From: Bradymonadales bacterium | GTDB taxonomy: Bacteria > Bdellovibrionota > UBA2394 | Length of the DNA: 64,000 nucleotides | Assembly: GCA_007693605.1 (NCBI GenBank) | Contig: REDG01000055.1 | Location: 14,353 to 78,352 of the forward strand | Direction: 5' to 3' | In this document: positions 1-64,000 of the stretch, piece by piece | How the letters are laid out: every line of letters starts with the position of its first letter | Numbering within the stretch: position 1 is the stretch's first letter | The notes under the pieces: model-generated | The model's input: only the letters and a program-made list of their open reading frames with translations | Told to the model about the DNA's origin: nothing | Databases searched by the model: none | Translations under genes and position numbers: made by a program

Positions 1-420
1 TTGAGGATTTCGAGAAGTGATTTAAAGACTCTTGCAGGCGCCTTCGATCCAGGAGAGATCGAAGGACCGGAGCTTCTTTGGGTGCAAGTTTCGGGCTTGA
101 ACCCAACAAATAGAATGGAGGGCATCCGGATGGTCTTTTTCTTTAAGATTGCCCCGTTTCTCGCGGCGGGCGCACTCTATCCGTTTCTTATCACCCCTTC
201 TCCCTTACAGACAGGGGCTTTCATTGGGGCTGGCGCAGGTTTTTTGACTCACTTCGTTGTGGGGAGAGCATCCATTCACGACATCATGCATGACTATCCG
301 CAGTGGTTTCGTTTTAACACAGAGATTGCGATATTGAGGTTGAGCCAGATGGTGGCGGTTGGTGCCGCTGTAGGACTTGGTTGCGCGGCAAGCTTGCGTT
401 GGGTGGGTCTGATTCCATAG
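1..420 (+). CDS. hypothetical membrane protein, 5' end unresolved (open to window edge; internal ATG at 115)
   Basis: Open frame to TAG 418-420; Gly/Ala-rich hydrophobic segments (IAPFLAAGALYPFLI, GAFIGAGAGFLTHFVVG, VAVGAAVGLGCAASL); no family recognised. Confidence 0.3.
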   Translation: MRISRSDLKTLAGAFDPGEIEGPELLWVQVSGLNPTNRMEGIRMVFFFKIAPFLAAGALYPFLITPSPLQTGAFIGAGAGFLTHFVVGRASIHDIMHDYPQWFRFNTEIAILRLSQMVAVGAAVGLGCAASLRWVGLIP

Positions 421-485
421 AGGAACGCCCTTTGTTGGGGCATTGTTTCGGGCCTTCACATCAGAGCGCTAGCATGAAAGCTATC

Positions 486-854
486 CTAAGCCGCCTTTAA
501 ATCAAATTCGATTTGATCATAGTCGACAATAGGTTTTTTTATCTCTCTACCTTTCAGTTTCTTCCTTTGAATATGAAGGACTCCAATTTCTTCGAAGAAG
601 AGAATGATCTTATTGAGATTGGAGACATCCATTTCAATGAGTTTTCCCAATTCATAGATGGAATTAGGTTTGAAGTGAGCGATGCTTGAGAGAATAAAAA
701 TGTTTCGAGCGAACCGATCGAAGTCCTTCTTGTTATCAAAAGAAACCTCGTAGTGAGGGGTTTTTCTCTTCCTCGACTTGCCCGCTTTCAAGGCGGATTC
801 AAAGTCCTGAAGGACCTCTGTTGAAGACTTCAAGGATACAATTAGTTTTTTCAT
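486..854 (-). CDS. putative DNA-binding antitoxin (TumA / HVO_A0114-like winged-helix protein)
   Basis: 122 aa; HTH-like segment SIYELGKLIEMDVSNLNKIILFFEEIGVL; 4-bp overlap with the upstream small toxin-like ORF. Confidence 0.55.
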   Translation of the reverse strand: MKKLIVSLKSSTEVLQDFESALKAGKSRKRKTPHYEVSFDNKKDFDRFARNIFILSSIAHFKPNSIYELGKLIEMDVSNLNKIILFFEEIGVLHIQRKKLKGREIKKPIVDYDQIEFDLKAA

Positions 855-1141
855 AGCTTTACTCCCATATGCTCAAAGACAAGACGCTTAAAATCTTCAA
901 TGAGGCGATCCGGTCCTACAAACTCGTAGGAAACTTCCTTTGCCTCGATGTGAATATGCGGTCCCTTCGGATGATGATTATCCATCAGAACTTTTTTGTT
1001 TGTCTTGAGGTCATAGCAAATCAATCCATACTTCAATCCATCTGGGTAGCCCGCCGATCTGCCGACATCGTGGATCTTCAGTTCGACAACAAAACGCTTG
1101 TGAATCCTCGCCTTGTGCCAATAGATCAGAGTCGCTGCCAC
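851..1141 (-). CDS. putative TumE-family (DUF6516-like) toxin
   Basis: 96 aa; YPDGLKYGLICYD..MDNHHPKGPHIHI..YEF..LIEDF resembles the TumE signature as I recall it; translationally coupled to 486..854. Confidence 0.55.
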   Translation of the reverse strand: MAATLIYWHKARIHKRFVVELKIHDVGRSAGYPDGLKYGLICYDLKTNKKVLMDNHHPKGPHIHIEAKEVSYEFVGPDRLIEDFKRLVFEHMGVKL

Positions 1142-1434
1142 ATATTGGTTATATTATACCAATGTAGGCGAGTCAATGGAAGAGGCTGTGCAGAGTGCTG
1201 ACTCGGGGTTTACGGCCAGCGGGGGCGAGGCTGATTAAGCAATTGAAATTACTTATATTTTTTGGCTCGGGTTGCGCCTCTTTCCAGTCACATCGTCGAT
1301 AGCTCTGTTCATGTTTAGTCCCCTGGTGGTCCAACCGGTAAATTGCTTCCATGTTGTCCTGAGGCCAGTTTGGGACGACAAGGCGACAGCGAGGCTCCCA
1401 AGGAAGTTTACTTCACCGTGGCGGTCGAGGGCGT

Positions 1435-1989
1435 CTAAGAAGAGGCAAGTTCGTATGCAGGATAATGTTTGTCATCATTTTTAACTTCAATGGATCGTTG
1501 GTTTGCCTGCAGGCCGGTGTCTTGAACGAGCTGCCATGTGCTTTCACTCACGAGCACATGGCCCGGTCGACAAGCAGCCTCAAGTCTTTGTGTGAAGTTC
1601 ACCGTCGAACCCAATACCGTATAGTCGAAATGCAGCTCACTTCCCGCATTGCCTAAGAGGGCCTCACCAGAGTTGATCCCAATTCGAAGTTTAATCGACT
1701 TAAGGTTCTCGGAGTCTTCAAAACGAAGCTTCTGTTGAATCTGAAGAGCAGCCGTGACGGCCTGTAGTGCCGGAACTCTCTTTTCTGAAAGGGGATCTTG
1801 AGGGCCTTTCTCTTCTTCACTATCGCCAAAGAAGGCGATCAGTCCGTCCCCCAATTTCTTGTCAATCACCCCCTTGTTGTCAAAAATGAGCGGATCGACA
1901 ATTCGAAAGAGATCTTTAATGACTTCAAAGCTCCTTTCGGGACCAAGCGATTCTGAAATTTTTGAGAAGCCTGCAATGTCTAGAATCAA
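1435..1989 (-). CDS. class III adenylate/guanylate cyclase catalytic domain (upstream TM/linker part separated by in-frame TGA at 2035-2037, see findings)
   Basis: Motifs ILDIAGFS, KKLGDGLIAFFG, RIGINSGEALLGNAG, DYTVLGSTVNFTQRLE typical of class III cyclases; TTG start at 1989 truncates the first beta strand. Confidence 0.8.
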   Translation of the reverse strand: MILDIAGFSKISESLGPERSFEVIKDLFRIVDPLIFDNKGVIDKKLGDGLIAFFGDSEEEKGPQDPLSEKRVPALQAVTAALQIQQKLRFEDSENLKSIKLRIGINSGEALLGNAGSELHFDYTVLGSTVNFTQRLEAACRPGHVLVSESTWQLVQDTGLQANQRSIEVKNDDKHYPAYELASS

Positions 1990-2270
1990 AATACTTAGAA
2001 AGCGACGACGACCCTCAAGCTTTAAGCTTTCCTTTCATGAGAGAATGCGCTGCAAACGAGAGCTACTGACATAACCAGAGAAGGCTCGTTCTAAAACAGA
2101 CCTTTGCTTCGCATCCATCACCGTGCGCAAGCTGACCGCTGTTAAGATTAAGGCGGCTGCCGAAAAGAAAGTCCCCACAGGATAAGTTCGTTCAGCAGGA
2201 GAGTCGGCCTCAATCTAGCGCTGAGTGCGGGTTTGAGGGCTCTCTGAGAGAGGTTGGGAAACAAAGATCA

Positions 2271-2594
2271 ATGGGTTATAATGAGTCTGTGGTCGAGGTC
2301 TCTTCAAAAGTCCGACATCTTCGATATGAGCCCCTCAGGCGGCAACTGAGCGAGGTCTCTGATTGGCCTCACCGTTATCGACATAAGATCATTGGCCTCA
2401 ACAAAGAAGACTTTAAAACCTCAGTTGAGGACTTTAAAAGGCAGTTTCCCTCTCTCAAGCAGAAAGGCAGTAGTTTGAGCCGAAACGGAACCTATCTGTC
2501 GATGACCTTCGAGTTTGAAGCGGAAAATGTCGATGAAATCATCTCCCTCTGGGTGGCCTCCGAAGAAATCTCAGACTTTGTAAGGATTCTCTAA
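2271..2594 (+). CDS. small conserved protein, possibly DUF493/YbeD-like
   Basis: 107 aa; YRHKIIGLNKEDF..MTFEFEAENVDEIISLW resembles the ACT-like YbeD pattern; weak. Confidence 0.35.
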   Translation: MGYNESVVEVSSKVRHLRYEPLRRQLSEVSDWPHRYRHKIIGLNKEDFKTSVEDFKRQFPSLKQKGSSLSRNGTYLSMTFEFEAENVDEIISLWVASEEISDFVRIL

Positions 2595-2873
2595 GCTTTC
2601 ATTGATCTCTTCAGCAAGGGCGATGTCTTTTGGCCCGACACCCCCCAAGTCGTGGGTGGTCAGCCAAACTTTGACCTTCGAATACACATTGAACCACTCA
2701 GGATGGTGGTTTTGTTGTTCTGCCCAAAGCCCAATCCGAGACATCCAAGAAAAGGCCTGTTTAAAATCTTTAAAACTCAACTCGCGATAGAGCTTGCCTT
2801 CGTCTAGCTTCCAATCCGGATGGCGGCTCAGCCAGTCTTCAATCTCCGAGCCACTCAGCTTCTGATCCTTCAT
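2571..2873 (-). CDS. phhB: pterin-4-alpha-carbinolamine dehydratase
   Basis: LSFKDFKQAFSWMSRIGLWAEQQNHHPEWFNVYSKVKVWLTTHD is the classic PCD/DCoH signature; start moved to internal ATG (MKDQKLSGSEIEDWL), giving about 100 aa. Confidence 0.85.
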   Translation of the reverse strand: MKDQKLSGSEIEDWLSRHPDWKLDEGKLYRELSFKDFKQAFSWMSRIGLWAEQQNHHPEWFNVYSKVKVWLTTHDLGGVGPKDIALAEEINESLENPYKV

Positions 2874-2962
2874 GCCCCAAAGCCTAACGAAATGAAGGCC
2901 TATTTGCGAGCTTTTTGCTTGAGGCTCTTGATGGAGCTGGCTAGTGTCCCCCACAAGTCATC

Positions 2963-3694
2963 GTGATTCGGCCTTTGTTCATCTTTGTCATTTTGTCTCT
3001 TGCCTGGGGTGTTTTCCTTGAGGCCGCCTTTGCGAGAGAGCCGATTTCGTGTCCGCATCGGGGGAAATATCTGACTGAAGACGAACAGACCGTGGTGAGT
3101 TTGTTTACGAACCCGCCCACCAACCTGGAAGATAGACTTCAGGCTCTGATTGACTCTTATTCGTCGAACCCCAAAGCCTGGCCTGTGTTTTATGATTCGG
3201 TCATGGTCACGATCTATACCCATCAAGGGGTGAACGAGGCCTTTCTTAAAAATCGGGTTGAGTTCAGCCATCGGCTTCACAAAGTATTTGAAATGTTGAA
3301 CGGCAAAAATGATGAGCTTGAAGAAAGGCGTCGCAAGCGGAATACCAATCCTGCGATTTATCTGGGTGTTGGTGCTGGGGGTGCTTTAGCGGGAGCTTTC
3401 TTTTTTGGCCTGTACCATTTGAATCATAGGCGGTCAGGAGCGGATCAGCCCCCTCTCAGACGAACACTGGGACGGGGTGCTGCGTGGTCAGCCGGCGCGG
3501 GAGTTTGTGCTCTAGCAGTCACTGCTATTGGTCTTCATGCGACAAGCCCAGACTCTGTGGTTCCTCAAACTCCTGAGAGCGTCGAAGCCGCTCATAAAAA
3601 TTTTAGAGGAGGAGATGCTCCCTATCTTCCCCCGCACCTTGAAGCTTTGAGGCGGCCCGCAGGGACTGCTTCTGAACGCTTTCCTCGCCGTTGA
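2963..3694 (+). CDS. hypothetical secreted/membrane protein
   Basis: N-terminal signal-like MIRPLFIFVILSLAWGVFLEAAFA and two later hydrophobic segments; no family recognised; 3' end overlaps the convergent gene by about 90 nt. Confidence 0.4.
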   Translation: MIRPLFIFVILSLAWGVFLEAAFAREPISCPHRGKYLTEDEQTVVSLFTNPPTNLEDRLQALIDSYSSNPKAWPVFYDSVMVTIYTHQGVNEAFLKNRVEFSHRLHKVFEMLNGKNDELEERRRKRNTNPAIYLGVGAGGALAGAFFFGLYHLNHRRSGADQPPLRRTLGRGAAWSAGAGVCALAVTAIGLHATSPDSVVPQTPESVEAAHKNFRGGDAPYLPPHLEALRRPAGTASERFPRR

Positions 3695-4550
3695 AGCCCT
3701 GAATTCCTGCGTGGCAGAGTGCAAAATCGAATCGGATGGGATCCGTCGGATCTATCTTCTGAAGATTTTCTGTGATCTCGAAGACGCTCAGCAGGTCGGG
3801 AGTGCTTCGCGAGCAAATGCCTAATGATCGAGAGGCTCTGAAAATATGAACATCCAGAGGAATCAAAAGCTCTGAGCAAGAGACTGAATTCCACAGTCCC
3901 AAATCGAGCCCGTCACTTCGGACCACCCATCTCATGAACAGGTGAATTCGCTTTGCCGCTCCGCGAAGAATATCCGGAAGCATGAATCGAAGCCCCGGAC
4001 GGTCAGAGAGTGATGGAAGTCTTCTCTTAATCTCGGCCAGAAAGTCATCGAGTCGGTCGACATAAGCGGACTTTTGAGACATCAGAAAAACAGCCTCAAG
4101 GGACTCCTTATCTCTCAGAACTCCTTGGAGCGCTCGAAGCAAATCATAAAAATCTTCGGGGCGATAGAATCGATAGACTAGTCTTGCACTCAGCTCTTTT
4201 AAGTCAGCCCTTGAGGCGTTCATGAGCCGCTCACTCGGAGAAGCTTCAAGTCGAGAAAGAAAAGTCTCTAGAAAACCAAGAATGGCTCTCACATTACCAT
4301 AGGCGCAAAGGGCAGACAGAAAAGCCACAAGCTCTCGATCTTTGGGCTTTGGATATCGATGGGCAAAGCTGAGTGGATCTCCCTGAATGTTTTGAGGGCG
4401 ATGAAATCGTCGATACAAAAACTCAAGCTGCTCTCTAAGTTCTTTGCCGCTCAGCTTTCTTTGCAGCCCTCCAGAGCTCTTCCTTTTTCTGGCGGCTACA
4501 GTCTTCCCAAGTCTGATTTTCCTCTTCAAGGATTCTCTCCATTTCGTCAA
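3603..4550 (-). CDS. DUF2400 / TIGR02757-family protein
   Basis: DPLSFAHRYPKPKDRELVAFLSALCAYGNVRAIL and C-terminal FDFALCHAG resemble this family (from memory); start uncertain because ATG 4550 overlaps mazG by 116 nt. Confidence 0.65.
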   Translation of the reverse strand: MTKWRESLKRKIRLGKTVAARKRKSSGGLQRKLSGKELREQLEFLYRRFHRPQNIQGDPLSFAHRYPKPKDRELVAFLSALCAYGNVRAILGFLETFLSRLEASPSERLMNASRADLKELSARLVYRFYRPEDFYDLLRALQGVLRDKESLEAVFLMSQKSAYVDRLDDFLAEIKRRLPSLSDRPGLRFMLPDILRGAAKRIHLFMRWVVRSDGLDLGLWNSVSCSELLIPLDVHIFRASRSLGICSRSTPDLLSVFEITENLQKIDPTDPIRFDFALCHAGIQGFNGEESVQKQSLRAASKLQGAGEDREHLLL

Positions 4551-5268
4551 AGCGATTTAAAAATTTCTGACAGGCCTTCATGGCGGCAAGCTCTGGCTCT
4601 AAAGCTTCCTTTCTTGCCCACTGAGAAAGTGTGAACAAAAGATCCCCGAGTTCTTCTTCCTTTTCAGCCGGTTCGACGGCCATTTCAAGCTCTTTGACTT
4701 CTTCGAGAACTTTCAGAAAGATCTCTTCAGAATTCTCCCAGTCAAAGTCGTGTTTGCCGGCCGTTTTGCCAATCTCAAAAGCGAGCCGGAGTGAGGGGGC
4801 AGACTTTGGAACCTTCGAGAAGCGGGACGAGAGGCTCTGAGGCCCCGAGCCCTTTTCTTGGTCTTTAATTTTGTTCCAGCTATGAATCACTTCATCTGCA
4901 GTCAGTCTCTCTTTCGACTCAAAAACATGAGGGTGCCTTCGAATCAGCTTTTCCGAGAGGCCCTTTATGATTTCATCGATTATTGGGCGCCCATGAGTTT
5001 CACTCAAGATTTCAGCTTGAAAGACGACTTGTAAGAGGACATCCCCCAGCTCTTCGATCAAGGCTTGATCGCCGTCTTCTTTCCTGCGCTGGCTGGCATC
5101 AATGCACTCGTAAGTCTCTTCGACGAGGAATTTTTGCAGGCTGTCGAGGCTTTGCTCTCTGTCCCAAGGGCAGTCTTTTCTTAAGCGACTCATGATCTCT
5201 AAAAGCCTATTGAAGTTCTCACTCATCATCTGCTTCATATCGTTTTGCTGGCGCTTCGTCGTCAACAA
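4435..5268 (-). CDS. mazG: nucleoside triphosphate pyrophosphohydrolase MazG
   Basis: LLEIMSRLRKDCPWDREQSLDSLQKFLVEETYECIDA plus a second EExxE repeat (VLEEVKELEMA..EELGDLLF): tandem MazG domains. Confidence 0.85.
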   Translation of the reverse strand: MLTTKRQQNDMKQMMSENFNRLLEIMSRLRKDCPWDREQSLDSLQKFLVEETYECIDASQRRKEDGDQALIEELGDVLLQVVFQAEILSETHGRPIIDEIIKGLSEKLIRRHPHVFESKERLTADEVIHSWNKIKDQEKGSGPQSLSSRFSKVPKSAPSLRLAFEIGKTAGKHDFDWENSEEIFLKVLEEVKELEMAVEPAEKEEELGDLLFTLSQWARKEALEPELAAMKACQKFLNRFDEMERILEEENQTWEDCSRQKKEELWRAAKKAERQRT

Positions 5269-5371
5269 ATTGTCAATTTTGAGCGGGGGAGGGCGTCAAA
5301 TTGCCGTGTGGTGCCAAGTCTAAGTCACCAGCTTAAGGCCCTTTTTTTGCCGAGCTGTATTTGCCCAGTCT

Positions 5372-5387
5372 TGGCATCGAGATTGCT
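5372..5387 (+). promoter_or_regulatory. sigma54 (RpoN) -24/-12 promoter upstream of the TPR-HK-RR-flgB operon
   Basis: TGGCAT-cgaga-TTGCT; GG (5373-74) and GC (5385-86) separated by exactly 10 nt; the same TGGCAT-N5-TTGC form recurs at 41214 and 48915. Confidence 0.6.
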
Positions 5388-5401
5388 AGCTTCATAAACT
5401 G

Positions 5402-7591
5402 GTGATGATTCGGGTGATTCAATATTCGGCTGTCTTTTTTTGGATGCTCTGCCTTCACGGCCTTGCGTCTGCATTTGGGGCGCCGAAGATTCAAGATCTG
5501 CCGCTCTCTTTCTATTTGCCGAGCCCTCCGATTCAACTCGAACCCAGCTGGCTCGACCTTTCGACAATCCCCTCTCAGTTGAGAGCGGATCAAGAGTTTC
5601 CTGAAATCTCAAGAATTTTTGATTTAGTGAATGAGTCGGAGTTTCAGAGGGCTTATGTGGAAGCGAGTCGATATATCGATCGTCATCCGACCACACCCTT
5701 TCAAGAGTGGCTTTATTATTTTAAGGCAGATGTTCTTTATCGCATACAGCTGAAGAGCCCAAGGCCTCAGTTGAGTCTAGCTCTCGAGGACTATGAGATG
5801 GCGTCGAGGCTCTACCCCCGCAGTGAGTTTTTGCCGAGGGCGCTCTACCATATGGGCTTGATTCAGTTGGAATCAGGCCACCATGTCGAGGTGGAGCAGA
5901 TTGCTTCTAGAGCGCTCACAGACTTTCCAACTTCCGATTTGGTTCCAATGTTTTCAGTTCTGAGCGGAGAGCAGGCCTTTCGGGCAGGAGACTATGAAAA
6001 GGCCTTGCGGGAATTCTCACTCGTGATTCGCCGCTATCCCCGAAATGAAGCTGCTGCCGATTCGGCTTTTAGGCGAGCTTATCTTCTCTATCGATCGGGT
6101 AATTTTGAGGAGGCCCTCAAGACCTATCAGGACCTTGAGAGATATCATGGTGAAGCATTTCGATTTCTCAGAATGGAGGCTAACCCCAGTTCGCCGAAGA
6201 GGTTTCTTGATCGGATCTTCTTTGGGGAGACGCTCTTTTTAACGGAGCGCTATCAAGAAGCGTCTGATGTCTTTCAAAATCTTGGAAATCGATTTCCGAA
6301 TCATGAGTATGCCCCGCTCGTATGGATTCGATTTGGAGACTCTTACCTTGGGATGCAGCAATTCGTGGCCGCCCAGAGAATCTACGAAAGAACAGCGCAG
6401 GATGCCTCTGCTTTGGATCAATTTAGAGCTTTGGCTCGCATTCAGCAGGCGGGCCTTTTACAGAAAAGAAAGGTTCCGAGTTCAGGTGCGGCCGCAAGAG
6501 GTCTGTTAGATGAAGCCTTCTCGATCGCTCTTGACGCCAACGAGAGAGAGCTTGCCGCTTTGGCGCTCGCTCACCTGGTTGAAGTCAATTTGAGTTTGCC
6601 GAACTTCCCTCGCGCGAAGGCGATTCTTGAACAGCTTCGAGACGAGTTTCCAGAGCATCGCAATCTCGCTTGGCAGCGAGAGAGATTAATCTTTGTGCTT
6701 GAAACCGAGATTGTGGACTATCATCGAGCCGGCGACCTTCTGGCCGCTTTGACGGTTTACCTTGTGAATGAGAGTCGACTGTCAGGTCAGTTTCGCAATG
6801 TCGATACCTTGTTGAAGCTGGCAGATGCCGCCACCGACCTGCAACTTTTTGAGAAGGCGACAGATATTTTGAATCGGGTCATTTACATTGAGTCGAGCGA
6901 TCAAGCTCGTCAGAAAGCCTTTCTGAAATTAGTTCATGTTCTCGTTCATAAGGGAGACTTTCGGAGGGCGAGTGAAAGGCTGAGACGCTTCAATTTTGCC
7001 TATCCAACAACGCCCTTGCGCTATCTTTACGAGAAGCGGTGGGGAGATCTTTACAAGGGCCTTGGTAATTTTCAACGGGCGGTCTCTCACTACGAACGAG
7101 CGCTGAGTTCAGCCGAAAGAGACGGGCCCGCCCTTCATAGCATTCGACGGATTCATATGGAACTGGGGAGGCTTTATCAAGAGCTTGCTCTTCCCTTGAA
7201 AGCGGTAGCCTCTTACCAGCGATTTATTGGCATCTTTGCTGATCGAGAAAGGGTGAAGCTGAGTGGACTTGAGTTCACCGACGCAGATCGCCACCTGGTT
7301 CAGGTGGCTCACTATCGAGTGGCCGATCTTTACTTTGAAACAAGAGACTTCGTTCAAGCCTTAGGAGCGTATCGACAGGTTTTGATGAATGTTCAAGAGG
7401 AGCCATTTCGATCTCATGCGCAGTATCGAATCGGAGAGGCCTATTTGGCCTTGAATGATCGGAGAGCGGCCGTTGAAGCCTTCAGGGAGTTGAAGTCTGA
7501 AGATCCTCAGAATCTCTGGTTTCTCGCGGCACAGGCCTATATCGAAAGTGTGAACTTGGAGGTGGAAAATGAAATCCGAATCTTTCAATGA
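5402..7591 (+). CDS. TPR-repeat protein with signal peptide
   Basis: 729 aa; N-terminal hydrophobic leader, many 34-aa A/Y/L-patterned repeats (e.g. ALYHMGLIQLESGHH, AFRRAYLLYRSGNFEEALKTY, AQYRIGEAYLALNDRRAAVEAF); overlaps the kinase gene by 23 nt. Confidence 0.7.
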   Translation: MMIRVIQYSAVFFWMLCLHGLASAFGAPKIQDLPLSFYLPSPPIQLEPSWLDLSTIPSQLRADQEFPEISRIFDLVNESEFQRAYVEASRYIDRHPTTPFQEWLYYFKADVLYRIQLKSPRPQLSLALEDYEMASRLYPRSEFLPRALYHMGLIQLESGHHVEVEQIASRALTDFPTSDLVPMFSVLSGEQAFRAGDYEKALREFSLVIRRYPRNEAAADSAFRRAYLLYRSGNFEEALKTYQDLERYHGEAFRFLRMEANPSSPKRFLDRIFFGETLFLTERYQEASDVFQNLGNRFPNHEYAPLVWIRFGDSYLGMQQFVAAQRIYERTAQDASALDQFRALARIQQAGLLQKRKVPSSGAAARGLLDEAFSIALDANERELAALALAHLVEVNLSLPNFPRAKAILEQLRDEFPEHRNLAWQRERLIFVLETEIVDYHRAGDLLAALTVYLVNESRLSGQFRNVDTLLKLADAATDLQLFEKATDILNRVIYIESSDQARQKAFLKLVHVLVHKGDFRRASERLRRFNFAYPTTPLRYLYEKRWGDLYKGLGNFQRAVSHYERALSSAERDGPALHSIRRIHMELGRLYQELALPLKAVASYQRFIGIFADRERVKLSGLEFTDADRHLVQVAHYRVADLYFETRDFVQALGAYRQVLMNVQEEPFRSHAQYRIGEAYLALNDRRAAVEAFRELKSEDPQNLWFLAAQAYIESVNLEVENEIRIFQ

Positions 7592-8261
7592 GAACGATCA
7601 AGGCTTCGGGTTTCAGGTTCTAGCGTCGACCCTTGCGCACGAACTCAGAAATCCCTTGCAGAGCATTCGACTTCAAATCGATGCCTCTGAGCGAGGGCAT
7701 TATCACCCCGATTTTCTTCAAAACCTCAAGTCAGACCTTAGCCGCCTAGAGAGAGTCATTCAAAAACTACAGAGCTTTTCTCAGCCGCCTCAGTTACAGA
7801 GAGAGGAGCTGGCGCTTGGCAACTTGATTGACCAGAGTTTTGCGAGCTTGGGCTATTGGCTAACTGCGAATCAAATTCGGATTCATGACGATCTGGGAGA
7901 CATTCGCGATGAGATCTTAGAGGTGGACGGGCAACTCATGGAGCAGGTCTTCCTAAATCTCATTATGAATTCTATACAGGCGATGCCCAACGGAGGAGAC
8001 ATTCATCTTCGGGCCAGAAAAAATGAAGACAATTTAGAAATTGATTTGTCGGACACGGGTCCGGGTCTTAGCCCAGATCAACTGGACAAGATCGGCACCC
8101 CCTTCTTCACGACAAAGTCAAAGGGTTCAGGTTTGGGCATTGCCTTTTGTCGTTCTGTTATTGCTAGGCACGGCGGCTTCTTGAGTCACGCGAACTCAGA
8201 AACTGGCGGATGTCGAGTCAGACTGTCTATGCCATTAAAAACTGCGGGGAGAAAGACATGA
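7569..8261 (+). CDS. cytoplasmic histidine kinase without sensor domain (FlgS/FleS-like)
   Basis: H-box LAHELRNPLQSI about 20 aa from the N-terminus; N-box FLNLIMNSIQAM; G-boxes DTGPGL and GSGLGIAF; no TM segment. Confidence 0.85.
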   Translation: MKSESFNENDQGFGFQVLASTLAHELRNPLQSIRLQIDASERGHYHPDFLQNLKSDLSRLERVIQKLQSFSQPPQLQREELALGNLIDQSFASLGYWLTANQIRIHDDLGDIRDEILEVDGQLMEQVFLNLIMNSIQAMPNGGDIHLRARKNEDNLEIDLSDTGPGLSPDQLDKIGTPFFTTKSKGSGLGIAFCRSVIARHGGFLSHANSETGGCRVRLSMPLKTAGRKT

Positions 8262-9751
8262 CGGAAAATGGGTGTCGGAAAATTCTAGTTGTCGATGATG
8301 AGGTTGGCATTAGAAGAGGCCTGTCGACTTCTCTTCAAGCTTTAGGTTACGAGGTCGTTGAGGCACCGTCCGGAGAAGAGGCGGTTTATCAAATCTCCAA
8401 TCAGCCCGATATTCAGTGCATTCTCACCGATTACAAAATGCCAGGTCTAGACGGATTTGATGTGCTCAAAGAGGCGAAAAAACTTCATCCAGAGACTCCC
8501 GTCATTATGATGACGGGTCACGCTAACATTCATCATGCGGTGAGCGCGATTCAGTCTGGGGCTATTGATTATCTTTGCAAGCCATTTGGCATGGAAGATC
8601 TCGAGAGACTTCTTGGGCGGAGTTTCAAGAATGAGTCAAAGAGAGAAAGTTCTGCAGATTTAGAAACAAGCGATCCTCAATTTTCACTCATTCTGCGAAG
8701 GGCCAAAAAGTTGGCAAAGAGTGAAGTGCCGATTCTTGTCGAAGGCGCCTCTGGAACTGGTAAGGAAGTTCTGGCACGGAAAATTCATGAGTGGTCACTC
8801 CGGTCTAGCGGGCCCTGGGTCGCGATCAATTGCGCCGCCCTTCCTTCGGGTCTTCTAGAAAGTGAACTCTTTGGGTATGAAAGGGGAGCCTTCACTGGAG
8901 CTGTCGAGCGCAAACTGGGGAGATTTGAGCAGGCTTCTGGGGGAACACTTCTGTTGGACGAGATCGGAGATCTGGATCTCAGCCTGCAAGCAAAATTACT
9001 TCGAGTGCTTCAAGAGTCTGAAGTGGATCGGTTGGGGGGTAAGCGACCGATCGCCGTTAATGTGAGAATCATTGCGACAACCAACCAAGACCTTGCGGAT
9101 CTTGTTCGACAGGGTCGATTTCGAGAGGATCTTTACTTTCGACTCTACGGGATGAGATTCAAGCTGCCCTCGCTAAAAGACCGACCGAATGATGTGGTCT
9201 CGCTTGCTGAAAAGTTTCTCGTCAGAGAAGCGAACAAACAGGGGCGGTCGCTTTCCTTTTCAAGTGAAGCGGTCGCCCAGTTAAAAAACTACCCTTGGCC
9301 CGGAAACATTCGCCAACTGGAGCGATGTGTCGAGAAAGCGGCAATATTGGCAGAGGGGAGAGTGGTCGTCGTCGAAGATCTTGAGCTCGATGACGGGGCT
9401 CTGGAGCTAGAGAGAAGGCCTAGCAGAGATCGGTTGTCACAAGAGGGGGCGCAGCCGAACACTCAATCGATAAAAGAAATGGAGCGAGAGGTTATCTTGG
9501 AGTCATTGCGGGCTCATCACGGCAATCGCACCCATACGGCGCGAGCTTTGGGAATGAGCCTACGAACCCTGAGGCACAAACTGAAGCAGTATCGAGAGCA
9601 CGGCTATCAGGTCGAGTTTAATCGGCAAATTTCAATCGGCAAGAACTCGCCACTCGACGCGTCTAACGCGCAGCTCGAAGCCTTTAGAGCGGATTCTTCG
9701 GTTGGTGAAGTTTTTGCATGCCCTGACAAGGGTAAGGGAGAGAATCACTGA
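8258..9751 (+). CDS. sigma54-dependent response regulator (NtrC family; FlgR/FleR-like)
   Basis: Receiver (ILVVDDE..DYKMPGLDG), AAA+ with GASGTGKE, GAFTGA, LLLDEIGDL, C-terminal Fis-type HTH (GNRTHTARALGMSLRTLRHKLKQY); ATGA overlap with the kinase stop. Confidence 0.9.
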   Translation: MTENGCRKILVVDDEVGIRRGLSTSLQALGYEVVEAPSGEEAVYQISNQPDIQCILTDYKMPGLDGFDVLKEAKKLHPETPVIMMTGHANIHHAVSAIQSGAIDYLCKPFGMEDLERLLGRSFKNESKRESSADLETSDPQFSLILRRAKKLAKSEVPILVEGASGTGKEVLARKIHEWSLRSSGPWVAINCAALPSGLLESELFGYERGAFTGAVERKLGRFEQASGGTLLLDEIGDLDLSLQAKLLRVLQESEVDRLGGKRPIAVNVRIIATTNQDLADLVRQGRFREDLYFRLYGMRFKLPSLKDRPNDVVSLAEKFLVREANKQGRSLSFSSEAVAQLKNYPWPGNIRQLERCVEKAAILAEGRVVVVEDLELDDGALELERRPSRDRLSQEGAQPNTQSIKEMEREVILESLRAHHGNRTHTARALGMSLRTLRHKLKQYREHGYQVEFNRQISIGKNSPLDASNAQLEAFRADSSVGEVFACPDKGKGENH

Positions 9752-10101
9752 TGAAAACAGATTTTACAGTCAGCGTTCTAGCAAAGGCCATGAATCTTCG
9801 TTTGCAAAAGCATTCGGCGATTGCGAGTAACCTCGCGAATGCCGACACGCCGGGTTTTCGACCCCGATCGGTGAGTTTTGAAGAGTCTCTTCAACAAGCG
9901 GTTGAGCGAAGAGACACCCGTCAGTTGGGCGGCCTTCAGGCTCGAATTGAAATTACCGATGATGGGGTTCCTCGTTTAGACGGCAACTCGGTGAGTGTCG
10001 ACAAGCAGATGGCAGAGATGACTGAGAACTCAACAGTTTACTCAGCAACTGCTGAGTTTCTTCGACGAAAACTTGGGATGATCAAGAGAGTAATTGAGTA
10101 A
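9751..10101 (+). CDS. flgB: flagellar basal-body rod protein FlgB
   Basis: IASNLANADTPGFRPR rod-protein motif; size and position ahead of flgC. Confidence 0.9.
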   Translation: MKTDFTVSVLAKAMNLRLQKHSAIASNLANADTPGFRPRSVSFEESLQQAVERRDTRQLGGLQARIEITDDGVPRLDGNSVSVDKQMAEMTENSTVYSATAEFLRRKLGMIKRVIE

Positions 10102-10113
10102 AAAGGGGAGCTT

Positions 10114-10554
10114 ATGGACCTTCTAACAGCCATTCGAATTTCAGCATCGGGATTGTCCGCTCAGCGGACACGCCTCAATGTCTTGTCTTCTAACTTGGCC
10201 AATGCCAACTCAACCAGAAGTGCCGACGGTGCCGGTCCTTATCGAAGAAAGGACCCCATCTTTCAAGAGAAGTCCGCCTCAGAGTTTGGATCCATTCTCG
10301 ATCGAGCGAGTCGACAGCTTTCTGGGGTTCAAGTGACTGAGATCAGAGAAGACACGCGGCCGGGTGAGCGAATCTTTGATCCTCATCATCCCGATGCAGA
10401 CGAAGAGGGCTATATCACGATGCCTAATGTGAATGTGGTCACGGAGTTAACGGATATTATGGCGACTTCGGGAACCTACGAAGCCAATACGACCGCGCTT
10501 CGAGTCGCCCGAGAAATGATTAATGCTGCCTTGTCAATTGGGAGGGATGGATAA
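10114..10554 (+). CDS. flgC: flagellar basal-body rod protein FlgC
   Basis: ISASGLSAQRTRLNVLSSNLANANSTR N-terminus and C-terminal YEANTTALRVAREM. Confidence 0.9.
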   Translation: MDLLTAIRISASGLSAQRTRLNVLSSNLANANSTRSADGAGPYRRKDPIFQEKSASEFGSILDRASRQLSGVQVTEIREDTRPGERIFDPHHPDADEEGYITMPNVNVVTELTDIMATSGTYEANTTALRVAREMINAALSIGRDG

Positions 10555-10868
10555 TGAAGATCACAGGAATGCCGCCACTCACTGGGGTCAGGCTTTCTCC
10601 GGATTTAGAGAAAGCCATTCGGTCCCCTAAGGCCTCGTCCTCTTCAGAGGAGTCTTTTGGCGATATGCTCAAAGAGAAGATTAGTCAGGTGGACGAAGCA
10701 CAGAAGGCGGCTGATGTCGCTGCGAAGGACTTTGCGACCGGAAAGTCTAGAAACCTTCATGAGGCGATTCTTGCGATGGAAATGGCAGACACCTCTCTTC
10801 GTATGGCGGTGACGGTTCGAAACAAAGTGATTGAGGCCTATCAGGAAATCATGAGGCTACCGGTATAA
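10554..10868 (+). CDS. fliE: flagellar hook-basal body protein FliE
   Basis: 104 aa; FGDMLKEKISQVDEAQ..LHEAILAMEMADTSLRMAVTVRNKVIEAYQEIMRL typical of FliE. Confidence 0.85.
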   Translation: MKITGMPPLTGVRLSPDLEKAIRSPKASSSSEESFGDMLKEKISQVDEAQKAADVAAKDFATGKSRNLHEAILAMEMADTSLRMAVTVRNKVIEAYQEIMRLPV

Positions 10869-10882
10869 TTTGGGGGTGATGC

Positions 10883-12619
10883 TTGGAGTTTATTCTTAAT
10901 TTTTCGAGTTGGTTCAAGACTCTTCCGGCAAGCGGAAAGATCTCGTTGTTTCTTGTCGTGATTGGGGCGATCACCGCGGGAATACTCCTGCAAACCCATG
11001 TACGACACTCTGGTTACCAATACCTCTATACCAACTTAAGTTTGTCCGATTCCAATATGATCGCTGAGCGACTTCAGTCGATGAATGTTCAGGCTCAACT
11101 TCGAGGAGACTCGATTCTTGTGCCTGGCAACCGAGTCTTAGAGTTAAGAAATATGCTGGCCTCTGAAGGTCTTCCAAAGGGTGGTGGAACTGGGTTCGAG
11201 ATATTTGACGAGAGTCGATTCGGGGCGACGGAGTTTGAACAGCGAGTCAACTATATGCGCGCGATTCAGGGGGAGCTTGCGCGAACGATCTCAGCAATTG
11301 ATGGGGTTGACTCTGCCAGAGTTCATGTGGTCATTCCAGAGCGAACTTTGTTTCGCGACGAGAGTGAGCAGCCCCGAGCCTCCGTCGCTCTCACTTTGCA
11401 TCGAGGTCGACGACTCTCCTCTAGTCAGGTCAGTGGAATCGTCCATCTTCTTTTGACCTCAGTCCAAGGGCTGACTGAGGCAAATCTCAATGTGATTGAT
11501 CAAAATGGGAATACGCTGTTTAAAGGCTCAGGCTCCGACTCTGCTGGACTCTCTGCCAGACATCTTGAAATGAGAAGAAGTCTTGAATCCAATTTAGAGA
11601 GTCGAGTGGTGAGCATGCTGGAGCGAGTCGTTGGTACGGGTCGAGTTTCAGTCAGCGTCTCTGCCGATATGAACTTTTCTCAAGTGGAAAGGACCATCGA
11701 GTCGATTGATCCTGAGAGCCGAGTCGCCATCTCTGAACAGAGCGTGCAAGATCAGAGCAGCGGAAGTTCTGGTGGTGCCGGCGGTGCGCCAGGAGCCGCA
11801 ACAAATCTGCCCGGAGGCGCTGGAGCCGAAGGGGGTGCTGGGCGTTCTGAGACTTCAAGAAGAACAGAAACAAGTGCGACCTATGCGGTGTCGAAAACCA
11901 TTCAGAGAATTTTAGAACCCGTCGGAAATGTCAATCGACTCTCAGTGGCCGTACTAGTCGACGGAAGATACGAAGAAGTTGAAGGGGCCGATGGGGAGAT
12001 CCAAGTCAATTTTCAGCCCCGAGGGGAAGAGGAAGTTGCGAGAATTGAAGAACTGGTCAGAAGAGCCATTGGCTTTGATGCCACTCGGGGCGATGAAGTG
12101 AAGGTGGATAGCCTTCAGTTTGATCGAGTCGATACTTCTGCCGATCTCACTCCAGAATTTGTTTCCGCGATCAACAGTAATCGTATGATGGTCTTCATTA
12201 TGGATAATGCCGTGACCGCAGCACTCGTCTTGATTTTCGGAATCATCTTTCTGTTGTTAGTCAGAATGGTCAACTCCTATGCTCCGCCGATGGAGGTGGC
12301 CTATGCCAACATCATAGGAGAGAGCGCGGGCTCCGTGGCTAAGGCTCTGCCAAGTGGTGCGAATGTGAATATTGTGAAGAGAGACGACGAGGCGGCGAAG
12401 CAAAAGGCTGAAGAAATCTCGTCGAATCCAGAGATTAGCGCGGCTAGAGAGCCTGAGATTGAATTTGTTGAGACAAAACGGCCGATTCGAGTAGAGGCGC
12501 CAACAACTTCTGAAGAGAAGTTGAGATTCCAAGCGGCGAAAATGCAGGCCGAACAGATCATCAACACCAATGTCGATGAGGCTCTTCGGGTGATGAGATC
12601 ATGGATGCAGGAAGACTAA
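10883..12619 (+). CDS. fliF: flagellar MS-ring protein FliF
   Basis: 578 aa; TTG start after GGGGGTGA; N-terminal TM, YLYTNLSLSDSNMIAERLQ, RAIQGELARTI, C-terminal TM. Confidence 0.9.
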   Translation: MEFILNFSSWFKTLPASGKISLFLVVIGAITAGILLQTHVRHSGYQYLYTNLSLSDSNMIAERLQSMNVQAQLRGDSILVPGNRVLELRNMLASEGLPKGGGTGFEIFDESRFGATEFEQRVNYMRAIQGELARTISAIDGVDSARVHVVIPERTLFRDESEQPRASVALTLHRGRRLSSSQVSGIVHLLLTSVQGLTEANLNVIDQNGNTLFKGSGSDSAGLSARHLEMRRSLESNLESRVVSMLERVVGTGRVSVSVSADMNFSQVERTIESIDPESRVAISEQSVQDQSSGSSGGAGGAPGAATNLPGGAGAEGGAGRSETSRRTETSATYAVSKTIQRILEPVGNVNRLSVAVLVDGRYEEVEGADGEIQVNFQPRGEEEVARIEELVRRAIGFDATRGDEVKVDSLQFDRVDTSADLTPEFVSAINSNRMMVFIMDNAVTAALVLIFGIIFLLLVRMVNSYAPPMEVAYANIIGESAGSVAKALPSGANVNIVKRDDEAAKQKAEEISSNPEISAAREPEIEFVETKRPIRVEAPTTSEEKLRFQAAKMQAEQIINTNVDEALRVMRSWMQED

Positions 12620-12634
12620 AGGGGAGTAGAGAGC

Positions 12635-13684
12635 ATGGCTGAAGCGACGAAACAAGAAAGTTCAAACGCCCAAAAAGCAATTGCAGTTCAGCGAACTCGA
12701 TTAAGAGGGAGCCAAAAGGTAGCCGCCTTGCTGTTGGCGGTCGATAAGACCGTGTCGAAAGCAGTTTTTTCCAGAATGGAAGATTTCGAGGTGAAGAAAG
12801 TGACGGATGCCATGTTTGATCTGGGTTCTCTTCATCAGGATGTGACAACGAACATCCTCTCTGATTTCGTTCGAAATGTGGCGGCTGGCGGCTCGATGTC
12901 GGCTTCTGCTGAGGATATTAAGTCGCTTCTCGCAGAGTCTCTTGATGAGCGAAGAGCAAAAGAAATCATGGAGAGCATGACTAGCTTCAAGGACAACACC
13001 TTGAAGAATCTGGGGACCTACGATCCAAAGACGCTCGCAAACTTTCTGAGTAATGAGCACCCCCAAACCATTGCGGTTCTTCTCTGTCATATGGGCTCTG
13101 AAAAAGTGGGAGAAGTGATTAAGCTTTTGCCACAAAGGGTTCAGTCCGAAGTCGTGACTCGGATTGCTTTTCTTGAGGAGATTACTCCCGAGGCGCTAGG
13201 AGATATTGAAGAAGCGGTCAAAGAAGCCCTTAAAGGAATGGGATCAGCGACAAAGCACAAAATGGGGGGCGTCGAGTATGTCGCAGACGCACTCAATAGA
13301 TTGGATAAGAGAACGACCAACGGAATTTTGGAGACTATCTCTTCGGATAACGCTGAGCTGGCCGAACAGATCAAGCAAAATATGTTCGTTTTTGAAGACT
13401 TGATCTCTGTAGACGACAGGGGAATTCAAGAGATTCTTAAGAGCGTGGATCAAAGTGAACTGTCCCTAGCTCTCAAGGTTTGTACCGATGAAATGAAAGA
13501 GAAGATCTTCTCAAATATGTCTGAGAGAGCCGCGAAGATACTTCGTGAAGATCTCGAGGTGATGGGCCCCGTGAAGGTTTCTGATGTCGAAAAAGCGCAG
13601 AACAATATCTTAAAAATTGTCGACCGACTCGTTTCAGAGGGAAAAGTTGTTATTTCCGGGGATGGAGAAGAAGCCGTTGTCTAG
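12635..13684 (+). CDS. fliG: flagellar motor switch protein FliG
   Basis: KVAALLLAVDK, EHPQTIAVLLCHM, MFVFEDL, ILREDLEVMGPVKVSDVEKAQ signatures. Confidence 0.92.
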   Translation: MAEATKQESSNAQKAIAVQRTRLRGSQKVAALLLAVDKTVSKAVFSRMEDFEVKKVTDAMFDLGSLHQDVTTNILSDFVRNVAAGGSMSASAEDIKSLLAESLDERRAKEIMESMTSFKDNTLKNLGTYDPKTLANFLSNEHPQTIAVLLCHMGSEKVGEVIKLLPQRVQSEVVTRIAFLEEITPEALGDIEEAVKEALKGMGSATKHKMGGVEYVADALNRLDKRTTNGILETISSDNAELAEQIKQNMFVFEDLISVDDRGIQEILKSVDQSELSLALKVCTDEMKEKIFSNMSERAAKILREDLEVMGPVKVSDVEKAQNNILKIVDRLVSEGKVVISGDGEEAVV

Positions 13685-14354
13685 AATTGTACGAGGCAGT
13701 TCAGAAGATCTTCAGTCGATTCGGACTGAACCCAAGAGGGCAGAGGCCCAGAGCTATGGGACTCGCGAGTTTCGTCGTCATATCTCTAAGGAGTTGCTGA
13801 CTCTGTCCGAAGCGCAGGCGATGGTTGAAAAAGCGGTTACAGAGGCGAAACGGCAGGGTCAAAAAGAGACAGAGGCAAAACTAAAGCAAAGTGTTCAAGA
13901 GGCTTTGAGTAAAATCGAAGTCTTGGTGTCTGAGCTATCTCAATATCGAGAAGAGATTCTAAAAGAGGCAGAGGCAGATGTTTTGGACCTTTTGGGTCGA
14001 ATCTCAAAAAAGGTTTTGGGGGCAGAACTAGAGATGAAGCCCGAGATCTTAAAGAAAATCGTAGAAGACGCGCTTCGGTTTCTCGCCAAAGAGAAGAAAC
14101 TTAGAATTGGCGTCAATCCCAAAGATCTAACTCTCTTCAAGACGCTTAGCACTGAGAGCCTCTTTGAGGCCAAAGAGAGACCAGATCTTGAAGTGAAAAC
14201 CGAGCCGGAGCTTTCTCCCGGACAGTTTTCGGTTGGAAGTGAGCGAGTCGAACTTGAGGTGAGCATCGATAAGATGGTGGATGAGGTTCTTAAACCACTG
14301 ATCGCAAGTCTGAACTCCGCGAAAGAAACCGGAGATGAGGGGGACAAAGTCTAA
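13662..14354 (+). CDS. fliH: flagellar assembly protein FliH
   Basis: Charged coiled-coil N-half and conserved position between fliG and fliI; start set to in-frame ATG 13662. Confidence 0.65.
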   Translation: MEKKPLSRIVRGSSEDLQSIRTEPKRAEAQSYGTREFRRHISKELLTLSEAQAMVEKAVTEAKRQGQKETEAKLKQSVQEALSKIEVLVSELSQYREEILKEAEADVLDLLGRISKKVLGAELEMKPEILKKIVEDALRFLAKEKKLRIGVNPKDLTLFKTLSTESLFEAKERPDLEVKTEPELSPGQFSVGSERVELEVSIDKMVDEVLKPLIASLNSAKETGDEGDKV

Positions 14355-15709
14355 TGTCAGATCTTCATCTCAATCGCTTTGGCCCTATCGTGGATCTCGC
14401 CGATCCTTACCCTAAGCTGGGATTCGTGACCGATGTCGTCGGTCTTGTGATTGAGGCTTACTGTCCCTCTGCTCAGGTTGGAAGCGTCTTTCAAATTGAG
14501 ACAGAAAATAGAAGTTCTTGGATTGAAGCAGAAGTCGTGGGCTTTCGTCTCGACAAGACTCTTCTCATGCCTCTAGACGAGATGAAGGGTCTACGGCGGG
14601 GAGCCAAACTTCGGCAGTTGAGAAAGGCCGCCACTCTTCGAGTGGGTCCAGAGCTCATGGGAAGGGTCTTGGACGGTCGTGGCCGACCTCTCGACGGAAA
14701 GCCAGACGCGCAGTGTGAAGAGGAGTTTTATTTATACTCCAGTCCAATCAATCCCCTTCGAAGGTCAAGAATCCAAGAACCCTTAGATCTTGGCATTCGG
14801 GCGATCAATTCGATGATTAGTGTGGGCAAGGGAATGCGTCTTGGAATCATGGCAGGCTCTGGCGTCGGAAAGAGTGTTCTCTTGGGAATGATGGCCAAGT
14901 CCTCCTCTGCCCATGTCAATGTGATTGGGATGGTCGGCGAGCGGGGAAGAGAGTTAAGAGAGTTTGTTGAAGAGGTGCTCGGCGAAGAGGGAATGGCGAG
15001 AAGTATTGTAGTTTGTGCGACCAGTGATATGCCCGCGCTCGTTCGAATGCGTGCAGCCTTCGTCGCAACGACCATTGCAGAGTATTTTCGATCTACAGGC
15101 AAAGATGTTCTTCTGATGATGGACTCGGTCTCTCGATTTGCGATGGCTCAAAGAGAGGTGGGACTATCGACTGGAGAGCCGCCGACCACCAAAGGCTATC
15201 CCCCTTCTGTTTTCAGCACCCTTCCCCGAATCTTTGAAAGAGTGGGCGGATTGCAGTCTGGGGGTTCGATCACCGGAATCTACACCGTGTTGACAGAAGG
15301 TGATGAAGTCAACGATGTGATCGGAGACGCGGTTCGTTCAATCGTGGACGGTCATTTGATCCTTTCAAGAAAGCTGGCGGCTAGGGGTCACTTTCCTGCG
15401 ATTGATGTATCTAACTCAACGAGTCGAGTGATGCCCTCAATCACAACTCAAGAGCATCTAGGGTATTCCGCAAGAATTCGAAAGATTATTGCGAGTTACG
15501 CAGAGGCCGAGGATCTGATCAATATCGGTGCCTATGTAAAAGGCAGCAACCCACAAATTGATGAGGCCATTCGTTATATTGGGCCCATCAGAAAGTTTTT
15601 AACGCAAGCGATGGACGAGAGGGCGAGTTTTGAACAATCCCGCTTAGAGATGCAGCGGATCTTTGCAGAAAAGAGTGGCGCGGCTCAGAAAAGTGAGGCG
15701 ACCGGATGA
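14354..15709 (+). CDS. fliI: flagellum-specific ATPase FliI
   Basis: Walker A GSGVGKS, Walker B VLLMMDSVSRFA, GSITGIYTVLTEGDE. Confidence 0.95.
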   Translation: MSDLHLNRFGPIVDLADPYPKLGFVTDVVGLVIEAYCPSAQVGSVFQIETENRSSWIEAEVVGFRLDKTLLMPLDEMKGLRRGAKLRQLRKAATLRVGPELMGRVLDGRGRPLDGKPDAQCEEEFYLYSSPINPLRRSRIQEPLDLGIRAINSMISVGKGMRLGIMAGSGVGKSVLLGMMAKSSSAHVNVIGMVGERGRELREFVEEVLGEEGMARSIVVCATSDMPALVRMRAAFVATTIAEYFRSTGKDVLLMMDSVSRFAMAQREVGLSTGEPPTTKGYPPSVFSTLPRIFERVGGLQSGGSITGIYTVLTEGDEVNDVIGDAVRSIVDGHLILSRKLAARGHFPAIDVSNSTSRVMPSITTQEHLGYSARIRKIIASYAEAEDLINIGAYVKGSNPQIDEAIRYIGPIRKFLTQAMDERASFEQSRLEMQRIFAEKSGAAQKSEATG

Positions 15710-16161
15710 AGCCCTTTCGATTTAGATTTGAAAGCGTGGACCGAGTGAGGAAGATCGCTCTCGATGAACAAAGAAGAGCCTTCTATCGAGCTCAATCGAA
15801 GGTTCAAGAGCTTGTTGATGAAAAGAACCGCCTTCTTCAGATTTTAGAGGGAGAGGTCAAGAGACAGCGAGAGGTGGTTCGGGTGGATGACCTTCCGGAG
15901 TTGTCTAGAAACTTTAAGAAACAGCTCAGATTGAAGATTGATGAGCAAGACGCCAAGATCCTAACCGCCAAACAGGCAGTCTATGAGCAAAGGAAGGTTT
16001 TGAACCAGCGACTTAAGGATAAGCGGATCATGGAGATCTTAAGAGATAAAGAGAGGGAGAAGTACAATGAAGAGCGCGACAGTGCAGAGACAAGGGAGCT
16101 GGATGATGCGTCTGCTAGCATTTGGATTTTTCGTAGGCGTACCGAGCTTTCTTCTAGCTGA
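15706..16161 (+). CDS. fliJ: flagellar export chaperone FliJ
   Basis: 151-aa all-coiled-coil protein directly after fliI with ATGA overlap. Confidence 0.7.
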   Translation: MKPFRFRFESVDRVRKIALDEQRRAFYRAQSKVQELVDEKNRLLQILEGEVKRQREVVRVDDLPELSRNFKKQLRLKIDEQDAKILTAKQAVYEQRKVLNQRLKDKRIMEILRDKEREKYNEERDSAETRELDDASASIWIFRRRTELSSS

Positions 16162-16627
16162 GGAGTCAGAGAACCGGTCCGGACGACTTTTTCCGGATAA
16201 AGAGTTCTATTCTCGAGAAGAAGTGGCCGCTCTACAGACTGTTCTAGAGCAGCGGTCAAATCTTCTCGAGCAGGATATTGAGACGCAGAAGGAGTATGTC
16301 GAGTCGTTGAAGCGACAAGTCAGAGAGCACCTAGAGAAAATTCAAGTCGCTCGGAATGAGATCGCCGACTTTATGAATGCCAGAGATGAACAGGAAGAGG
16401 CAAAGCTTCGAAAACTCGCAAGATTCTATGAAGCGATGGAGCCCGAACAAGCCTCTCCTTTGCTTCAAAGAGTGCAAGATGACCTTGCCATTAAGATATT
16501 TGATCGTATGGATGCCCGAAAGGCCGGAGGAATATTAGCCCTTTATCCGGCGCCGAGGGCTGCAAAAATTACAGCGGCATTTCCTCGTTTGAGGCTGCAA
16601 GTGGAGAGGGTGGCCGGTGCAGACTAA
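16103..16627 (+). CDS. MotE / MgtE-N-like flagellar operon protein
   Basis: Signal/TM (MMRLLAFGFFVGVPSFLLA), coiled coil, then YEAMEPEQASPLLQRV..KIFDRMDARKAGGILALYPA resembling the MgtE_N-type domain seen after fliJ in many operons. Confidence 0.45.
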   Translation: MMRLLAFGFFVGVPSFLLAEESENRSGRLFPDKEFYSREEVAALQTVLEQRSNLLEQDIETQKEYVESLKRQVREHLEKIQVARNEIADFMNARDEQEEAKLRKLARFYEAMEPEQASPLLQRVQDDLAIKIFDRMDARKAGGILALYPAPRAAKITAAFPRLRLQVERVAGAD

Positions 16628-16641
16628 GAGGTTTAAAAAGT

Positions 16642-16666
16642 TTCTTTGGTGGTGGTCACCAAAGAA
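16642..16666 (+). other. intra-operon hairpin (10-bp stem)
   Basis: TTCTTTGGTG-gtggt-CACCAAAGAA between the MotE-like gene and fliK; no U-tract. Confidence 0.35.
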
Positions 16667-16689
16667 GAAACAATAGAAGGGAGGACAGT

Positions 16690-17847
16690 ATGCAGATATC
16701 CATGACAATGGATGGTCTGCTTTCCTCAAACCGGTTGGAGATGGACCGTCCAGGGGTTTCCAACCCAAATCTGAAGGAGAGCAACGAGAGCTTTCTGCAA
16801 GTCTTAGGTCGACTAGTGAATCCGCTAGCCGACTCTAAGCTTGCCGATCATCTCGGGTATGCCAATCCGCCAGATGAGATCTCAGAAGGCTCAGAGCTTG
16901 AGGCAAGGATGCTCGAACTGCTGGCTGCACTAGAAGAGGGGGGGCTTGAAAATCTTCAGGCCGCGCTTTCTTCTGGCGGGGATCTTTCTGATTCAGATTT
17001 GTTGGTGCTTCGTGAAAAACTTCAGGCCCAGTTGGGAAATTTCCCGCCAGGGATGAAGTCTTCAGCAGAGCATTTTCTTAAGGCGAAGCTGCAAGAATCA
17101 GTGAAGGGGGGGCAGGGTCTTCAGGCCTCGGGTCTCTCTACTGAAGAAGCAGAAACGGCCATTGAGAAGATGAACTTTTTTAGTAGAAACTGGAGAGGAG
17201 AGGATTCTTCTCGGTTGATGTCAAGAGAGATGAGGGCTGAAGCGAGGGCATTTGAGGAACTGCGGATGCCGCATGGCCCCTCTGGTAAGAGCAGTGTGGA
17301 TGAGTTTGCAAAACAGCTCATGATCCAAAAGGACTTGGGTGAGACCGCATGGCTCAAATCAGCAGGGAACTCGGTAGAGCGAGCGACTCCGTTTTCAAGA
17401 CCGCTCGGAGAGATGCAACAAAATCTCTTTGAAGATATGCGCGGACAGTTGACAAAGATGGTCAAGACTCAGTCGGGGGGTGATATGACATTGCAGCTCC
17501 GACCAGGAAATCTTGGGCGAGTCGAGGTTCGTGTTGTCGTTGAGGGGGATCTCGTAAGAGTGAACCTCGTTGCGGAACAGAAAGCGGGTGAGCAGGCTTT
17601 GAGGAGCCAGATCACAGAACTTCGAGCACAACTTCAAGGAATTGGTTTGAAGGTGGATGAACTTAACTTGCAGAATCTAAAGTCAAGTTCAGAGACTCAA
17701 GACCATCGAAGCGATCAATCTCAGGATGAGTTTGCACGCGAATTTGCTCGAAATCAGGAAGAAAAAACAAAAAACCAGAGGGCTTCTGAAGAAAATCAAA
17801 GCGAAGTGACAGAAACTTTGATTTTTGAAGAGCTTCTCGCAAGTTGA
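16690..17847 (+). CDS. fliK: flagellar hook-length control protein FliK
   Basis: Low-complexity N-part and C-terminal Flg_hook-type domain (LQLRPGNLGRVEVRVVVEGDLVRVNLVAEQ..ALRSQITELRAQL). Confidence 0.75.
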   Translation: MQISMTMDGLLSSNRLEMDRPGVSNPNLKESNESFLQVLGRLVNPLADSKLADHLGYANPPDEISEGSELEARMLELLAALEEGGLENLQAALSSGGDLSDSDLLVLREKLQAQLGNFPPGMKSSAEHFLKAKLQESVKGGQGLQASGLSTEEAETAIEKMNFFSRNWRGEDSSRLMSREMRAEARAFEELRMPHGPSGKSSVDEFAKQLMIQKDLGETAWLKSAGNSVERATPFSRPLGEMQQNLFEDMRGQLTKMVKTQSGGDMTLQLRPGNLGRVEVRVVVEGDLVRVNLVAEQKAGEQALRSQITELRAQLQGIGLKVDELNLQNLKSSSETQDHRSDQSQDEFAREFARNQEEKTKNQRASEENQSEVTETLIFEELLAS

Positions 17848-17855
17848 GGAAAAGC

Positions 17856-18503
17856 ATGAGAGCAGAAATTATACAAATGCAAAATGCAACGACTGCTTAC
17901 GCACCACCGTCAGATCGGCCTGGTGATCAGATGGGTAAGAATGAGTTTTTAAAACTTCTTCTGACCCAGTTGAGCTATCAAGACCCGATGAGTCCGATGG
18001 ACAACGAGGGAATGCTAGAGCAGCTCACTCAATTTGCTCAACTCGAAGAACTAGAGAATGTCCGAAAGGCAGTCGACATGCTACTGAATGTGACGGGGGC
18101 CGGCAACGCGGCCAATTCCGTTACTCTTCTCGGTAGAGATGTTCGAATCGAAACGAACGAGTTTCGGGGACCAGAGGCAAGACTTCACTTTGAACTTGCC
18201 TCTGAAGCGTCCGAAATCGCTTTGGAGATTCGAGACAAAGATAATCGATTGGTCAAAATCATCAGTGATGTTCCAAGTGAAGCTGGGCTTCATGAGGTCA
18301 TCGTCGATGGTTTAGAGGCCAAAGATTATAAATTTGTGATTGTCGGAAAGGACAAAGCTCGAGCCGAACTCAATCCCGTACTCTCAGTGACAGAGAGAGT
18401 GGAAGGGGTGAATTTCTCGACGGCGATTCCAAATCTGAAATTTGGATCCGGTCGAGAACAACCCATCACTGGGGTGCTTGAGATCAATTTGCCGGAATCT
18501 TAA
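17856..18503 (+). CDS. flgD: flagellar hook capping/assembly protein FlgD
   Basis: MGKNEFLKLLLTQLSYQDPMSPMD is the FlgD signature; start set to ATG 17856 after GAGGA. Confidence 0.85.
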   Translation: MRAEIIQMQNATTAYAPPSDRPGDQMGKNEFLKLLLTQLSYQDPMSPMDNEGMLEQLTQFAQLEELENVRKAVDMLLNVTGAGNAANSVTLLGRDVRIETNEFRGPEARLHFELASEASEIALEIRDKDNRLVKIISDVPSEAGLHEVIVDGLEAKDYKFVIVGKDKARAELNPVLSVTERVEGVNFSTAIPNLKFGSGREQPITGVLEINLPES

Positions 18504-18516
18504 GGAGGAGAATCTT

Positions 18517-18903
18517 ATGGCAGATATTCGAGAAGTCATCATTGCATCACAGGTTTCGCCCGTTAAGGGAGGAGCCAAGCCAAAGGCCCATCAAGCAAAT
18601 CAAGGGTCTGAGGCCGCAAGCTTTGATCAAGCTCTTCGTCATGAGGAGTTGAAGATATCAAAGCATGCTCAGAAGCGTTTGGAGGCGAGAGAGATCTCAC
18701 TCTCTAACTCCGATCAGGCAAGACTGAGTGATGCGATGCAAAAACTAGAGCAAAAGGGGGCAAGAGATTCTCTTGTTCTCATGGGTGAACTGGCTCTGAT
18801 TGTGAATGTTCCAAACAAGACCGTCGTGACGGCCCTGGAGCGGGAGCAAATGAAAGAGCAATTGTTTACAAATATCGACTCTACAATTTTTGTGGATCGA
18901 TAG
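18517..18903 (+). CDS. small flagellar operon protein (between flgD and flgE)
   Basis: 128 aa; KISKHAQKRLEAREISL..LVLMGELALIVNVPNKTVVTAL resembles the conserved flgD-flgE interposed flagellar operon protein; strong RBS AAGGAGG. Confidence 0.55.
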   Translation: MADIREVIIASQVSPVKGGAKPKAHQANQGSEAASFDQALRHEELKISKHAQKRLEAREISLSNSDQARLSDAMQKLEQKGARDSLVLMGELALIVNVPNKTVVTALEREQMKEQLFTNIDSTIFVDR

Positions 18904-18969
18904 GAACTTCACTTGGACTCGTAAGAGAGAGTGAGGTTCCTCTAATGAATAAATTGGAGGGACAAAAAA

Positions 18970-20346
18970 ATGTCAGTACTAGCATCTTTATACTCCGGAA
19001 TTTCTGGAATTGTGTCGAATGGTTCGGCGCTTTCTGTTTCTGGAGATAATATCGCAAATATGAATACGACTGCTTTCAAATCGAGCAACGCTCTTTTTGA
19101 AAGTAATTTAACACAACGAATTGGAGATGTTCAGATCGGTTTGGGATCTCGATTGGCAGCGACGAATACGGCTTTCTCAGTCGGATCCTTCGCCAATTCG
19201 ACACGCAATACCGATATGGCCATTGAAGGAGAGGGATTCTTCGCCGTTCAGAACCCAAGTGGAGAGCGACTCTATACACGGGCGGGGGCATTCAGTCGAA
19301 ATGATCAGGGTCTTCTCGTTACGACAGTCGGAGGCTTTCAGCTTTTGGGCAGTCGAATTAATGAAGAAGGGAACATCGTTGGAACGCCTGGCGCCATTGA
19401 TCTGACCGACTTCTCGTCGGCTCCCTTGGCTTCGAGCAGCATACGAATGAATCTCAATCTTGATCCCATGGCGGCTCTGCCCGGAGGGGTCTTGGATGCC
19501 ACGAGTTTTTCGGCGGCTGAGGCCAGTTCGAACTTTAGTGTGCCTTCGACGATGTATGATTCTCGAGGAACTCCTCGGGAGGTCATCACTTATTTTCGAA
19601 GAACTGGAGACAATGAGTGGCAAGCGGCGACTTTGACCGACGCGGCAAATCTTGGCGCACCGGTCACAGCTGCGGATGGTTCCACCGTTGTTCTGAAGGC
19701 ATGGAATGTGACTTTCAATTCAGACGGAACTCTCAATACCGTTGCTGCAGATAATATTGGACTGGTTGTTTGGGATGATGACACTGCTGGAACGGGTTCT
19801 CCGAATGAGGATGCCGTTCTTGCCGGAGAGATCTTGAATGGGGCGATTCCTTGGTCTGGATCGGACCCGCTGAGCTTTGCTGAGTTCAGTCTGGATCTAG
19901 GTCAGGCGGGTGGTCTCGGTAACGCGACTCAATACGATCTTGGTTCAGGTTCTAATGCCAAATTTGTGGGTAGCAACGGTCGAGGTGTCGGAGAGCTGCA
20001 ATCGATCGATGTGACCGCGGCGGGACGTGTTCGAGGCATCTTTTCGAACGGAGACAGTCGCGATCTTTACAGTATTCCGATCGCCTTGTTCTCCAACAAC
20101 GAAGGTCTGGCTCGAATTGGATCGAATCTTTACCAAGAGACGGCCTCTAGCGGATCAGCCCTCTTGGGGGAGGCTGGTTCAAACGGTCGCGGTCAAGTCA
20201 GGGCCTTTGCCTTGGAGCAAAGTAATGTGGATCTTGCGAGTGAATTCGTAAAGATCATTCAATATCAGAGAGGATTCCAGGCCTCTGCAAGGACCATCTC
20301 AGCCGCTGCGGATATCCTTCAGGAGCTGGTGAACTTGGGTCGATAA
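18970..20346 (+). CDS. flgE: flagellar hook protein FlgE
   Basis: LYSGISGIVSNGSALSVSGDNIANMNTTAFK N-terminus; C-terminal LEQSNVDLASEFVKIIQYQRGFQASARTIS. Confidence 0.92.
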   Translation: MSVLASLYSGISGIVSNGSALSVSGDNIANMNTTAFKSSNALFESNLTQRIGDVQIGLGSRLAATNTAFSVGSFANSTRNTDMAIEGEGFFAVQNPSGERLYTRAGAFSRNDQGLLVTTVGGFQLLGSRINEEGNIVGTPGAIDLTDFSSAPLASSSIRMNLNLDPMAALPGGVLDATSFSAAEASSNFSVPSTMYDSRGTPREVITYFRRTGDNEWQAATLTDAANLGAPVTAADGSTVVLKAWNVTFNSDGTLNTVAADNIGLVVWDDDTAGTGSPNEDAVLAGEILNGAIPWSGSDPLSFAEFSLDLGQAGGLGNATQYDLGSGSNAKFVGSNGRGVGELQSIDVTAAGRVRGIFSNGDSRDLYSIPIALFSNNEGLARIGSNLYQETASSGSALLGEAGSNGRGQVRAFALEQSNVDLASEFVKIIQYQRGFQASARTISAAADILQELVNLGR

Positions 20347-20371
20347 GCGAGAGACAACGAGAACCGAAGTC

Positions 20372-20417
20372 AGCGGGGCGTCAGAACTTTAAGAGTCTGA
20401 CGCCCCGCTTTTCTTTT
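20372..20417 (+). terminator. rho-independent terminator after flgE
   Basis: AGCGGGGCGTCAGA..TCTGACGCCCCGCT 14-bp GC-rich stem followed by TTTTCTTTT. Confidence 0.85.
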
Positions 20418-20486
20418 AGAGGAGACTAAAAAGCTCTGTTTTTCATCGAGTTAAACGAGTCGGCAAGATACAATGAGAGGGAAGCC

Positions 20487-21527
20487 ATGGGATCACCGCA
20501 AGCCAGTGAGGGCAGCTATCTTGTTGATTTTTTTGATGATCTTTTGAGGTCTGATCTTGAGTGGTCTATTCGCGAAGAGTATCCACTGCTTTTTGATTCT
20601 GTAGAGACTCGTTCGCAAGTCTTTCAGCTTTCTGAGTTGGAGTCATCGGAGCCAACGACGAGGGCCAAAGAACCAAGCACCCCAGAAGAGAGATTTGAAT
20701 TGCTTTCAAGTTCTCCAAAGCCTGTCGAAAAATTTGGAGGTCCGAATCAGATCTTCGTGGTGCAAGACGAGGGGAAGCTCGTGGCGGGTCTGGGCGTTTT
20801 GTTAAAGGAGATTCCCGCACGAATTGATAGAAAACTTCTTGTGGCCTTTATCGGAAATGTCGTGACCCACCCAGACTATAGAAACCAGGGTTTGCAGAGA
20901 AAATTGTTTGATCGGGTCGACAGAGAATTGGAACAGATCGGTTGTGACCTCAGCTTGCTTTGGAGCAATCAAATTGATTTTTACCAAAGGCTGGGCTTTC
21001 GGCTTGGAGGTCTTCAGGTCACATGGGCGCCTCCAATGATCAAGACAGAAAGTCCCGTCCAGCACTCGGAGCATTGGGAGTTGAGTAAAGAGCTGGGCTT
21101 TCGAGATGTTTGGTATGAAGCGATGAAAGCAAGAAGTTTTGTGCCTCACCGAACCTATGAAGAGGCGAAAGCTCTCTTTCAAATTCCAGAGATGTATCTG
21201 ATTACTCACGGAGATGCCTACGCGCTGGTGGGTAAGGGGGCAGACTTTGAGGGGGTTTGTCATGAGTGGGGCGGGCCGGCAGAAGATTTAGCAGAGTGCT
21301 TTAAAAAGATTCAATCGGTAGATAAGTCGGTTCGGATTCTGGGCCCGGGTGTTTTGCATTCTGAGTCTGAAATGAAAGCCGTGCGTTCACTTCAGACCGC
21401 CGGCTTTGAGCCTCGCCTTGAATACTTGGGGCTCTTTCGAGCCCATTTGGATGCCGTGAATTTGGACGACCTCCAGCCAGATCAACTCAAATATCCTTTT
21501 TTTGTGTGGGGCTTAGACTCGATATGA
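20487..21527 (+). CDS. GNAT-family N-acetyltransferase
   Basis: VAFIGNVVTHPDYRNQGLQRKLFDRV..FYQRLGF acetyl-CoA-binding motif; ATGA-coupled to the downstream Maf gene. Confidence 0.75.
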   Translation: MGSPQASEGSYLVDFFDDLLRSDLEWSIREEYPLLFDSVETRSQVFQLSELESSEPTTRAKEPSTPEERFELLSSSPKPVEKFGGPNQIFVVQDEGKLVAGLGVLLKEIPARIDRKLLVAFIGNVVTHPDYRNQGLQRKLFDRVDRELEQIGCDLSLLWSNQIDFYQRLGFRLGGLQVTWAPPMIKTESPVQHSEHWELSKELGFRDVWYEAMKARSFVPHRTYEEAKALFQIPEMYLITHGDAYALVGKGADFEGVCHEWGGPAEDLAECFKKIQSVDKSVRILGPGVLHSESEMKAVRSLQTAGFEPRLEYLGLFRAHLDAVNLDDLQPDQLKYPFFVWGLDSI

Positions 21528-23350
21528 AAGCACTCGAAGATAATCTCGGACTACTGATGCAGCGCTACCCCGACTATCAGGCTCAAGTGAGCCGATTTGG
21601 AGACGAAAAGTTCTTTCGAAAGTTCTCACTCTCTGAGTCAGAGGCTGGTCTAGAGCTTTTCGAAGGGGAGAAGCTAGTCGATTCTACGAAGGATGATTTT
21701 CTAGACTTTCGACTTCCAACAGAGACCAATACTCAAATCTTGGTGGTTTTTGGCTTTGGCTTGGGGGTTTCTCTCTTGAAGTTGTTGGAGTTGACGAAAG
21801 AAGACTTTCAGAGGGTGATTGTTGTGGAGCCTTCTTGGGAGAGGTTCATCTATGCACTGGGTCTCACCAACTTAGAGTCTGTGCTCTCGCATCCAAAGAT
21901 TGAGTGGTGCATCGGAAGGTCTAGAGAGGCTTGCTTCGCCAGTTTCTTTGAGGTTCTTCACCAAAAGGAGCTGGCTGCGGTGCTCTCTACCAGTCTTATC
22001 TACAAGCATCCCATGATCTACCCAATGTATCAGGATTACTTTGATGCGATTGAAGATGAGCTTGAAGCCTCGAAGAAGGCCATCAAAAGGAGTTTCGGAA
22101 ACTTCGAAGACTCCCTTCTGGGGCTTCAATTCAGCCTTGAAAATCGAAAGTGGATTGAGAAGACGAGTGGAGTTCGATACTTGAAAGACGCTTTCAAGGG
22201 AGTTCCCGCTCTTGTTCTTTCTGCCGGACCTTCTCTTGCTAAGTCTCTTCCGCAGGTGAAGAAGCTGCAGAATAAGGCTTTGATCATTTCTGTGGATGCG
22301 AGTCTAAAGCCCGTGCTGGAAGCTGGGATTCAGCCCCATTTTGTCACGAGCTTAGAGAGAAGCCACGAGACCAAGAAATTTTTTGAATCGATCGGTCAAG
22401 GGTCTTCTATCAAGACAGATTTGATTGCCTACCCACTGGTGCCAAACGAAGTAATAGAGAGCTATCCTGGCAAGACATGGGTCAGTTATCGAGATCATGC
22501 TTATTTTCAGTTTTTTGAAAAGACTTGTCCTCGAGGGATTGTTCCGAGCAAGACATCTGTCTCTCACTTTAGCGCTCGTCTGGCCGACTGGATGGGCTGC
22601 TCTGAGATTGTCTTGTTGGGCCAAGACCTTTCTTACGACCCCAAGAGCTTGAGTTCTCATGTGGATGGGGTGGCGATTCCGGCCTGGTCTCAGTCAAAGT
22701 CCTTGGAGGAGCTGAGTCTGGAGTTGCAGAAGTCCCAAGGGACCGCACCATTTTATGTTCCTGGCAACGAAGGGGGAATGTTGCCCACCAATCCGCAGTG
22801 GTTCAGCATGATGAAAGAGTTTAGCTGGGAGGCGACGCAGCTTGCGGCCCCTCTGTTAAATGCCAGCTTTGGAGGGGCCAAGATCCCTGGAGTGCCCTGG
22901 GTGAAACTGGAAGAAGTGGCAAAGGAGTGGCAGGAGCGAGAGGATCTCTTTGGCGTTCGGGATGATCTTCACCCGCCAGAAGTTTCGGGCTCGTTGGACT
23001 TGGCGGAGATCATCGAAAGGTTGGAGAGTTTTGAAGTCCGCCTTCAGCAGCTGCATGATCAGAGCCAGGCCTTGGTTCAGGACTTGAAGACATTGCAGCC
23101 CGCCCTTCAGATGAAGATGATGACATTGCTTCGAGAGTCACTTCGGAGTCTGATGTCAGACCCCGTATTTGTCGCTTTTGTGGCGGAGTTGAAGTCGGCG
23201 GTTCACTTCGAGCTTGAAAATGAGTGGAATGTGCTTCGGGCTCGAATCGAAAGCGTTCCCGTCTTTTCTAAAATTCTTTCTCGTTGGTATGCTGAGATGT
23301 TGGATGCTCTGCAACGAGTCTTGCCTTTATTGAAAGAATCCCAAAAATAA
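21524..23350 (+). CDS. motility-associated factor (Maf, DUF115-type) putative flagellin glycosyltransferase
   Basis: ALVLSAGPSLAKSLPQVKKLQNKALIISVDASLKPVLEAGIQPHFVTSLER..IVLLGQDLSY matches the Maf core as I recall it; located directly upstream of flagellin. Confidence 0.7.
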   Translation: MKALEDNLGLLMQRYPDYQAQVSRFGDEKFFRKFSLSESEAGLELFEGEKLVDSTKDDFLDFRLPTETNTQILVVFGFGLGVSLLKLLELTKEDFQRVIVVEPSWERFIYALGLTNLESVLSHPKIEWCIGRSREACFASFFEVLHQKELAAVLSTSLIYKHPMIYPMYQDYFDAIEDELEASKKAIKRSFGNFEDSLLGLQFSLENRKWIEKTSGVRYLKDAFKGVPALVLSAGPSLAKSLPQVKKLQNKALIISVDASLKPVLEAGIQPHFVTSLERSHETKKFFESIGQGSSIKTDLIAYPLVPNEVIESYPGKTWVSYRDHAYFQFFEKTCPRGIVPSKTSVSHFSARLADWMGCSEIVLLGQDLSYDPKSLSSHVDGVAIPAWSQSKSLEELSLELQKSQGTAPFYVPGNEGGMLPTNPQWFSMMKEFSWEATQLAAPLLNASFGGAKIPGVPWVKLEEVAKEWQEREDLFGVRDDLHPPEVSGSLDLAEIIERLESFEVRLQQLHDQSQALVQDLKTLQPALQMKMMTLLRESLRSLMSDPVFVAFVAELKSAVHFELENEWNVLRARIESVPVFSKILSRWYAEMLDALQRVLPLLKESQK

Positions 23351-23553
23351 TACAAGGCGTTATTTTTTTTGCGGCAGAGCATCAAGTCTTTGATTTTACA
23401 AAGCCGATTTAGTTTTTTCTGATTTCTTTGAGATTTTGCTGCCGTCAATTCAGGCTTTGGTCGAAAGCATGCTTGTCATTTCACGGGGCCATTGGATGGT
23501 ACGGAATGGAAAGTGCTCAATAACGAGCAAGGAACTTTAACGGAGAAAAAAAT

Positions 23554-25119
23554 ATGGGACTTCGTATTAACACAAATGTTGCTTCTTTGAATGCTCAAAG
23601 AAACCTACAATCAACTTCTAGGGCCTTGGGCCGATCTCTTGAGAGATTGTCTTCAGGTTCTCGTATCAACCGCGCCGGAGATGACGCCGCGGGCCTCGCG
23701 ATTTCTGAGGGTCTTCAGTCTCAGGTGAGAGGTCTTCGACAAGCCGTTCGAAACGCGAACGACTCGTTGGGATTCTTGAACACTGCAGAGGGTGCTCTTG
23801 GGGAGATCACAAATATTACGCAAAGGCTTCGTGAGTTGGCCATTCAGGCAGCCAACGGTGCCATTGGTAACAACGAAAGACGATTTCTTAACGAAGAGAT
23901 GCAAGCTCTTCTTCAAGAGTTTGATCGTATCGCTGTTCAAACAGAATTTAACGGAACCAAACTCTTGGACGGTAGTTTCGTCGAAACAGACCTTCAAGTG
24001 GGTGTGAACAAGGGGGAGTCGATCAGCTTCACGATCGGTGATGCGCGAGCGAGCTCACTCGGTGCTCTGGCTTCTCTTTCGGGTCAACAAAACCGAATCA
24101 ATGATGACGCCATGGGCAATGAGATCACTCTTGGAACGGGCAACCGACAAGCGAGCGTGACTCTTTCAGAAAACAACGGTTTTGACACCTCTTCTCCTGA
24201 CAATTCGGCTCGAGACTATAGTGCCATTGCGGTGGCTGCAGCCATCAATTCGATTGCCAATGTCACAGGAGTTCAGGCCAGTGTTAAGGAATCCGTTTTT
24301 CAACTTAACAACCTAAGCCTATACTCCTTGGGTCAAACAGAAGCAGTTGTTTCTGGCGACTTGACCATTAACGGTCAAGAGATCGTCGGAAGCGTCGGGA
24401 GCATTGACGGTCTTGTCAACACTATTAACAACTTTTCAAGTGTTACGGGTGTTGAGGCTCGATTGAATGGATCAAATAGTGTTGAGCTTTTTGCAAGAGA
24501 CGGACGGAATATTCAGTTTGTGGTCGGAGAGCAAACCACTGGTCTTTCTGTTGGGTCCTTCTCTAACGGCTTCCGGGCGGCCTTTAACCACGCAGATAAC
24601 GAAGTAAATGATGCGAATCTAAATAGAATCTTCACTGCGGGATCATATTTTTCATTTGGTGGTGCCGATCGAGGAAGGGCGATTGATCTTACTTCCGTTG
24701 GAGCGGTTGAAATCAGCTCAGCAGATCTGATTCTGATTTCGGGAGACAATAGCGCAGACTTCTTCGGATTCTCTGAAACGGTCGCTGTTGTCGATAAGTC
24801 GACTTCTGTTTCAAGCTTGGATATCAGTAATCAAGCAAGTGCGCAAAACGCTCTTCAGAATATCGATGCGACGCTCAACCAGTTGAACGAGCTGCGATCT
24901 CGATTGGGAGCGGTTCAGAACCGACTAGAGTCGACCATTCGAAACTTGGGGATTGGCTTGGAGAACATTTCTTCTGCCCAATCTCAGATTCGAGATGCCG
25001 ACATCGCTGAGGAAACAGCCGAGTTGACTCGAGCTCAGATCCTTCAGCAGGCGGGTATTGCGGTCCTTGGACAGGCCAATACTTCTGCCCAGGTGGCACT
25101 GGCACTCCTTCAGTTCTAA
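23554..25119 (+). CDS. fliC: flagellin with long central variable domain
   Basis: MGLRINTNVASLNAQRNL..RLSSGSRINRAGDDAAGLAISE N-terminus; C-terminal SRLGAVQNRLESTIRNL..RDADIAEETAELTRAQILQQAGIAVLGQAN; 521 aa. Confidence 0.95.
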   Translation: MGLRINTNVASLNAQRNLQSTSRALGRSLERLSSGSRINRAGDDAAGLAISEGLQSQVRGLRQAVRNANDSLGFLNTAEGALGEITNITQRLRELAIQAANGAIGNNERRFLNEEMQALLQEFDRIAVQTEFNGTKLLDGSFVETDLQVGVNKGESISFTIGDARASSLGALASLSGQQNRINDDAMGNEITLGTGNRQASVTLSENNGFDTSSPDNSARDYSAIAVAAAINSIANVTGVQASVKESVFQLNNLSLYSLGQTEAVVSGDLTINGQEIVGSVGSIDGLVNTINNFSSVTGVEARLNGSNSVELFARDGRNIQFVVGEQTTGLSVGSFSNGFRAAFNHADNEVNDANLNRIFTAGSYFSFGGADRGRAIDLTSVGAVEISSADLILISGDNSADFFGFSETVAVVDKSTSVSSLDISNQASAQNALQNIDATLNQLNELRSRLGAVQNRLESTIRNLGIGLENISSAQSQIRDADIAEETAELTRAQILQQAGIAVLGQANTSAQVALALLQF

Positions 25120-25146
25120 AACCTTAGTTGGGTGGGATGAGGTCAA

Positions 25147-25177
25147 GTGATCTGAGACTCACCGAGTCTCAGATCAC
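25147..25177 (+). terminator. strong hairpin after flagellin (terminator or mRNA stabiliser; no U-tract)
   Basis: GTGATCTGAGACTC-acc-GAGTCTCAGATCAC, perfect 14-bp stem, 28 nt after the stop. Confidence 0.5.
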
Positions 25178-25252
25178 AAACACCTCAAGAAAGCTCCCAC
25201 ACACTGAGGTTAAAAACTGAATTGAGTGACCCGAGTCAGCAGGAGGTGGAAG

Positions 25253-25642
25253 ATGGGAAGCGTTCGAGGTCCTGAAGACCAGGACCAAAACTCCCCGAGA
25301 CGGAGTCCGCTCCTCTCTCCCGAAGGTCTGGCTGCTTTGAAAGCCCTTGCGCCCAAAGCTGGAGGAAGTTCTTCAGCATGTATTTGGGCCTGCCATCAAC
25401 TGACGCGAGAGCTGAGGTTTGTGGCAGAGAGCTATCAGAGGCAGAAGATTGGTGGGGCAGAGAGTCATGTTCGATTTGAACTGGACCCTGAAACCGGAAA
25501 GATTCTGGTCCAAGTAAAGGATGAAACCACGGGAGACTTCAGTTTGAAGCTCACCGAGAAAGAGGTAGAAACAATTTTAAAGACGCTGGAAGAGACCGAC
25601 GACAATCAAAGCACTCTAACCAGCTTGATTCTAGATTGTTAG
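25253..25642 (+). CDS. flaG: FlaG-like flagellar protein
   Basis: VRFELDPETGKILVQVKDETTGDFSLKLTEKEVETILKTLEE resembles the FlaG core; RBS AGGAGG before ATG 25253. Confidence 0.65.
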   Translation: MGSVRGPEDQDQNSPRRSPLLSPEGLAALKALAPKAGGSSSACIWACHQLTRELRFVAESYQRQKIGGAESHVRFELDPETGKILVQVKDETTGDFSLKLTEKEVETILKTLEETDDNQSTLTSLILDC

Positions 25643-25651
25643 TATGAAAGT

Positions 25652-25688
25652 GACGCCAGGAGTTAAAGCTCCTGGCGTTATTTTTTTC
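25652..25688 (+). terminator. rho-independent terminator after flaG
   Basis: ACGCCAGGAG-ttaaag-CTCCTGGCGT followed by TTATTTTTTTT. Confidence 0.85.
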
Positions 25689-25778
25689 ACAGGAAGTTTT
25701 GAGAGTGTTGACATGCTCTGTCATAGTTAAAAACCGCCTATAATAGGCTAGGGGCAAAGAATTTAGGATGCGATCAAA

Positions 25779-27251
25779 ATGACCTTTGGATTGAGTGGAT
25801 TAGGAAGTGGTATCAATTGGCGACAGCTAATCGATACGATCATTCGTGCCGATGAAGAATCCGTCGCTCGAACACTTGGGCGTCGGGAAGTTCTTGTGAA
25901 TGTGGAGAGAACCGTTTTTTCCAATTTACAAGGCGCCATGACAGGTCTTAGGACTTCGATTCAGGCGCTCAACTCCACAGGGAATTTTCGAACAAAGACG
26001 GTCACCTCGTCTGATCCATCAATAGTTACGGCCTCAGCCACAAATTCTGCGAGTGTTCAATCAGCAAAAGTAGAAGTGCTTTCATTGGCCACACAAGCGC
26101 AAGCGAGAATGAAGTTTGCAAGCACAGACGCAGTCGTTCACGAAGCGGCGGGCAATGCCGAGATTACGCTGAAGGTTCGAGGAGTGGAAAGAAAATTAGA
26201 GGTTCCTACGGGCACGACTCTCTCTCAGTTGGCGGAACTCATCAACTCATCCAATATGGGAGTGCGAGCCACAGTTTACAATACCAACGATGGCACTGAC
26301 ACTCCCGCTCGACTCAGCCTGACAGATAATCAGTTGGGGACTTGGACGGACCCGAGCGCAGAGGGTGACGAGGATTCGGTAAATATTGAATTTGTGGACT
26401 TCAGTAGCGTTCTTGACCAGGTGGATGAAGATCCTGAATACATTCCTGCAGAACAAACCGTGGTGAAAATTAACGGTGAGGAAGTTCGAAGAAACAATCA
26501 CTCGATTACCGATGTTTTGCCTGGCATGACCCTAAGCCTGAGAGACGCGAAACCCGGCACCACGGTCACGCTGTCTGTGAATGAATCCACAGGCAATGCG
26601 CTTTCTGCGATGAAAAGATTTGTGGAGTCCTACAATGAAGTGATTAACATCCTTCGCTCTTCTCTACGAGTGGACCTCTCTGAAGAAGTTCAGAGCAATC
26701 CGACGGCAGGAAACTCCACCCTAAGGGGAATCCTGACTCAGCTTCAGGCAGCAGTGACTCGACCGATTGATTCTGGCGGGCTTGACTCTATGTTTTCTTC
26801 GATGACGGATTTAGGGATCACTTCCGTTCGGAACACAACGGATCCCAGCAAAAATGGGCATCTACAGTTGAATGAGGCCCTTTTCAATGCGGCAATCAAC
26901 ACAGACTTTGATGGAGTGATTGATTTCTTAGAGGGCGCTCTCAAAGAGGACGGGCAAAGAGGAAAGGGCTTTGCTGACAAGATGGGTGACTTGATGACCA
27001 GTTTCTTGGCGAGTGAGACGGGCTCTATCACATCAACAATCAAGAGTTTAGACTCTACACTTCGAAGAGTCTCGGCAGATAAAATTAAAAGAGTGGAGCA
27101 GATCAATGCCAAAGAGAAACGGCTGGTTGAGAGGTTTGCAAGATTAGAGAGTCAGTTGGCGGGCCTCAATCAACAGCAGAACACTTTGGACTCAGCTCTT
27201 AACTCTTTGAATCAATTGCAGACTTTTATTTCAAGAAGAGGCAAGGGCTAA
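25779..27251 (+). CDS. fliD: flagellar filament cap protein FliD
   Basis: GLGSGINWRQLIDTIIRADEE N-terminus, C-terminal coiled coil (RFARLESQLAGLNQQQNTLDSAL), 490 aa. Confidence 0.9.
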   Translation: MTFGLSGLGSGINWRQLIDTIIRADEESVARTLGRREVLVNVERTVFSNLQGAMTGLRTSIQALNSTGNFRTKTVTSSDPSIVTASATNSASVQSAKVEVLSLATQAQARMKFASTDAVVHEAAGNAEITLKVRGVERKLEVPTGTTLSQLAELINSSNMGVRATVYNTNDGTDTPARLSLTDNQLGTWTDPSAEGDEDSVNIEFVDFSSVLDQVDEDPEYIPAEQTVVKINGEEVRRNNHSITDVLPGMTLSLRDAKPGTTVTLSVNESTGNALSAMKRFVESYNEVINILRSSLRVDLSEEVQSNPTAGNSTLRGILTQLQAAVTRPIDSGGLDSMFSSMTDLGITSVRNTTDPSKNGHLQLNEALFNAAINTDFDGVIDFLEGALKEDGQRGKGFADKMGDLMTSFLASETGSITSTIKSLDSTLRRVSADKIKRVEQINAKEKRLVERFARLESQLAGLNQQQNTLDSALNSLNQLQTFISRRGKG

Positions 27252-27266
27252 GCGAGGAGGCAAAAG

Positions 27267-27686
27267 GTGAGCGGATTTACAAGAGGTCGAATCAATTCTT
27301 ATCAGAAGACATCGATTCAAACCGCAAGCAAAGAAGAGCTAATTCTAATGCTCTACAATGGGGCGATTCGTTTTACTCACCAGGCGATTGATCATATTGA
27401 CAAGAAAGAATTTCCCGATGGAGCGAAGAATATCTGTCGAGCTCAAGCCATTGTTGTGGAGCTGATGAACGCCCTCAACTTTGATCAGGGCGGTGACATC
27501 GCAAAGAATCTTGAATATCTCTACTCGGTGATGGTCGACAATCTAACAACGGCCAACTTCGATCGAGTGGTTGAGCCCTTGAGAGTGAATTTGGAGATTT
27601 TAGATCGGCTCAAGTCTGCTTGGGAAGGGGTCCTCCAACAAATCAAAGAGGGAAAGATTCAGGCCACACCCTCACAACTTCGCTAA
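27267..27686 (+). CDS. fliS: flagellin-specific chaperone FliS
   Basis: YQKTSIQTASKEELILMLYNGAIRF..NICRAQAIVVELMNALN..LYSVM pattern; GTG start. Confidence 0.9.
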   Translation: MSGFTRGRINSYQKTSIQTASKEELILMLYNGAIRFTHQAIDHIDKKEFPDGAKNICRAQAIVVELMNALNFDQGGDIAKNLEYLYSVMVDNLTTANFDRVVEPLRVNLEILDRLKSAWEGVLQQIKEGKIQATPSQLR

Positions 27687-27719
27687 CGGCCCATCTGCTT
27701 TACCGGTTGGACCACTAGG
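27681..27719. repeat. interspersed intergenic repeat, copy A
   Basis: CGCTAACGGCCCATCTGCTTTACCGGTTGGACCACTAGG; shares the core and the GGTTGGACCACT tail with the copy at 48709; spans both convergent stop codons. Confidence 0.7.
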
Positions 27720-28605
27720 ATCGAAGCAAATGTTCAAGAGAGTCTTCCAGGCGAGGATACTTAAACTGAAAGCCATTTTGAATCAAACGAGTGGGTTCCA
27801 CTCGCGCGCTTGAGAGAAGAAGGGCTTCAGCCATTTCACCCAACAGCAATTTCAAGCCCCAAGCGGGTGCTGGAAGAATTGCTGGGCGCTTCAGCTTTTT
27901 CGAGAGAATTCGACCGAACTCGGCTTGGGGGAGAGCTTCGGGTGCAGTGCCATTGAAGACCCCCTCCAGCCTCTCATTGAAAGCCAGATACTCTAGGCTT
28001 CGCACGAGATCTTCAATGTCGATCCAGCTCCAAAATTGCTTTCCATCTCCTAATCGCCCCCCGAGCCCCAGTTTAAACGGAAGCAGCATCTTTTGTAGCG
28101 CCCCCCCATCAGGCGAAAGCACGACGCCAATTCGAAGCCAGCAGACTCGAAGCCCTCGATCTTTGAGGCCTTGAACGGAGGCCTCCCAGTCGACACAGGT
28201 CTTTGCTAGAAAGCCCTGTCCGGCAGGGGACTCTTCTGTCAGCCGCTCGTTGCCTCGGTTTCCGTAATAACCGATTGCCGAAGCAGAGATGAAAAACTGA
28301 GGCGGATTTTCCAGCTGTTGGATCGTGCGCGAGAGAAGCTCACTTCCCTTGATGCGGCTGTCGTAGATTCGGCGCTTGGCATTCTCTGTCCAGCGACCCG
28401 ACGCGATATTCTCTCCGGCCAGATGAATCACTCCGTCAAAAGCTTCAATCTCACCTGCCTTCAAGACTTCTGCATCGGGATCCCATTGAATTCGCTTTTC
28501 ACCTGGGCTTCGGGACAAGATGCGGCAGTCGTGTCCCGCCTCTTCTAGGCGGTCGATGAGTTTCCGGCCGACTAGCCCACTGCCGCCAGTGATGAGAATT
28601 TTCAT
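27715..28605 (-). CDS. TIGR01777-family (YfcH-like) NAD-dependent epimerase/oxidoreductase
   Basis: MKILITGGSGLVGRKL Rossmann N-terminus, about 296 aa, C-terminal DUF1731-like GFQFKYPRLEDSL. Confidence 0.85.
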   Translation of the reverse strand: MKILITGGSGLVGRKLIDRLEEAGHDCRILSRSPGEKRIQWDPDAEVLKAGEIEAFDGVIHLAGENIASGRWTENAKRRIYDSRIKGSELLSRTIQQLENPPQFFISASAIGYYGNRGNERLTEESPAGQGFLAKTCVDWEASVQGLKDRGLRVCWLRIGVVLSPDGGALQKMLLPFKLGLGGRLGDGKQFWSWIDIEDLVRSLEYLAFNERLEGVFNGTAPEALPQAEFGRILSKKLKRPAILPAPAWGLKLLLGEMAEALLLSSARVEPTRLIQNGFQFKYPRLEDSLEHLLRS

Positions 28606-28680
28606 AAGGGGAGCCTAGCCGGAAATGGGGTGGACTTAAAGCAATTTGAAATTGGGCCTGGCTTCGGTTAGAAGGGGGGT

Positions 28681-29325
28681 ATGAAGCTTGTAAGCCCAGA
28701 AATCGAGGCCTATTGTTTGTCGAAGACCTCTTCAGAATCAGAAGTTCGAAGAGAACTTGCGGAGTTTACGAGAGCGAATGTGTCTCAGTCTCAGATGTTG
28801 ATTGGCCAGATTGAGGCGAGCTTTCTTCAGCTCTTGATTCGACTTGGAGGCTTTACAAGAGCTCTTGAGATCGGCTGTTTTACAGGTTACTCGGCTTTGG
28901 CCATGGCAGAAGCCCTTCCAGACGGCGGCCAAGTTCTGACCTTGGATATTAATGAAGAGACGACTCAGATAGCGAAGAAGTTCTGGGCCAAAAGTCCTCA
29001 CGGGAAGAAAGTGGAAGCTCGTGTCGGACCAGCTCTTGAGTCTTTGGCGCAGTTGAAGCCGAGTTTTGATCTCGTATTTGTCGATGCGGATAAGCAAAGC
29101 GTTTTGGCCTATGTGGAAAGAGCTTTGGAACTCTTGTCGAATCGAGGCTGCATTGTGGTCGATAATGTTTTGTGGAGTGGCCAGGTTTTGAGCCCTGAGC
29201 CGGAAGATCAGAGTAGTCTGGCTCTTCGGGGCCTTGCCGATTGGGCCGTTCGGCAGCCTTCACTGAGAACAGCACTTTACCCCATTCGAGACGGCATTTT
29301 GGTGATTCGAAAAGATCTTTACTAA
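28681..29325 (+). CDS. class I SAM-dependent O-methyltransferase (caffeoyl-CoA OMT-like)
   Basis: ALEIGCFTGYSALAMAEALP, FDLVFVDADK, LSNRGCIVVDNVLWSGQV typical of family-3 OMTs. Confidence 0.85.
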   Translation: MKLVSPEIEAYCLSKTSSESEVRRELAEFTRANVSQSQMLIGQIEASFLQLLIRLGGFTRALEIGCFTGYSALAMAEALPDGGQVLTLDINEETTQIAKKFWAKSPHGKKVEARVGPALESLAQLKPSFDLVFVDADKQSVLAYVERALELLSNRGCIVVDNVLWSGQVLSPEPEDQSSLALRGLADWAVRQPSLRTALYPIRDGILVIRKDLY

Positions 29326-29373
29326 ATCTTCACTCGATTTTGGGTTCTCTCAGCCCTTAGCCTTAAGTTCGGA

Positions 29374-29967
29374 GTGGGGATTGGATTTTTTAGATTAGTC
29401 GCTTTCGTTTTGTTTCCGTTCTTTTTGTCTGGGTCTGTCGAGGCGGCCCATACGGAGCACTGCCAGTGGGCTTTGGCGCAGTGGTCTGGGCTTGATACAA
29501 CTGAACGGGATTTGCCCGATGCTCTCGAGTCTCCTGTTCGGCCCATAAAGGGTGCGCAGGATGTGGTCGTCGTTCTTTTAAGACGAGAGGCAGAGATTCT
29601 TTTCGGGAAACGATATGGAGCCGAAGGCAGCGGAACTTGGGGCAATCTGGGAGGGAAGATTGAAGTCGGCGAAAGTATTGAGGCGGCCGCGCGCCGAGAG
29701 GCCTGGGAAGAAGCAGAGATTCAACTCAGAGACTTGAAGTGGGTCGACACCGACTTTGTCTTTCAGTCGGAGAATCAAACGCTCTACCGAGTGTTTATCG
29801 TGACTGCGACCACGCCAGACAAACCCCGCATTGTTGAGGACAAGGTGGTCGACTTTGTTTGGGCAGAGTTGGATAGACTGCCGGAGCCTCTCTTCAAGCC
29901 GAACGAAGATTGGCTTGTGCGAAGGCTTGAAATGTTCCAAAGTCTCTTGGGGCAAACTCTTCAATAG
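29374..29967 (+). CDS. NUDIX hydrolase with hydrophobic N-terminal leader
   Basis: Nudix box GGKIEVGESIEAAARREAWEEAEI; N-terminal MGIGFFRLVAFVLFPFFLSGSVEA looks like a signal peptide; start uncertain. Confidence 0.7.
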   Translation: MGIGFFRLVAFVLFPFFLSGSVEAAHTEHCQWALAQWSGLDTTERDLPDALESPVRPIKGAQDVVVVLLRREAEILFGKRYGAEGSGTWGNLGGKIEVGESIEAAARREAWEEAEIQLRDLKWVDTDFVFQSENQTLYRVFIVTATTPDKPRIVEDKVVDFVWAELDRLPEPLFKPNEDWLVRRLEMFQSLLGQTLQ

Positions 29968-30034
29968 CATTGGTTCTCGAAAAGCGAGGATTCTAGCTGG
30001 ACCCCCTGCCCCGATCTCTGATTAGTTTTTTAAT

Positions 30035-30895
30035 ATGCAGATTAAAGAATTTTTTGATCCGGCGACCTCGACTTTGTCTTATGTGGTTTCTGGTTCAGCC
30101 TCAGCAGAGGCTGTGGTGATCGATCCCGTATGGAATTTAGATCTGGCTTCTGGGCAACTGTCTCAGGCTTCAGTGAACAAGATTTTGGAGTACTTAGAGG
30201 AGGAAAATCTAGAGCTCAAGATGATTCTAGAGACACATGCCCATGCCGACCATTTGACAGGGGCGCAGCTTCTCAAGAAGAAGTACCCGAAAGCGGTTCT
30301 TGCGATTGGAGATCGGATTGCAGAGGTGCAAGGGCTTTTTCGAGATCATTTGAATTTTCCTTCTGAGTTTCGGGCGGACGGCTCGCAGTTTGATCGTCTT
30401 TTGAAAGACGGAGAAGACTTTAGTCTAGAGGAGCTTCATTTTCAGGTGATGCATACGCCTGGGCATACTCCTGCTTGCTGCGTCTATTTGATTGGAGGCT
30501 ATGCCTTTGTGGGAGATCTGATCTTTATGCCGGACGGTGGGACGGGCCGTTGCGACTTTCCAGGCGGAAGTGCTAAGCAGCTGTATCATTCGATTCACGA
30601 GAAGTTGTATTCTCTTCCGGATGCCACTCAGCTGATGATGTGTCACGACTATCAGCCCGACGGTCGAGACTTGAAGTTTCAAGTGAGTCTGAGAGATCAG
30701 AAAGAGGGAAACATTCATCTGAAGGCCAGCACAACGGAACAAGAGTTTGTGGAGTTTCGTGAAGATCGAGACCGATCTTTGAGCGCGCCTCGACTGCTAT
30801 ATCCAAGTCTTCAAGTGAATTTAACTGGAGGCCGCCTGCCCGAAGCGGATTCTAAGGGGCGGCGGTTTTTGTCGATTCCTTTACACGAAGCTTGA
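30035..30895 (+). CDS. MBL-fold metallo-hydrolase (glyoxalase II / persulfide dioxygenase-like)
   Basis: ILETHAHADHLTGA, HTPGHTPA, GDLIFMPDGGTGRCDF motifs. Confidence 0.85.
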   Translation: MQIKEFFDPATSTLSYVVSGSASAEAVVIDPVWNLDLASGQLSQASVNKILEYLEEENLELKMILETHAHADHLTGAQLLKKKYPKAVLAIGDRIAEVQGLFRDHLNFPSEFRADGSQFDRLLKDGEDFSLEELHFQVMHTPGHTPACCVYLIGGYAFVGDLIFMPDGGTGRCDFPGGSAKQLYHSIHEKLYSLPDATQLMMCHDYQPDGRDLKFQVSLRDQKEGNIHLKASTTEQEFVEFREDRDRSLSAPRLLYPSLQVNLTGGRLPEADSKGRRFLSIPLHEA

Positions 30896-30900
30896 GTCTA

Positions 30901-30942
30901 GGGGAGTGTCGCTAAGGGCCCATCAGCTTTATCGCCACTGCC
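30901..30942. repeat. interspersed intergenic repeat, copy B
   Basis: GGGGAGTGTCGCTAAGGGCCCATCAGCTTT; near-identical over about 29 nt to GGGAGTGTCGCTAAAGGCCCATCTGCTT at 48709. Confidence 0.7.
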
Positions 30943-30964
30943 CAATCAAGAGTTTTCGGGGTCA

Positions 30965-31354
30965 CTATTGAAGTCGGCAACCCGTTTCTGGCCCGAGCCA
31001 GTTAGCCGTTGCTTTTTGCCAGAGCCCCACAACCACAACTTCGTGGCGCTCTGGCTGGTGTTCAAAAGATTGAATGGGAATCCATTGCTGTGTCCAGTCG
31101 TGGCAAAACTCCTCAGACTGTTGCATCACATAGACACAAGAGCAAAAGTGGCGCGCGTAATAATTAGAAATGATTCCAGGAAAATTGGAAAGATAGTTCC
31201 AATGAGTCCAGAGCCAAAGAAAACTCGGCACCAAGACGGCCAAGAGAAGGACGAGCCCAAGCGGGGACTGTCTTGCCCCTCTCCAATTCAAAGTTGAGCG
31301 CCTCAGGCTCCGAGATTTTCTTCTGCTTTGGCTCAATGTTTTGCGGCTCCCCAT
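30965..31354 (-). CDS. hypothetical membrane protein
   Basis: 129 aa, basic N-terminus then a TM (LGLVLLLAVLVPSFLWLW); overlaps the stop of the upstream hydrolase gene by 22 nt; no family recognised. Confidence 0.3.
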   Translation of the reverse strand: MGSRKTLSQSRRKSRSLRRSTLNWRGARQSPLGLVLLLAVLVPSFLWLWTHWNYLSNFPGIISNYYARHFCSCVYVMQQSEEFCHDWTQQWIPIQSFEHQPERHEVVVVGLWQKATANWLGPETGCRLQ

Positions 31355-32541
31355 TTTGACAGCAGTGAAATCACTTTATTTTTGTCGGTGGATCGGGCGA
31401 GTTCATCTCCAAAGCGCACGAGCACCAGAGACTGAGAGGGAATCAGTACCAAAAGTTGTCCCCAATGCCCTTGGGCGAGCACGGCATCTTCGGGGGCATC
31501 GGGCCAGGCCTTTTGTCGGCCTTTTGATTCATCCCTTCGATTGAGCCACCAGTGTCTTCCTGGAAATCCGTCTCGCGCCGGCCCAAGGCCTTGGTAAGTA
31601 TCAACCACCTGAAATGAGTTTTCAAACCAGTCTTTGGAAATCAGCTGTTCGCCATTCCAACGCCCTTGGTTCAAAACAAAGAGGCCAATCTTTGCGAGAT
31701 CCGGAGCCGAGGCGTATGCGAGTGCGCCACCCACGAGCTGATCTTTCGAGTCAGACTCCCAGACGGCTGAATTGATTTGAAGTTTGTCAAAGAACTCCCG
31801 TTGAACGAAGTCTCGGCCAGTTTGAGGAAGAGAGGGTCTCAAGCCCTTTCGGTGAGAGAGTTTTAGCGCCCGATCCAGAACTCCCATCAACAGTGTGCTG
31901 TCTCCGGTAGAGTAGTTGAAGGCTTCTCCGGGCGCTGCTCGCGCTTTTCTACCCAAAACATCTTTTGACATATCCCTTCGGCCTCTGGTGTAGAGCATCG
32001 CCACCACATCCGAAAAGAGGGGAGAAAATTCGTAGGTCTCTTGCCACGAAACTCCGGAACTCCAGTCCAGAAGATGGATAAGCTTTAGATCTCGCAAGAA
32101 GGGATAGCGAGACTCTGGGAAATAGAGAGACAGAGGGTCAGAGAGGGACAGAAGGCCCAACTCCACCGCTCGACCAATCACCAGATTGCTTAAGCTTTTA
32201 CTGACAGACCACAACAGATGGGGATTGTCAGGCCCAAACCCGAGGTCGTACAACTCAAGATGAACGCAATGGCCCTTCATGAGCAAGAGCGCGTGGCTTC
32301 TTCTTTTTTGTCTGCGGGGTCCCGCCTGCTGATTTTCAAAGAGGTAGTCGACTAGCTTTGCTTCGTACTTTTCCATGGCAGGGCTTCTCTCACAGGCCTC
32401 CGCCTTTGGCTCGAAAAACTCAGGCTGAAAAAGCTCATTGGGCTGAGCGAGAAGCCCGCTCGGTGGCCAGCATATGAAAGCAGCCACCACGAGGCTTAAG
32501 ATTTGACCGAAGCCTTTGCTTCGGCGGGGCCAGCCGATCAT
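31333..32541 (-). CDS. serine hydrolase, beta-lactamase/PBP-like family
   Basis: S-x-x-K motif LWSVSKSLSNLVIG, YSTGDS motif, signal-like N-terminus. Confidence 0.8.
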   Translation of the reverse strand: MIGWPRRSKGFGQILSLVVAAFICWPPSGLLAQPNELFQPEFFEPKAEACERSPAMEKYEAKLVDYLFENQQAGPRRQKRRSHALLLMKGHCVHLELYDLGFGPDNPHLLWSVSKSLSNLVIGRAVELGLLSLSDPLSLYFPESRYPFLRDLKLIHLLDWSSGVSWQETYEFSPLFSDVVAMLYTRGRRDMSKDVLGRKARAAPGEAFNYSTGDSTLLMGVLDRALKLSHRKGLRPSLPQTGRDFVQREFFDKLQINSAVWESDSKDQLVGGALAYASAPDLAKIGLFVLNQGRWNGEQLISKDWFENSFQVVDTYQGLGPARDGFPGRHWWLNRRDESKGRQKAWPDAPEDAVLAQGHWGQLLVLIPSQSLVLVRFGDELARSTDKNKVISLLSKWGAAKH

Positions 32542-32673
32542 CTTAAAAGTTTTGCAAAGTCTTTCTAAGAAGTCGATCAGCAGTCTCCAATCTTGGCTGT
32601 TTATTGAAAAAACTCAGAAAATGAGTTCAGATCCCCTTGATTTTCGGCCACTGCTGTCTATGTTAGGAGGGTT

Positions 32674-33552
32674 ATGTTTAGGCGCATATTTCTCTTTGTT
32701 TTAACGAATATCTTGGTTTTAACCACCATCACCCTGGTGATGTCGGTTTTTGGTTTGAGGCCTTATCTTTCTGACTACGGCATCGATTATATTTCTTTGG
32801 CCGTCTTTTGCCTGCTTTGGGGTTTTGGGGGTGCGTTCATTTCTCTGGGGCTCTCCAGAATCATGGCGAAGATGGCGATGCGAGTAAAGGTGATCAAACC
32901 GAACGAAGCTCATGGAGCAGAGTCTTGGGTTTTGGAGACCACCCACCGGTTGGCCCGAGATGCAGGCCTGAGCCATATGCCAGAGGTGGGCATCTACGAC
33001 AGTGCCGAAGTGAATGCCTTTGCAACGGGGCCGACGAAGAAGCGATCTTTGGTGGCCGTTTCGACCGGTCTTTTGAGGCAAATGAGCCAAGATGAGGCAG
33101 AGGGAGTTTTGGCTCATGAGGTGGCTCATATCGCCAACGGCGATATGGTGACGATGACGCTGGTGCAGGGCGTTGTGAACGCTTTTGTGATGTTCTTTGC
33201 TCGGATCATTGCTTTTGCTCTCAGTATGTATGTGAGAGCCGAGATGAGGGCCATCGTTCATATTGTGACCGTGATTGTTTTGCAGATCCTCTTTAGCTTC
33301 TTAGGAATGATGGTGGTCTCTTTCTTTTCAAGGTATCGAGAGTACCGGGCCGACCAGGGGGGTGCTGATCTCGCAGGAAGGCATAAGATGAAAGCGGCCC
33401 TGCAGCGCTTGCAGTCTATCGTTCAGCCGGTAGCCGCTCAAAGAGATCAGGACGCCTTTTCCACCCTGAAGATATCGGGCAGCAATCGAGGTTTGGCCGC
33501 TCTGTTTGCGACTCATCCTCCATTGAAGGAGAGGATTGCTAGGCTTAGCTAG
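32674..33552 (+). CDS. htpX: M48 zinc protease HtpX
   Basis: [12 protein letters not shown] zinc motif, four TM segments, C-terminal [10 protein letters not shown]. Confidence 0.92.
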
Positions 33553-33693
33553 GGACTGGCGATAAGGGCCCATCTACGCAAAGGCAAGGAGCGAACATCG
33601 CAGCGTGGTTTAGATGCCACTCGAGAAGCGCAGCGACGCAGCCGGCAAAGCAGGCGGGCATGCCAGTGAAAAAGAGCTAAACGCCCATCTACC
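33551..33693. repeat. composite interspersed repeat, copy C (two cores flanking about 100 bp)
   Basis: GGCGATAAGGGCCCATCTACG at the 5' end and GGCGGGCATGCCAGTGAAAAAGAGCTAAACGCCCATCTACC at the 3' end; the 3' block is about 90 percent identical to 38212-38250. Confidence 0.7.
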
Positions 33694-35257
33694 TTTGGTT
33701 CAGGGCAATGCGCCGTATGTCGTCTGCCAGCTGTGGGAAGCCGTGAGCCGCTGCGGCTTGATCTAAGCTTTTGCCGTCTGTGCATCGTATCAGAGAGTAT
33801 CTGATGGGATATTGGGCGAGCAAAGCCTTTAGGCTAGTCAGAATCTCGGACTGTTTCAGTTGAAGATTTTCGTCCGAAAGCTCGGCAAGAGCGGCGACTT
33901 CTTCAAAGAGTTGATCGACTTGATGATCCCAGTTTCTTTGAATCTCCTCAAACCTTGCGCTAATCCTCTCTGTCAACAGAGCAGCTCTTTGAGACTCCAC
34001 CGTGTCGGAATGAGAGTCTTTAATGTCCTTTAACAACTCCAAAAAAAGTTTGCCGAATCGTCGGCTCAGTTCATTTTGAGGCTCACCTGTCCAGCTTTCA
34101 AACAGGGCCAATGAGAGAAGAGGGGAGTATTCAATTCCCAAGATGGGCTCAAAGACGGCTTCGGATTTTCGCCATGAGAGAAAAATGGGTAGGGGCTCGT
34201 CCAGCTCTCCATTATGTGTCTTGGGTTGATAATAAACAAAGTGAGACCGAAAGCTTCCTTGTGTATGCTTGAGATTGAGCGCCGCATTTGCACCGACCCC
34301 ACCTTGGGCTCTCGACCTAAAATGATCTCGTAAAATCTCGTCTAGCACCCTGTAAACCGCAAGAGCTTCGAGCGAAGTATTCACGCTCTGATCAAGCCCC
34401 CCTTCCTCCAAAATACTGAGATATCTTTCTTGTTGATCGGCAGTAATCTCTCGGCCAAAAACTTTAGCTGCCCGTAGCTGACTCAAGAGACAGTCAAACT
34501 TAAGTGTGAAAAGTGTTGGCAGTATCGTTTTCAGTTCAGCTCTCATTTCAATCCAATTTTGCCATGTCGCTCGCTCAGGTGCCATATCCCTTGGGCCTCG
34601 AGCTTTTGGAAATTCCCGCTGAGAAAGCCTTTGCAGCTCAAGATAAAGAGGCCACAGCCCAGAGCGTACTAACTGCCGGATTTCTTCGTCGGGATGATGA
34701 ATCGATCGAAGGAGTGCAGCGAAGACCCCCGGTGTGCTTGAGGGATGAAGCACGGCTAGCAGAAGAGACTCAACCAAGTCGTTTTTCTGATTGGACTCTA
34801 AACTGTTTGGGTTCTGTTCAGATCTCTCAAGGCCTTGTAACAGCCAAAAAATAGAGTCTTTACGAGTTTGCTCCAAAGCATCGCGAGCCTCTTTAGACTT
34901 GTGCGATAGATTTCTGCTCAGTCCGGTGGCTTGGACCAGGCGGTGAAGCTCAGCCTCAACTTTTCCAAAGACTCTCCAGACACCAAAGAAATCAGTTTGA
35001 GCTGTCGAAACATCTCCTTCATTGAGGCGCCGAGTGATCTCGTCCCGAATCCCCTGAATCTGTCCAAGAATGTTCTCTAAGTGCTGCTCAATATCGACCT
35101 GTCGACTTTGTCGAAACCGACCCTGATTTCCCGTGAGCAGATCGCCAAGCGCTTCAGCCGCTCTTAGGCAGCTCTCCACGGGGCTTCCCTCTGCTGAGCT
35201 CTCACACAGAAATAGCAGGGCAAAAATCAAATGAAATGGAAATCGGATCTTTTTCAT
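33689..35257 (-). CDS. hypothetical secreted alpha-helical protein
   Basis: Signal peptide MKKIRFPFHLIFALLFLCESSA; 522 aa; no family recognised. Confidence 0.5.
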   Translation of the reverse strand: MKKIRFPFHLIFALLFLCESSAEGSPVESCLRAAEALGDLLTGNQGRFRQSRQVDIEQHLENILGQIQGIRDEITRRLNEGDVSTAQTDFFGVWRVFGKVEAELHRLVQATGLSRNLSHKSKEARDALEQTRKDSIFWLLQGLERSEQNPNSLESNQKNDLVESLLLAVLHPSSTPGVFAALLRSIHHPDEEIRQLVRSGLWPLYLELQRLSQREFPKARGPRDMAPERATWQNWIEMRAELKTILPTLFTLKFDCLLSQLRAAKVFGREITADQQERYLSILEEGGLDQSVNTSLEALAVYRVLDEILRDHFRSRAQGGVGANAALNLKHTQGSFRSHFVYYQPKTHNGELDEPLPIFLSWRKSEAVFEPILGIEYSPLLSLALFESWTGEPQNELSRRFGKLFLELLKDIKDSHSDTVESQRAALLTERISARFEEIQRNWDHQVDQLFEEVAALAELSDENLQLKQSEILTSLKALLAQYPIRYSLIRCTDGKSLDQAAAAHGFPQLADDIRRIALNQR

Positions 35258-35355
35258 GTTTGGACGATCGGCGACCAGCTTTAAGAGAGAAATGGCAAGG
35301 CGTCAAGATGCCTAAAGCCTCTATTTTTAGAAATTCAAAATGCCTTGCAGACCCC

Positions 35356-35403
35356 TAACTAGTTCGTACTGAAAAATTTACATTTTTCAGTACGAACTAG
35401 TTA
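35356..35403. terminator. perfect 22-bp inverted repeat (bidirectional hairpin) at the 3' end of 35397..37037
   Basis: TAACTAGTTCGTACTGAAAAAT-ttac-ATTTTTCAGTACGAACTAGTTA; the right arm contains the TAG stop of the minus-strand gene; no canonical U-tract. Confidence 0.45.
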
Positions 35404-37037
35404 AGGTCGGTGATGACTCTTGAGCAGTCGCCTAGAAATCGCTCTACCACCAGAACGACCTTGCGAAGGTCAGCCATCAGTTGGTCTTTCTCAGAAAATC
35501 GCAGGCCCCGCTTTCCGTAGGCTGCGGAGCCCGCTCTCGGGCGACCCCCGGCATCAAGACCCTCTGCCTGAAGTGAGGCATACACTTCAGTGAGATCGAT
35601 GCCTGGCGCGGAGCGGAGCATGATTTTGTAGTTTTGCCTTTCAGTCAGAATCAGGCTCACCAAGATCCGAGCAGGACTTGGAAGTCTTTCGTTGGCTACT
35701 CTCGCAAGAAGGCTCGCAGGAGTGCCCTGAATGTTGGCAACCGAGAGGTAAGCCCCATGCGCAAGTTCATAAATGCCTCCCTCAGGCACGGATTGCCCAA
35801 GGCCCGCTTCGCGACTCTGCAATTGACGAAAGGACTGGGAGACTGAACCTATTTGCTCTCTCTCTCGATGGTAGGACTGCAAAAACAAACTAAGAAAGAG
35901 CGGTCCGTATTCCACTTCCTGAGAGGCGTGAACGACCCTTGAGTCGAGATCCAACGCAGGTCTGTATCGATCTCGTTGATCAATCTTGATCTCTTGATAA
36001 AGGAGTTCTAAGGGAGACAGTCCTTCAGGGCTAGCAAAATGGAGTTTCTCAAAAAGATGCTCGATAAAGGCCGGAAATGACTTCAGAAGTTCTCGAACTT
36101 TATCAACTTGCCAAGCTTCTTGTTCTTCTGGAAGCGGGGATAGAACATTTCTCTCCACCTCTTGAAGAACAAGTTGAGCGAATTCAATCTTAAGTCGCAG
36201 CGGCCCCTGATCACTTGGGGGCAGATCGAGATAGTCGTTAAACAATGAAATGCCCCGAATCAATTCTTGGTGGGTCCTCAGAAAGTTAATGTCTTCCGCC
36301 CGATCAAAGACCAGATTGGCTAATAGGATGTCTGAGTCTGCATGATCGAGAACGGGGATTGAAAGAGCCAAGGCGCGAAGGACAGATTCCTTTGTCCATT
36401 CGATCGTGCCAGCATTTGCTTTTCTAGGCCAGGCGGCACTTTCATGAAGCCAGAGCAAAAAGTCGAGACTCAGCACACTGGTGGAGATCTCTCTCAGTGC
36501 CGGGTGAGGGTAGTGGTGGTCGATATGAATGATCCCCACCGGAGCCTGTTGATTGTCAATCTTTAGAACTTCAAAGGCTTCAAGATTCCGCAATATTCGG
36601 TACAGAAAATTTTCAAAATGCCAACTCCGTTCTGCTCCTGAAAGCTCTTGATAAGAGAGGGGCCGTGCCAGCATACCGACTTCAAATGGAATGAGATTTT
36701 GTATGCTTATGTTTTGGCTTTCATCCTGAGTCTGAGGATTGATGCCGGGATTCCAATCGAGAATTCGAACTAGAGGAGTAGCACCCACCTGGTGAGCCTC
36801 CCTTCGAGCTGAGAGGAAAGCCCTTCGAATCTGGGTTCCAAACTGGCTTGGGTCCGTGTGTGATCGGTTGAAGAAGACCGCTGGCGAAGGCCCCGAATTG
36901 ATTCGAGCCCAAACAGACTGGATGGGGCAGCAAAGAACGGCAGACAGAAGGACAAAAGCCATCTTCTGCGTCAGTTGAGCCTTCGAGCGGAGTCGATTCA
37001 TAAAGCCCTTTCTGTACAAAGGCTGGGCCCCCCTCAC
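35397..37037 (-). CDS. hypothetical secreted protein with DHH-like motifs
   Basis: Signal/TM MAFVLLSAVLCCPIQSVWA; IIHIDHHYPHP, VLDHADSD and C-terminal GGRPRAGSAA faintly recall DHH/DHHA1 phosphoesterases; weak. Confidence 0.45.
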   Translation of the reverse strand: MRGAQPLYRKGFMNRLRSKAQLTQKMAFVLLSAVLCCPIQSVWARINSGPSPAVFFNRSHTDPSQFGTQIRRAFLSARREAHQVGATPLVRILDWNPGINPQTQDESQNISIQNLIPFEVGMLARPLSYQELSGAERSWHFENFLYRILRNLEAFEVLKIDNQQAPVGIIHIDHHYPHPALREISTSVLSLDFLLWLHESAAWPRKANAGTIEWTKESVLRALALSIPVLDHADSDILLANLVFDRAEDINFLRTHQELIRGISLFNDYLDLPPSDQGPLRLKIEFAQLVLQEVERNVLSPLPEEQEAWQVDKVRELLKSFPAFIEHLFEKLHFASPEGLSPLELLYQEIKIDQRDRYRPALDLDSRVVHASQEVEYGPLFLSLFLQSYHREREQIGSVSQSFRQLQSREAGLGQSVPEGGIYELAHGAYLSVANIQGTPASLLARVANERLPSPARILVSLILTERQNYKIMLRSAPGIDLTEVYASLQAEGLDAGGRPRAGSAAYGKRGLRFSEKDQLMADLRKVVLVVERFLGDCSRVITDLN

Positions 37038-37097
37038 AAGTAAAAAAGCAGGATTTTATTGCGGTAAGAAGCTCAAGAGCCAGCTATAGAGAGCAGG

Positions 37098-37784
37098 GTG
37101 AAGCAGGACTTTTGTTTTTTGGCGGTCACAGGCCCGACCGCTTCGGGCAAAACCGCTTGGGCTGAATCTTTTGCTGCCGAGCGCGGCTTGGAACTCGCCA
37201 ATGCCGATCCCTTTCAGCTCTATCGAGAGATTCCTATTCTGGGCAATCAACCGAAGGCGGCAAAGAATTGGCATTTTTTGTCAGATCGAAGTCTTCAGCA
37301 AGCAGCCACGGCGGGCTCTTTCGCCAAAGAAGCAGAGCCCCATCTAAAGAAGCCATGGCTTTGGGTGGGGGCGGGGCTTTATCTGGGCGCATTGCTTTAC
37401 GGTCTAGACTCTCCAGGCAAAAAGGGAACCCCCTTTCAAGGGCGGCCCCGTTTTGAGAACTATCGCATCTTTGTACTGAATCCGAATCGACAGACTCTCT
37501 ACGATCGAATCGATCAGCGGGTCGAAGAGATGATTCAGAAGGGGGCTTTCGAAGAAGCGGAGGTCATCTGGAAAGGAGTTCAAGCTGGGGAGTTTTCTGC
37601 CAGTTTGCCCGGCTTAAAAGCGATTGGACTTCGGCAGCTTTTGTCTTTCTTTGCGGGCGATTTGTCGAGAGACCGAGCCATCGAGCTATGGAAGCAAGAG
37701 ACTCGCAGGCTGGCCAAGAGGCAGTTGACTTGGCTTCGCAAGTTCTCAGCGCCAAGTGAAAGGATTCAGTGGATTGATCTTTAA
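37098..37784 (+). CDS. miaA: tRNA dimethylallyltransferase (short form)
   Basis: P-loop AVTGPTASGKT, NADPFQLYREIPILGNQP, RRLAKRQLTWLRKF; GTG start; 228 aa is shorter than typical MiaA. Confidence 0.75.
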   Translation: MKQDFCFLAVTGPTASGKTAWAESFAAERGLELANADPFQLYREIPILGNQPKAAKNWHFLSDRSLQQAATAGSFAKEAEPHLKKPWLWVGAGLYLGALLYGLDSPGKKGTPFQGRPRFENYRIFVLNPNRQTLYDRIDQRVEEMIQKGAFEEAEVIWKGVQAGEFSASLPGLKAIGLRQLLSFFAGDLSRDRAIELWKQETRRLAKRQLTWLRKFSAPSERIQWIDL

Positions 37785-37926
37785 AGAGGTCATCGAGACC
37801 AGATCAAGAGAGGGGCTACTCACCAAAGAGAGGGGAGCCCGAACTTTGGTTGGTATTGCTTCTTGAATCTTCCGTTTAGGCTCAAGACAGTCCTCAAATT
37901 ATCCACTCTAGAAAAAGGAAACTCCT

Positions 37927-38061
37927 ATGCCACAAAAGAATAGTCAACAGAATCAGAAGAAACCAAATCAAAACACTCAACATAAATCTCAGGCCAAGAA
38001 TGATGAACAAAACTGGAAAGCAAAAAATCAACAACAAGGGCAAAGAGCCTCATCGAAGTAA
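37927..38061 (+). CDS. possible 44-aa Gln/Asn/Lys-rich small protein
   Basis: ATG 37927 preceded by AAAGGAAACTCCT; MPQKNSQQNQKKPNQNTQHKSQAKNDEQNWKAKNQQQGQRASSK; not in the ORF track (below 60 aa). Confidence 0.3.
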   Translation: MPQKNSQQNQKKPNQNTQHKSQAKNDEQNWKAKNQQQGQRASSK

Positions 38062-38115
38062 GTTAGCATCCGATGGGATGGGCGCGTGGCTATGGCTCGC
38101 GCTCATTTCATCTTA

Positions 38116-38252
38116 GGGGGCTGGCGCTAAAGGCCCATCTGCTTTGTTCGGAACACTTGGTGGAACGAAAGAAAACTGAGGAGTTGAACTTGAGTGTCCT
38201 AAGGTCTTGGGCGGGCTTGCCAGTGAAAAAGAGCTAAAGGCCCACCTGCCCC
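38116..38252. repeat. composite interspersed repeat, copy D
   Basis: GGCGCTAAAGGCCCATCTGCTTT at the 5' end and GGCGGGCTTGCCAGTGAAAAAGAGCTAAAGGCCCACCTGCC at the 3' end; same architecture as copy C; abuts the stop of the SDR gene. Confidence 0.7.
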
Positions 38253-38257
38253 CAGTC

Positions 38258-39010
38258 TCAGGTCGATCTTCGAGCGACTTGACCGACGGCCGCTTGGGCG
38301 GTTGGCATCAGGAGAAGAGATTCGACATTGACCCTTCGTGGGCAAGACAGACTCCAAACGATGGCTTCGGCGACATCTTCACTCGTTAAAGCATCAAAGC
38401 CCTGATAGACAGCCTTCGCCCGTTCTCGGTCTCCCTTGAATCGAACTTCACTGAACTCGGTTTCCACCATTCCCGGATGGATGCCGATTACTCTGATGTT
38501 TTTCCCCAACAGGTCCTTTCTCCAGGCTTCGGTAAGAGCTCGGACGGCGAACTTCGTCGCACAATAAACCGAACCACCGGCGTAAGTCTGGCTACCCGCG
38601 ACCGATCCAATATTCACAATATCGCCGCCCCCCCTTTTTAACATTTCTGAAATCACGGCCTGGCTCAACTCAATCAAAGACAGGACATTGGTCTCAAACA
38701 TCTGTCGAACGGCCTCCGTCTCCAGTTCTTGAATCGGATCAGTGCCGAGGGCCAGTCCGGAATTGTTAACAAGAACGCCGATCTGAGATAGATCCACTTG
38801 CGACTTGATGGCCGCCAGTCCTTCATTGAGGTCCTGAACGATCGGATGAATGTTTTTGGGATTTTCTTCCTGGAGCTTAAGAAGGCGGTCCTTCCGACGA
38901 GCAAGAGCATAAACCTCCGCTCCCCTCTCGGCGAGAAGTTGAGCCGTTGCTCGGCCAATTCCAGAACTCGCCCCTGTAACCAAGACTTTTAGATTTTCAA
39001 AGGTCGTCAT
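38258..39010 (-). CDS. SDR-family NADP-dependent oxidoreductase (YdfG-like)
   Basis: VLVTGASSGIGRATA, NNSG, YCATKFAV catalytic Y-x-x-x-K; start set to MTTFENLKVLV. Confidence 0.9.
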   Translation of the reverse strand: MTTFENLKVLVTGASSGIGRATAQLLAERGAEVYALARRKDRLLKLQEENPKNIHPIVQDLNEGLAAIKSQVDLSQIGVLVNNSGLALGTDPIQELETEAVRQMFETNVLSLIELSQAVISEMLKRGGGDIVNIGSVAGSQTYAGGSVYCATKFAVRALTEAWRKDLLGKNIRVIGIHPGMVETEFSEVRFKGDRERAKAVYQGFDALTSEDVAEAIVWSLSCPRRVNVESLLLMPTAQAAVGQVARRST

Positions 39011-39156
39011 TTCTCTCTTTTGCCAGCTTCTAGAAGGCCTGTCGACTGTACTCTGTGTTCTCAAGCGGCCCCGAAGAACTGCGTTTTGCAGAGAGGAGGC
39101 CTAAGATCAGGCGCTCCGAGAGAAGTCAAATCGCCTTCAAAAAATGACAATCTCGC

Positions 39157-39828
39157 TTAGGGCTTACATTTCTTGCAGGCCCGATAACCTGCTTTCAAAA
39201 ACTCGATTCTTGTCGCGGCAAAAACTCGGTGTTCCGTGTAGTAGCCCCGCCGAATCCACGAAAGCGCCGATCGACAGTCGAGACGACCGTAAATCTTCAG
39301 TCCTCGGTGGCCACCAAAAGCTCCTGGAAGGGGGCTCAAGTAGATTTCACCCGAGGAGTTGATCAATTTGAATTCCTTTTTAAAGTATTGAGGATGAAAC
39401 ACGAAGACTTGTCGTCCGTTCTCATGAAAGTAGGCTTTCTTGGCAGAACGAATCGGTCTAGCGGAAGAGACCAGCTGAAACCAATTCATCTCGAAAGGAT
39501 TGTAGCGGACTTCGTGCCAAGATTTGCTTGGGGGTTCTGGTTCAACGGCTTGAAGTTTTCCGTAAACGCCCGCGTGAGGTCGGCGTCGACCTTGTATTAG
39601 AATACCCTCTCGAATTTCTTGGTCGACTTCAAATCGAATGTCATCCAGAAGAAGGCTCTTGGCATAGAAAAGATGCCTTCCGTTCAGACGATCCCAAACT
39701 GTCCATATTCCTCTGGAATTCTCACGAAAGACGAAAACCTCTTTGCCGATCCAGCTTGTGCTCTGATCTGCCAACAGGCCAACGGGGAATATGATGAGAG
39801 AAAGAAAGAAAAGCCTCAAAAGCCTCAC
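39157..39828 (-). CDS. secreted protein with C-terminal Ada-type zinc-binding-like motif
   Basis: Signal peptide MRLLRLFFLSLIIFPVGLLA; C-terminus CRSAL..FLKAGYRACKKCKP resembles the Ada metal-binding domain. Confidence 0.4.
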   Translation of the reverse strand: MRLLRLFFLSLIIFPVGLLADQSTSWIGKEVFVFRENSRGIWTVWDRLNGRHLFYAKSLLLDDIRFEVDQEIREGILIQGRRRPHAGVYGKLQAVEPEPPSKSWHEVRYNPFEMNWFQLVSSARPIRSAKKAYFHENGRQVFVFHPQYFKKEFKLINSSGEIYLSPLPGAFGGHRGLKIYGRLDCRSALSWIRRGYYTEHRVFAATRIEFLKAGYRACKKCKP

Positions 39829-39926
39829 TACTCGAACCTATATGAGGGAAAGGGCCTGTTGAGCAAGAGAGAATCGCACCCAAAGCCCCCTTTGACGGGG
39901 CTGACGACCTGAGCTAAGGAGGGGCC

Positions 39927-41087
39927 GTGAAAGAGAGAGACATCATCGCAGCTCCTGTTTCAGATGGGTCGCGCAAATCCTTAAGTAAGACAGGCATCTA
40001 CTTTGGGCAAACTGGCCAGCCAGTGCTTGTGCTTGCAACGAGCTGTCAGGAGCTGAGCGCCCCTGTCTACGAGATTACTGATCCGGCCCCCGTTTGCGAT
40101 AGGCTCTCTGCGAGCCAACACCTCTTAGATAAAAGCTTTGTTGTCTGCTTGAAGTCTTTTTTTCAACTGGGTGGAAAGAGACTGATTGTGATGCCGATTC
40201 AGATTGAGACCGGCGTCGAAGATTTGGCTTCAGAGTATCGGACGAAGCTTCTGGGTGTTGACGGTGGCTTTGGCAATCGAACGGGCATTCATCGTTTGAG
40301 GGACTTTGAGGCCTGCGGCGACTTGTTGGCTTTCCCGCAGGCTGCGGTTGTCCTCGGATCTGAAGATCTCAGCGCGTTTTATCAGGAAGTTCAGAATTTT
40401 CTGGAACGGAGAAGCCATCATTTTTTACTGATGGATCCGCCCTGCTATACAGACTCAGAAAAGCTGAGAATTTGGGCCAGGACATTTCAGTCTGAGATGA
40501 GCGCTTTGTTTTTTCCTTGGGTTTCGGTGCCTGGCTTAGGCCTCACGCCCGCGTCCATTTTGGCGGCAGCACTGATTCAGCGGAATGATTTTCAGCATAG
40601 CATTTCGACGACACCAGCGAATCAGGTGATCGATGCCAAACTTGAGCTCCTGAAAGAGATTCCGAAGGCTGAAGTCGAGGCTCTTAATCAAGTTCATGTG
40701 AATGTCTTTAGGCGAAAGCCAAACTCGGACCTCGTTCTCTGGGGAGCCTTTACTACCTCTAAGGCCGGAGATCATCGCTCGCTCATTCACTTAAGTCGAA
40801 GCCTTTGGAGCCTGAAAGACGCCTTTGAGAGAGTCACAGAATCGCTCGTTCTTGAGGCTCGAACGGAATCCACCTGTGAAAAAATCCATCGAAGTCTTGA
40901 GGCCTTTTTAGAGAACTGTCAGCGAGAGGGACTCTTGGTCGCTCGACCTGGTCAAAAGGCTTATCGCATTGAGGTGGAGTTGATGGCACAAGGGAAAGGG
41001 CAGTGGGATTCTGGCATTCAGATTCGCGTTGATGTCGCTCTCGAAAGTGCCGACCGTTTTGTAGGATTGCAGCAGGAAATTTCGTAG
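39927..41087 (+). CDS. divergent CIS tail-sheath paralog
   Basis: Colinear with the sheath at 41902: NRTGIHRLRDF / KRTGINVFNN, FLLMDPP / FALLDCE, ALFFPWVSVPG / ACYFPWVRVYD, VNVFRRKPNSDLVLWGAFT / INLIRDFGDMGIKVYGARTLT; lacks the N-terminal PGVY motif; GTG after AAGGAGG. Confidence 0.7.
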   Translation: MKERDIIAAPVSDGSRKSLSKTGIYFGQTGQPVLVLATSCQELSAPVYEITDPAPVCDRLSASQHLLDKSFVVCLKSFFQLGGKRLIVMPIQIETGVEDLASEYRTKLLGVDGGFGNRTGIHRLRDFEACGDLLAFPQAAVVLGSEDLSAFYQEVQNFLERRSHHFLLMDPPCYTDSEKLRIWARTFQSEMSALFFPWVSVPGLGLTPASILAAALIQRNDFQHSISTTPANQVIDAKLELLKEIPKAEVEALNQVHVNVFRRKPNSDLVLWGAFTTSKAGDHRSLIHLSRSLWSLKDAFERVTESLVLEARTESTCEKIHRSLEAFLENCQREGLLVARPGQKAYRIEVELMAQGKGQWDSGIQIRVDVALESADRFVGLQQEIS

Positions 41088-41110
41088 GGCTCGCCCTACA
41101 GGCTGTAGGG
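41083..41110. promoter_or_regulatory. candidate enhancer (UAS): three GTAGGG/CCCTAC hexamers including the palindrome CCCTACAG-g-CTGTAGGG
   Basis: CGTAGGG (41083-89), CCCTAC (41094-99), TGTAGGG (41104-10), 105-130 bp upstream of the sigma54 promoter; the same CGTAGGG/TGTAGGG pair recurs at 48827-48853. Confidence 0.45.
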
Positions 41111-41213
41111 TTTTCACAACATACTCAATTGATTGAATTCAGACTTTGTCTCCCGGCTCCCCTTGTAGAGCCTTTTTTCTCGATATTGAGCCTCTTGCTG
41201 CATTGAAACTTTT

Positions 41214-41229
41214 TGGCATGCCTCTTGCT
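41214..41229 (+). promoter_or_regulatory. sigma54 -24/-12 promoter of the main CIS operon
   Basis: TGGCATG-cctc-TTGCT; one mismatch to TGGCACG-N4-TTGCW; GG/GC spacing exactly 10 nt; 40 nt upstream of ATG 41270. Confidence 0.65.
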
Positions 41230-41269
41230 CCTTCCTGGTTCCTGAAATGAGCCAGTGGAGTAAATAGAA

Positions 41270-41905
41270 ATGCAGTCAAAGGATTTTCTGAAATCATTAA
41301 CTCAGTTCTTAGTTCAGTTTTTGAATCGAGAACTTGAACGAGAAGGCTTCGGCAGTCGCTTTCGAGTGGAGGCGGGCTTAGAAGAAGTCAGCTCAGATGT
41401 CGACAAGAGAGGCTTCTGGAATCGTCTTGGTGGTCAAAGCCTTACTCGAGCCTTTCTACAGTCTTACTCCGTCCAGCGGATTCAGAACTCTCGAAACTCA
41501 GTTCTCAAAACAGAAGAGGTCGAGAAAGACGGAGAACGATTCTTTGTCAATCGTCGTAGCCCAGAGACCCTTGAAATCAAGTATCTTTTGGTGGGACCTT
41601 CTTTGGCCTCGAACGAAGGTCAAGAGCTCTACGCCGCCCTCTTTACAATCTTTTTTGATCACCTTCAAGTCGAGTGGTCCCGTGGGGATCAGACGGAGAC
41701 TCTTAAGCTCAATGATCTAAACGAAGAGGATGAGCCTCGAGCTCAAGCTTTACTTACAGAGCAGGGTATCTCAACGCTGCCTCTCTATTCATTTAGTGTT
41801 CGCGTGCCAATTGCGTCGGGTCGAGTGATATCTCAAGACCATCGTGTTTTGCACCGAGATCTTCAATTCAAACGAAAAACAACATCTGGAGGAAAACAAT
41901 CATGA
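41270..41905 (+). CDS. putative DUF4255 (Pvc16/Afp16 N-domain-like) tail terminator/cap protein
   Basis: About 210 aa, first gene of the operon just before the sheath as in many eCIS loci; LEIKYLLVGPS..EGQELYAALFTIFFDH resembles the DUF4255 core; moderate. Confidence 0.5.
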   Translation: MQSKDFLKSLTQFLVQFLNRELEREGFGSRFRVEAGLEEVSSDVDKRGFWNRLGGQSLTRAFLQSYSVQRIQNSRNSVLKTEEVEKDGERFFVNRRSPETLEIKYLLVGPSLASNEGQELYAALFTIFFDHLQVEWSRGDQTETLKLNDLNEEDEPRAQALLTEQGISTLPLYSFSVRVPIASGRVISQDHRVLHRDLQFKRKTTSGGKQS

Positions 41906-43044
41906 GCGAAATGACAGCGCCCGGCGTGTATACCAATATTACATCGAGCGGAAACAAACCTATTGCCTCGGTCGGATCTTCGACAGCGGCATTCATCGGA
42001 CAATCTTCACGAGGGCCTGAGAACCAAGCCACTCTCGTAACGAGCTGGGCTCAATATGAGAAGCAATTTGGGTCTTTCGGAGAATCCCAATACCTGGCCC
42101 ATGCCGTCTATGGATTCTTTGCGAACGGCGGAAGCAAAGCCTTCATCTGCAATATCGGAGCCGAAAAAGACGGACAAACCGACAATGATGTAACCGCGGC
42201 CTTAATGGGCGAAGATAAAGGTCCTGCCAAACGGACAGGCATCAATGTCTTCAACAACATTGAAGAGATCAGTCTGGTGGCTGCACCCGGAATCACTTCA
42301 CCAGAAGCCCAAGGCATTCTGATTGATCACTGCGAAAAATTAGGAGATCGATTCGCTCTTTTAGATTGTGAAGAGACCTTGCAGTCAGGGCTCGATGAGA
42401 TGTACCGACCAAAAGCATCAACCAATGCGGCTTGTTATTTTCCATGGGTACGAGTCTACGATCCCATCAAAAAAGAGAATGTCTATCAACCCCCGACGGG
42501 TTTTGTGGCTGGTCTGTATTCTCGTGTGGATTCTCAACGAGGTATTCACAAAGCGCCTGCCAATGAAACTCTTAATGGAGTGACGGGCCTCAAGTACAGT
42601 CTTACGAAAGAGGAGCAGAGCTTATTGAATCCAAGAGGAATCAATTTGATTCGAGATTTTGGGGATATGGGGATTAAAGTCTATGGGGCTCGCACGCTTA
42701 CGAATGACGCTGAGTGGAAATACATCAATGTTCGTCGACTCTTTCTCAATGTCAGAGAGAGCTTGCAAAAGGGCACGGAGTGGGCGGTTTTCGAGCCGAA
42801 CAACGAAACCCTTTGGGGAAATGTGAAGCGAAACATCGCAGCCTACCTCAAGACTCTTTGGAAGCAGGAAGCTTTGGTGGGGACCACTCCAGAAGAGGCC
42901 TTTTATGTAATTTGTGACCAAACGAATAATCCTCAAGAGTCTATCGACCAAGGGATTCTTAATGTCAGCATCGGAATCGCCCCTGTGAAACCAGCTGAAT
43001 TCGTTAGCATCACAATTCAACAAAAATACGAAGAAGATAATTAA
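41902..43044 (+). CDS. CIS/phage tail sheath protein (Afp2-like)
   Basis: N-terminal MTAPGVYTNI, AAFIGQSSRGP, GINLIRDFGDMGIKVYGARTLT, YINVRRLFLNVRESL, FYVICD; ATGA overlap with the upstream gene. Confidence 0.92.
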   Translation: MSEMTAPGVYTNITSSGNKPIASVGSSTAAFIGQSSRGPENQATLVTSWAQYEKQFGSFGESQYLAHAVYGFFANGGSKAFICNIGAEKDGQTDNDVTAALMGEDKGPAKRTGINVFNNIEEISLVAAPGITSPEAQGILIDHCEKLGDRFALLDCEETLQSGLDEMYRPKASTNAACYFPWVRVYDPIKKENVYQPPTGFVAGLYSRVDSQRGIHKAPANETLNGVTGLKYSLTKEEQSLLNPRGINLIRDFGDMGIKVYGARTLTNDAEWKYINVRRLFLNVRESLQKGTEWAVFEPNNETLWGNVKRNIAAYLKTLWKQEALVGTTPEEAFYVICDQTNNPQESIDQGILNVSIGIAPVKPAEFVSITIQQKYEEDN

Positions 43045-43068
43045 TTAAGAAATTAAGGAGTAATAGAA

Positions 43069-43491
43069 ATGGCAGAATATTTTTCAACATCTAATTTTGA
43101 GGTCAGTGTCGAAGGTCTTCAATCGAAGCAATTCAGTGAAGTTGAAGGTCTGAGGGTGAGTATTGAGAATCTTCCCTACCAAGAGGGAGCCATGCATCTT
43201 CAGCAAACCAAAAAGGGTCGTACTCGGTTCGATGACTTGGTTTTGAGAAGACGCTTTGATGGCGACAAGGAGTTTATTGGCTGGCTGCAGGAATGCTCTC
43301 AGAAGAAAGTCTTAAAGCGGAGTGGATCGATTATTCTAAAAGATGATGATCAGAAAGAAGTGCTTCGCTTTAACTTTACAGGGGCGTGGCCGGTCGCTTG
43401 GAAGGCCCCCTCCTTCACTACGAAGCCAAATGAGAATGAAATTGGAATGGAAGAAATTGTTTTGAGCGTCGAGACGCTTGAAATGGCTTAA
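43069..43491 (+). CDS. CIS tail tube protein (gp19/Afp1-like)
   Basis: 140 aa; FEVSVEGL..FSEVEGL..FDDLVLRR..FNFTGAWPVAWKAPSF typical of T4 gp19-type tube proteins. Confidence 0.9.
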   Translation: MAEYFSTSNFEVSVEGLQSKQFSEVEGLRVSIENLPYQEGAMHLQQTKKGRTRFDDLVLRRRFDGDKEFIGWLQECSQKKVLKRSGSIILKDDDQKEVLRFNFTGAWPVAWKAPSFTTKPNENEIGMEEIVLSVETLEMA

Positions 43492-43496
43492 ATCAG

Positions 43497-43540
43497 ATTG
43501 GGGTCGGGCTGAGATAGTCTCGACCCCAATTTCGCTTTGT
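43497..43540 (+). terminator. hairpin after the tube gene (possible attenuator setting sheath/tube excess)
   Basis: ATTGGGGTCG..CGACCCCAAT 10-bp stem followed by TTCGCTTTGT. Confidence 0.45.
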
Positions 43541-43557
43541 AACTAAAGGAGTGTGGG

Positions 43558-45081
43558 ATGAGCTTAGCGACTGCGGCACGAGACATTGATATCCTTATTC
43601 GGGCTCGATATCCGATCATCTATTGCAGCTCGTTCGAAGAGGCAAGGGTAGAGCGCCTATTGGAGGAGGTGTCCATTCAGAGAAAAGCCAAGCTCGTGGC
43701 CTGGACCCGTACTCGGGGCTTCGTTGATTCCAATGAAAAATCGATTGAAAAGATCCACTCTCCTGAGAAGGCCCTCGATTTTATCTCTGAAAAGGAAGGC
43801 CGTTTTTGTTTTCTTTTAAAAGACTTTCATCCCTATCTCAAAGACCCAGGAATCATCAGAAAATTGCGGGATCTATGTCGAGATTTAAAACTGACCCAGA
43901 AAAATGTGATTCTCCTTTCGCCCTGCTTGAACATTCCGTTGGAACTCTCGAAAGAGATGGCGGTTCTAGACATGCCGCTGCCAGATAGAAAAGAGATCGA
44001 GCAAATCTACAAAAAGATTCCTGCCGAAGTGGTCAGTTCCGATGCCGACGAGCTTGATGCCTGTATTGAGGCGGCCCTCGGGCTCACGGAAGAAGAAATC
44101 GAGAATGTTTTCGCCAAATCCGTCGTGTCGAAAGGGCAGGTGAATGTGGAAACAATTTTGAGCGAAAAGAGACAGTTGGTTCAGAAGTCGGGTATTCTCG
44201 ATTTCATTCCCGTACAAGAGAGTTTTGAAAACATCGGTGGCTTAGAGAATCTGAAAAGCTGGCTCGTTAGGCGTAGAGGTGGCTTTTCTCAAGAGGCAAG
44301 AGATATTAAGCTTCCTTGCCCTCGTGGAATTCTTCTGACGGGAATCCCTGGATGTGGAAAGTCTTTGACCGCAGTATGTACTGGTGCCGCATGGAAGCTT
44401 CCTGTCTTACGGCTTGATTTGGGCAAAGTCTTTAGTGGCCTGGTAGGCTCTTCTGAAGAAAATATGCGATTGGCCATTAAGACGGCAGAGAGCGTCGCGC
44501 CTTCAATTCTGTGGATCGACGAGATTGAAAAGGGGATGGCAGGAGGTTCCTCGAGTGGAGCAAGTGATGGTGGTACAGGCTCCCGTGTTTTTGGGACCTT
44601 CTTAACTTGGATGCAAGAAAAGAAGAAACCCGTTTTTGTTCTGGCGACCGCTAACGACATTTCCGGCTTGCCACCAGAGATGCTTCGAAAGGGTCGATTT
44701 GACGAGATCTTCTTTGTGGACTTGCCCAGCGAGTCGGAGCGCTTGTCGATCTTAGAAATTCACCTCAGTAAACGATCTTGGACTGTTGAAGGCTTCTCTA
44801 CCGAAGAGTTTTTAAAGCTATCCGAGGGGTTTACCGGGGCTGAAATCGAGCAGACCCTCATTGATGCTCGATTTGATGCTTTTTTTAGAGGAGATTCCCT
44901 GACCATGTCTGGCTTGAAGGAGGCCTTTTCCTCAACAGTGCCATTGTCTCGCTCCATGTCAGAGAAGATCAATGCGCTGAGAGCTTGGGCAAAGGATCGT
45001 GCCGTGTTGGCGTCAGGTCAAAGGTTGACCGAGACAAAAATTCAAGCCGTGCGAGCGCTTGAAATTGGAGGAGGTCTGTAA
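43558..45081 (+). CDS. Ycf46-like AAA+ ATPase
   Basis: N-terminus [22 protein letters not shown] resembles Ycf46-type ATPases; Walker A GIPGCGKS, Walker [11 protein letters not shown]-terminal [14 protein letters not shown]. Confidence 0.85.
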
Positions 45082-45473
45082 TGTCTCACTTCACAGAAAT
45101 CAAAACAAAACTGAAGAATCTTGAAACAATAAAAGAGGCGCTCGACGCACTCAACCTAGACTATGAATACTCTGAGGCGCTCACGCAGGTTCGGGGTTTC
45201 TATGGAGATCATATTGCCGCTGACTTTCGAATCTCTACCGGCACCGACTATGATTTGGGTCTCCGCCGAACGGAGTCTGGAGAGTATGAGTTTGTTGCCG
45301 ATTTCGAGATGTTAAGCGCACACAAATGCGATTACAAAGCCCTGCAATCAAAGATTCAGCAGAGCTATTCAATGATTCAGGTCAAAGAAGTCTTGAAAGA
45401 GCAGGGCTACGAGCTTGGTGAAGAACAGCTCGATGAGTCTGGTAATCTTCAGATGGTGGTGTCGAAATGGTAA
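45081..45473 (+). CDS. DUF1257 (Ycf35-like) protein
   Basis: [30 protein letters not shown] is the characteristic DUF1257 N-terminus; start overlaps the ATPase stop (TAATG). Confidence 0.75.
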   Translation: MSHFTEIKTKLKNLETIKEALDALNLDYEYSEALTQVRGFYGDHIAADFRISTGTDYDLGLRRTESGEYEFVADFEMLSAHKCDYKALQSKIQQSYSMIQVKEVLKEQGYELGEEQLDESGNLQMVVSKW

Positions 45474-45661
45474 AAAAGCGAGAAATCAGAATTGTCGTGG
45501 ATCCTGAAGGCAATACCCAGATTGAGGTCCTGAACGCAGAGGGGCAGGAGTGTCTCGAGTGGACAAGAGAGCTAGAATCTAAGCTGGGAGAGGTCGCGAA
45601 GAGAGATTTAAAAGAGGCTTATTATGTTGAGAGCTCAGAGAAGCTTCACCAAGAGTCTTGA
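45467..45661 (+). CDS. DUF2997 protein
   Basis: 64 aa; IRIVVDPEGNTQIEVLNAEGQECLEWTRELESKLG matches the DUF2997 pattern; usual partner of DUF1257. Confidence 0.7.
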   Translation: MVKKREIRIVVDPEGNTQIEVLNAEGQECLEWTRELESKLGEVAKRDLKEAYYVESSEKLHQES

Positions 45662-46508
45662 GCCGCCTCATCGGACTCGCGCCTTTTTAGTCGGGGACGA
45701 CAAGTTGGTCATTACCGACATGTGGCAAAGCTGGCAGGGATCCTTTTATCTCAGTCCAGAGGGCGGACAAAAGTCTCAGAGAGTGGGAGTGAATGACTTT
45801 GGGATTTTGCGGGGTGAAGAGCCTCCCATTGATCGAAACAAGGGGACCGGAGCGGTCTATATCTTTGGATGTCCCCTGCGGTGCAAGACCTGCTACCAGC
45901 CTGAGTTCTTCGGACGCAAGGCCCGAATGGAGTTCAGTGTTTCTGACTTGGCGCGACTATTTCTGGAGCTTCAAAGGGAAGGAGCAGCGACTTTGTCTAT
46001 TGTGATGGCGACACTTCAAAAGCCTGTTGTCAAAGCACTGATCAAGGCGAAAGAGATGGGTTTGAGCATCGATTGTGTTTTGAATTATTCTGGTTTTGTT
46101 TCGTCGAAGGATCTTTCAGAAGTTCAAGATCTCTTTGAAATCTTTGTTCCTGATGTCAAAGCCTTGAGTGAAAAATATCGCAAGGCACATGCTTTGTCTG
46201 AGGGCTATACAAAGACTGCTTTAGAGGGTGTTCGATATCTTGCTGAGAGCCAAAAGAACTTGATTGTGAGGCATCTCGTCTTGTCTCCTTTGCCAGATCC
46301 TCTGTCAGACATTCGGATTCTGTTTGATTGGATGAATCGGCAGGCCTTTCGTTTTCCTTTGTCAATTTTAACTCAGTACCTCTGCCCCATCGAGAAAAGG
46401 CTGTTTAGCTTGAGTGAAGAGCTTCTGAGTCAGCTACACGAACTCTCTGATCAATTTAGAGTTCCAATCTTTTTACAAGGAAGTGGAGACTATGATTACA
46501 AACTTTGA
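45624..46508 (+). CDS. radical SAM enzyme (activase-like); start uncertain
   Basis: CX3CX2C cluster motif GCPLRCKTCYQPEFF; about 290 aa; overlaps the neighbouring genes at both ends. Confidence 0.65.
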   Translation: MLRAQRSFTKSLEPPHRTRAFLVGDDKLVITDMWQSWQGSFYLSPEGGQKSQRVGVNDFGILRGEEPPIDRNKGTGAVYIFGCPLRCKTCYQPEFFGRKARMEFSVSDLARLFLELQREGAATLSIVMATLQKPVVKALIKAKEMGLSIDCVLNYSGFVSSKDLSEVQDLFEIFVPDVKALSEKYRKAHALSEGYTKTALEGVRYLAESQKNLIVRHLVLSPLPDPLSDIRILFDWMNRQAFRFPLSILTQYLCPIEKRLFSLSEELLSQLHELSDQFRVPIFLQGSGDYDYKL

Positions 46509-47565
46509 AATTCAAGTGCAGGGAATCTCAACAGACCGAGATCGGCTGCAGCAATTGAACTCTCCCACAGAGATGCTTGTAGAGAAGAGCCTCAATTCAG
46601 TGAGTGCCGCTTGGTTGGTTTATCCTGCTTCTTTCGAAGACTCATTGTTTTCCACAGATGAAGATTTTTTGTTTCCAGCAGCGATGCGTCTTATGACGCA
46701 GCTTCAAGAGCCCGAGTCGAATGACATTTCTGAAAGCATTTTCTTTCAAGGGCTACTTTGCTCCTACTCCATTCAAGCAAGTGGTTGTTTGGTGCTTGAG
46801 TATCGAGACCCTTTGATTGTGGCGACCGAGGTCGATCGGTCAGAGGCCTGGCAAAAGACCTCCCTGAAAGAGGTTGTTTCGCAAGCACTGCGAAATGCTT
46901 CAGCCGAAAGAGGGGGCCGAAGCCTCAAGGTGAGTTTTCAAGATGAGGCGGAGTTTCCAATTGAAAGCCTTACCAATATCGGTCAAACAGACTTTGAGTT
47001 TGTAAGAGATTTAGCTGAAAAGTTCGGCTTTAGATTTTTCTTCCATCACGCTGAAAAAGGTTCTGACGAAGTGACATTCTTCAAGCCGAATTTCTCTCGA
47101 CTTCCTGACTCAGAGCTAGCCTATGAAGACATCCAAAGCACGGCTTCGATTAAAATCTCTACTTTAAAGGCTCCCAACACGGTCTTTGTGCAGAGAGGGA
47201 CGGGCGTTGAAGAAGTTGGGATTGAGACCTATCAAAATCAGTTTTCGAAGTGCTTTGAGAAGAAGGTTGCGCTGAGAGAAAGGCTCGGCATTGAGCTAAA
47301 TTCCCATCTTTATTGTCCGGGGATATCTCAGCGAGAGGCACAGGAGATGGCTCAGGGGGAGTTTCTGGGTCGAATTCTTGAAGGGGATCGGTTGCACTTC
47401 CAGTCAGAGAGGGTTTTTCCCATTGGCAGTCTGATAAAGGTCAATCCTTCAGACGATTCGATTGTCACGGGCAGAAGGTTTCATGGAGTCTATCTGATCG
47501 ATCGTGTTCGGTCTCGGCTTGATGGATTTCGTTGGCTACACGAATACGAAGGAGTGAGACCATGA
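46492..47565 (+). CDS. gpD / VgrG-N (gp27-like) baseplate hub protein
   Basis: GQTDFEFVRDLAEKFGFRFFFHHAEKGSDEVTFFKP is the late-control-D/VgrG signature; no gp5-type OB or beta-helix follows. Confidence 0.75.
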   Translation: MITNFEIQVQGISTDRDRLQQLNSPTEMLVEKSLNSVSAAWLVYPASFEDSLFSTDEDFLFPAAMRLMTQLQEPESNDISESIFFQGLLCSYSIQASGCLVLEYRDPLIVATEVDRSEAWQKTSLKEVVSQALRNASAERGGRSLKVSFQDEAEFPIESLTNIGQTDFEFVRDLAEKFGFRFFFHHAEKGSDEVTFFKPNFSRLPDSELAYEDIQSTASIKISTLKAPNTVFVQRGTGVEEVGIETYQNQFSKCFEKKVALRERLGIELNSHLYCPGISQREAQEMAQGEFLGRILEGDRLHFQSERVFPIGSLIKVNPSDDSIVTGRRFHGVYLIDRVRSRLDGFRWLHEYEGVRP

Positions 47566-48335
47566 AATTTAACGCGTTTGAGAAACTGGCTTTTCAGGAA
47601 GAGAAAAGAAAGAGATCCCAGGGCTTTGAGAGCCTGACTTTAGAGGGCCTAGAGCTGTCGAGTCGGGACCTCAGCGATATAAGTAGTCAGGCGCTTGAAC
47701 TGCTCGGAGTAAAGATTTTACCGGAGGGAAAGCTGCGAAACCTTCAGGCTTTATCCGGATCTATTCGGGGTCTTCAATTGGTCAACTGCGAGATCTTTCA
47801 AAGCAATCTGACAGAGATTAACTGCCAAAGGGCCTTTGCGGTCGAGACGATTTTCGATCTCGTGTATTTTAGCCGCTGTAAACTCCAGGCTTCGGACTTT
47901 CGAAATGCACGATTTGTCTACTCGAGTCTGCAGGAGTGTGAGGCAGTCGACAATGATTTTAGTTTTAGTCAGTGGAAGTCTGTCCGCTTCATTCGATCTT
48001 CGATCTTTCATGAGAATCTTTGGTCTCAGGCCATGTTTTCTGGCTGTCTGTTTCTTGAGATTGACTTTAGCAAATCTGAATCCTTGAACTTTCAGAGTGT
48101 TCGACACTCCCAATTCTTCAATTGCGATTTTCGATCAGATCAAAGAGAGGCTTTAGAGGGAAGCAATTTGGTCAGTAAAGGTCCGCCCCCTTCAGTTTCG
48201 CTGAAGCCTTCTGAGGCGGAAGTCGATGAGTCAAGCTTAGAGCGCCCACGACCGCTTCGCCCTTCGGCGACAACGGACTTGAGCCCATCGAGGCTTGGCC
48301 GTTTTTCTGCGATCGAGGTGCCCCATGCAAAGTAG
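47562..48335 (+). CDS. pentapeptide-repeat protein with disordered Pro/Ser-rich tail
   Basis: About 20 consecutive pentads with central L/F (CKLQA SDFRN ARFVY SSLQE CEAVD NDFSF ...); ATGA overlap with the hub gene. Confidence 0.65.
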   Translation: MKFNAFEKLAFQEEKRKRSQGFESLTLEGLELSSRDLSDISSQALELLGVKILPEGKLRNLQALSGSIRGLQLVNCEIFQSNLTEINCQRAFAVETIFDLVYFSRCKLQASDFRNARFVYSSLQECEAVDNDFSFSQWKSVRFIRSSIFHENLWSQAMFSGCLFLEIDFSKSESLNFQSVRHSQFFNCDFRSDQREALEGSNLVSKGPPPSVSLKPSEAEVDESSLERPRPLRPSATTDLSPSRLGRFSAIEVPHAK

Positions 48336-48708
48336 CAAGGCGTTCAACTGTTTTTCATTTTGGGCTGAAGCGGATTCCGCTTCTGTGATCGCGCGTACGA
48401 GTTTAGAAGAGCATATTCGCCAGTCCATTTTGATTTGTCTCTTTACAGAAAAGGGAGAACGGCCGCTGCAGCCAGAATTTGGCAGTCGCCTCAGCCAGTT
48501 TGTCTTTCGTTCCGCCGATGCCAGCTATCTCAGTCAACTTTGCAAAGAGGTGAGGACTTGTTTGGAGGCTTTTGAGCCCCGAATCGAGCTTAGAGAGCTC
48601 TATTGCGAGACTTCCGAGCATGAGTCCGCTCCGTTGAGCATTCATTTGAGTTATCTCATCAAAGAGCTGGGGACTCATCAGTCGATGAAGATTCCATTCA
48701 ATCTTTAA
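48325..48708 (+). CDS. GPW/gp25-family baseplate wedge protein (Afp9-like)
   Basis: IRQSILICLFTEKGERPLQPEFGSRLSQFVF and EAFEPRIEL are the gp25 motifs. Confidence 0.85.
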   Translation: MQSSKAFNCFSFWAEADSASVIARTSLEEHIRQSILICLFTEKGERPLQPEFGSRLSQFVFRSADASYLSQLCKEVRTCLEAFEPRIELRELYCETSEHESAPLSIHLSYLIKELGTHQSMKIPFNL

Positions 48709-48780
48709 GGGAGTGTCGCTAAAGGCCCATCTGCTTCGGCTGCTCGGTTGGACCACTGGGCCAGCAAAGGCGATGAAATG
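48709..48780. repeat. interspersed intergenic repeat, copy E (inside the CIS locus)
   Basis: GGGAGTGTCGCTAAAGGCCCATCTGCTTCGGCTGCTCGGTTGGACCACTGGG immediately after the gp25 stop. Confidence 0.7.
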
Positions 48781-48816
48781 TGTTGTCTTTTCTTGTCTGG
48801 CACTTTCGTCTCCCGA

Positions 48817-48856
48817 CCCCAACGAATGTAGGGAATCCCCCACATTCGTAGGGGCT
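48817..48856. promoter_or_regulatory. tandem 20-bp units carrying TGTAGGG and CGTAGGG (candidate UAS)
   Basis: CCCCAACGAATGTAGGGAAT / CCCCCACATTCGTAGGGGCT; 60-90 bp upstream of the sigma54-like promoter at 48915. Confidence 0.4.
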
Positions 48857-48914
48857 CCCCAACACAGGGCTTCTTTGAAATGGCCGAAAACCCCCTTCTG
48901 GGGGCTTTTCGGGA

Positions 48915-48930
48915 TGGCATACGACTTGCG
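48915..48930 (+). promoter_or_regulatory. second sigma54-type -24/-12 element, upstream of baseplate J
   Basis: TGGCAT-acgac-TTGCG with correct GG-N10-GC spacing; only 14 nt before ATG 48945, the same spacing as 5387 to GTG 5402, implying a near-leaderless transcript. Confidence 0.4.
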
Positions 48931-48944
48931 TTATCCCATGAGCG

Positions 48945-50687
48945 ATGAGCCTGCCTCAACTAACAGAACGAGAAAAACAGCTAAGTGAAGACCTATTCCG
49001 TCAGGCTCCTCTAGCCGACTCTTCAAGTGGTGGTCCTGGGTCTAGACCTCTTGCGTCCGATCCCCTGAGAATTTTGACTGAGTTTGTTGCCTGCGTGGCG
49101 GGGCAGATTCGAGCTGATATTGAGCAGATTCCCTCTGGCCTGATTCATGAGATTCCAGCGCTCTTCGGGTTGGGTGCAGAGAAGGCAAAGCCGGCTCGGG
49201 CTTTCGTGCGAATCTCCTTGGGGGATAAAATCAGCGAGAGCTTTTATCTTCCGGCCGACACGGACTTTAGCATTTCGAATGCCTCTCAAAGCTTCCACTT
49301 TCGAAGTCGAGAAAGCCTGCTCCTTTTCTCTGTCGGACAGATGGACATTGTATATGAGAAGGGAGCGCTTTTCTTGGGATTTGAACGGCTTCCTCAGTCT
49401 CACAATCCTCGTTTCTATTTTGAGCTAGAGAGCTCTCACGAGCGAGTGAAGGGTCAGTGGTCGATTTTAACAGAGTCGACATGGCTTCCGTTGTCCACAG
49501 CAGATCGTACCGAGCAGTTCAGCAAAAGTGGATTCATTCAATTTTTTCTCTCTGACTTCGATTTGCGTTCTCAAAACCTTCATGGACAGAACCGCATCTG
49601 GCTGCAATTCAGGTCAGAGGCTCAGCAGGAGGTGCTTCCGGTTCGTCAGATCTATGACAATGTGGTTGAGTGCGAGAACTCGAAAACCTATACCGAGCTT
49701 TGTTTGGGATCTGGAGATGCACGAGTGTCGCAGACATTTTCTCTACCCCATGGTCAGGTCACAGACGACTTTCAGGTCAAGGTGTTCAATGGCGAGAAGG
49801 GGGGCTTTGAGCTGTGGCATCAGGTGTCGAACTTTCTCTTGTCTTCTGATCGGTCGAATCATTTTACCTATGATCCAAAAAATTCAGAAATTCAGTTTGG
49901 CGACGGATACCGTGGAAGAAGACTTCCGCCAGGATATGACAATGTTTGGATCGAGTCGTTGAGCCTTTGCGACGGTAGTGCTGCCAATCTCGGCAGAGAG
50001 GCTGAGGTGGCTCTTTCGAGTGAAGACTGGCGGATACAATCGCTTGCTCTCATTTCTGACATTCAGGGAGGGGTTGATGCGGTCACGGGCCAAGATCAGA
50101 TAAAACGGCTTCGAGCGTTGCTGATTAATCGGCAGAGGGCAGTGACCCTAAAGGACTTCGAAGATCTAGCAGTAGAGTTGGCCCCGAGAGTGGGGCGAGC
50201 CTATGCCCAGTATAAAGATTTCGGTGTTCTAGTGCTTCCCATTTTAAAGCCCAATTATTCGAAAAAAGCCTCCACACTCAACTTTGAGCCGAGAGACTCC
50301 GATCTTGAATTTCTAAAGAGGGAGTTGCAGGATTTAAAACTTCTCAACACCGACATGAGGGTTCAAAGCCCAAGCTATCGAGCCTTTCGGGTAGAAGCGT
50401 CCATCTTTATCAAAACACTTACTTCAGAAAACAAAACAGAACTTGAGGAGACTATTCTCAGCTTCTTTTCGCCCTTTGGACCCCTCCAGCAGAGAGTGAG
50501 GCCCGGCATGATGATTCAAAGAGATGAGTTTCATCAGTTTATTGAAAAAATTCCAGAAGTGATCACGGTAAGGAATCTACGAATCATAGATGAAGTTTCT
50601 AAGCTCTGCGTTGACCAGCTTGATCTTGTCCACGATGAGCTTCCCGCCGTGAAGCTGGCACTCAAAATCGAGGAGAGAATGAGATGA
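48945..50687 (+). CDS. baseplate J-like protein (Afp11-like)
   Basis: 580 aa; SDPLRILTEFVACVAGQI, KPARAFVRISL and RAVTLKDFEDLAVE resemble Baseplate_J family landmarks. Confidence 0.8.
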   Translation: MSLPQLTEREKQLSEDLFRQAPLADSSSGGPGSRPLASDPLRILTEFVACVAGQIRADIEQIPSGLIHEIPALFGLGAEKAKPARAFVRISLGDKISESFYLPADTDFSISNASQSFHFRSRESLLLFSVGQMDIVYEKGALFLGFERLPQSHNPRFYFELESSHERVKGQWSILTESTWLPLSTADRTEQFSKSGFIQFFLSDFDLRSQNLHGQNRIWLQFRSEAQQEVLPVRQIYDNVVECENSKTYTELCLGSGDARVSQTFSLPHGQVTDDFQVKVFNGEKGGFELWHQVSNFLLSSDRSNHFTYDPKNSEIQFGDGYRGRRLPPGYDNVWIESLSLCDGSAANLGREAEVALSSEDWRIQSLALISDIQGGVDAVTGQDQIKRLRALLINRQRAVTLKDFEDLAVELAPRVGRAYAQYKDFGVLVLPILKPNYSKKASTLNFEPRDSDLEFLKRELQDLKLLNTDMRVQSPSYRAFRVEASIFIKTLTSENKTELEETILSFFSPFGPLQQRVRPGMMIQRDEFHQFIEKIPEVITVRNLRIIDEVSKLCVDQLDLVHDELPAVKLALKIEERMR

Positions 50688-51274
50688 TGTCGTTCTCAAA
50701 GAGCGCACTGCCTCTTCCTTCTGTTCTAGATCGAATCTCAGGAGATCAGCGCGAAAAGTGGACACAAGACTTCTTCACATTGTTGCGGCCTCTCGATCAA
50801 ACAGATGAACTCAAAAGAATTGTTCACGCACTAGTGGCTGCCCCCGTTGTTCTGGACAGGGTTTTTAGTGACGAGTGGACCCCAGAAGTCAGAACGAAGC
50901 TTATGCCCGTGTTGCATGAGTATATCAGCTGCCGAGGCACTCCAAGGGCACTTAGACTTCTTGTGCAAAGCTTAACGGGCCTGTCTCGCTTCAAGATTTT
51001 TGAAAGAACACTTCCGAAGCCGCATCTTGCAATCGCTACGCATCGGCTTGGGGCAGATGCCCGCCTGTTTTCAGAGGGAGCCAAACGACAGTTCGTTCTG
51101 ATTCAGTTTGATCACTACGAACGGGAGCTAGGCGAGATCGATCGCAAAGAGCTTGAGAAAATTATTCAGTCTGAGGTCGATCCTTCCTTGGTATGTCTTT
51201 TGGACTTTAAAAAGAAAAAGCTTCGGAGGAAGCTACCCCAACTCAGTCAGTTCAAAATAGGAGAGTCTTTATGA
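50684..51274 (+). CDS. P2 gpI-like tail/baseplate protein (Afp12 N-domain-like)
   Basis: LPSVLDR..FFTLLRPLD..CRGTPRALRLLVQSLTG matches the phage tail protein I-type domain; ATGA overlap. Confidence 0.65.
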   Translation: MMSFSKSALPLPSVLDRISGDQREKWTQDFFTLLRPLDQTDELKRIVHALVAAPVVLDRVFSDEWTPEVRTKLMPVLHEYISCRGTPRALRLLVQSLTGLSRFKIFERTLPKPHLAIATHRLGADARLFSEGAKRQFVLIQFDHYERELGEIDRKELEKIIQSEVDPSLVCLLDFKKKKLRRKLPQLSQFKIGESL

Positions 51275-52788
51275 ATCAAGCCATTTCACCACAGCGTTGT
51301 GTTTACTTTTCTCAAGGTCAAAGGTTAACCCCAGAAGATCTCAATGCTCTGAATGACTTTTCTTTGAAGAGATCTGCCCTGGTGAGTAGAAGCTTGCTGG
51401 GAGCTTCAGGTATTGTCGAGGGCATTATGCAGAGCTTGAGGCTGAAGCCCTTGGCGGACGATCCTCTTTCGTTGAAGCTCGAACCCGGCATTGCGATCAA
51501 TGAATTCGGAGATCTATTGCCGATCGAAGAGGAGCGACTGATCAGGCTCTCAGATTTGGCAGGCCCAGAGACTCAGACCTATTTCTTGCAGCTTCAGTCT
51601 GACGAAAGTTTAGAGGGCGCGTTTGTCGATGAAGAGCTCGACCAGTTAAAGTCTTTCAAGTTTAGAAATATCAGCACTCGTCTATTCATCTCAGCAGAGC
51701 GAGTCGAAGGCGCAGTAGAAATTGCAAGAGTTCGATTGAACAGTAGCGTCTTTGCGCTGAAAGAGTGCCGCGAAGATGAAGCGATCGAGGCCGGATTGGG
51801 CGTCATCGATCAGCGGCACGCCCCTAGAATCCAGCTCTACAGCGCTCGCGCCGTGGATTTTTCAAGACATCAGCAGATGAAACAAAGTCTTCAGTCCTTA
51901 AAAGAGGCGCTCTATGAGATGAAGAGCCGATACCCTTCGCTAAGTTCCATCGAGAGGGCTTTGCAAGATTTGAGCTCCCTAGAGCTGGAGATTGCTGAAA
52001 GAAACCTTGCTTTGTCTCGTTTAGATCTCGTGCTCATAAGGAGTCAGAGAAGCCTGAGGGATTTGATCGAAGAGTTGCGAGAAGTTCACCAGCCTCTGAG
52101 AGATATGGGTGTCGATTTTTGGGAAAGGCTCTTTAGTCTGATAAGCGATCTTCCGGGTGTGAGTCTTGTTCAAGAGGCGGCGGTAAAGTTTCAGAAGTTG
52201 AGCCACTTGGATCTTGAGATTCGAGAGCAGATTCTTGACAAACGAACGGATGAGGAAAAGCGAGTTCTGATTCAGCAAGCTTTGAACGACCTTCAGCCCT
52301 TTCGGTTTTCGTTTTCGAACACCCATGCCCTGGGCGGCAGTCTCTTTCGCAGACTGATCTTTTGGGACGGAGACGAGGTCTTTCAGAACAGTTCATTCGA
52401 GGGAGAATATCGAACCCTCAAAACTCTAAGGGCTGCCTACGAGCAGTCCGAGCTTAGCACAGAGAAGGGACTTTTCGTTTCTCCAGGAAAACTTCACTTC
52501 AATTTGCCCGCAATGGACCCAGAGGTCCTCAGTCTCTTGTTTCTGAAAATTTATAAGCGAAGGGGTCGCCAAGAATTCAGTCTCTCTTTAAACGCTTCTC
52601 CGTTGAAAGCGCTGGCCCTTCGGCCTCATGAGTCTGTTGATCGGTTTTTAAACATCGCCGTACAGATCCGCCCTGAACAGCTCGTCAAAGGGGTGAATCA
52701 GCTGGTGATTGATGTGGCAGAAGTGGATTTAGACTTCGGTTTGATGGCCTTGGCCGTCTACCAAGAAACAACAGGAGGAAAGCCATGA
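51271..52788 (+). CDS. hypothetical protein, likely baseplate-associated
   Basis: 505 aa; ATGA-coupled after the gpI-like gene, where eCIS loci place wedge extension or fibre-like proteins; N-terminal FSQGQRLTPEDLNALNDF; no family recognised. Confidence 0.4.
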   Translation: MNQAISPQRCVYFSQGQRLTPEDLNALNDFSLKRSALVSRSLLGASGIVEGIMQSLRLKPLADDPLSLKLEPGIAINEFGDLLPIEEERLIRLSDLAGPETQTYFLQLQSDESLEGAFVDEELDQLKSFKFRNISTRLFISAERVEGAVEIARVRLNSSVFALKECREDEAIEAGLGVIDQRHAPRIQLYSARAVDFSRHQQMKQSLQSLKEALYEMKSRYPSLSSIERALQDLSSLELEIAERNLALSRLDLVLIRSQRSLRDLIEELREVHQPLRDMGVDFWERLFSLISDLPGVSLVQEAAVKFQKLSHLDLEIREQILDKRTDEEKRVLIQQALNDLQPFRFSFSNTHALGGSLFRRLIFWDGDEVFQNSSFEGEYRTLKTLRAAYEQSELSTEKGLFVSPGKLHFNLPAMDPEVLSLLFLKIYKRRGRQEFSLSLNASPLKALALRPHESVDRFLNIAVQIRPEQLVKGVNQLVIDVAEVDLDFGLMALAVYQETTGGKP

Positions 52789-53291
52789 TTTTTCGATTCT
52801 TTAAAGCCCTTTGGGCCTCTCTGGTCGCGTTTGTTCGACCCTATGATTCAGAGGGAGGAAAGAATCAGAGGGGGATGCCGTTACTCAGCGAGTGGAAGCA
52901 TCACGATCCCTATCAAGCCTTCTTTAAGAGTCCGGGACTTAAATCTAAAGGGCAGGCTTGTGCGGCCCTCATTTTCGAATCGGGCCGTGGCAAAGGGGAG
53001 ATGATTCAGCTGCCCGCGGGTCGTTTTAGGCTTGGGGCTTGCTTAGATCAGGAGATTGTTGTTCGAGAGACAGCACGAGATTGTGAGTCTTTCTCGTTAG
53101 AAGTGAGCTCTGAAGTCGTCACGGCTCAGGCGGAAAAGGGAGACTTCAAGGTGAACGGACACAAACTCAGCTTTGCACGGCTTGTCGACCAAGATGAGTG
53201 TGAATTCAACGGGGTTAGATTTTTCTTTTTAGAGATTCAAAGCACAGAATTGGAGAGCGACGATGAGATTCTTCTTAAAGAAGCAGTTTAG
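52785..53291 (+). CDS. FHA-like domain protein
   Basis: LPAGRFRLGACLDQEIVVRE...FKVNGHKL..LVDQDECEFNGVRFFF follows the FHA G-R ... N-G ... D pattern; degenerate. Confidence 0.5.
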   Translation: MIFRFFKALWASLVAFVRPYDSEGGKNQRGMPLLSEWKHHDPYQAFFKSPGLKSKGQACAALIFESGRGKGEMIQLPAGRFRLGACLDQEIVVRETARDCESFSLEVSSEVVTAQAEKGDFKVNGHKLSFARLVDQDECEFNGVRFFFLEIQSTELESDDEILLKEAV

Positions 53292-54972
53292 TTTGAGAGA
53301 TTTTACTCAAAAGCTGAGATCCGAATGGATTAAACGCGCAGAAAAGGCCACTACTGCTTTTCAGAAAGCCCTGGTTCCGGCTGAAAAGGAAAGCGATGAG
53401 CTGCCCTGGGTTGAGCAAACGGCCTGTATTGGTTTTGTGGAGGATCTGGCTGAGCAACAGATTTATGGACTCCAATTCGGACTGAATGAGCTGGGGACTT
53501 CGAAGATTCAATTGAGCAAAGAGGGGGCGAAGTGCTTGGAGGCCTCGAAGGCCCAAGAGATTTATCACGGAGATGTTTTTGAGACAGCCGGGAAGGCTTA
53601 CCGGCTAAGTCTACTATCTCTACGATCGATGGGTCGTTACTTTAGCCTACTTCTCCTGGTGCTTGGACCCTCCCTTTTCCCCTTGATGGCCCAAGAGAGC
53701 GCCATTGAGGTGACTGCCAGGAAGGCCTTCTCAATCGACTTTCATCTTTCAGGAACTCGCCAGATCGATTCTAAAGACATTCGAATGAATGTCTTTGGCG
53801 ACTCTGAGATTTCCACATTGAATCGGGTGAGCTCAAGATTACAGCCAGAAGATCTTCATGTGTTTGTGGATGCCAGTGGTCTGTGCCTTCAGAGAGGAAT
53901 GGAGGGAGTGATCAATCAGGGACTCTCTGACTTGCTTTCTAAGCTCTCTAGCCAATCAAGAGTGTCGATCTCAGAGTTCTACCAAGATAGTGATGGCACA
54001 GAAGTCTATCGGCGCCGAATCGACGAGCAGAGGCCCGCACAGATTGCTGAACGAAGAAGCTTAATTAACTGTCAAGAGGATCGACGCAGTCTCAACGCTT
54101 TGAGTGTTTTTCAACGACTCGGCGACTCAGAGCTTGGGGGCAGCTTTCTTCTGATTTCATCAGGAAACATTCGAGCGATAGAGGGAATTCAATCTCGACT
54201 GGCAGAGGCTGGAACGAAGCTGGTGGTGGCTCTCTATTCCCCAGAGCTTACCCCTTACGCGAACGAAGTGCTCAGCCCATTGACCGAAGCTCGCGGGGGT
54301 CATCACTTTATCTGGGCTCGAGATAGCGTTCTTGATCTCTCTCAAAACTACCCCTTCTTTTGGCGCTTTCGCTTCTCAAACCAACTACCAGTCTCGTGGG
54401 ACTCCAAGGCGTACTCTTACGAGATCCTCATGGGCGAAGACCCGTTGATGACGGGTAGCTTGAATTATAAACGCAGTCCGATCAGAGCCTTCTTCTTCTG
54501 GCTCGGGCTAGCCGCTTTGATTGTGCTCGCATTGGCTCTAGTTTCGTTGGCTGTTTGGTCTGTCGTCAAGTTCTACCGCCGACCGCTGTGTTCCGAAACC
54601 GGTCAAGTGATGTCTCGATCTTGGAGAGGCTCCCTTTTTGCCGCACTTGGAAAAAGGCCCGTATTGATTGTTTTTAAGAGAGGGGAATACCATCGATCTC
54701 TTGTTCTGAAAAACTATAAAACACAAGTCGGCAGAGGGCTCGGATCTCCTCTTAAGTTGAAGTACAGGGGTTCAGACTCTGGGTTGCTGTTTACCGAAGT
54801 GGCCGAGCGCTGCTTCGAAGTGGATTCGATGAGTGCCAATGCTTTGATTCTGAATGGAATGAGACAGAAGGGGCCCCTGGCTCTTCGACAGGGTGATCGC
54901 ATTCAATGGGGCCCCTACGAAATCCACTTCTGCTTTGGGAGTAGTCAAGAGATGGCGAAGGAGGCCGCATAA
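53263..54972 (+). CDS. bitopic/loop membrane protein: FHA-like, TM, about 260-aa extracytoplasmic domain (possibly vWA-like), TM, FHA
   Basis: TMs YFSLLLLVLGPSLFPLM and AFFFWLGLAALIVLALALVSLAVWSVV; C-terminal VGRGLGS..SMSANALILNGMRQKGPLALRQGDRIQWGPYEIHF is a good FHA match; the vWA call (HVFVDASGLC) is weak. Confidence 0.55.
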   Translation: MRFFLKKQFSLRDFTQKLRSEWIKRAEKATTAFQKALVPAEKESDELPWVEQTACIGFVEDLAEQQIYGLQFGLNELGTSKIQLSKEGAKCLEASKAQEIYHGDVFETAGKAYRLSLLSLRSMGRYFSLLLLVLGPSLFPLMAQESAIEVTARKAFSIDFHLSGTRQIDSKDIRMNVFGDSEISTLNRVSSRLQPEDLHVFVDASGLCLQRGMEGVINQGLSDLLSKLSSQSRVSISEFYQDSDGTEVYRRRIDEQRPAQIAERRSLINCQEDRRSLNALSVFQRLGDSELGGSFLLISSGNIRAIEGIQSRLAEAGTKLVVALYSPELTPYANEVLSPLTEARGGHHFIWARDSVLDLSQNYPFFWRFRFSNQLPVSWDSKAYSYEILMGEDPLMTGSLNYKRSPIRAFFFWLGLAALIVLALALVSLAVWSVVKFYRRPLCSETGQVMSRSWRGSLFAALGKRPVLIVFKRGEYHRSLVLKNYKTQVGRGLGSPLKLKYRGSDSGLLFTEVAERCFEVDSMSANALILNGMRQKGPLALRQGDRIQWGPYEIHFCFGSSQEMAKEAA

Positions 54973-55958
54973 TGAGAACTTTCCCGATTTTAATACTTTG
55001 GATCATTTCTCTTTCAGCCTGTTCGACGAAGCAATTTGAGCTCGGCCATAAACGACACGAAAGCATTGATCGAGGCCGGTTTGAGGTGAAAACAGATGGA
55101 GTTCCAAGGGTCTTGGTGGAGGCGAGCAATCTGTCTGACCTCTGCCAGCAGAACCGATTGCCGCCAGTTGTCTTAAGGGGAAAGAATCTCTCGCAAGAAA
55201 TTCCAGCAGAAGTCTACTGCGATCGAGATCAAAAAATGATGATTGCTCGATTCCGTGATCGCTTAAGTCCTGGCGAATATCAGATTCGAACCAATAGTCA
55301 GCTGTTCTCTCGACCTCTCTCAAGCGTCGTTGTTTTCAGTCCTCTGAGGCCGGAAGAGTTTTCAGGGGCCGATCGACTCATCGAGGGAGCTCGAAACCTA
55401 CAAGAGGGAGTGAACGAGGGGAGTATCAATAGCAGTGCGGCGGACCGAACCGACTGGTGGCGATTCGATGTATCAAGTTTTGCAAGATACTCCCTTGTGT
55501 TTTCAGAGACTGCCGAGCCAAAGGAGTTGTCGGCTGAGTTGTTTCGTGTGATCGGAGGCGAGCTCGAAAAAGTTCGCAACCTTCGATCGGATCGAAGCCT
55601 TCAAATACCAATGGAGGGGGAGTATCTCCTGAAGGTCTCTGGAGCTCTCTTTGGGCAGCACAGGAACTACCATATTGCCGTGAGAAAGCTGAGTCAGGCC
55701 GTGGCTCAACCAAGGTCAGCGAATCAGCATCTACCGATTCTTGACGCGTGGCCCATTGACTTTCAGTCGTCAGCCATACTTCTAGGGGCGGGCAGTCGAA
55801 TGGGCTTAAGTCCGAACCAAGACTTAAAGGTCTTTTCTAAATCAGGTGAGCTTATCGACATTTGCAAGATTAGGACTTTGGTTGAAGAAGAAGCCGAATG
55901 CCATATTCAGAAATACATCAGTGATGCGCAGACTGTAGTCGTTAGGAGTGCTTTATGA
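54972..55958 (+). CDS. lipoprotein with PPC-like beta-sandwich region
   Basis: Lipobox LILWIISLSAC-S; DRTDWWRFDVSSFARYSLVF..EGEYLLKVSG resembles a pre-peptidase C-terminal domain. Confidence 0.55.
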   Translation: MRTFPILILWIISLSACSTKQFELGHKRHESIDRGRFEVKTDGVPRVLVEASNLSDLCQQNRLPPVVLRGKNLSQEIPAEVYCDRDQKMMIARFRDRLSPGEYQIRTNSQLFSRPLSSVVVFSPLRPEEFSGADRLIEGARNLQEGVNEGSINSSAADRTDWWRFDVSSFARYSLVFSETAEPKELSAELFRVIGGELEKVRNLRSDRSLQIPMEGEYLLKVSGALFGQHRNYHIAVRKLSQAVAQPRSANQHLPILDAWPIDFQSSAILLGAGSRMGLSPNQDLKVFSKSGELIDICKIRTLVEEEAECHIQKYISDAQTVVVRSAL

Positions 55959-56704
55959 CAGATTTTGGATTAGTTCGGGCGACTGTGACTGACAATGAAG
56001 ACCCCGATCTTTTGGGTCGAGTTCGGGTGCGATACCAGTGGCTTGGAGGGCCGAGCGCCCAGCAACAAAGCGCATGGGCTCGTGTTGCTCGTCCGCAAAG
56101 TCATGCAGGGGCGGGCGATTGGTTTCTGCCTGAAGTGGGCGATGAGGTGTTGGTTGGATTTGAGTTCAATCGAGTCGAGGCTCCCATTGTTCTTGCCTCG
56201 CTCTTTACAGATCAATCGGCACCGCCCAAATCAGATTTGGAGGGTGATCACAATCAGAACGGAAAGAACAATCTTCGCTTTCTAAGAACCAAGGCGGGGC
56301 ACCTTTTGTGCTTCGACGATCTAGAAGGTCGAGAATCGATTCGCCTACAAGACTCGAAAAACAATCGTCTTCTAATAGAGAGCCACTCGGGCAAGGTGAC
56401 ATTGGAGGACAGTTCCGGAAATCGACTCTGCTTGGACAATGAAAAGATTAGTCTGGAGGATAAGAATGGGAACGGTTTCGAGTTGCAGGGGGCTGAGATA
56501 AGGATTCGCTCTAGTTCAAGTGTCAAGATTGAGACGGCCTCTCGTGTGGAGATTGGGAAGGGCGCCTCTGAGGCCTTAGTGAAGGGAGACAGCTTTATGC
56601 AGCTATTCAATGCGCACACTCACCCAACGCCTCGCGGTCCGTCGGGGCCACCGCAGGTTCCTATGACTCCCGCCCAACTTTCACAGAAGGTGAAAACCGC
56701 ATGA
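55955..56704 (+). CDS. gpV / gp5-type spike protein (OB fold plus beta-helix)
   Basis: GLVRATVTDNEDPDLLGRVRVRYQW..AWARVARP..GDWFLPEVGDEVLVGFEFNRVEAPIVLASLF, then repetitive beta-helix and HTHPTP near the C-terminus. Confidence 0.85.
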   Translation: MTDFGLVRATVTDNEDPDLLGRVRVRYQWLGGPSAQQQSAWARVARPQSHAGAGDWFLPEVGDEVLVGFEFNRVEAPIVLASLFTDQSAPPKSDLEGDHNQNGKNNLRFLRTKAGHLLCFDDLEGRESIRLQDSKNNRLLIESHSGKVTLEDSSGNRLCLDNEKISLEDKNGNGFELQGAEIRIRSSSSVKIETASRVEIGKGASEALVKGDSFMQLFNAHTHPTPRGPSGPPQVPMTPAQLSQKVKTA

Positions 56705-58509
56705 CTGATTGGATGAGATATGTTGAGACCGAGCTGGCCGGCTTAGATTCAGATTTTTCGAAGGAGCTGAAGCCGTCCCTCGGAGCCCTGAAGGACTTCG
56801 ATTTCGATGATGAAATGCTGACTCGATTTGAGCGAATCAGAGAAGTTTTCTCCCTTTCGAAGGGGGAGATGAGGCTCGTGATTCTGGCCTTTGTCGACCG
56901 AGCCTTGTCCCATCAAGTCTTGGGGCCGATCAGGTCTCTTGATGATCTTTGTTTGTACTCGACTGAGCATACGATTCAACTCGATTCAAGAGATTCATTG
57001 AAAAGGCTTTTCAGCGAAAATATCCAGTTGCGAGATTCTCTGTTTTACTTCTTAGCCAACAGAGATTGCTGCCCAGTCTCATTGAAAAAGACTCCTGCAA
57101 AGAGCGTGTTCGGGATGTCAAAATTCCCAGTGGATAAGATTCTAAGGCTGGCCGCTGGAGGCGCTAAAGTAGAGATACTCACAGAAGACCCATTGCTAAT
57201 GGGGGCTCGTTTGGGTGGAGAAAATGTTTTTGAACTTACAGAGCCGACAGGGGCCGTTGAAGAAGTAAAGCTTTTCAAAGACTTGTTTGGGGCCATTGTT
57301 TGGTGTTCTCGAATTGACAAGCCTGAGGCTCCCATTTTTTCAATGGTTGATATTTGTATCACTTCAGTCGACTCTCGCAGGCAGCCCTCGGCGCAAGAGT
57401 ACCGCTTTAAATTTACTGACACTGAGTTTGAAAAGATTGACGCGATAAACTTGTGGCAAGCTGAGACTGAGGCCGCCAAGCTTCGATGTTCCACGGAAGA
57501 TTTGAAACGAGTATCCACCGTTTTTTCTTACGGGCTGACACAAATCCGTCCGATCGTCCAAGAGATGAAGGCCGAGCAGAGAGAGGCCTGGAGTTTCGAA
57601 GAGATGGCTCGGCTCTGTCGAAAGAGAAACTCCATTGAGCTTGAGGCTTATGCGCGAAGAATCGAAAGTCGATACGACTGGGAAGACCTGGTCCTTCCAC
57701 CTCCTTGCTTGTTGCAGCTCAAGGAAGCTGAGCGATTTATTCTTACTCGCCGCTCACGAAAAGAGCTGTCTCGGAGACACTCTCGTGGACAGGGTGTCAG
57801 TCTGGTCTTTGAAGGCCCCAGTGGAACTGGAAAGACGATGGCAGCGGAAGTTCTCGCAAAGTCTTTGGGCTTAGATCTCTATCAAGTCAATCTCTCTAAG
57901 CTGACGAGCCAGTTTATTGGAGAAACGGAAAAGAATCTGAGTGCCGTCTTTCGGGCGGCGCAGGATGCCGCAGGCATTCTCTTCTTCGACGAAGGAGAGT
58001 CTCTGTTTTCGAAGAGAAGCCAGGGCGCGACGGTTCAAGACAAATATAGCAATCTAGAGGTGAATCATCTCTTGCAAGAACTTGAGAGCTTCGAAGGCAT
58101 TGTCGTAATTTCGACGAATCTAGGCGAGAACATCGATTCAGCCTTTCTGAGAAGAATCAATTTCGAACTGCGCTTTCCCCGACCCAATGGAGGGGCTCGG
58201 CAGAAGATTTGGGAGCTTCATTTAAAGAAAGACTGTGGCGATTTGAGTGATATTGACTATCACGCGCTTTCAGAGCTTCCGTTGACGGGCGGGTTTATAC
58301 GAAATGTGGTCGATCGGGCGTCGGCCGCCGCACTTTATGAATCTCGACCGGTCTCCATGAAAGATCTGATGCATGCGATCAAGAGAGAGTATCAGAAAGT
58401 GAAGTGGCCCATTCAGCGGGAGCAGTTTGATAGTAAATATTGGAAGCTCGTATCTCCGGACTGGGATGAAAATCAAGCACGACGACGCTTAAAGGACTGG
58501 GCCGCATGA
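56701..58509 (+). CDS. AAA+ ATPase, Afp15-like
   Basis: Long N-terminal domain, then Walker A GPSGTGKTMAAE, Walker B ILFFDEGESLF, LLQELE..VVISTNL..AFLRRI. Confidence 0.9.
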   Translation: MTDWMRYVETELAGLDSDFSKELKPSLGALKDFDFDDEMLTRFERIREVFSLSKGEMRLVILAFVDRALSHQVLGPIRSLDDLCLYSTEHTIQLDSRDSLKRLFSENIQLRDSLFYFLANRDCCPVSLKKTPAKSVFGMSKFPVDKILRLAAGGAKVEILTEDPLLMGARLGGENVFELTEPTGAVEEVKLFKDLFGAIVWCSRIDKPEAPIFSMVDICITSVDSRRQPSAQEYRFKFTDTEFEKIDAINLWQAETEAAKLRCSTEDLKRVSTVFSYGLTQIRPIVQEMKAEQREAWSFEEMARLCRKRNSIELEAYARRIESRYDWEDLVLPPPCLLQLKEAERFILTRRSRKELSRRHSRGQGVSLVFEGPSGTGKTMAAEVLAKSLGLDLYQVNLSKLTSQFIGETEKNLSAVFRAAQDAAGILFFDEGESLFSKRSQGATVQDKYSNLEVNHLLQELESFEGIVVISTNLGENIDSAFLRRINFELRFPRPNGGARQKIWELHLKKDCGDLSDIDYHALSELPLTGGFIRNVVDRASAAALYESRPVSMKDLMHAIKREYQKVKWPIQREQFDSKYWKLVSPDWDENQARRRLKDWAA

Positions 58510-59717
58510 GGTTGAAGTCGAACAGAAGTCAGTCCAAGCGATTTGAGGCTTTTGAGCTGATTCATCAGCAAAGACAGCAAGCTCGTGAAGATGAGGTCTT
58601 TCAATTGAATTTGAATCGAGCTTTTGAGCAGGGGAAGAAAGACTTCAAAAAAGTGGAGAGCTTGATCTCCGCTTGGGAGACCCTAAGCGAAGATCATCGG
58701 TTGGATTTGAGTCTGACTGAAGAGCTTTTGTTGTTGGCCTATTGGAGGGCGAAAGCAAAGGGGACTTCTAAGACTTTGAGTCTAGGGGATCTCTATGGAG
58801 TTCACATCTGGGTTCTTGTCTCTTTGGCTTCTCAAGACAGACACTCCTTGTCGAAGAGGGGGGAGCTGCAGACAAAATCCGAGCTTTCTCGCCGAGCTTT
58901 TATGGGTTCTGAGAAGCTCGTCGAACGCCTTCAACCCGAGAGAGAGAGCTTTCTGGAACCTTCGTTTGCAGGGATTTGGGATGATTTGAGTTTAGCTCGC
59001 GTTCACTTTGCTGACTGTTTTGATGAGATGCAGGTTGCGTTTAGGTCCAAGAATATCGATGAAAGCTTTTTGTTTTGGCGACGGGTAGAGATGAGTCTTT
59101 GGTTGACCTCTGCTGTGTTTTTGGTGGGTCGAGCGGCTCTCTACACCAGCTTGGGCCCCATTGGCTGGAGCCTCTTGGCGGCGGATTTGATAGCGAGCAC
59201 AGCCTTTTTGCTGAAGGCCTCTCATGAATTAGAGGCGCATCAAACCACCGGCTCAGTCGCAAGAGTGCAAAACTTTAGAGAGGTCTTTGGGTCGGGTGGG
59301 GGTGCCATGGAAGGCTTCTTGTGGGCTCATCTTTCGCTCGGGCTCGGGACGCTTCTGGTTGGCTCTCGATCTCTCAGGCGACTGCTCAGTTGGCAATCTC
59401 AAAAATCCGGCCTTCAAGGCCATAGCTTTAGACGGCTGGCAGCCTTTCAGAGGCTTCACTACCGGAAGGGTCTCGTGCGGCAGGCCGAATGGGAGTCTTT
59501 TGCGAGAGGCTTCCAGCGAGCGAACGATACATTTGATTTCATTCGCACTACAGGATTTCTATACCAAGATGTCTCTAGACTCATGAACGAAGGAGAACTC
59601 AGTGTTCGAGACCTTCTCAGAAGAGCGCGGAGATACAACATCTACAGAAAGACGGTCTATCAACAGATCAAAAGTCTTTCGAGACTAGCTGCAGGAGGTG
59701 CATATGTTGCCCGGTAA
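58506..59717 (+). CDS. hypothetical helical protein with hydrophobic segments (tape-measure or membrane-protein candidate)
   Basis: 403 aa; helical N-half; hydrophobic stretches MSLWLTSAVFLVGRAALYTSLGPIGWSLLAADLIASTAFLL and FLWAHLSLGLGTLLVG; ATGA overlap with the ATPase gene. Confidence 0.4.
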   Translation: MRLKSNRSQSKRFEAFELIHQQRQQAREDEVFQLNLNRAFEQGKKDFKKVESLISAWETLSEDHRLDLSLTEELLLLAYWRAKAKGTSKTLSLGDLYGVHIWVLVSLASQDRHSLSKRGELQTKSELSRRAFMGSEKLVERLQPERESFLEPSFAGIWDDLSLARVHFADCFDEMQVAFRSKNIDESFLFWRRVEMSLWLTSAVFLVGRAALYTSLGPIGWSLLAADLIASTAFLLKASHELEAHQTTGSVARVQNFREVFGSGGGAMEGFLWAHLSLGLGTLLVGSRSLRRLLSWQSQKSGLQGHSFRRLAAFQRLHYRKGLVRQAEWESFARGFQRANDTFDFIRTTGFLYQDVSRLMNEGELSVRDLLRRARRYNIYRKTVYQQIKSLSRLAAGGAYVAR

Positions 59718-60171
59718 TCAAAATCATCGAGTGAGTTTTCGCTTTGAAGGATCTGAAGAGGCCTTGTTTGAAGGGGTTGTCATTAGTGGGATTGGAACAC
59801 AGATCGCGCCTGTTTCTGTTGGCCAGGGGGCCCACCGCCATCAAGTCGCCATGGAAGATCCCGGTTCACAAAGCTTTTCTATTGAGTACGACTTGGATGC
59901 CGAACGAGGGAAACAGACAGAATTGTTGATGTCTTGGTACCGAATGCTGCGATCAGCTCATGCACTCGGATTGTATCAATCTTCGCAAAACAAAGAATAC
60001 TATCAAATGCGCAGGACGGCGAGCATTGAGATTTCTTTGAGCACCAATAAGTTGAGATACGAACTGAGTGGAGTGTTTCCGATCTCTTGGAAAGTGAAGT
60101 CTCTTTCGGAGGGCAAGCGGGCTCGTATGCTTTGGGAGTTTAGTTTTGAAGAAGGAGACAAGATTTTATGA
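59704..60171 (+). CDS. second tail-tube-family protein (Afp5-like)
   Basis: VSFRFEGSEEALFEGVVISGIG and RYELSGVFPISWKVKSLSEG..WEFSFEEG parallel the tube at 43069; ATG 59704 after AGGAGG. Confidence 0.55.
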   Translation: MLPGNQNHRVSFRFEGSEEALFEGVVISGIGTQIAPVSVGQGAHRHQVAMEDPGSQSFSIEYDLDAERGKQTELLMSWYRMLRSAHALGLYQSSQNKEYYQMRRTASIEISLSTNKLRYELSGVFPISWKVKSLSEGKRARMLWEFSFEEGDKIL

Positions 60172-61631
60172 ATCAGTTTGCGGCCGCAGCGACCCAGTCC
60201 TCACGGCAGACGGAGAGAGATCTTAGTAAGGGAGTCATTCTCGCCTGGGCGGATTACAGCCTTCGCTTTGATGAGTGCTCGGATATAGGAGAGGCCCTCA
60301 CGACTTATCCTCTCTTGTCCAAGACCAAGCCGCGTTTAGGCACGCCAGACCCTGAAGCCCTGCGGCAACCTGACAAGGACGGATATCTGAGACCTAGTGC
60401 GATGAAAGACTATGTCGCCCCATTGGCCACAAAGTGGATCCAATGCTTAGCGCCGGGCCGACAGTCCCCTTCCATCCGCTTGAGGGTAGATGCAGGAAGT
60501 TTGACGAATCAGAAGGCCTTTGAGGATTTGTATAAGCTGCAAGAGGCCGCTCTTTCACTTGGAGTTCGACTGGGCCAGACACAGGGATCATCAACGCGCA
60601 AGATCTCACATCTTCAGTTCTGCAGTCGAGAAGCCTTGAGTTTAGATTTTCAGCTCATCAACGCCTTTCCTTCGGCGATTGAGTTTATCAATGTCGATGA
60701 AGAGGCTCGGCAACAACTTGTAGTTGAGCTGAGCTTCGATGAGGTTGTCATCGACTCTATTGAAGCAGAGGGGGCTTCAGACTCTGGGGTTTCATCATCA
60801 TTCGTTTTTTCAGCGGACGATGAACGGCTGTCCTTGTTCAAACAAGAATCTGATTTGAGAGGATATTTTTCGGTGGGCGTTAAGGCGGTGGAAGATGTGA
60901 AGATTCGGAGCAGAAACGAGGAGCTTCTCTTAGATTTATACGACCTTGATTTTCGCTATGGATGTAGTGATCTAGAGATCCGCAGCTTTGTCAGTGTTGA
61001 GACGGATCGAACGGCTAAGAGGCTTCAAGGGATAGAAAACTTGAGTGAATCTCTCTCTCAGGGCGATCGTCGAAGACATCAGGCCCATTCCTTTCCAGGA
61101 GAAGTTGGGCTTCGACATCGTTCGTGGGGGAACTTCGTGGAGATTCTCTCATTTAAGGCCATTTTGTTTGGGGAACTTTTGGGCATTGATTCCGAAAATT
61201 CCGAGGGCTTGCAGAATCGAATTGAAAGCCTATTTCTGCCCATGATCTATGCTCGGAATGCGTTTGCAAACCTCGGTGTAAGCTCTAGGGCGTTGCCAGA
61301 GGTTCCAACAGATGAGATTTTAAAGACTCATCTGTTGAAGGAGAAAGAGTCAAAGGCCTTGGTGCTGCCTCTACACTCGGAGCTGAAGTACCCTCAGCAG
61401 TTTTTTGCAGCGTCCAGGGGTGGTGTTAAGTCCGTTCTCTGGGATCGTGGTCGGCATTTTCATACACCGGTTCGAGTGCTTTTGCCTGAGGGACGATCGT
61501 TCTGTGGGACCATTCATGACTGGAGTGTCCGCTACTTTGACTTTGATCAGAATGGAGAGGCTCAGAGAGCAGAGATCCATTTGAATATCTTGGGAATTCA
61601 CGAATTGAATGCAAGAGAGGAGAGCCTCTGA
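60168..61631 (+). CDS. hypothetical protein with N-terminal tube-like domain (tube initiator/adaptor candidate)
   Basis: LDFQLINAFPSAIEFINVDEEARQQLVVELSFDEVVI resembles the tube C-terminal strand pattern; 487 aa; ATGA overlap. Confidence 0.35.
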   Translation: MNQFAAAATQSSRQTERDLSKGVILAWADYSLRFDECSDIGEALTTYPLLSKTKPRLGTPDPEALRQPDKDGYLRPSAMKDYVAPLATKWIQCLAPGRQSPSIRLRVDAGSLTNQKAFEDLYKLQEAALSLGVRLGQTQGSSTRKISHLQFCSREALSLDFQLINAFPSAIEFINVDEEARQQLVVELSFDEVVIDSIEAEGASDSGVSSSFVFSADDERLSLFKQESDLRGYFSVGVKAVEDVKIRSRNEELLLDLYDLDFRYGCSDLEIRSFVSVETDRTAKRLQGIENLSESLSQGDRRRHQAHSFPGEVGLRHRSWGNFVEILSFKAILFGELLGIDSENSEGLQNRIESLFLPMIYARNAFANLGVSSRALPEVPTDEILKTHLLKEKESKALVLPLHSELKYPQQFFAASRGGVKSVLWDRGRHFHTPVRVLLPEGRSFCGTIHDWSVRYFDFDQNGEAQRAEIHLNILGIHELNAREESL

Positions 61632-62206
61632 TGTTGAGCATCAAGACCTTACAAAAATCAAAGACACAAAAGACATACGAGCTTGATGTGAAGTTAAGCT
61701 CAATTGGATGCCATATCGAAGAGGAGCTTTTGTTTAAGGACGGGATGGCTCGCGAGCGAGTCTATTCTAGGGGCGATGAGGACGGAGTTCCTATAAGCCA
61801 TGAAGCACGGGATATATCCTATTGGGGAGGGGCTGCCGTCGTCCCAAATCACACGAATCTGCCAGAAGCCTCGCATCTCAGCTTGCAATACGAGCGGCGA
61901 GGTCGAGTTTCAATGCCCAAATATCAAATTGAATTTGAAATCGGTCCAGATCGCTATTCTGAAGTGGCGGGGGTGATCCAAGAGATTAGGCACTCTCCAT
62001 TGGGCCGATCGGAGACTCGGGGAGCCATGAAAGAGCTTGTTTCCGTCTCAGTGGGAGAGGGGGACAAGCTCCATCTCATTTCGATGGGGATTCTTACAAG
62101 CCTTCATTTAAAACTCATTCGGGGGCAGCGCCGAAGTCTTGGTGGTCAAGGGCTTTTAATGATACAAGATCAGAGATTGAACTCTCAGTTTTTGAGTGCC
62201 ATATAA
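61631..62206 (+). CDS. hypothetical protein (CIS operon member)
   Basis: 191 aa; start overlaps the upstream stop (TGATG); no family recognised. Confidence 0.3.
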   Translation: MLSIKTLQKSKTQKTYELDVKLSSIGCHIEEELLFKDGMARERVYSRGDEDGVPISHEARDISYWGGAAVVPNHTNLPEASHLSLQYERRGRVSMPKYQIEFEIGPDRYSEVAGVIQEIRHSPLGRSETRGAMKELVSVSVGEGDKLHLISMGILTSLHLKLIRGQRRSLGGQGLLMIQDQRLNSQFLSAI

Positions 62207-63616
62207 ATGTTAGGAGTAAGCTGCGCGATGACCTATTTTGTTTTTCTCGTTAGTCTGATGAGTACTTTTAGTTTGGCAGCGGCCACGCCCTCGCCGGTAG
62301 CCAACGGATTGTATCAGGTCGCGACAGGGGTGTGTCATGACGGTGAAGGAAATCTGACGGCCAAGCCAGACTATGCTCGCAAAAAGGTGATTGAAAGCTT
62401 CGTTGTGGATGAGGAATTCGTAAGCGTTCAGATGGGTAGGGAGCGGCACTGGTGTCGAGTAACGGAAAAGTATCGAAGGCTCAAGACTTCAGAGTATGCC
62501 CCGATGCGTGGAGGCTCCCCAGACTATTTGGCTGACTGGGGCCAGTTGATGTTGTTGAGGCTTGAATCGGTGGGCTTCGAGAATTGCACAGAAAAGCAAC
62601 AGGTAGAAATTCAAGAGCGTTATCGTCACTATCTCAATGAATCGACAGTTCTTCGCATTGCCTTTGGGCTCGGACTCTACGGAGATGATCGTTACTCTCA
62701 AGCTCTTCCGGCGCTTTGGTCGAGCCTTGTTCAAGAGGATTTCAAGAGGGATAGTATCCGAAGTTCAGACATTTACCTCTTTGAGTTTTTTGCGGATCAA
62801 AGCTCGTCAGAAGCTAGCTCCGAGCGATCGCGAGAGGCGAGGCAGTCGCTCGATGAGCGACTGCGATCAGGATCAGGAGATTGCCCTTTCATTGAGACAT
62901 TTGTGGTTGTGCATCCCGTCACGCCTTGGCCGGAGATGAAAGTGGCAGCGGGTAGTTACGAATCTCAAGGGCTCGGATGTTTTGGGCAGCCGCCGATTCG
63001 GGGCAGCGAACTTCAAGGGCATATTGCTGAGAGTTTAGTGCTGCAAGTCGATGCGAATCAGGGAATGGAGCTTGAAGTTCGGGCTGAGTCTTGTCGCCTC
63101 CGGATGAAGTTTGACGGAGGCAGCGCAAAGAGATCGCCTTCTCGCGAGGGCTTGGAGGCTCTGGTTTTCTCACAAACTGATTCCGATGGCTTAGAAGTAT
63201 CTTGTGACGGACTAGTGAAAGAAGAGGCAGACTCAAAGACCGCCTCGTTGATCAGAGGCTTTTCAGGTGTTCAGTTGCAATGGCTTCGACCGAGCAATCC
63301 CTATGCCTTCTGGCGATATGGGAGTTTCTTGGGAATGGACTGGGAAGAGCCAGCATCCTGGGGACTTCGCCTTGTGAGTGGAGGTAGAGATTTTCTGTTG
63401 GACGGAATTTCCGAAGATCGATGTGAGATTCCGGAACTGTTTAGAGTTAGCCCGAGCGACTCGAATCAAAAACTCATTCCTGAGTTGCCAGCCTTTCAAA
63501 CGAAAGTCGTTAGAGCCGACGCATCTGAAATCCATTGGGTTTCATCAGAGTCTGCGGCAAAGACAGGGGAGTCCCCTAGTTTTTGGCACAGGCTCCGGAG
63601 CTTTTTTGTCAGGTAG
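62207..63616 (+). CDS. secreted hypothetical protein, last gene of the CIS operon
   Basis: Signal peptide MTYFVFLVSLMSTFSLAAA; ATG immediately after the upstream TAA; Cys-containing, no family recognised. Confidence 0.4.
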   Translation: MLGVSCAMTYFVFLVSLMSTFSLAAATPSPVANGLYQVATGVCHDGEGNLTAKPDYARKKVIESFVVDEEFVSVQMGRERHWCRVTEKYRRLKTSEYAPMRGGSPDYLADWGQLMLLRLESVGFENCTEKQQVEIQERYRHYLNESTVLRIAFGLGLYGDDRYSQALPALWSSLVQEDFKRDSIRSSDIYLFEFFADQSSSEASSERSREARQSLDERLRSGSGDCPFIETFVVVHPVTPWPEMKVAAGSYESQGLGCFGQPPIRGSELQGHIAESLVLQVDANQGMELEVRAESCRLRMKFDGGSAKRSPSREGLEALVFSQTDSDGLEVSCDGLVKEEADSKTASLIRGFSGVQLQWLRPSNPYAFWRYGSFLGMDWEEPASWGLRLVSGGRDFLLDGISEDRCEIPELFRVSPSDSNQKLIPELPAFQTKVVRADASEIHWVSSESAAKTGESPSFWHRLRSFFVR

Positions 63617-63671
63617 CTTTGGCAGCTTGCTTCAGAGGCTCCATAGTTTTGAGCTACATCCTTCGAATGAC

Positions 63672-64000
63672 TTAGGTTGCCACTTCCTTAAGCGAGAAAA
63701 ACAATAATATTATGGACAAGTTGATCAAGAGAAGCAGGGCAGCCGGAAGAAGTTGAGGCCAAGGGTCTCTCAATCGAAAACGAACTCCCAGGCCTAAAAG
63801 CATCAAGAGACAAAGGCCCGTTGCAGAGACAAGAGTGAGAGGAGGCCAAAGAAGACCGATTAGAAGGCCAAGTCCTCCAAGGCTTTCTAAAAGTCCAACA
63901 AGCAGACGAAATCGAGACAACCCGTAGCGCTGGAACTCTGACTTCATATGAGAAGTGAAAAGGCAAAGAGGGCCGTAAACTAAAAAGGCGGCAGCCGACA
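63672..64000 (-). CDS. DoxX-like membrane protein (5' end beyond window)
   Basis: Frame stays open upstream of ATG 63947 to the window edge (..AAFLVYGPLCLFTSHMKSEFQRYGLSRFRLLVGLLESLGGLGLLIG), typical of the DoxX-like family. Confidence 0.55.
   Translation of the reverse strand, partial: SAAAFLVYGPLCLFTSHMKSEFQRYGLSRFRLLVGLLESLGGLGLLIGLLWPPLTLVSATGLCLLMLLGLGVRFRLRDPWPQLLPAALLLLINLSIILLFFSLKEVAT

What the first reader, a model, noticed from the sequence alone, without database searches (positions are those of the whole stretch)
52785..55958. FHA / FHA-TM-periplasmic-TM-FHA / lipoprotein module embedded between baseplate and spike genes
Three consecutive coupled genes encode the following. First, a soluble FHA-like protein. 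Second, a protein with an N-terminal FHA-like region, two clear TM helices bracketing an extracytoplasmic domain of about 260 aa (possibly vWA-like), and a good C-terminal FHA domain. Third, a lipoprotein (lipobox LSAC) with a PPC-like beta-sandwich. FHA domains read phospho-threonine. In T6SS, Fha/TagH together with envelope lipoproteins form the threonine-phosphorylation trigger pathway. eCIS of the Afp/PVC type have nothing comparable. The position inside the structural operon suggests either a trans-envelope anchor or a firing and assembly checkpoint. No Ser/Thr kinase or phosphatase is visible in this window.
Basis: partly seen in the sequence, partly recalled or inferred. Interest (0 to 1): 0.75.

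Follow-up and report, generated by a model that had tools for sequence, protein, structure and literature searches.

The report
Envelope-spanning adaptor module in Bdellovibrionota injection system
Three coupled genes inside a phage-tail-like injection system of an uncultured Bdellovibrionota bacterium appear to encode an undescribed membrane-spanning adaptor that probably ties the machine to the cell envelope, not a phospho-threonine switch.

Summary
The three genes are real, at the stated coordinates, and translationally coupled. They lie between the baseplate/fibre-slot genes and the spike.

- **A (168 aa)** is a soluble YscD-type FHA-like protein.
- **B (569 aa)** has a cytoplasmic N-domain of unresolved fold, then TM1. 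A roughly 260-aa exported beta-sandwich plus vWA domain follows (AF2 pLDDT 77; Foldseek hits ArnB, integrin beta and Sec23/24 at about 1e-7). Then come a strong TM2, a decayed zinc ribbon and a true FHA fold (profile against PDB: OdhI 3.6e-5).
- **C (328 aa)** is a lipoprotein with an invariant lipobox Cys. Its claimed PPC fold could not be verified.

The trio is rare: B has 19 relatives among 1.84 billion cluster representatives. It is strictly syntenic in all 10 related loci recovered. Among the 80 GTDB CIS loci nearest by spike similarity, it occurs only in the three Bdellovibrionota/Oligoflexia MAGs.

The canonical pThr-binding residues are not conserved. No Hanks kinase or PP2C phosphatase lies in the window or in nine related loci checked.

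Best reading: a phospho-independent, envelope-spanning adaptor or anchor. It is analogous to TssJLM, PrgH/PrgK or CisA, but homologous to none of them.

I rate it a new variant of a known kind, interest about 0.65.

The parts
51271..52788 (+). 505-aa fibre-slot protein. It has a Cis13/Cis19-type N-terminal baseplate-attachment domain and is the conserved upstream partner of the module.
   Evidence: The family profile (N-terminal residues 1-94) matches All3314 (Cis19, the crown protein) of the Anabaena tCIS structure 7b5h at E=1.6e-5. NCBIfam CIS13_fam hits at 4.4e-4, below the cut-off. The gene lies immediately upstream of A in all related loci.
52785..53291 (+). Gene A: 168-aa soluble protein with a conserved N-terminal amphipathic/hydrophobic helix and a YscD-type FHA-like domain (about residues 60-150).
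   Evidence: Pfam Yop-YscD_cpl hits at E=0.0033 in the window protein and in 5 of 7 family members (best 1.1e-6). The PDB profile search gives Rv1747 FHA at 0.044 and YscD at 0.24. There is no TM segment. The pThr-binding residues are absent.
53263..53628 (+). B residues 1-122: cytoplasmic N-terminal domain, a helix followed by an 8-strand beta domain with a conserved HGD motif. Its fold is unresolved. In some relatives it is a separate gene.
   Evidence: AF2 secondary structure, pLDDT about 67-81. No FHA signal by profile. It is encoded as a stand-alone gene of about 170 aa in L006, L009 and L087.
53635..53694 (+). B residues 125-144: TM1, a signal-anchor.
   Evidence: Kyte-Doolittle score is 1.58 here and 1.27-1.97 across the family. 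K+R count is 32 on the N-side against 13 on the C-side over 11 members. In the split variant seen in L006 it is replaced by an N-terminal signal-peptide-like segment.
53695..54477 (+). B residues 145-405: exported beta-sandwich plus vWA domain with a degenerate MIDAS site (D203-x-S205-x-L207, S276, S300) and an invariant pair C208/C270.
   Evidence: AF2 pLDDT is mostly about 80-94 here. Foldseek against PDB gives ArnAB 8s05 at 6.5e-8, integrin beta, Sec23/24 and vWA 4fx5. BFVD hits are also vWA proteins.
54478..54576 (+). B residues 406-438: TM2.
   Evidence: Kyte-Doolittle maximum is 2.73 here and 1.75-3.06 across the family. AF2 predicts a helix at 406-438.
54577..54657 (+). B residues 439-465: remnant of a zinc ribbon. 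Only C443 is kept here.
   Evidence: A full CxxC...CxxC is present in P0019 and L006, and CxxH...CxxC in P0005. The window protein and most other members have lost it.
54658..54936 (+). B residues 466-558: cytoplasmic FHA-fold domain without a conserved phospho-threonine pocket.
   Evidence: In the family profile search against PDB, the top 22 hits are all FHA domains (OdhI 3.6e-5, Ki-67 9.4e-5, KIF13B, GarA, EmbR). At the canonical positions the family has Arg 3/12, His 0/12 and Asn 1/12.
54972..55958 (+). Gene C: 328-aa lipoprotein. The signal peptide and lipobox LSAC end at Cys17 (nt 54972-55022). The mature part has four more invariant Cys. Its fold is untested.
   Evidence: Cys17 is invariant and C58, C83, C298 and C310 are invariant. 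There is no Asp at +2 in any of the six family members read. No Pfam, NCBIfam, PHROG or PDB profile hit. Only 5 clusters exist among 5.8 billion.
55955..56704 (+). Spike (gp5/VgrG OB domain), the conserved downstream partner.
   Evidence: PF04717 at E=2.4e-21. It directly follows C in every locus that extends that far.

Best explanation
A, B and C form a lineage-specific, envelope-spanning accessory complex of a contractile injection system (CIS) found in a small clade of Bdellovibrionota/Oligoflexia.

**Shown:**
- B sits in the inner membrane. Its N-domain and its zinc-ribbon-remnant/FHA domain are cytoplasmic, and a beta-sandwich/vWA domain is exported.
- C is a lipoprotein.
- A is a soluble YscD-like FHA-fold protein.
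- The three genes always occur together, between a Cis13/Cis19-like fibre-slot protein and the spike.

**Inferred:**
- The cytoplasmic FHA-fold domains act as phospho-independent docking scaffolds, as in T3SS SctD/YscD/PrgH. They would bind the baseplate periphery, with the 505-aa Cis13/19-like protein as the prime candidate partner.
- The periplasmic vWA domain binds the outer-membrane lipoprotein C.
- Together they fix the baseplate at the cell envelope, and probably license firing there.
- This would make the system cell-anchored and T6SS-like in operation, although it uses no TssJLM homologue.
For: - **Gene structure and coupling:**
- **Topology:** TM2 is strong, and TM1 is conserved with a 32 vs 13 K+R bias. 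The split variant seen in L006 starts B with a signal-peptide-like segment. Invariant Cys pairs occur only in the exported parts of B and C.
- **Folds:** the AF2 model has pLDDT 77.4. Foldseek finds vWA in both PDB and BFVD. The C-terminal domain is FHA by profile. A matches YscD in 5 of 7 members.
- **Strict synteny of 505-A-B-C-spike:** the full five-gene run is seen in L002, L003, L004, L006, L007, L009 and L087, and the visible part matches in the truncated contigs L001, L005 and L008. Some of these loci rearrange the rest of the cluster.
- **Fusion/fission of B's N-domain** links it functionally to B.
- **Restriction to one clade:** 19 relatives among 1.84e9 representatives. The module is in 3 of 80 GTDB CIS loci, all Bdellovibrionota/Oligoflexia.
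- **B is the only clear integral membrane protein in the cluster**.
- **Position:** the module occupies the slot where eCIS encode tail fibres and Streptomyces encodes the membrane adaptor CisA (PMC12237407). It lies next to a protein sharing the baseplate-binding N-domain of Anabaena Cis13/Cis19. Cis13 anchors that CIS to a membrane (PMC8894136).
- **No phospho-signalling signature:**
Against: - No interaction, localisation or function has been measured. Everything after the domain map is inference.
- C's fold and B's N-domain fold are unresolved.
- The positive-inside signal at TM2 is neutral (35 vs 42).
- TM1 is only moderately hydrophobic and carries AxA-like motifs, so it might be cleaved.
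- Lipoprotein sorting rules in Bdellovibrionota are unknown, so C could stay in the inner membrane.
- The organisms are uncultured MAGs, and nothing shows whether the particles are retained or released.
- The degenerate MIDAS site weakens the case for classic metal-dependent ligand binding by the vWA domain.
Confidence: 0.5

Rival explanations
1. Transmembrane sensor or firing checkpoint rather than a static anchor. The exported vWA domain and lipoprotein C would sense an envelope or contact signal. B would relay it across the inner membrane to its cytoplasmic domains and to A. These would transiently recruit or trigger otherwise free cytoplasmic CIS particles, as proposed for Streptomyces CisA.
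For: - The architecture and synteny evidence is the same as for the anchor model.
- CisA is also a membrane protein encoded after the baseplate genes. It has an extracytoplasmic ligand-binding-like domain and is not part of purified particles (PMC12237407).
- vWA domains are typical ligand or protein binders.
- The ArnB-like plus ArnA-like (zinc ribbon-FHA) domain set comes from a regulatory pair (PMC12852372).
Against: - The MIDAS site is degenerate (DxSxL, with S in place of D).
- A dedicated lipoprotein and two extra cytoplasmic proteins or domains look more like a structural assembly than a sensor.
- There is no sequence homology to CisA.
- The data cannot separate this model from the anchor model.
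Confidence: 0.25
2. A T6SS-like threonine-phosphorylation pathway. A and B's FHA domains would read phospho-threonine written by a PpkA-like kinase encoded elsewhere in the genome, switching assembly or firing on and off as TagH/Fha1 does.
For: - An FHA fold is present in B's C-terminus and in A.
- The window's own B keeps an Arg and an Asn at two of the four canonical positions.
- Some T6SS loci keep tagH without a local kinase (PMC13584744).
Against: - The canonical Arg/Ser/His/Asn positions are not conserved. The closest homologue, at 49% identity, has Pro at the Arg position. His is 0/12 and 0/7.
- No Hanks or PP2C motif occurs in the window or in nine related loci.
- There is no match to TagH models.
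- A's best match is YscD, an FHA-like fold known (from my own knowledge of the YscD structures 4a0e and 4d9v) to lack the pThr site.
Confidence: 0.1
3. An assembly, export or release factor, or a target-binding adhesin that replaces the tail fibres of a released extracellular particle. For example, the vWA domain could act as the receptor-binding element.
For: - The genes occupy the tail-fibre slot.
- vWA domains are adhesion modules.
- No recognisable tail fibre is present in the cluster.
Against: - A protein with two TM helices and a lipid-anchored partner is hard to reconcile with a soluble released particle.
- The FHA-fold domains lie on the opposite side of the membrane from the vWA domain.
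Confidence: 0.1

Closest known systems
T6SS membrane complex TssJ-TssL-TssM (plus the accessory FHA protein TagH/Fha1)
   Same: It is a CIS-associated set made of an outer-membrane-type lipoprotein, an inner-membrane protein with a large periplasmic domain, and a cytoplasmic FHA protein, all encoded within the structural cluster. The proposed role is to dock the baseplate to the envelope.
   Different: There is no sequence match to TssJ, TssL (DotU), TssM (IcmF) or TagH. The periplasmic domain is vWA/beta-sandwich rather than IcmF-like. The FHA folds lack the pThr pocket, and no PpkA/PppA is nearby.
T3SS inner-membrane ring SctD (YscD/PrgH) with the lipoprotein SctJ (YscJ/PrgK)
   Same: It combines an FHA-like cytoplasmic domain without pThr-binding residues, a TM segment and a periplasmic domain, paired with a lipoprotein. 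A's only database match is the YscD cytoplasmic domain.
   Different: Here the YscD-like domain is a separate soluble protein (A). B's periplasmic part is vWA, not ring-building motifs. All matches are below the curated cut-offs. C does not match the YscJ/FliF family.
Streptomyces CisA (SCO4242), membrane adaptor of the cytoplasmic CIS-Sc (PMC12237407)
   Same: It is a membrane protein encoded just after the baseplate genes in the tail-fibre slot. Its N-terminus is cytoplasmic and its domain outside the membrane looks like a binding domain. It is proposed to recruit or trigger the CIS at the membrane.
   Different: CisA is a single bitopic protein with a disordered N-terminus and a solute-binding-like C-terminal domain. 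It has no FHA, no vWA and no lipoprotein partner, it comes from a monoderm host, and it shares no sequence similarity.
Anabaena thylakoid-anchored CIS: Cis13 (TM tail fibre), Cis12 extension, Cis19 crown (PMC8894136)
   Same: The 505-aa gene directly upstream of A shares the N-terminal domain of Cis19/Cis13. The concept is also the same: fibre-slot proteins re-engineered into membrane anchors.
   Different: In Anabaena the anchor is a TM helix on the fibre itself. Here the fibre-slot protein has no clear TM, and a separate three-gene membrane module follows it.
ArnB (beta-sandwich + vWA) and ArnA (zinc ribbon + FHA) regulatory pair of Sulfolobus; Sec23/24 core (PDB 8s05; PMC12852372)
   Same: It is the best structural match to B's exported domain (Foldseek 6.5e-8). 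B contains the same four domain types: beta-sandwich, vWA, zinc ribbon (intact in some relatives) and FHA.
   Different: In B these domains are fused in one chain but separated by a TM helix, so the vWA and FHA parts lie on opposite sides of the membrane. The MIDAS site and pThr pocket are degenerate. Sequence identity is about 10%, and there is no kinase.

Membership tests
FHA domain (PF00498), functional phospho-threonine readers | Beta-sandwich FHA fold detectable by profile | tested here: met
   B C-terminus: the top 22 PDB profile hits are all FHA domains, the best at 3.6e-5. A: met only weakly (Rv1747 FHA at 0.044; YscD_cpl in 5 of 7 members). B N-terminus: not met. On single sequences Pfam FHA is far below its cut-off (E=0.24).
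FHA domain (PF00498), functional phospho-threonine readers | Conserved pThr-binding residues (Gly-Arg, Ser-x-x-His, Asn-Gly) | tested here: not met
   hmmalign of OdhI, Rv1747 and Ki-67 to the family profiles. B C-terminus: Arg 3/12, Ser 0-4/12, His 0/12, Asn 1/12. A: Arg 0/7, Ser 3/7, His 0/7, Asn 0/7.
T6SS threonine-phosphorylation pathway (TagE/PpkA, TagG/PppA, TagH/Fha) | Hanks-type kinase and PP2C phosphatase associated with the locus | tested here: not met
   Motif scans of all six frames of the window and of L001-L009 found none. Pfam scans of the window ORFs found none. The rest of the genome could not be tested.
T6SS threonine-phosphorylation pathway (TagE/PpkA, TagG/PppA, TagH/Fha) | TagH-type protein (NCBIfam/Pfam model match) | tested here: not met
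   No TagH/Fha model hit for A or B in Pfam or NCBIfam.
T6SS membrane complex TssJLM | Homology to TssJ, TssL/DotU or TssM/IcmF | tested here: not met
   No Pfam or NCBIfam hit for A, B or C. No PDB sequence hit.
T6SS membrane complex TssJLM | Lipoprotein plus inner-membrane protein spanning the periplasm and docking the baseplate | not testable with these tools
   The architecture is compatible, but interaction and localisation need experiments or multimer modelling.
von Willebrand factor A domain | Rossmann-like vWA fold | tested here: met
   The AF2 model has pLDDT of mostly about 80-94 over residues 150-405. Foldseek against PDB and BFVD is dominated by vWA proteins at 1e-7 to 1e-10. Pfam VWA models do not hit.
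von Willebrand factor A domain | Complete MIDAS motif DxSxS...T...D | tested here: not met
   The family has D203-x-S205-x-L207, S276 at the Thr position and S300 at the Asp position. D203 and S205 are invariant; L207, S276 and S300 are nearly invariant (at least 90%). Mapping the last two positions rests on motif and secondary-structure register, not on a superposition.
T3SS SctD/YscD cytoplasmic domain (PF16697) | Profile match above the curated threshold | tested here: inconclusive
   The window's A scores 18.1 bits against a cut-off of 33.2. Five of 7 A-family members and 2 of 11 B-family members match at E<=0.1-1, the best at 1.1e-6. NCBIfam SctD hits at E=0.087.
Bacterial lipoprotein | Signal peptide with a lipobox [LVI][ASTVI][GAS]C and a conserved Cys | tested here: met
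   The N-terminus is MRTFPILILWIISLSAC. The Cys is invariant in five aligned family members plus L007's C, with lipoboxes LSAC, VSGC, LSGC and LTSC and one off-consensus LTHC. No dedicated predictor was available.
PPC (pre-peptidase C-terminal) beta-sandwich | Profile or structural match to PPC domains | tested here: not met
   No Pfam hit in any of 5 members at E<=1. No PDB profile hit. There is only a by-eye resemblance of the D-x-TDWW...G-x-Y motif. No structure model could be made.
Contractile injection system (Afp/PVC-like gene set) | Sheath, tube, gp25, gp6-like baseplate, hub, spike and AAA+ ATPase in one cluster | tested here: met
   Pfam and NCBIfam hits are Phage_sheath_1/1C, Phage_T4_gp19, GPW_gp25, TIGR02243, Phage_GPD, Phage_base_V and AAA.

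The most novel reading that the evidence does not exclude
The A-B-C module is the membrane complex of a previously unrecognised class of cell-anchored contractile secretion system in Bdellovibrionota. Functionally this would be a new T6SS-like subtype built on an Afp-like CIS with a non-TssJLM trans-envelope anchor made of FHA folds, a vWA domain and a lipoprotein. It would fire through the producer's own envelope, plausibly during contact with prey.
Probability: 0.3. Interest if true: 0.85.

Novelty: new variant of a known kind. Interest (0 to 1): 0.65.

Why it matters
How a phage-tail-like injector is tied to a membrane decides whether it acts as a released particle, a contact-dependent secretion system or a suicide device.

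Only a few anchoring solutions are known: TssJLM, the Bacteroidota equivalents, Cis13/Cis12 in cyanobacteria and CisA in Streptomyces. This module would be another, independent solution, in a phylum known for predatory bacteria. It is built from domains (FHA fold, vWA, zinc ribbon) that are better known from signalling.

It also gives concrete, testable parts for in situ imaging and interaction studies. It is a further case, alongside YscD/PrgH, of FHA folds used as phospho-independent scaffolds in envelope machines.

None of the four full-text searches aimed at it turned up a description of the module.

Tried and rejected
- **First structure prediction of B** with a 2-sequence alignment was unusable (pLDDT 46.6). 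It was replaced by the 11-sequence run.
- **Word-index homologue searches** found only B itself and one relative, even with an 11-sequence profile. The exhaustive HMM search was needed.
- **The first GTDB scan with B found nothing**. This was a false negative caused by two very narrow back-translated patterns. The spike-based scan plus my HMM screen showed that three GTDB MAGs do carry the module.
- **I suspected the 505-aa protein was TssK-like.** No support was found. Instead its N-domain matches Cis19/Cis13.
- **The weak ImpA_N (TssA) hit on the 403-aa protein** downstream (E=0.068) occurs in only 1 of 5 family members, so I treat it as chance.
- **B N-terminus as FHA:** hhalign probabilities were 9% and 1.4%. 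The PDB hits were spurious TPR-like designed proteins matching the helix.
- **PPC fold for C:** no Pfam or PDB support. The last homologue search gave only 5 family members, with no Pfam annotation.
- **PHROGs:** nothing for A, B, C or their neighbours.
- **Literature searches** for FHA, forkhead-associated, DUF1257, membrane anchor or Bdellovibrio together with contractile injection systems found no description of this module.

Full report
**1. The observation**

The window carries three + strand ORFs at exactly the stated coordinates: A at 52785-53291 (168 aa), B at 53263-54972 (569 aa) and C at 54972-55958 (328 aa). They are coupled to each other and to their neighbours:
- The stop of the upstream 505-aa gene overlaps A's start (ATGA).
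- A overlaps B by 29 nt.
- B's stop overlaps C's start (TAATG).
- C's stop overlaps the start of the spike gene (ATGA).
- Each start has an AGGAG-type ribosome-binding site 6-7 nt upstream.

The surrounding cluster (39.9-63.6 kb) is a contractile injection system (CIS). In gene order it contains:
- two sheath paralogues and a gp19-type tube;
- an AAA+ ATPase, DUF1257, DUF2997 and a radical-SAM protein;
- a gpD-type hub and a pentapeptide-repeat protein;
- gp25 and a TIGR02243 baseplate protein (Cis11-like, 580 aa);
- a 196-aa protein and a 505-aa protein;
- A, B and C;
- a PF04717 spike, a second AAA+ ATPase, a tube-like protein and further genes.

**2. What each protein is**

*Protein A* has no TM segment. 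Its only database match is the FHA-like cytoplasmic domain of the T3SS ring protein YscD. In the window protein this is sub-threshold (E=0.0033, 18 bits against a cut-off of 33). It recurs in 5 of 7 family members, the best at 1.1e-6. A family profile against PDB puts an Rv1747 FHA domain and YscD on top, at marginal E-values of 0.044 and 0.24.

*Protein B* has these features:
- **TM2.** A very hydrophobic TM at 406-438 (Kyte-Doolittle 2.73).
- **TM1.** A moderate one at 125-144 (1.58). TM1 is conserved in all 11 full-length relatives. It has 32 K+R residues on its N-side against 13 on its C-side.
- **Split variants.** In L006, L009 and L087 the N-terminal roughly 170 residues are a separate soluble protein. 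In L006, B then begins with a signal-peptide-like segment, MKLSMIKFWVASCMLLPTIAYA|AGE. This supports a topology of N-in, middle domain exported, C-in.
- **Structure model.** With an 11-sequence alignment AF2 gave pLDDT 77.4, and mostly about 80-94 over residues 150-405.
- **Fold matches.** Foldseek against PDB returned vWA-containing proteins only: ArnAB 8s05 at 6.5e-8, integrin beta I-domains, the Sec23/24 trunk, the Catenulispora vWA 4fx5 and ITIH1. BFVD gave vWA proteins as well. The domain is a beta-sandwich plus vWA, as in ArnB.
- **MIDAS site.** It is incomplete: D203-x-S205-x-L207, S276 and S300, in place of DxSxS...T...D.
- **Cysteines.** C208 and C270 are invariant, consistent with a disulfide outside the cytoplasm.
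- **Zinc ribbon.** After TM2 some relatives have an intact zinc ribbon (CxxC...CxxC in P0019 and L006; CxxH...CxxC in P0005). The window protein keeps only C443.
- **C-terminal FHA fold.** In a family profile search against PDB the top 22 hits are all FHA domains: OdhI 3.6e-5, Ki-67 9.4e-5, KIF13B, GarA, EmbR and others.
- **N-terminal domain.** It has no sequence-level FHA signal. The model shows only an 8-strand beta domain ending in a conserved HGD motif. I leave its fold open.

*Protein C* starts MRTFPILILWIISLSAC.
- The lipobox Cys is invariant, and four further Cys are invariant in the mature part.
- No member has Asp at +2. By the E. coli rule (established knowledge, untested in this phylum) this predicts outer-membrane sorting.
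- No Pfam, NCBIfam, PHROG or PDB profile match exists.
- The PPC idea rests only on a by-eye D-x-TDWW / G-x-Y pattern.

**3. Rarity, synteny and host**

An exhaustive HMM search of 1.84 billion cluster representatives found 19 relatives of B at E<=1e-3. About ten of these are full-length. C has five clusters among 5.8 billion.

Every relative whose contig could be read shows the same order: a roughly 505-aa protein, A, (B-N), B, C, spike, AAA+. These are L001-L007, L009 and L087; L008 is truncated, and the 3'-truncated contigs L001 and L005 show only the part of this order that they reach. The order holds even where the rest of the cluster is rearranged, as in L087.

A scan of GTDB species representatives with the spike gave 80 CIS loci. 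The three closest (47-49% identity) are Bdellovibrionota/Oligoflexia MAGs. Profiles of A, B and C hit only those three and none of the 77 others, which include haloarchaea, Paenibacillus, Chloroflexota and Uabimicrobium. The window also carries flagellar genes, which fits such a host. B is the only clear integral membrane protein in the cluster.

**4. Is it a phospho-threonine device?**

I aligned three canonical FHA domains to the family profiles and read off the pThr-binding positions.

| Position | B C-terminal family | A family |
|---|---|---|
| Arg | 3/12 | 0/7 |
| Ser | 0-4/12 | 3/7 |
| His | 0/12 | 0/7 |
| Asn | 1/12 | 0/7 |

Further points:
- The 49%-identical homologue of the window's B has Pro at the Arg position.
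- No Hanks-kinase or PP2C motif occurs in any frame of the window or of nine related loci.
- Pfam scans of the window ORFs show none.
- There is no match to TagH.

The T6SS TPP reading is therefore poorly supported (background: PMC13584744). It cannot be excluded for the unseen remainder of the genome.

**5. Most likely mechanism**

The 505-aa protein just upstream shares the N-terminal domain of Anabaena Cis19 (All3314; E=1.6e-5) and of the CIS13 family. In the thylakoid-anchored CIS, the N-terminal domains of the fibre-like Cis13 bind the baseplate, and Cis13 carries the membrane anchor (PMC8894136). In Streptomyces the same gene slot encodes CisA, a membrane adaptor required for firing (PMC12237407).

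From this I infer the following:
- A, B and C are an envelope-spanning adaptor.
- The cytoplasmic FHA folds (A and B's C-terminus) and B's N-domain dock to the baseplate periphery or the fibre-slot protein without phosphorylation, as YscD/PrgH-type FHA-like domains do.
- The exported vWA/beta-sandwich domain binds lipoprotein C at or near the outer membrane.
- The CIS is thereby positioned, and possibly licensed to fire, at the envelope.

Shown: the domain map, topology indicators, synteny, clade restriction and loss of the pThr residues. Inferred: all interactions, C's membrane, and the anchor-versus-trigger distinction.

I put about 0.5 on anchor/adaptor, 0.25 on a CisA-like transient sensor or trigger, 0.1 on a genuine pThr checkpoint and 0.1 on other roles.

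**6. Comparison and novelty**

The module works like TssJLM, PrgH/PrgK or CisA, but it fails every homology test against them. Its exported domain plus zinc ribbon-FHA tail has the same domain set as the archaeal ArnB/ArnA pair (PMC12852372). Here those domains are fused across a membrane.

None of the four searches aimed at the module itself turned up a description of it. The two broader searches, for DUF1257 and for Bdellovibrio CISs, found nothing relevant either.

I classify it as a new variant of a known kind, namely a CIS membrane adaptor. The more novel reading is a new T6SS-like class of cell-anchored system in Bdellovibrionota. The data do not exclude that reading, and I give it about 0.3.

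Noticed in passing
window 43558-46508: A block of AAA+ ATPase (507 aa), DUF1257, DUF2997 (small ORF at about 45.47-45.66 kb) and a radical-SAM protein sits inside the CIS operon between the tube and the hub. It is conserved in L001 and L004. The cluster therefore has two AAA+ ATPases, and I know of no CIS in which this enzyme trio has been described.
   Followed up: partly
window 47532-48335: A pentapeptide-repeat protein lies between the gpD-type hub and gp25. It is conserved in L001-L004 and L007. This is roughly where other CIS encode small baseplate or spike-tip parts.
   Followed up: no
window 51271-52788: The N-terminus of the 505-aa protein is homologous to Anabaena tCIS Cis19 (All3314, the crown protein) and to NCBIfam CIS13_fam. 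The rest (a helical middle and a beta-rich C-terminus) has no match. Distant relatives occur in 14 of the other CIS loci, downstream of the spike.
   Followed up: partly
L006 4249-6137; L009 7085-8991; L087 8141-10008: In a sub-clade B is split into a soluble protein of about 170 aa and a protein of about 455 aa that, in L006, starts with a signal-peptide-like segment. An intact CxxC...CxxC zinc ribbon before the FHA domain was seen in L006 and in P0019. The sub-operon there is AAA-507-A-BN-B-C-spike-AAA.
   Followed up: partly
window 53635-53694 and the A2 alignment: TM1 of B ends in AxA-like motifs in many relatives (SYA|D, AQA|Q, ARA|E). This raises the possibility that the N-domain is cut off by signal peptidase.
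   Followed up: no
window 52785-52845: A begins with a conserved hydrophobic/amphipathic helix (M..R.L.A..A...AF.RAYD; Kyte-Doolittle 1.2). It is below TM strength and may be a membrane- or partner-binding helix.
   Followed up: no
window 1-32600: The region upstream of the CIS includes flagellar genes (FliF, FliG, a FliI-type ATPase, flagellin, FliD), a sigma-54 activator, a histidine kinase and an adenylate/guanylate cyclase fragment at 1435-1989.
   Followed up: partly
window 39927-43044: Two sheath paralogues (386 and 380 aa) are separated by an unannotated 211-aa gene.
   Followed up: no
L002 (NCBI GCA_016307145.1, contig JADMIO010814621.1): One module-bearing contig comes from an NCBI assembly whose contig numbering exceeds 800,000. 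This suggests a very fragmented metagenome or a host-genome assembly containing bacterial sequence.
   Followed up: no
L087 14682-15293: In the JGI 612-kb contig a CAP-domain (PF00188) protein follows the CIS genes. It is a possible effector candidate.
   Followed up: no
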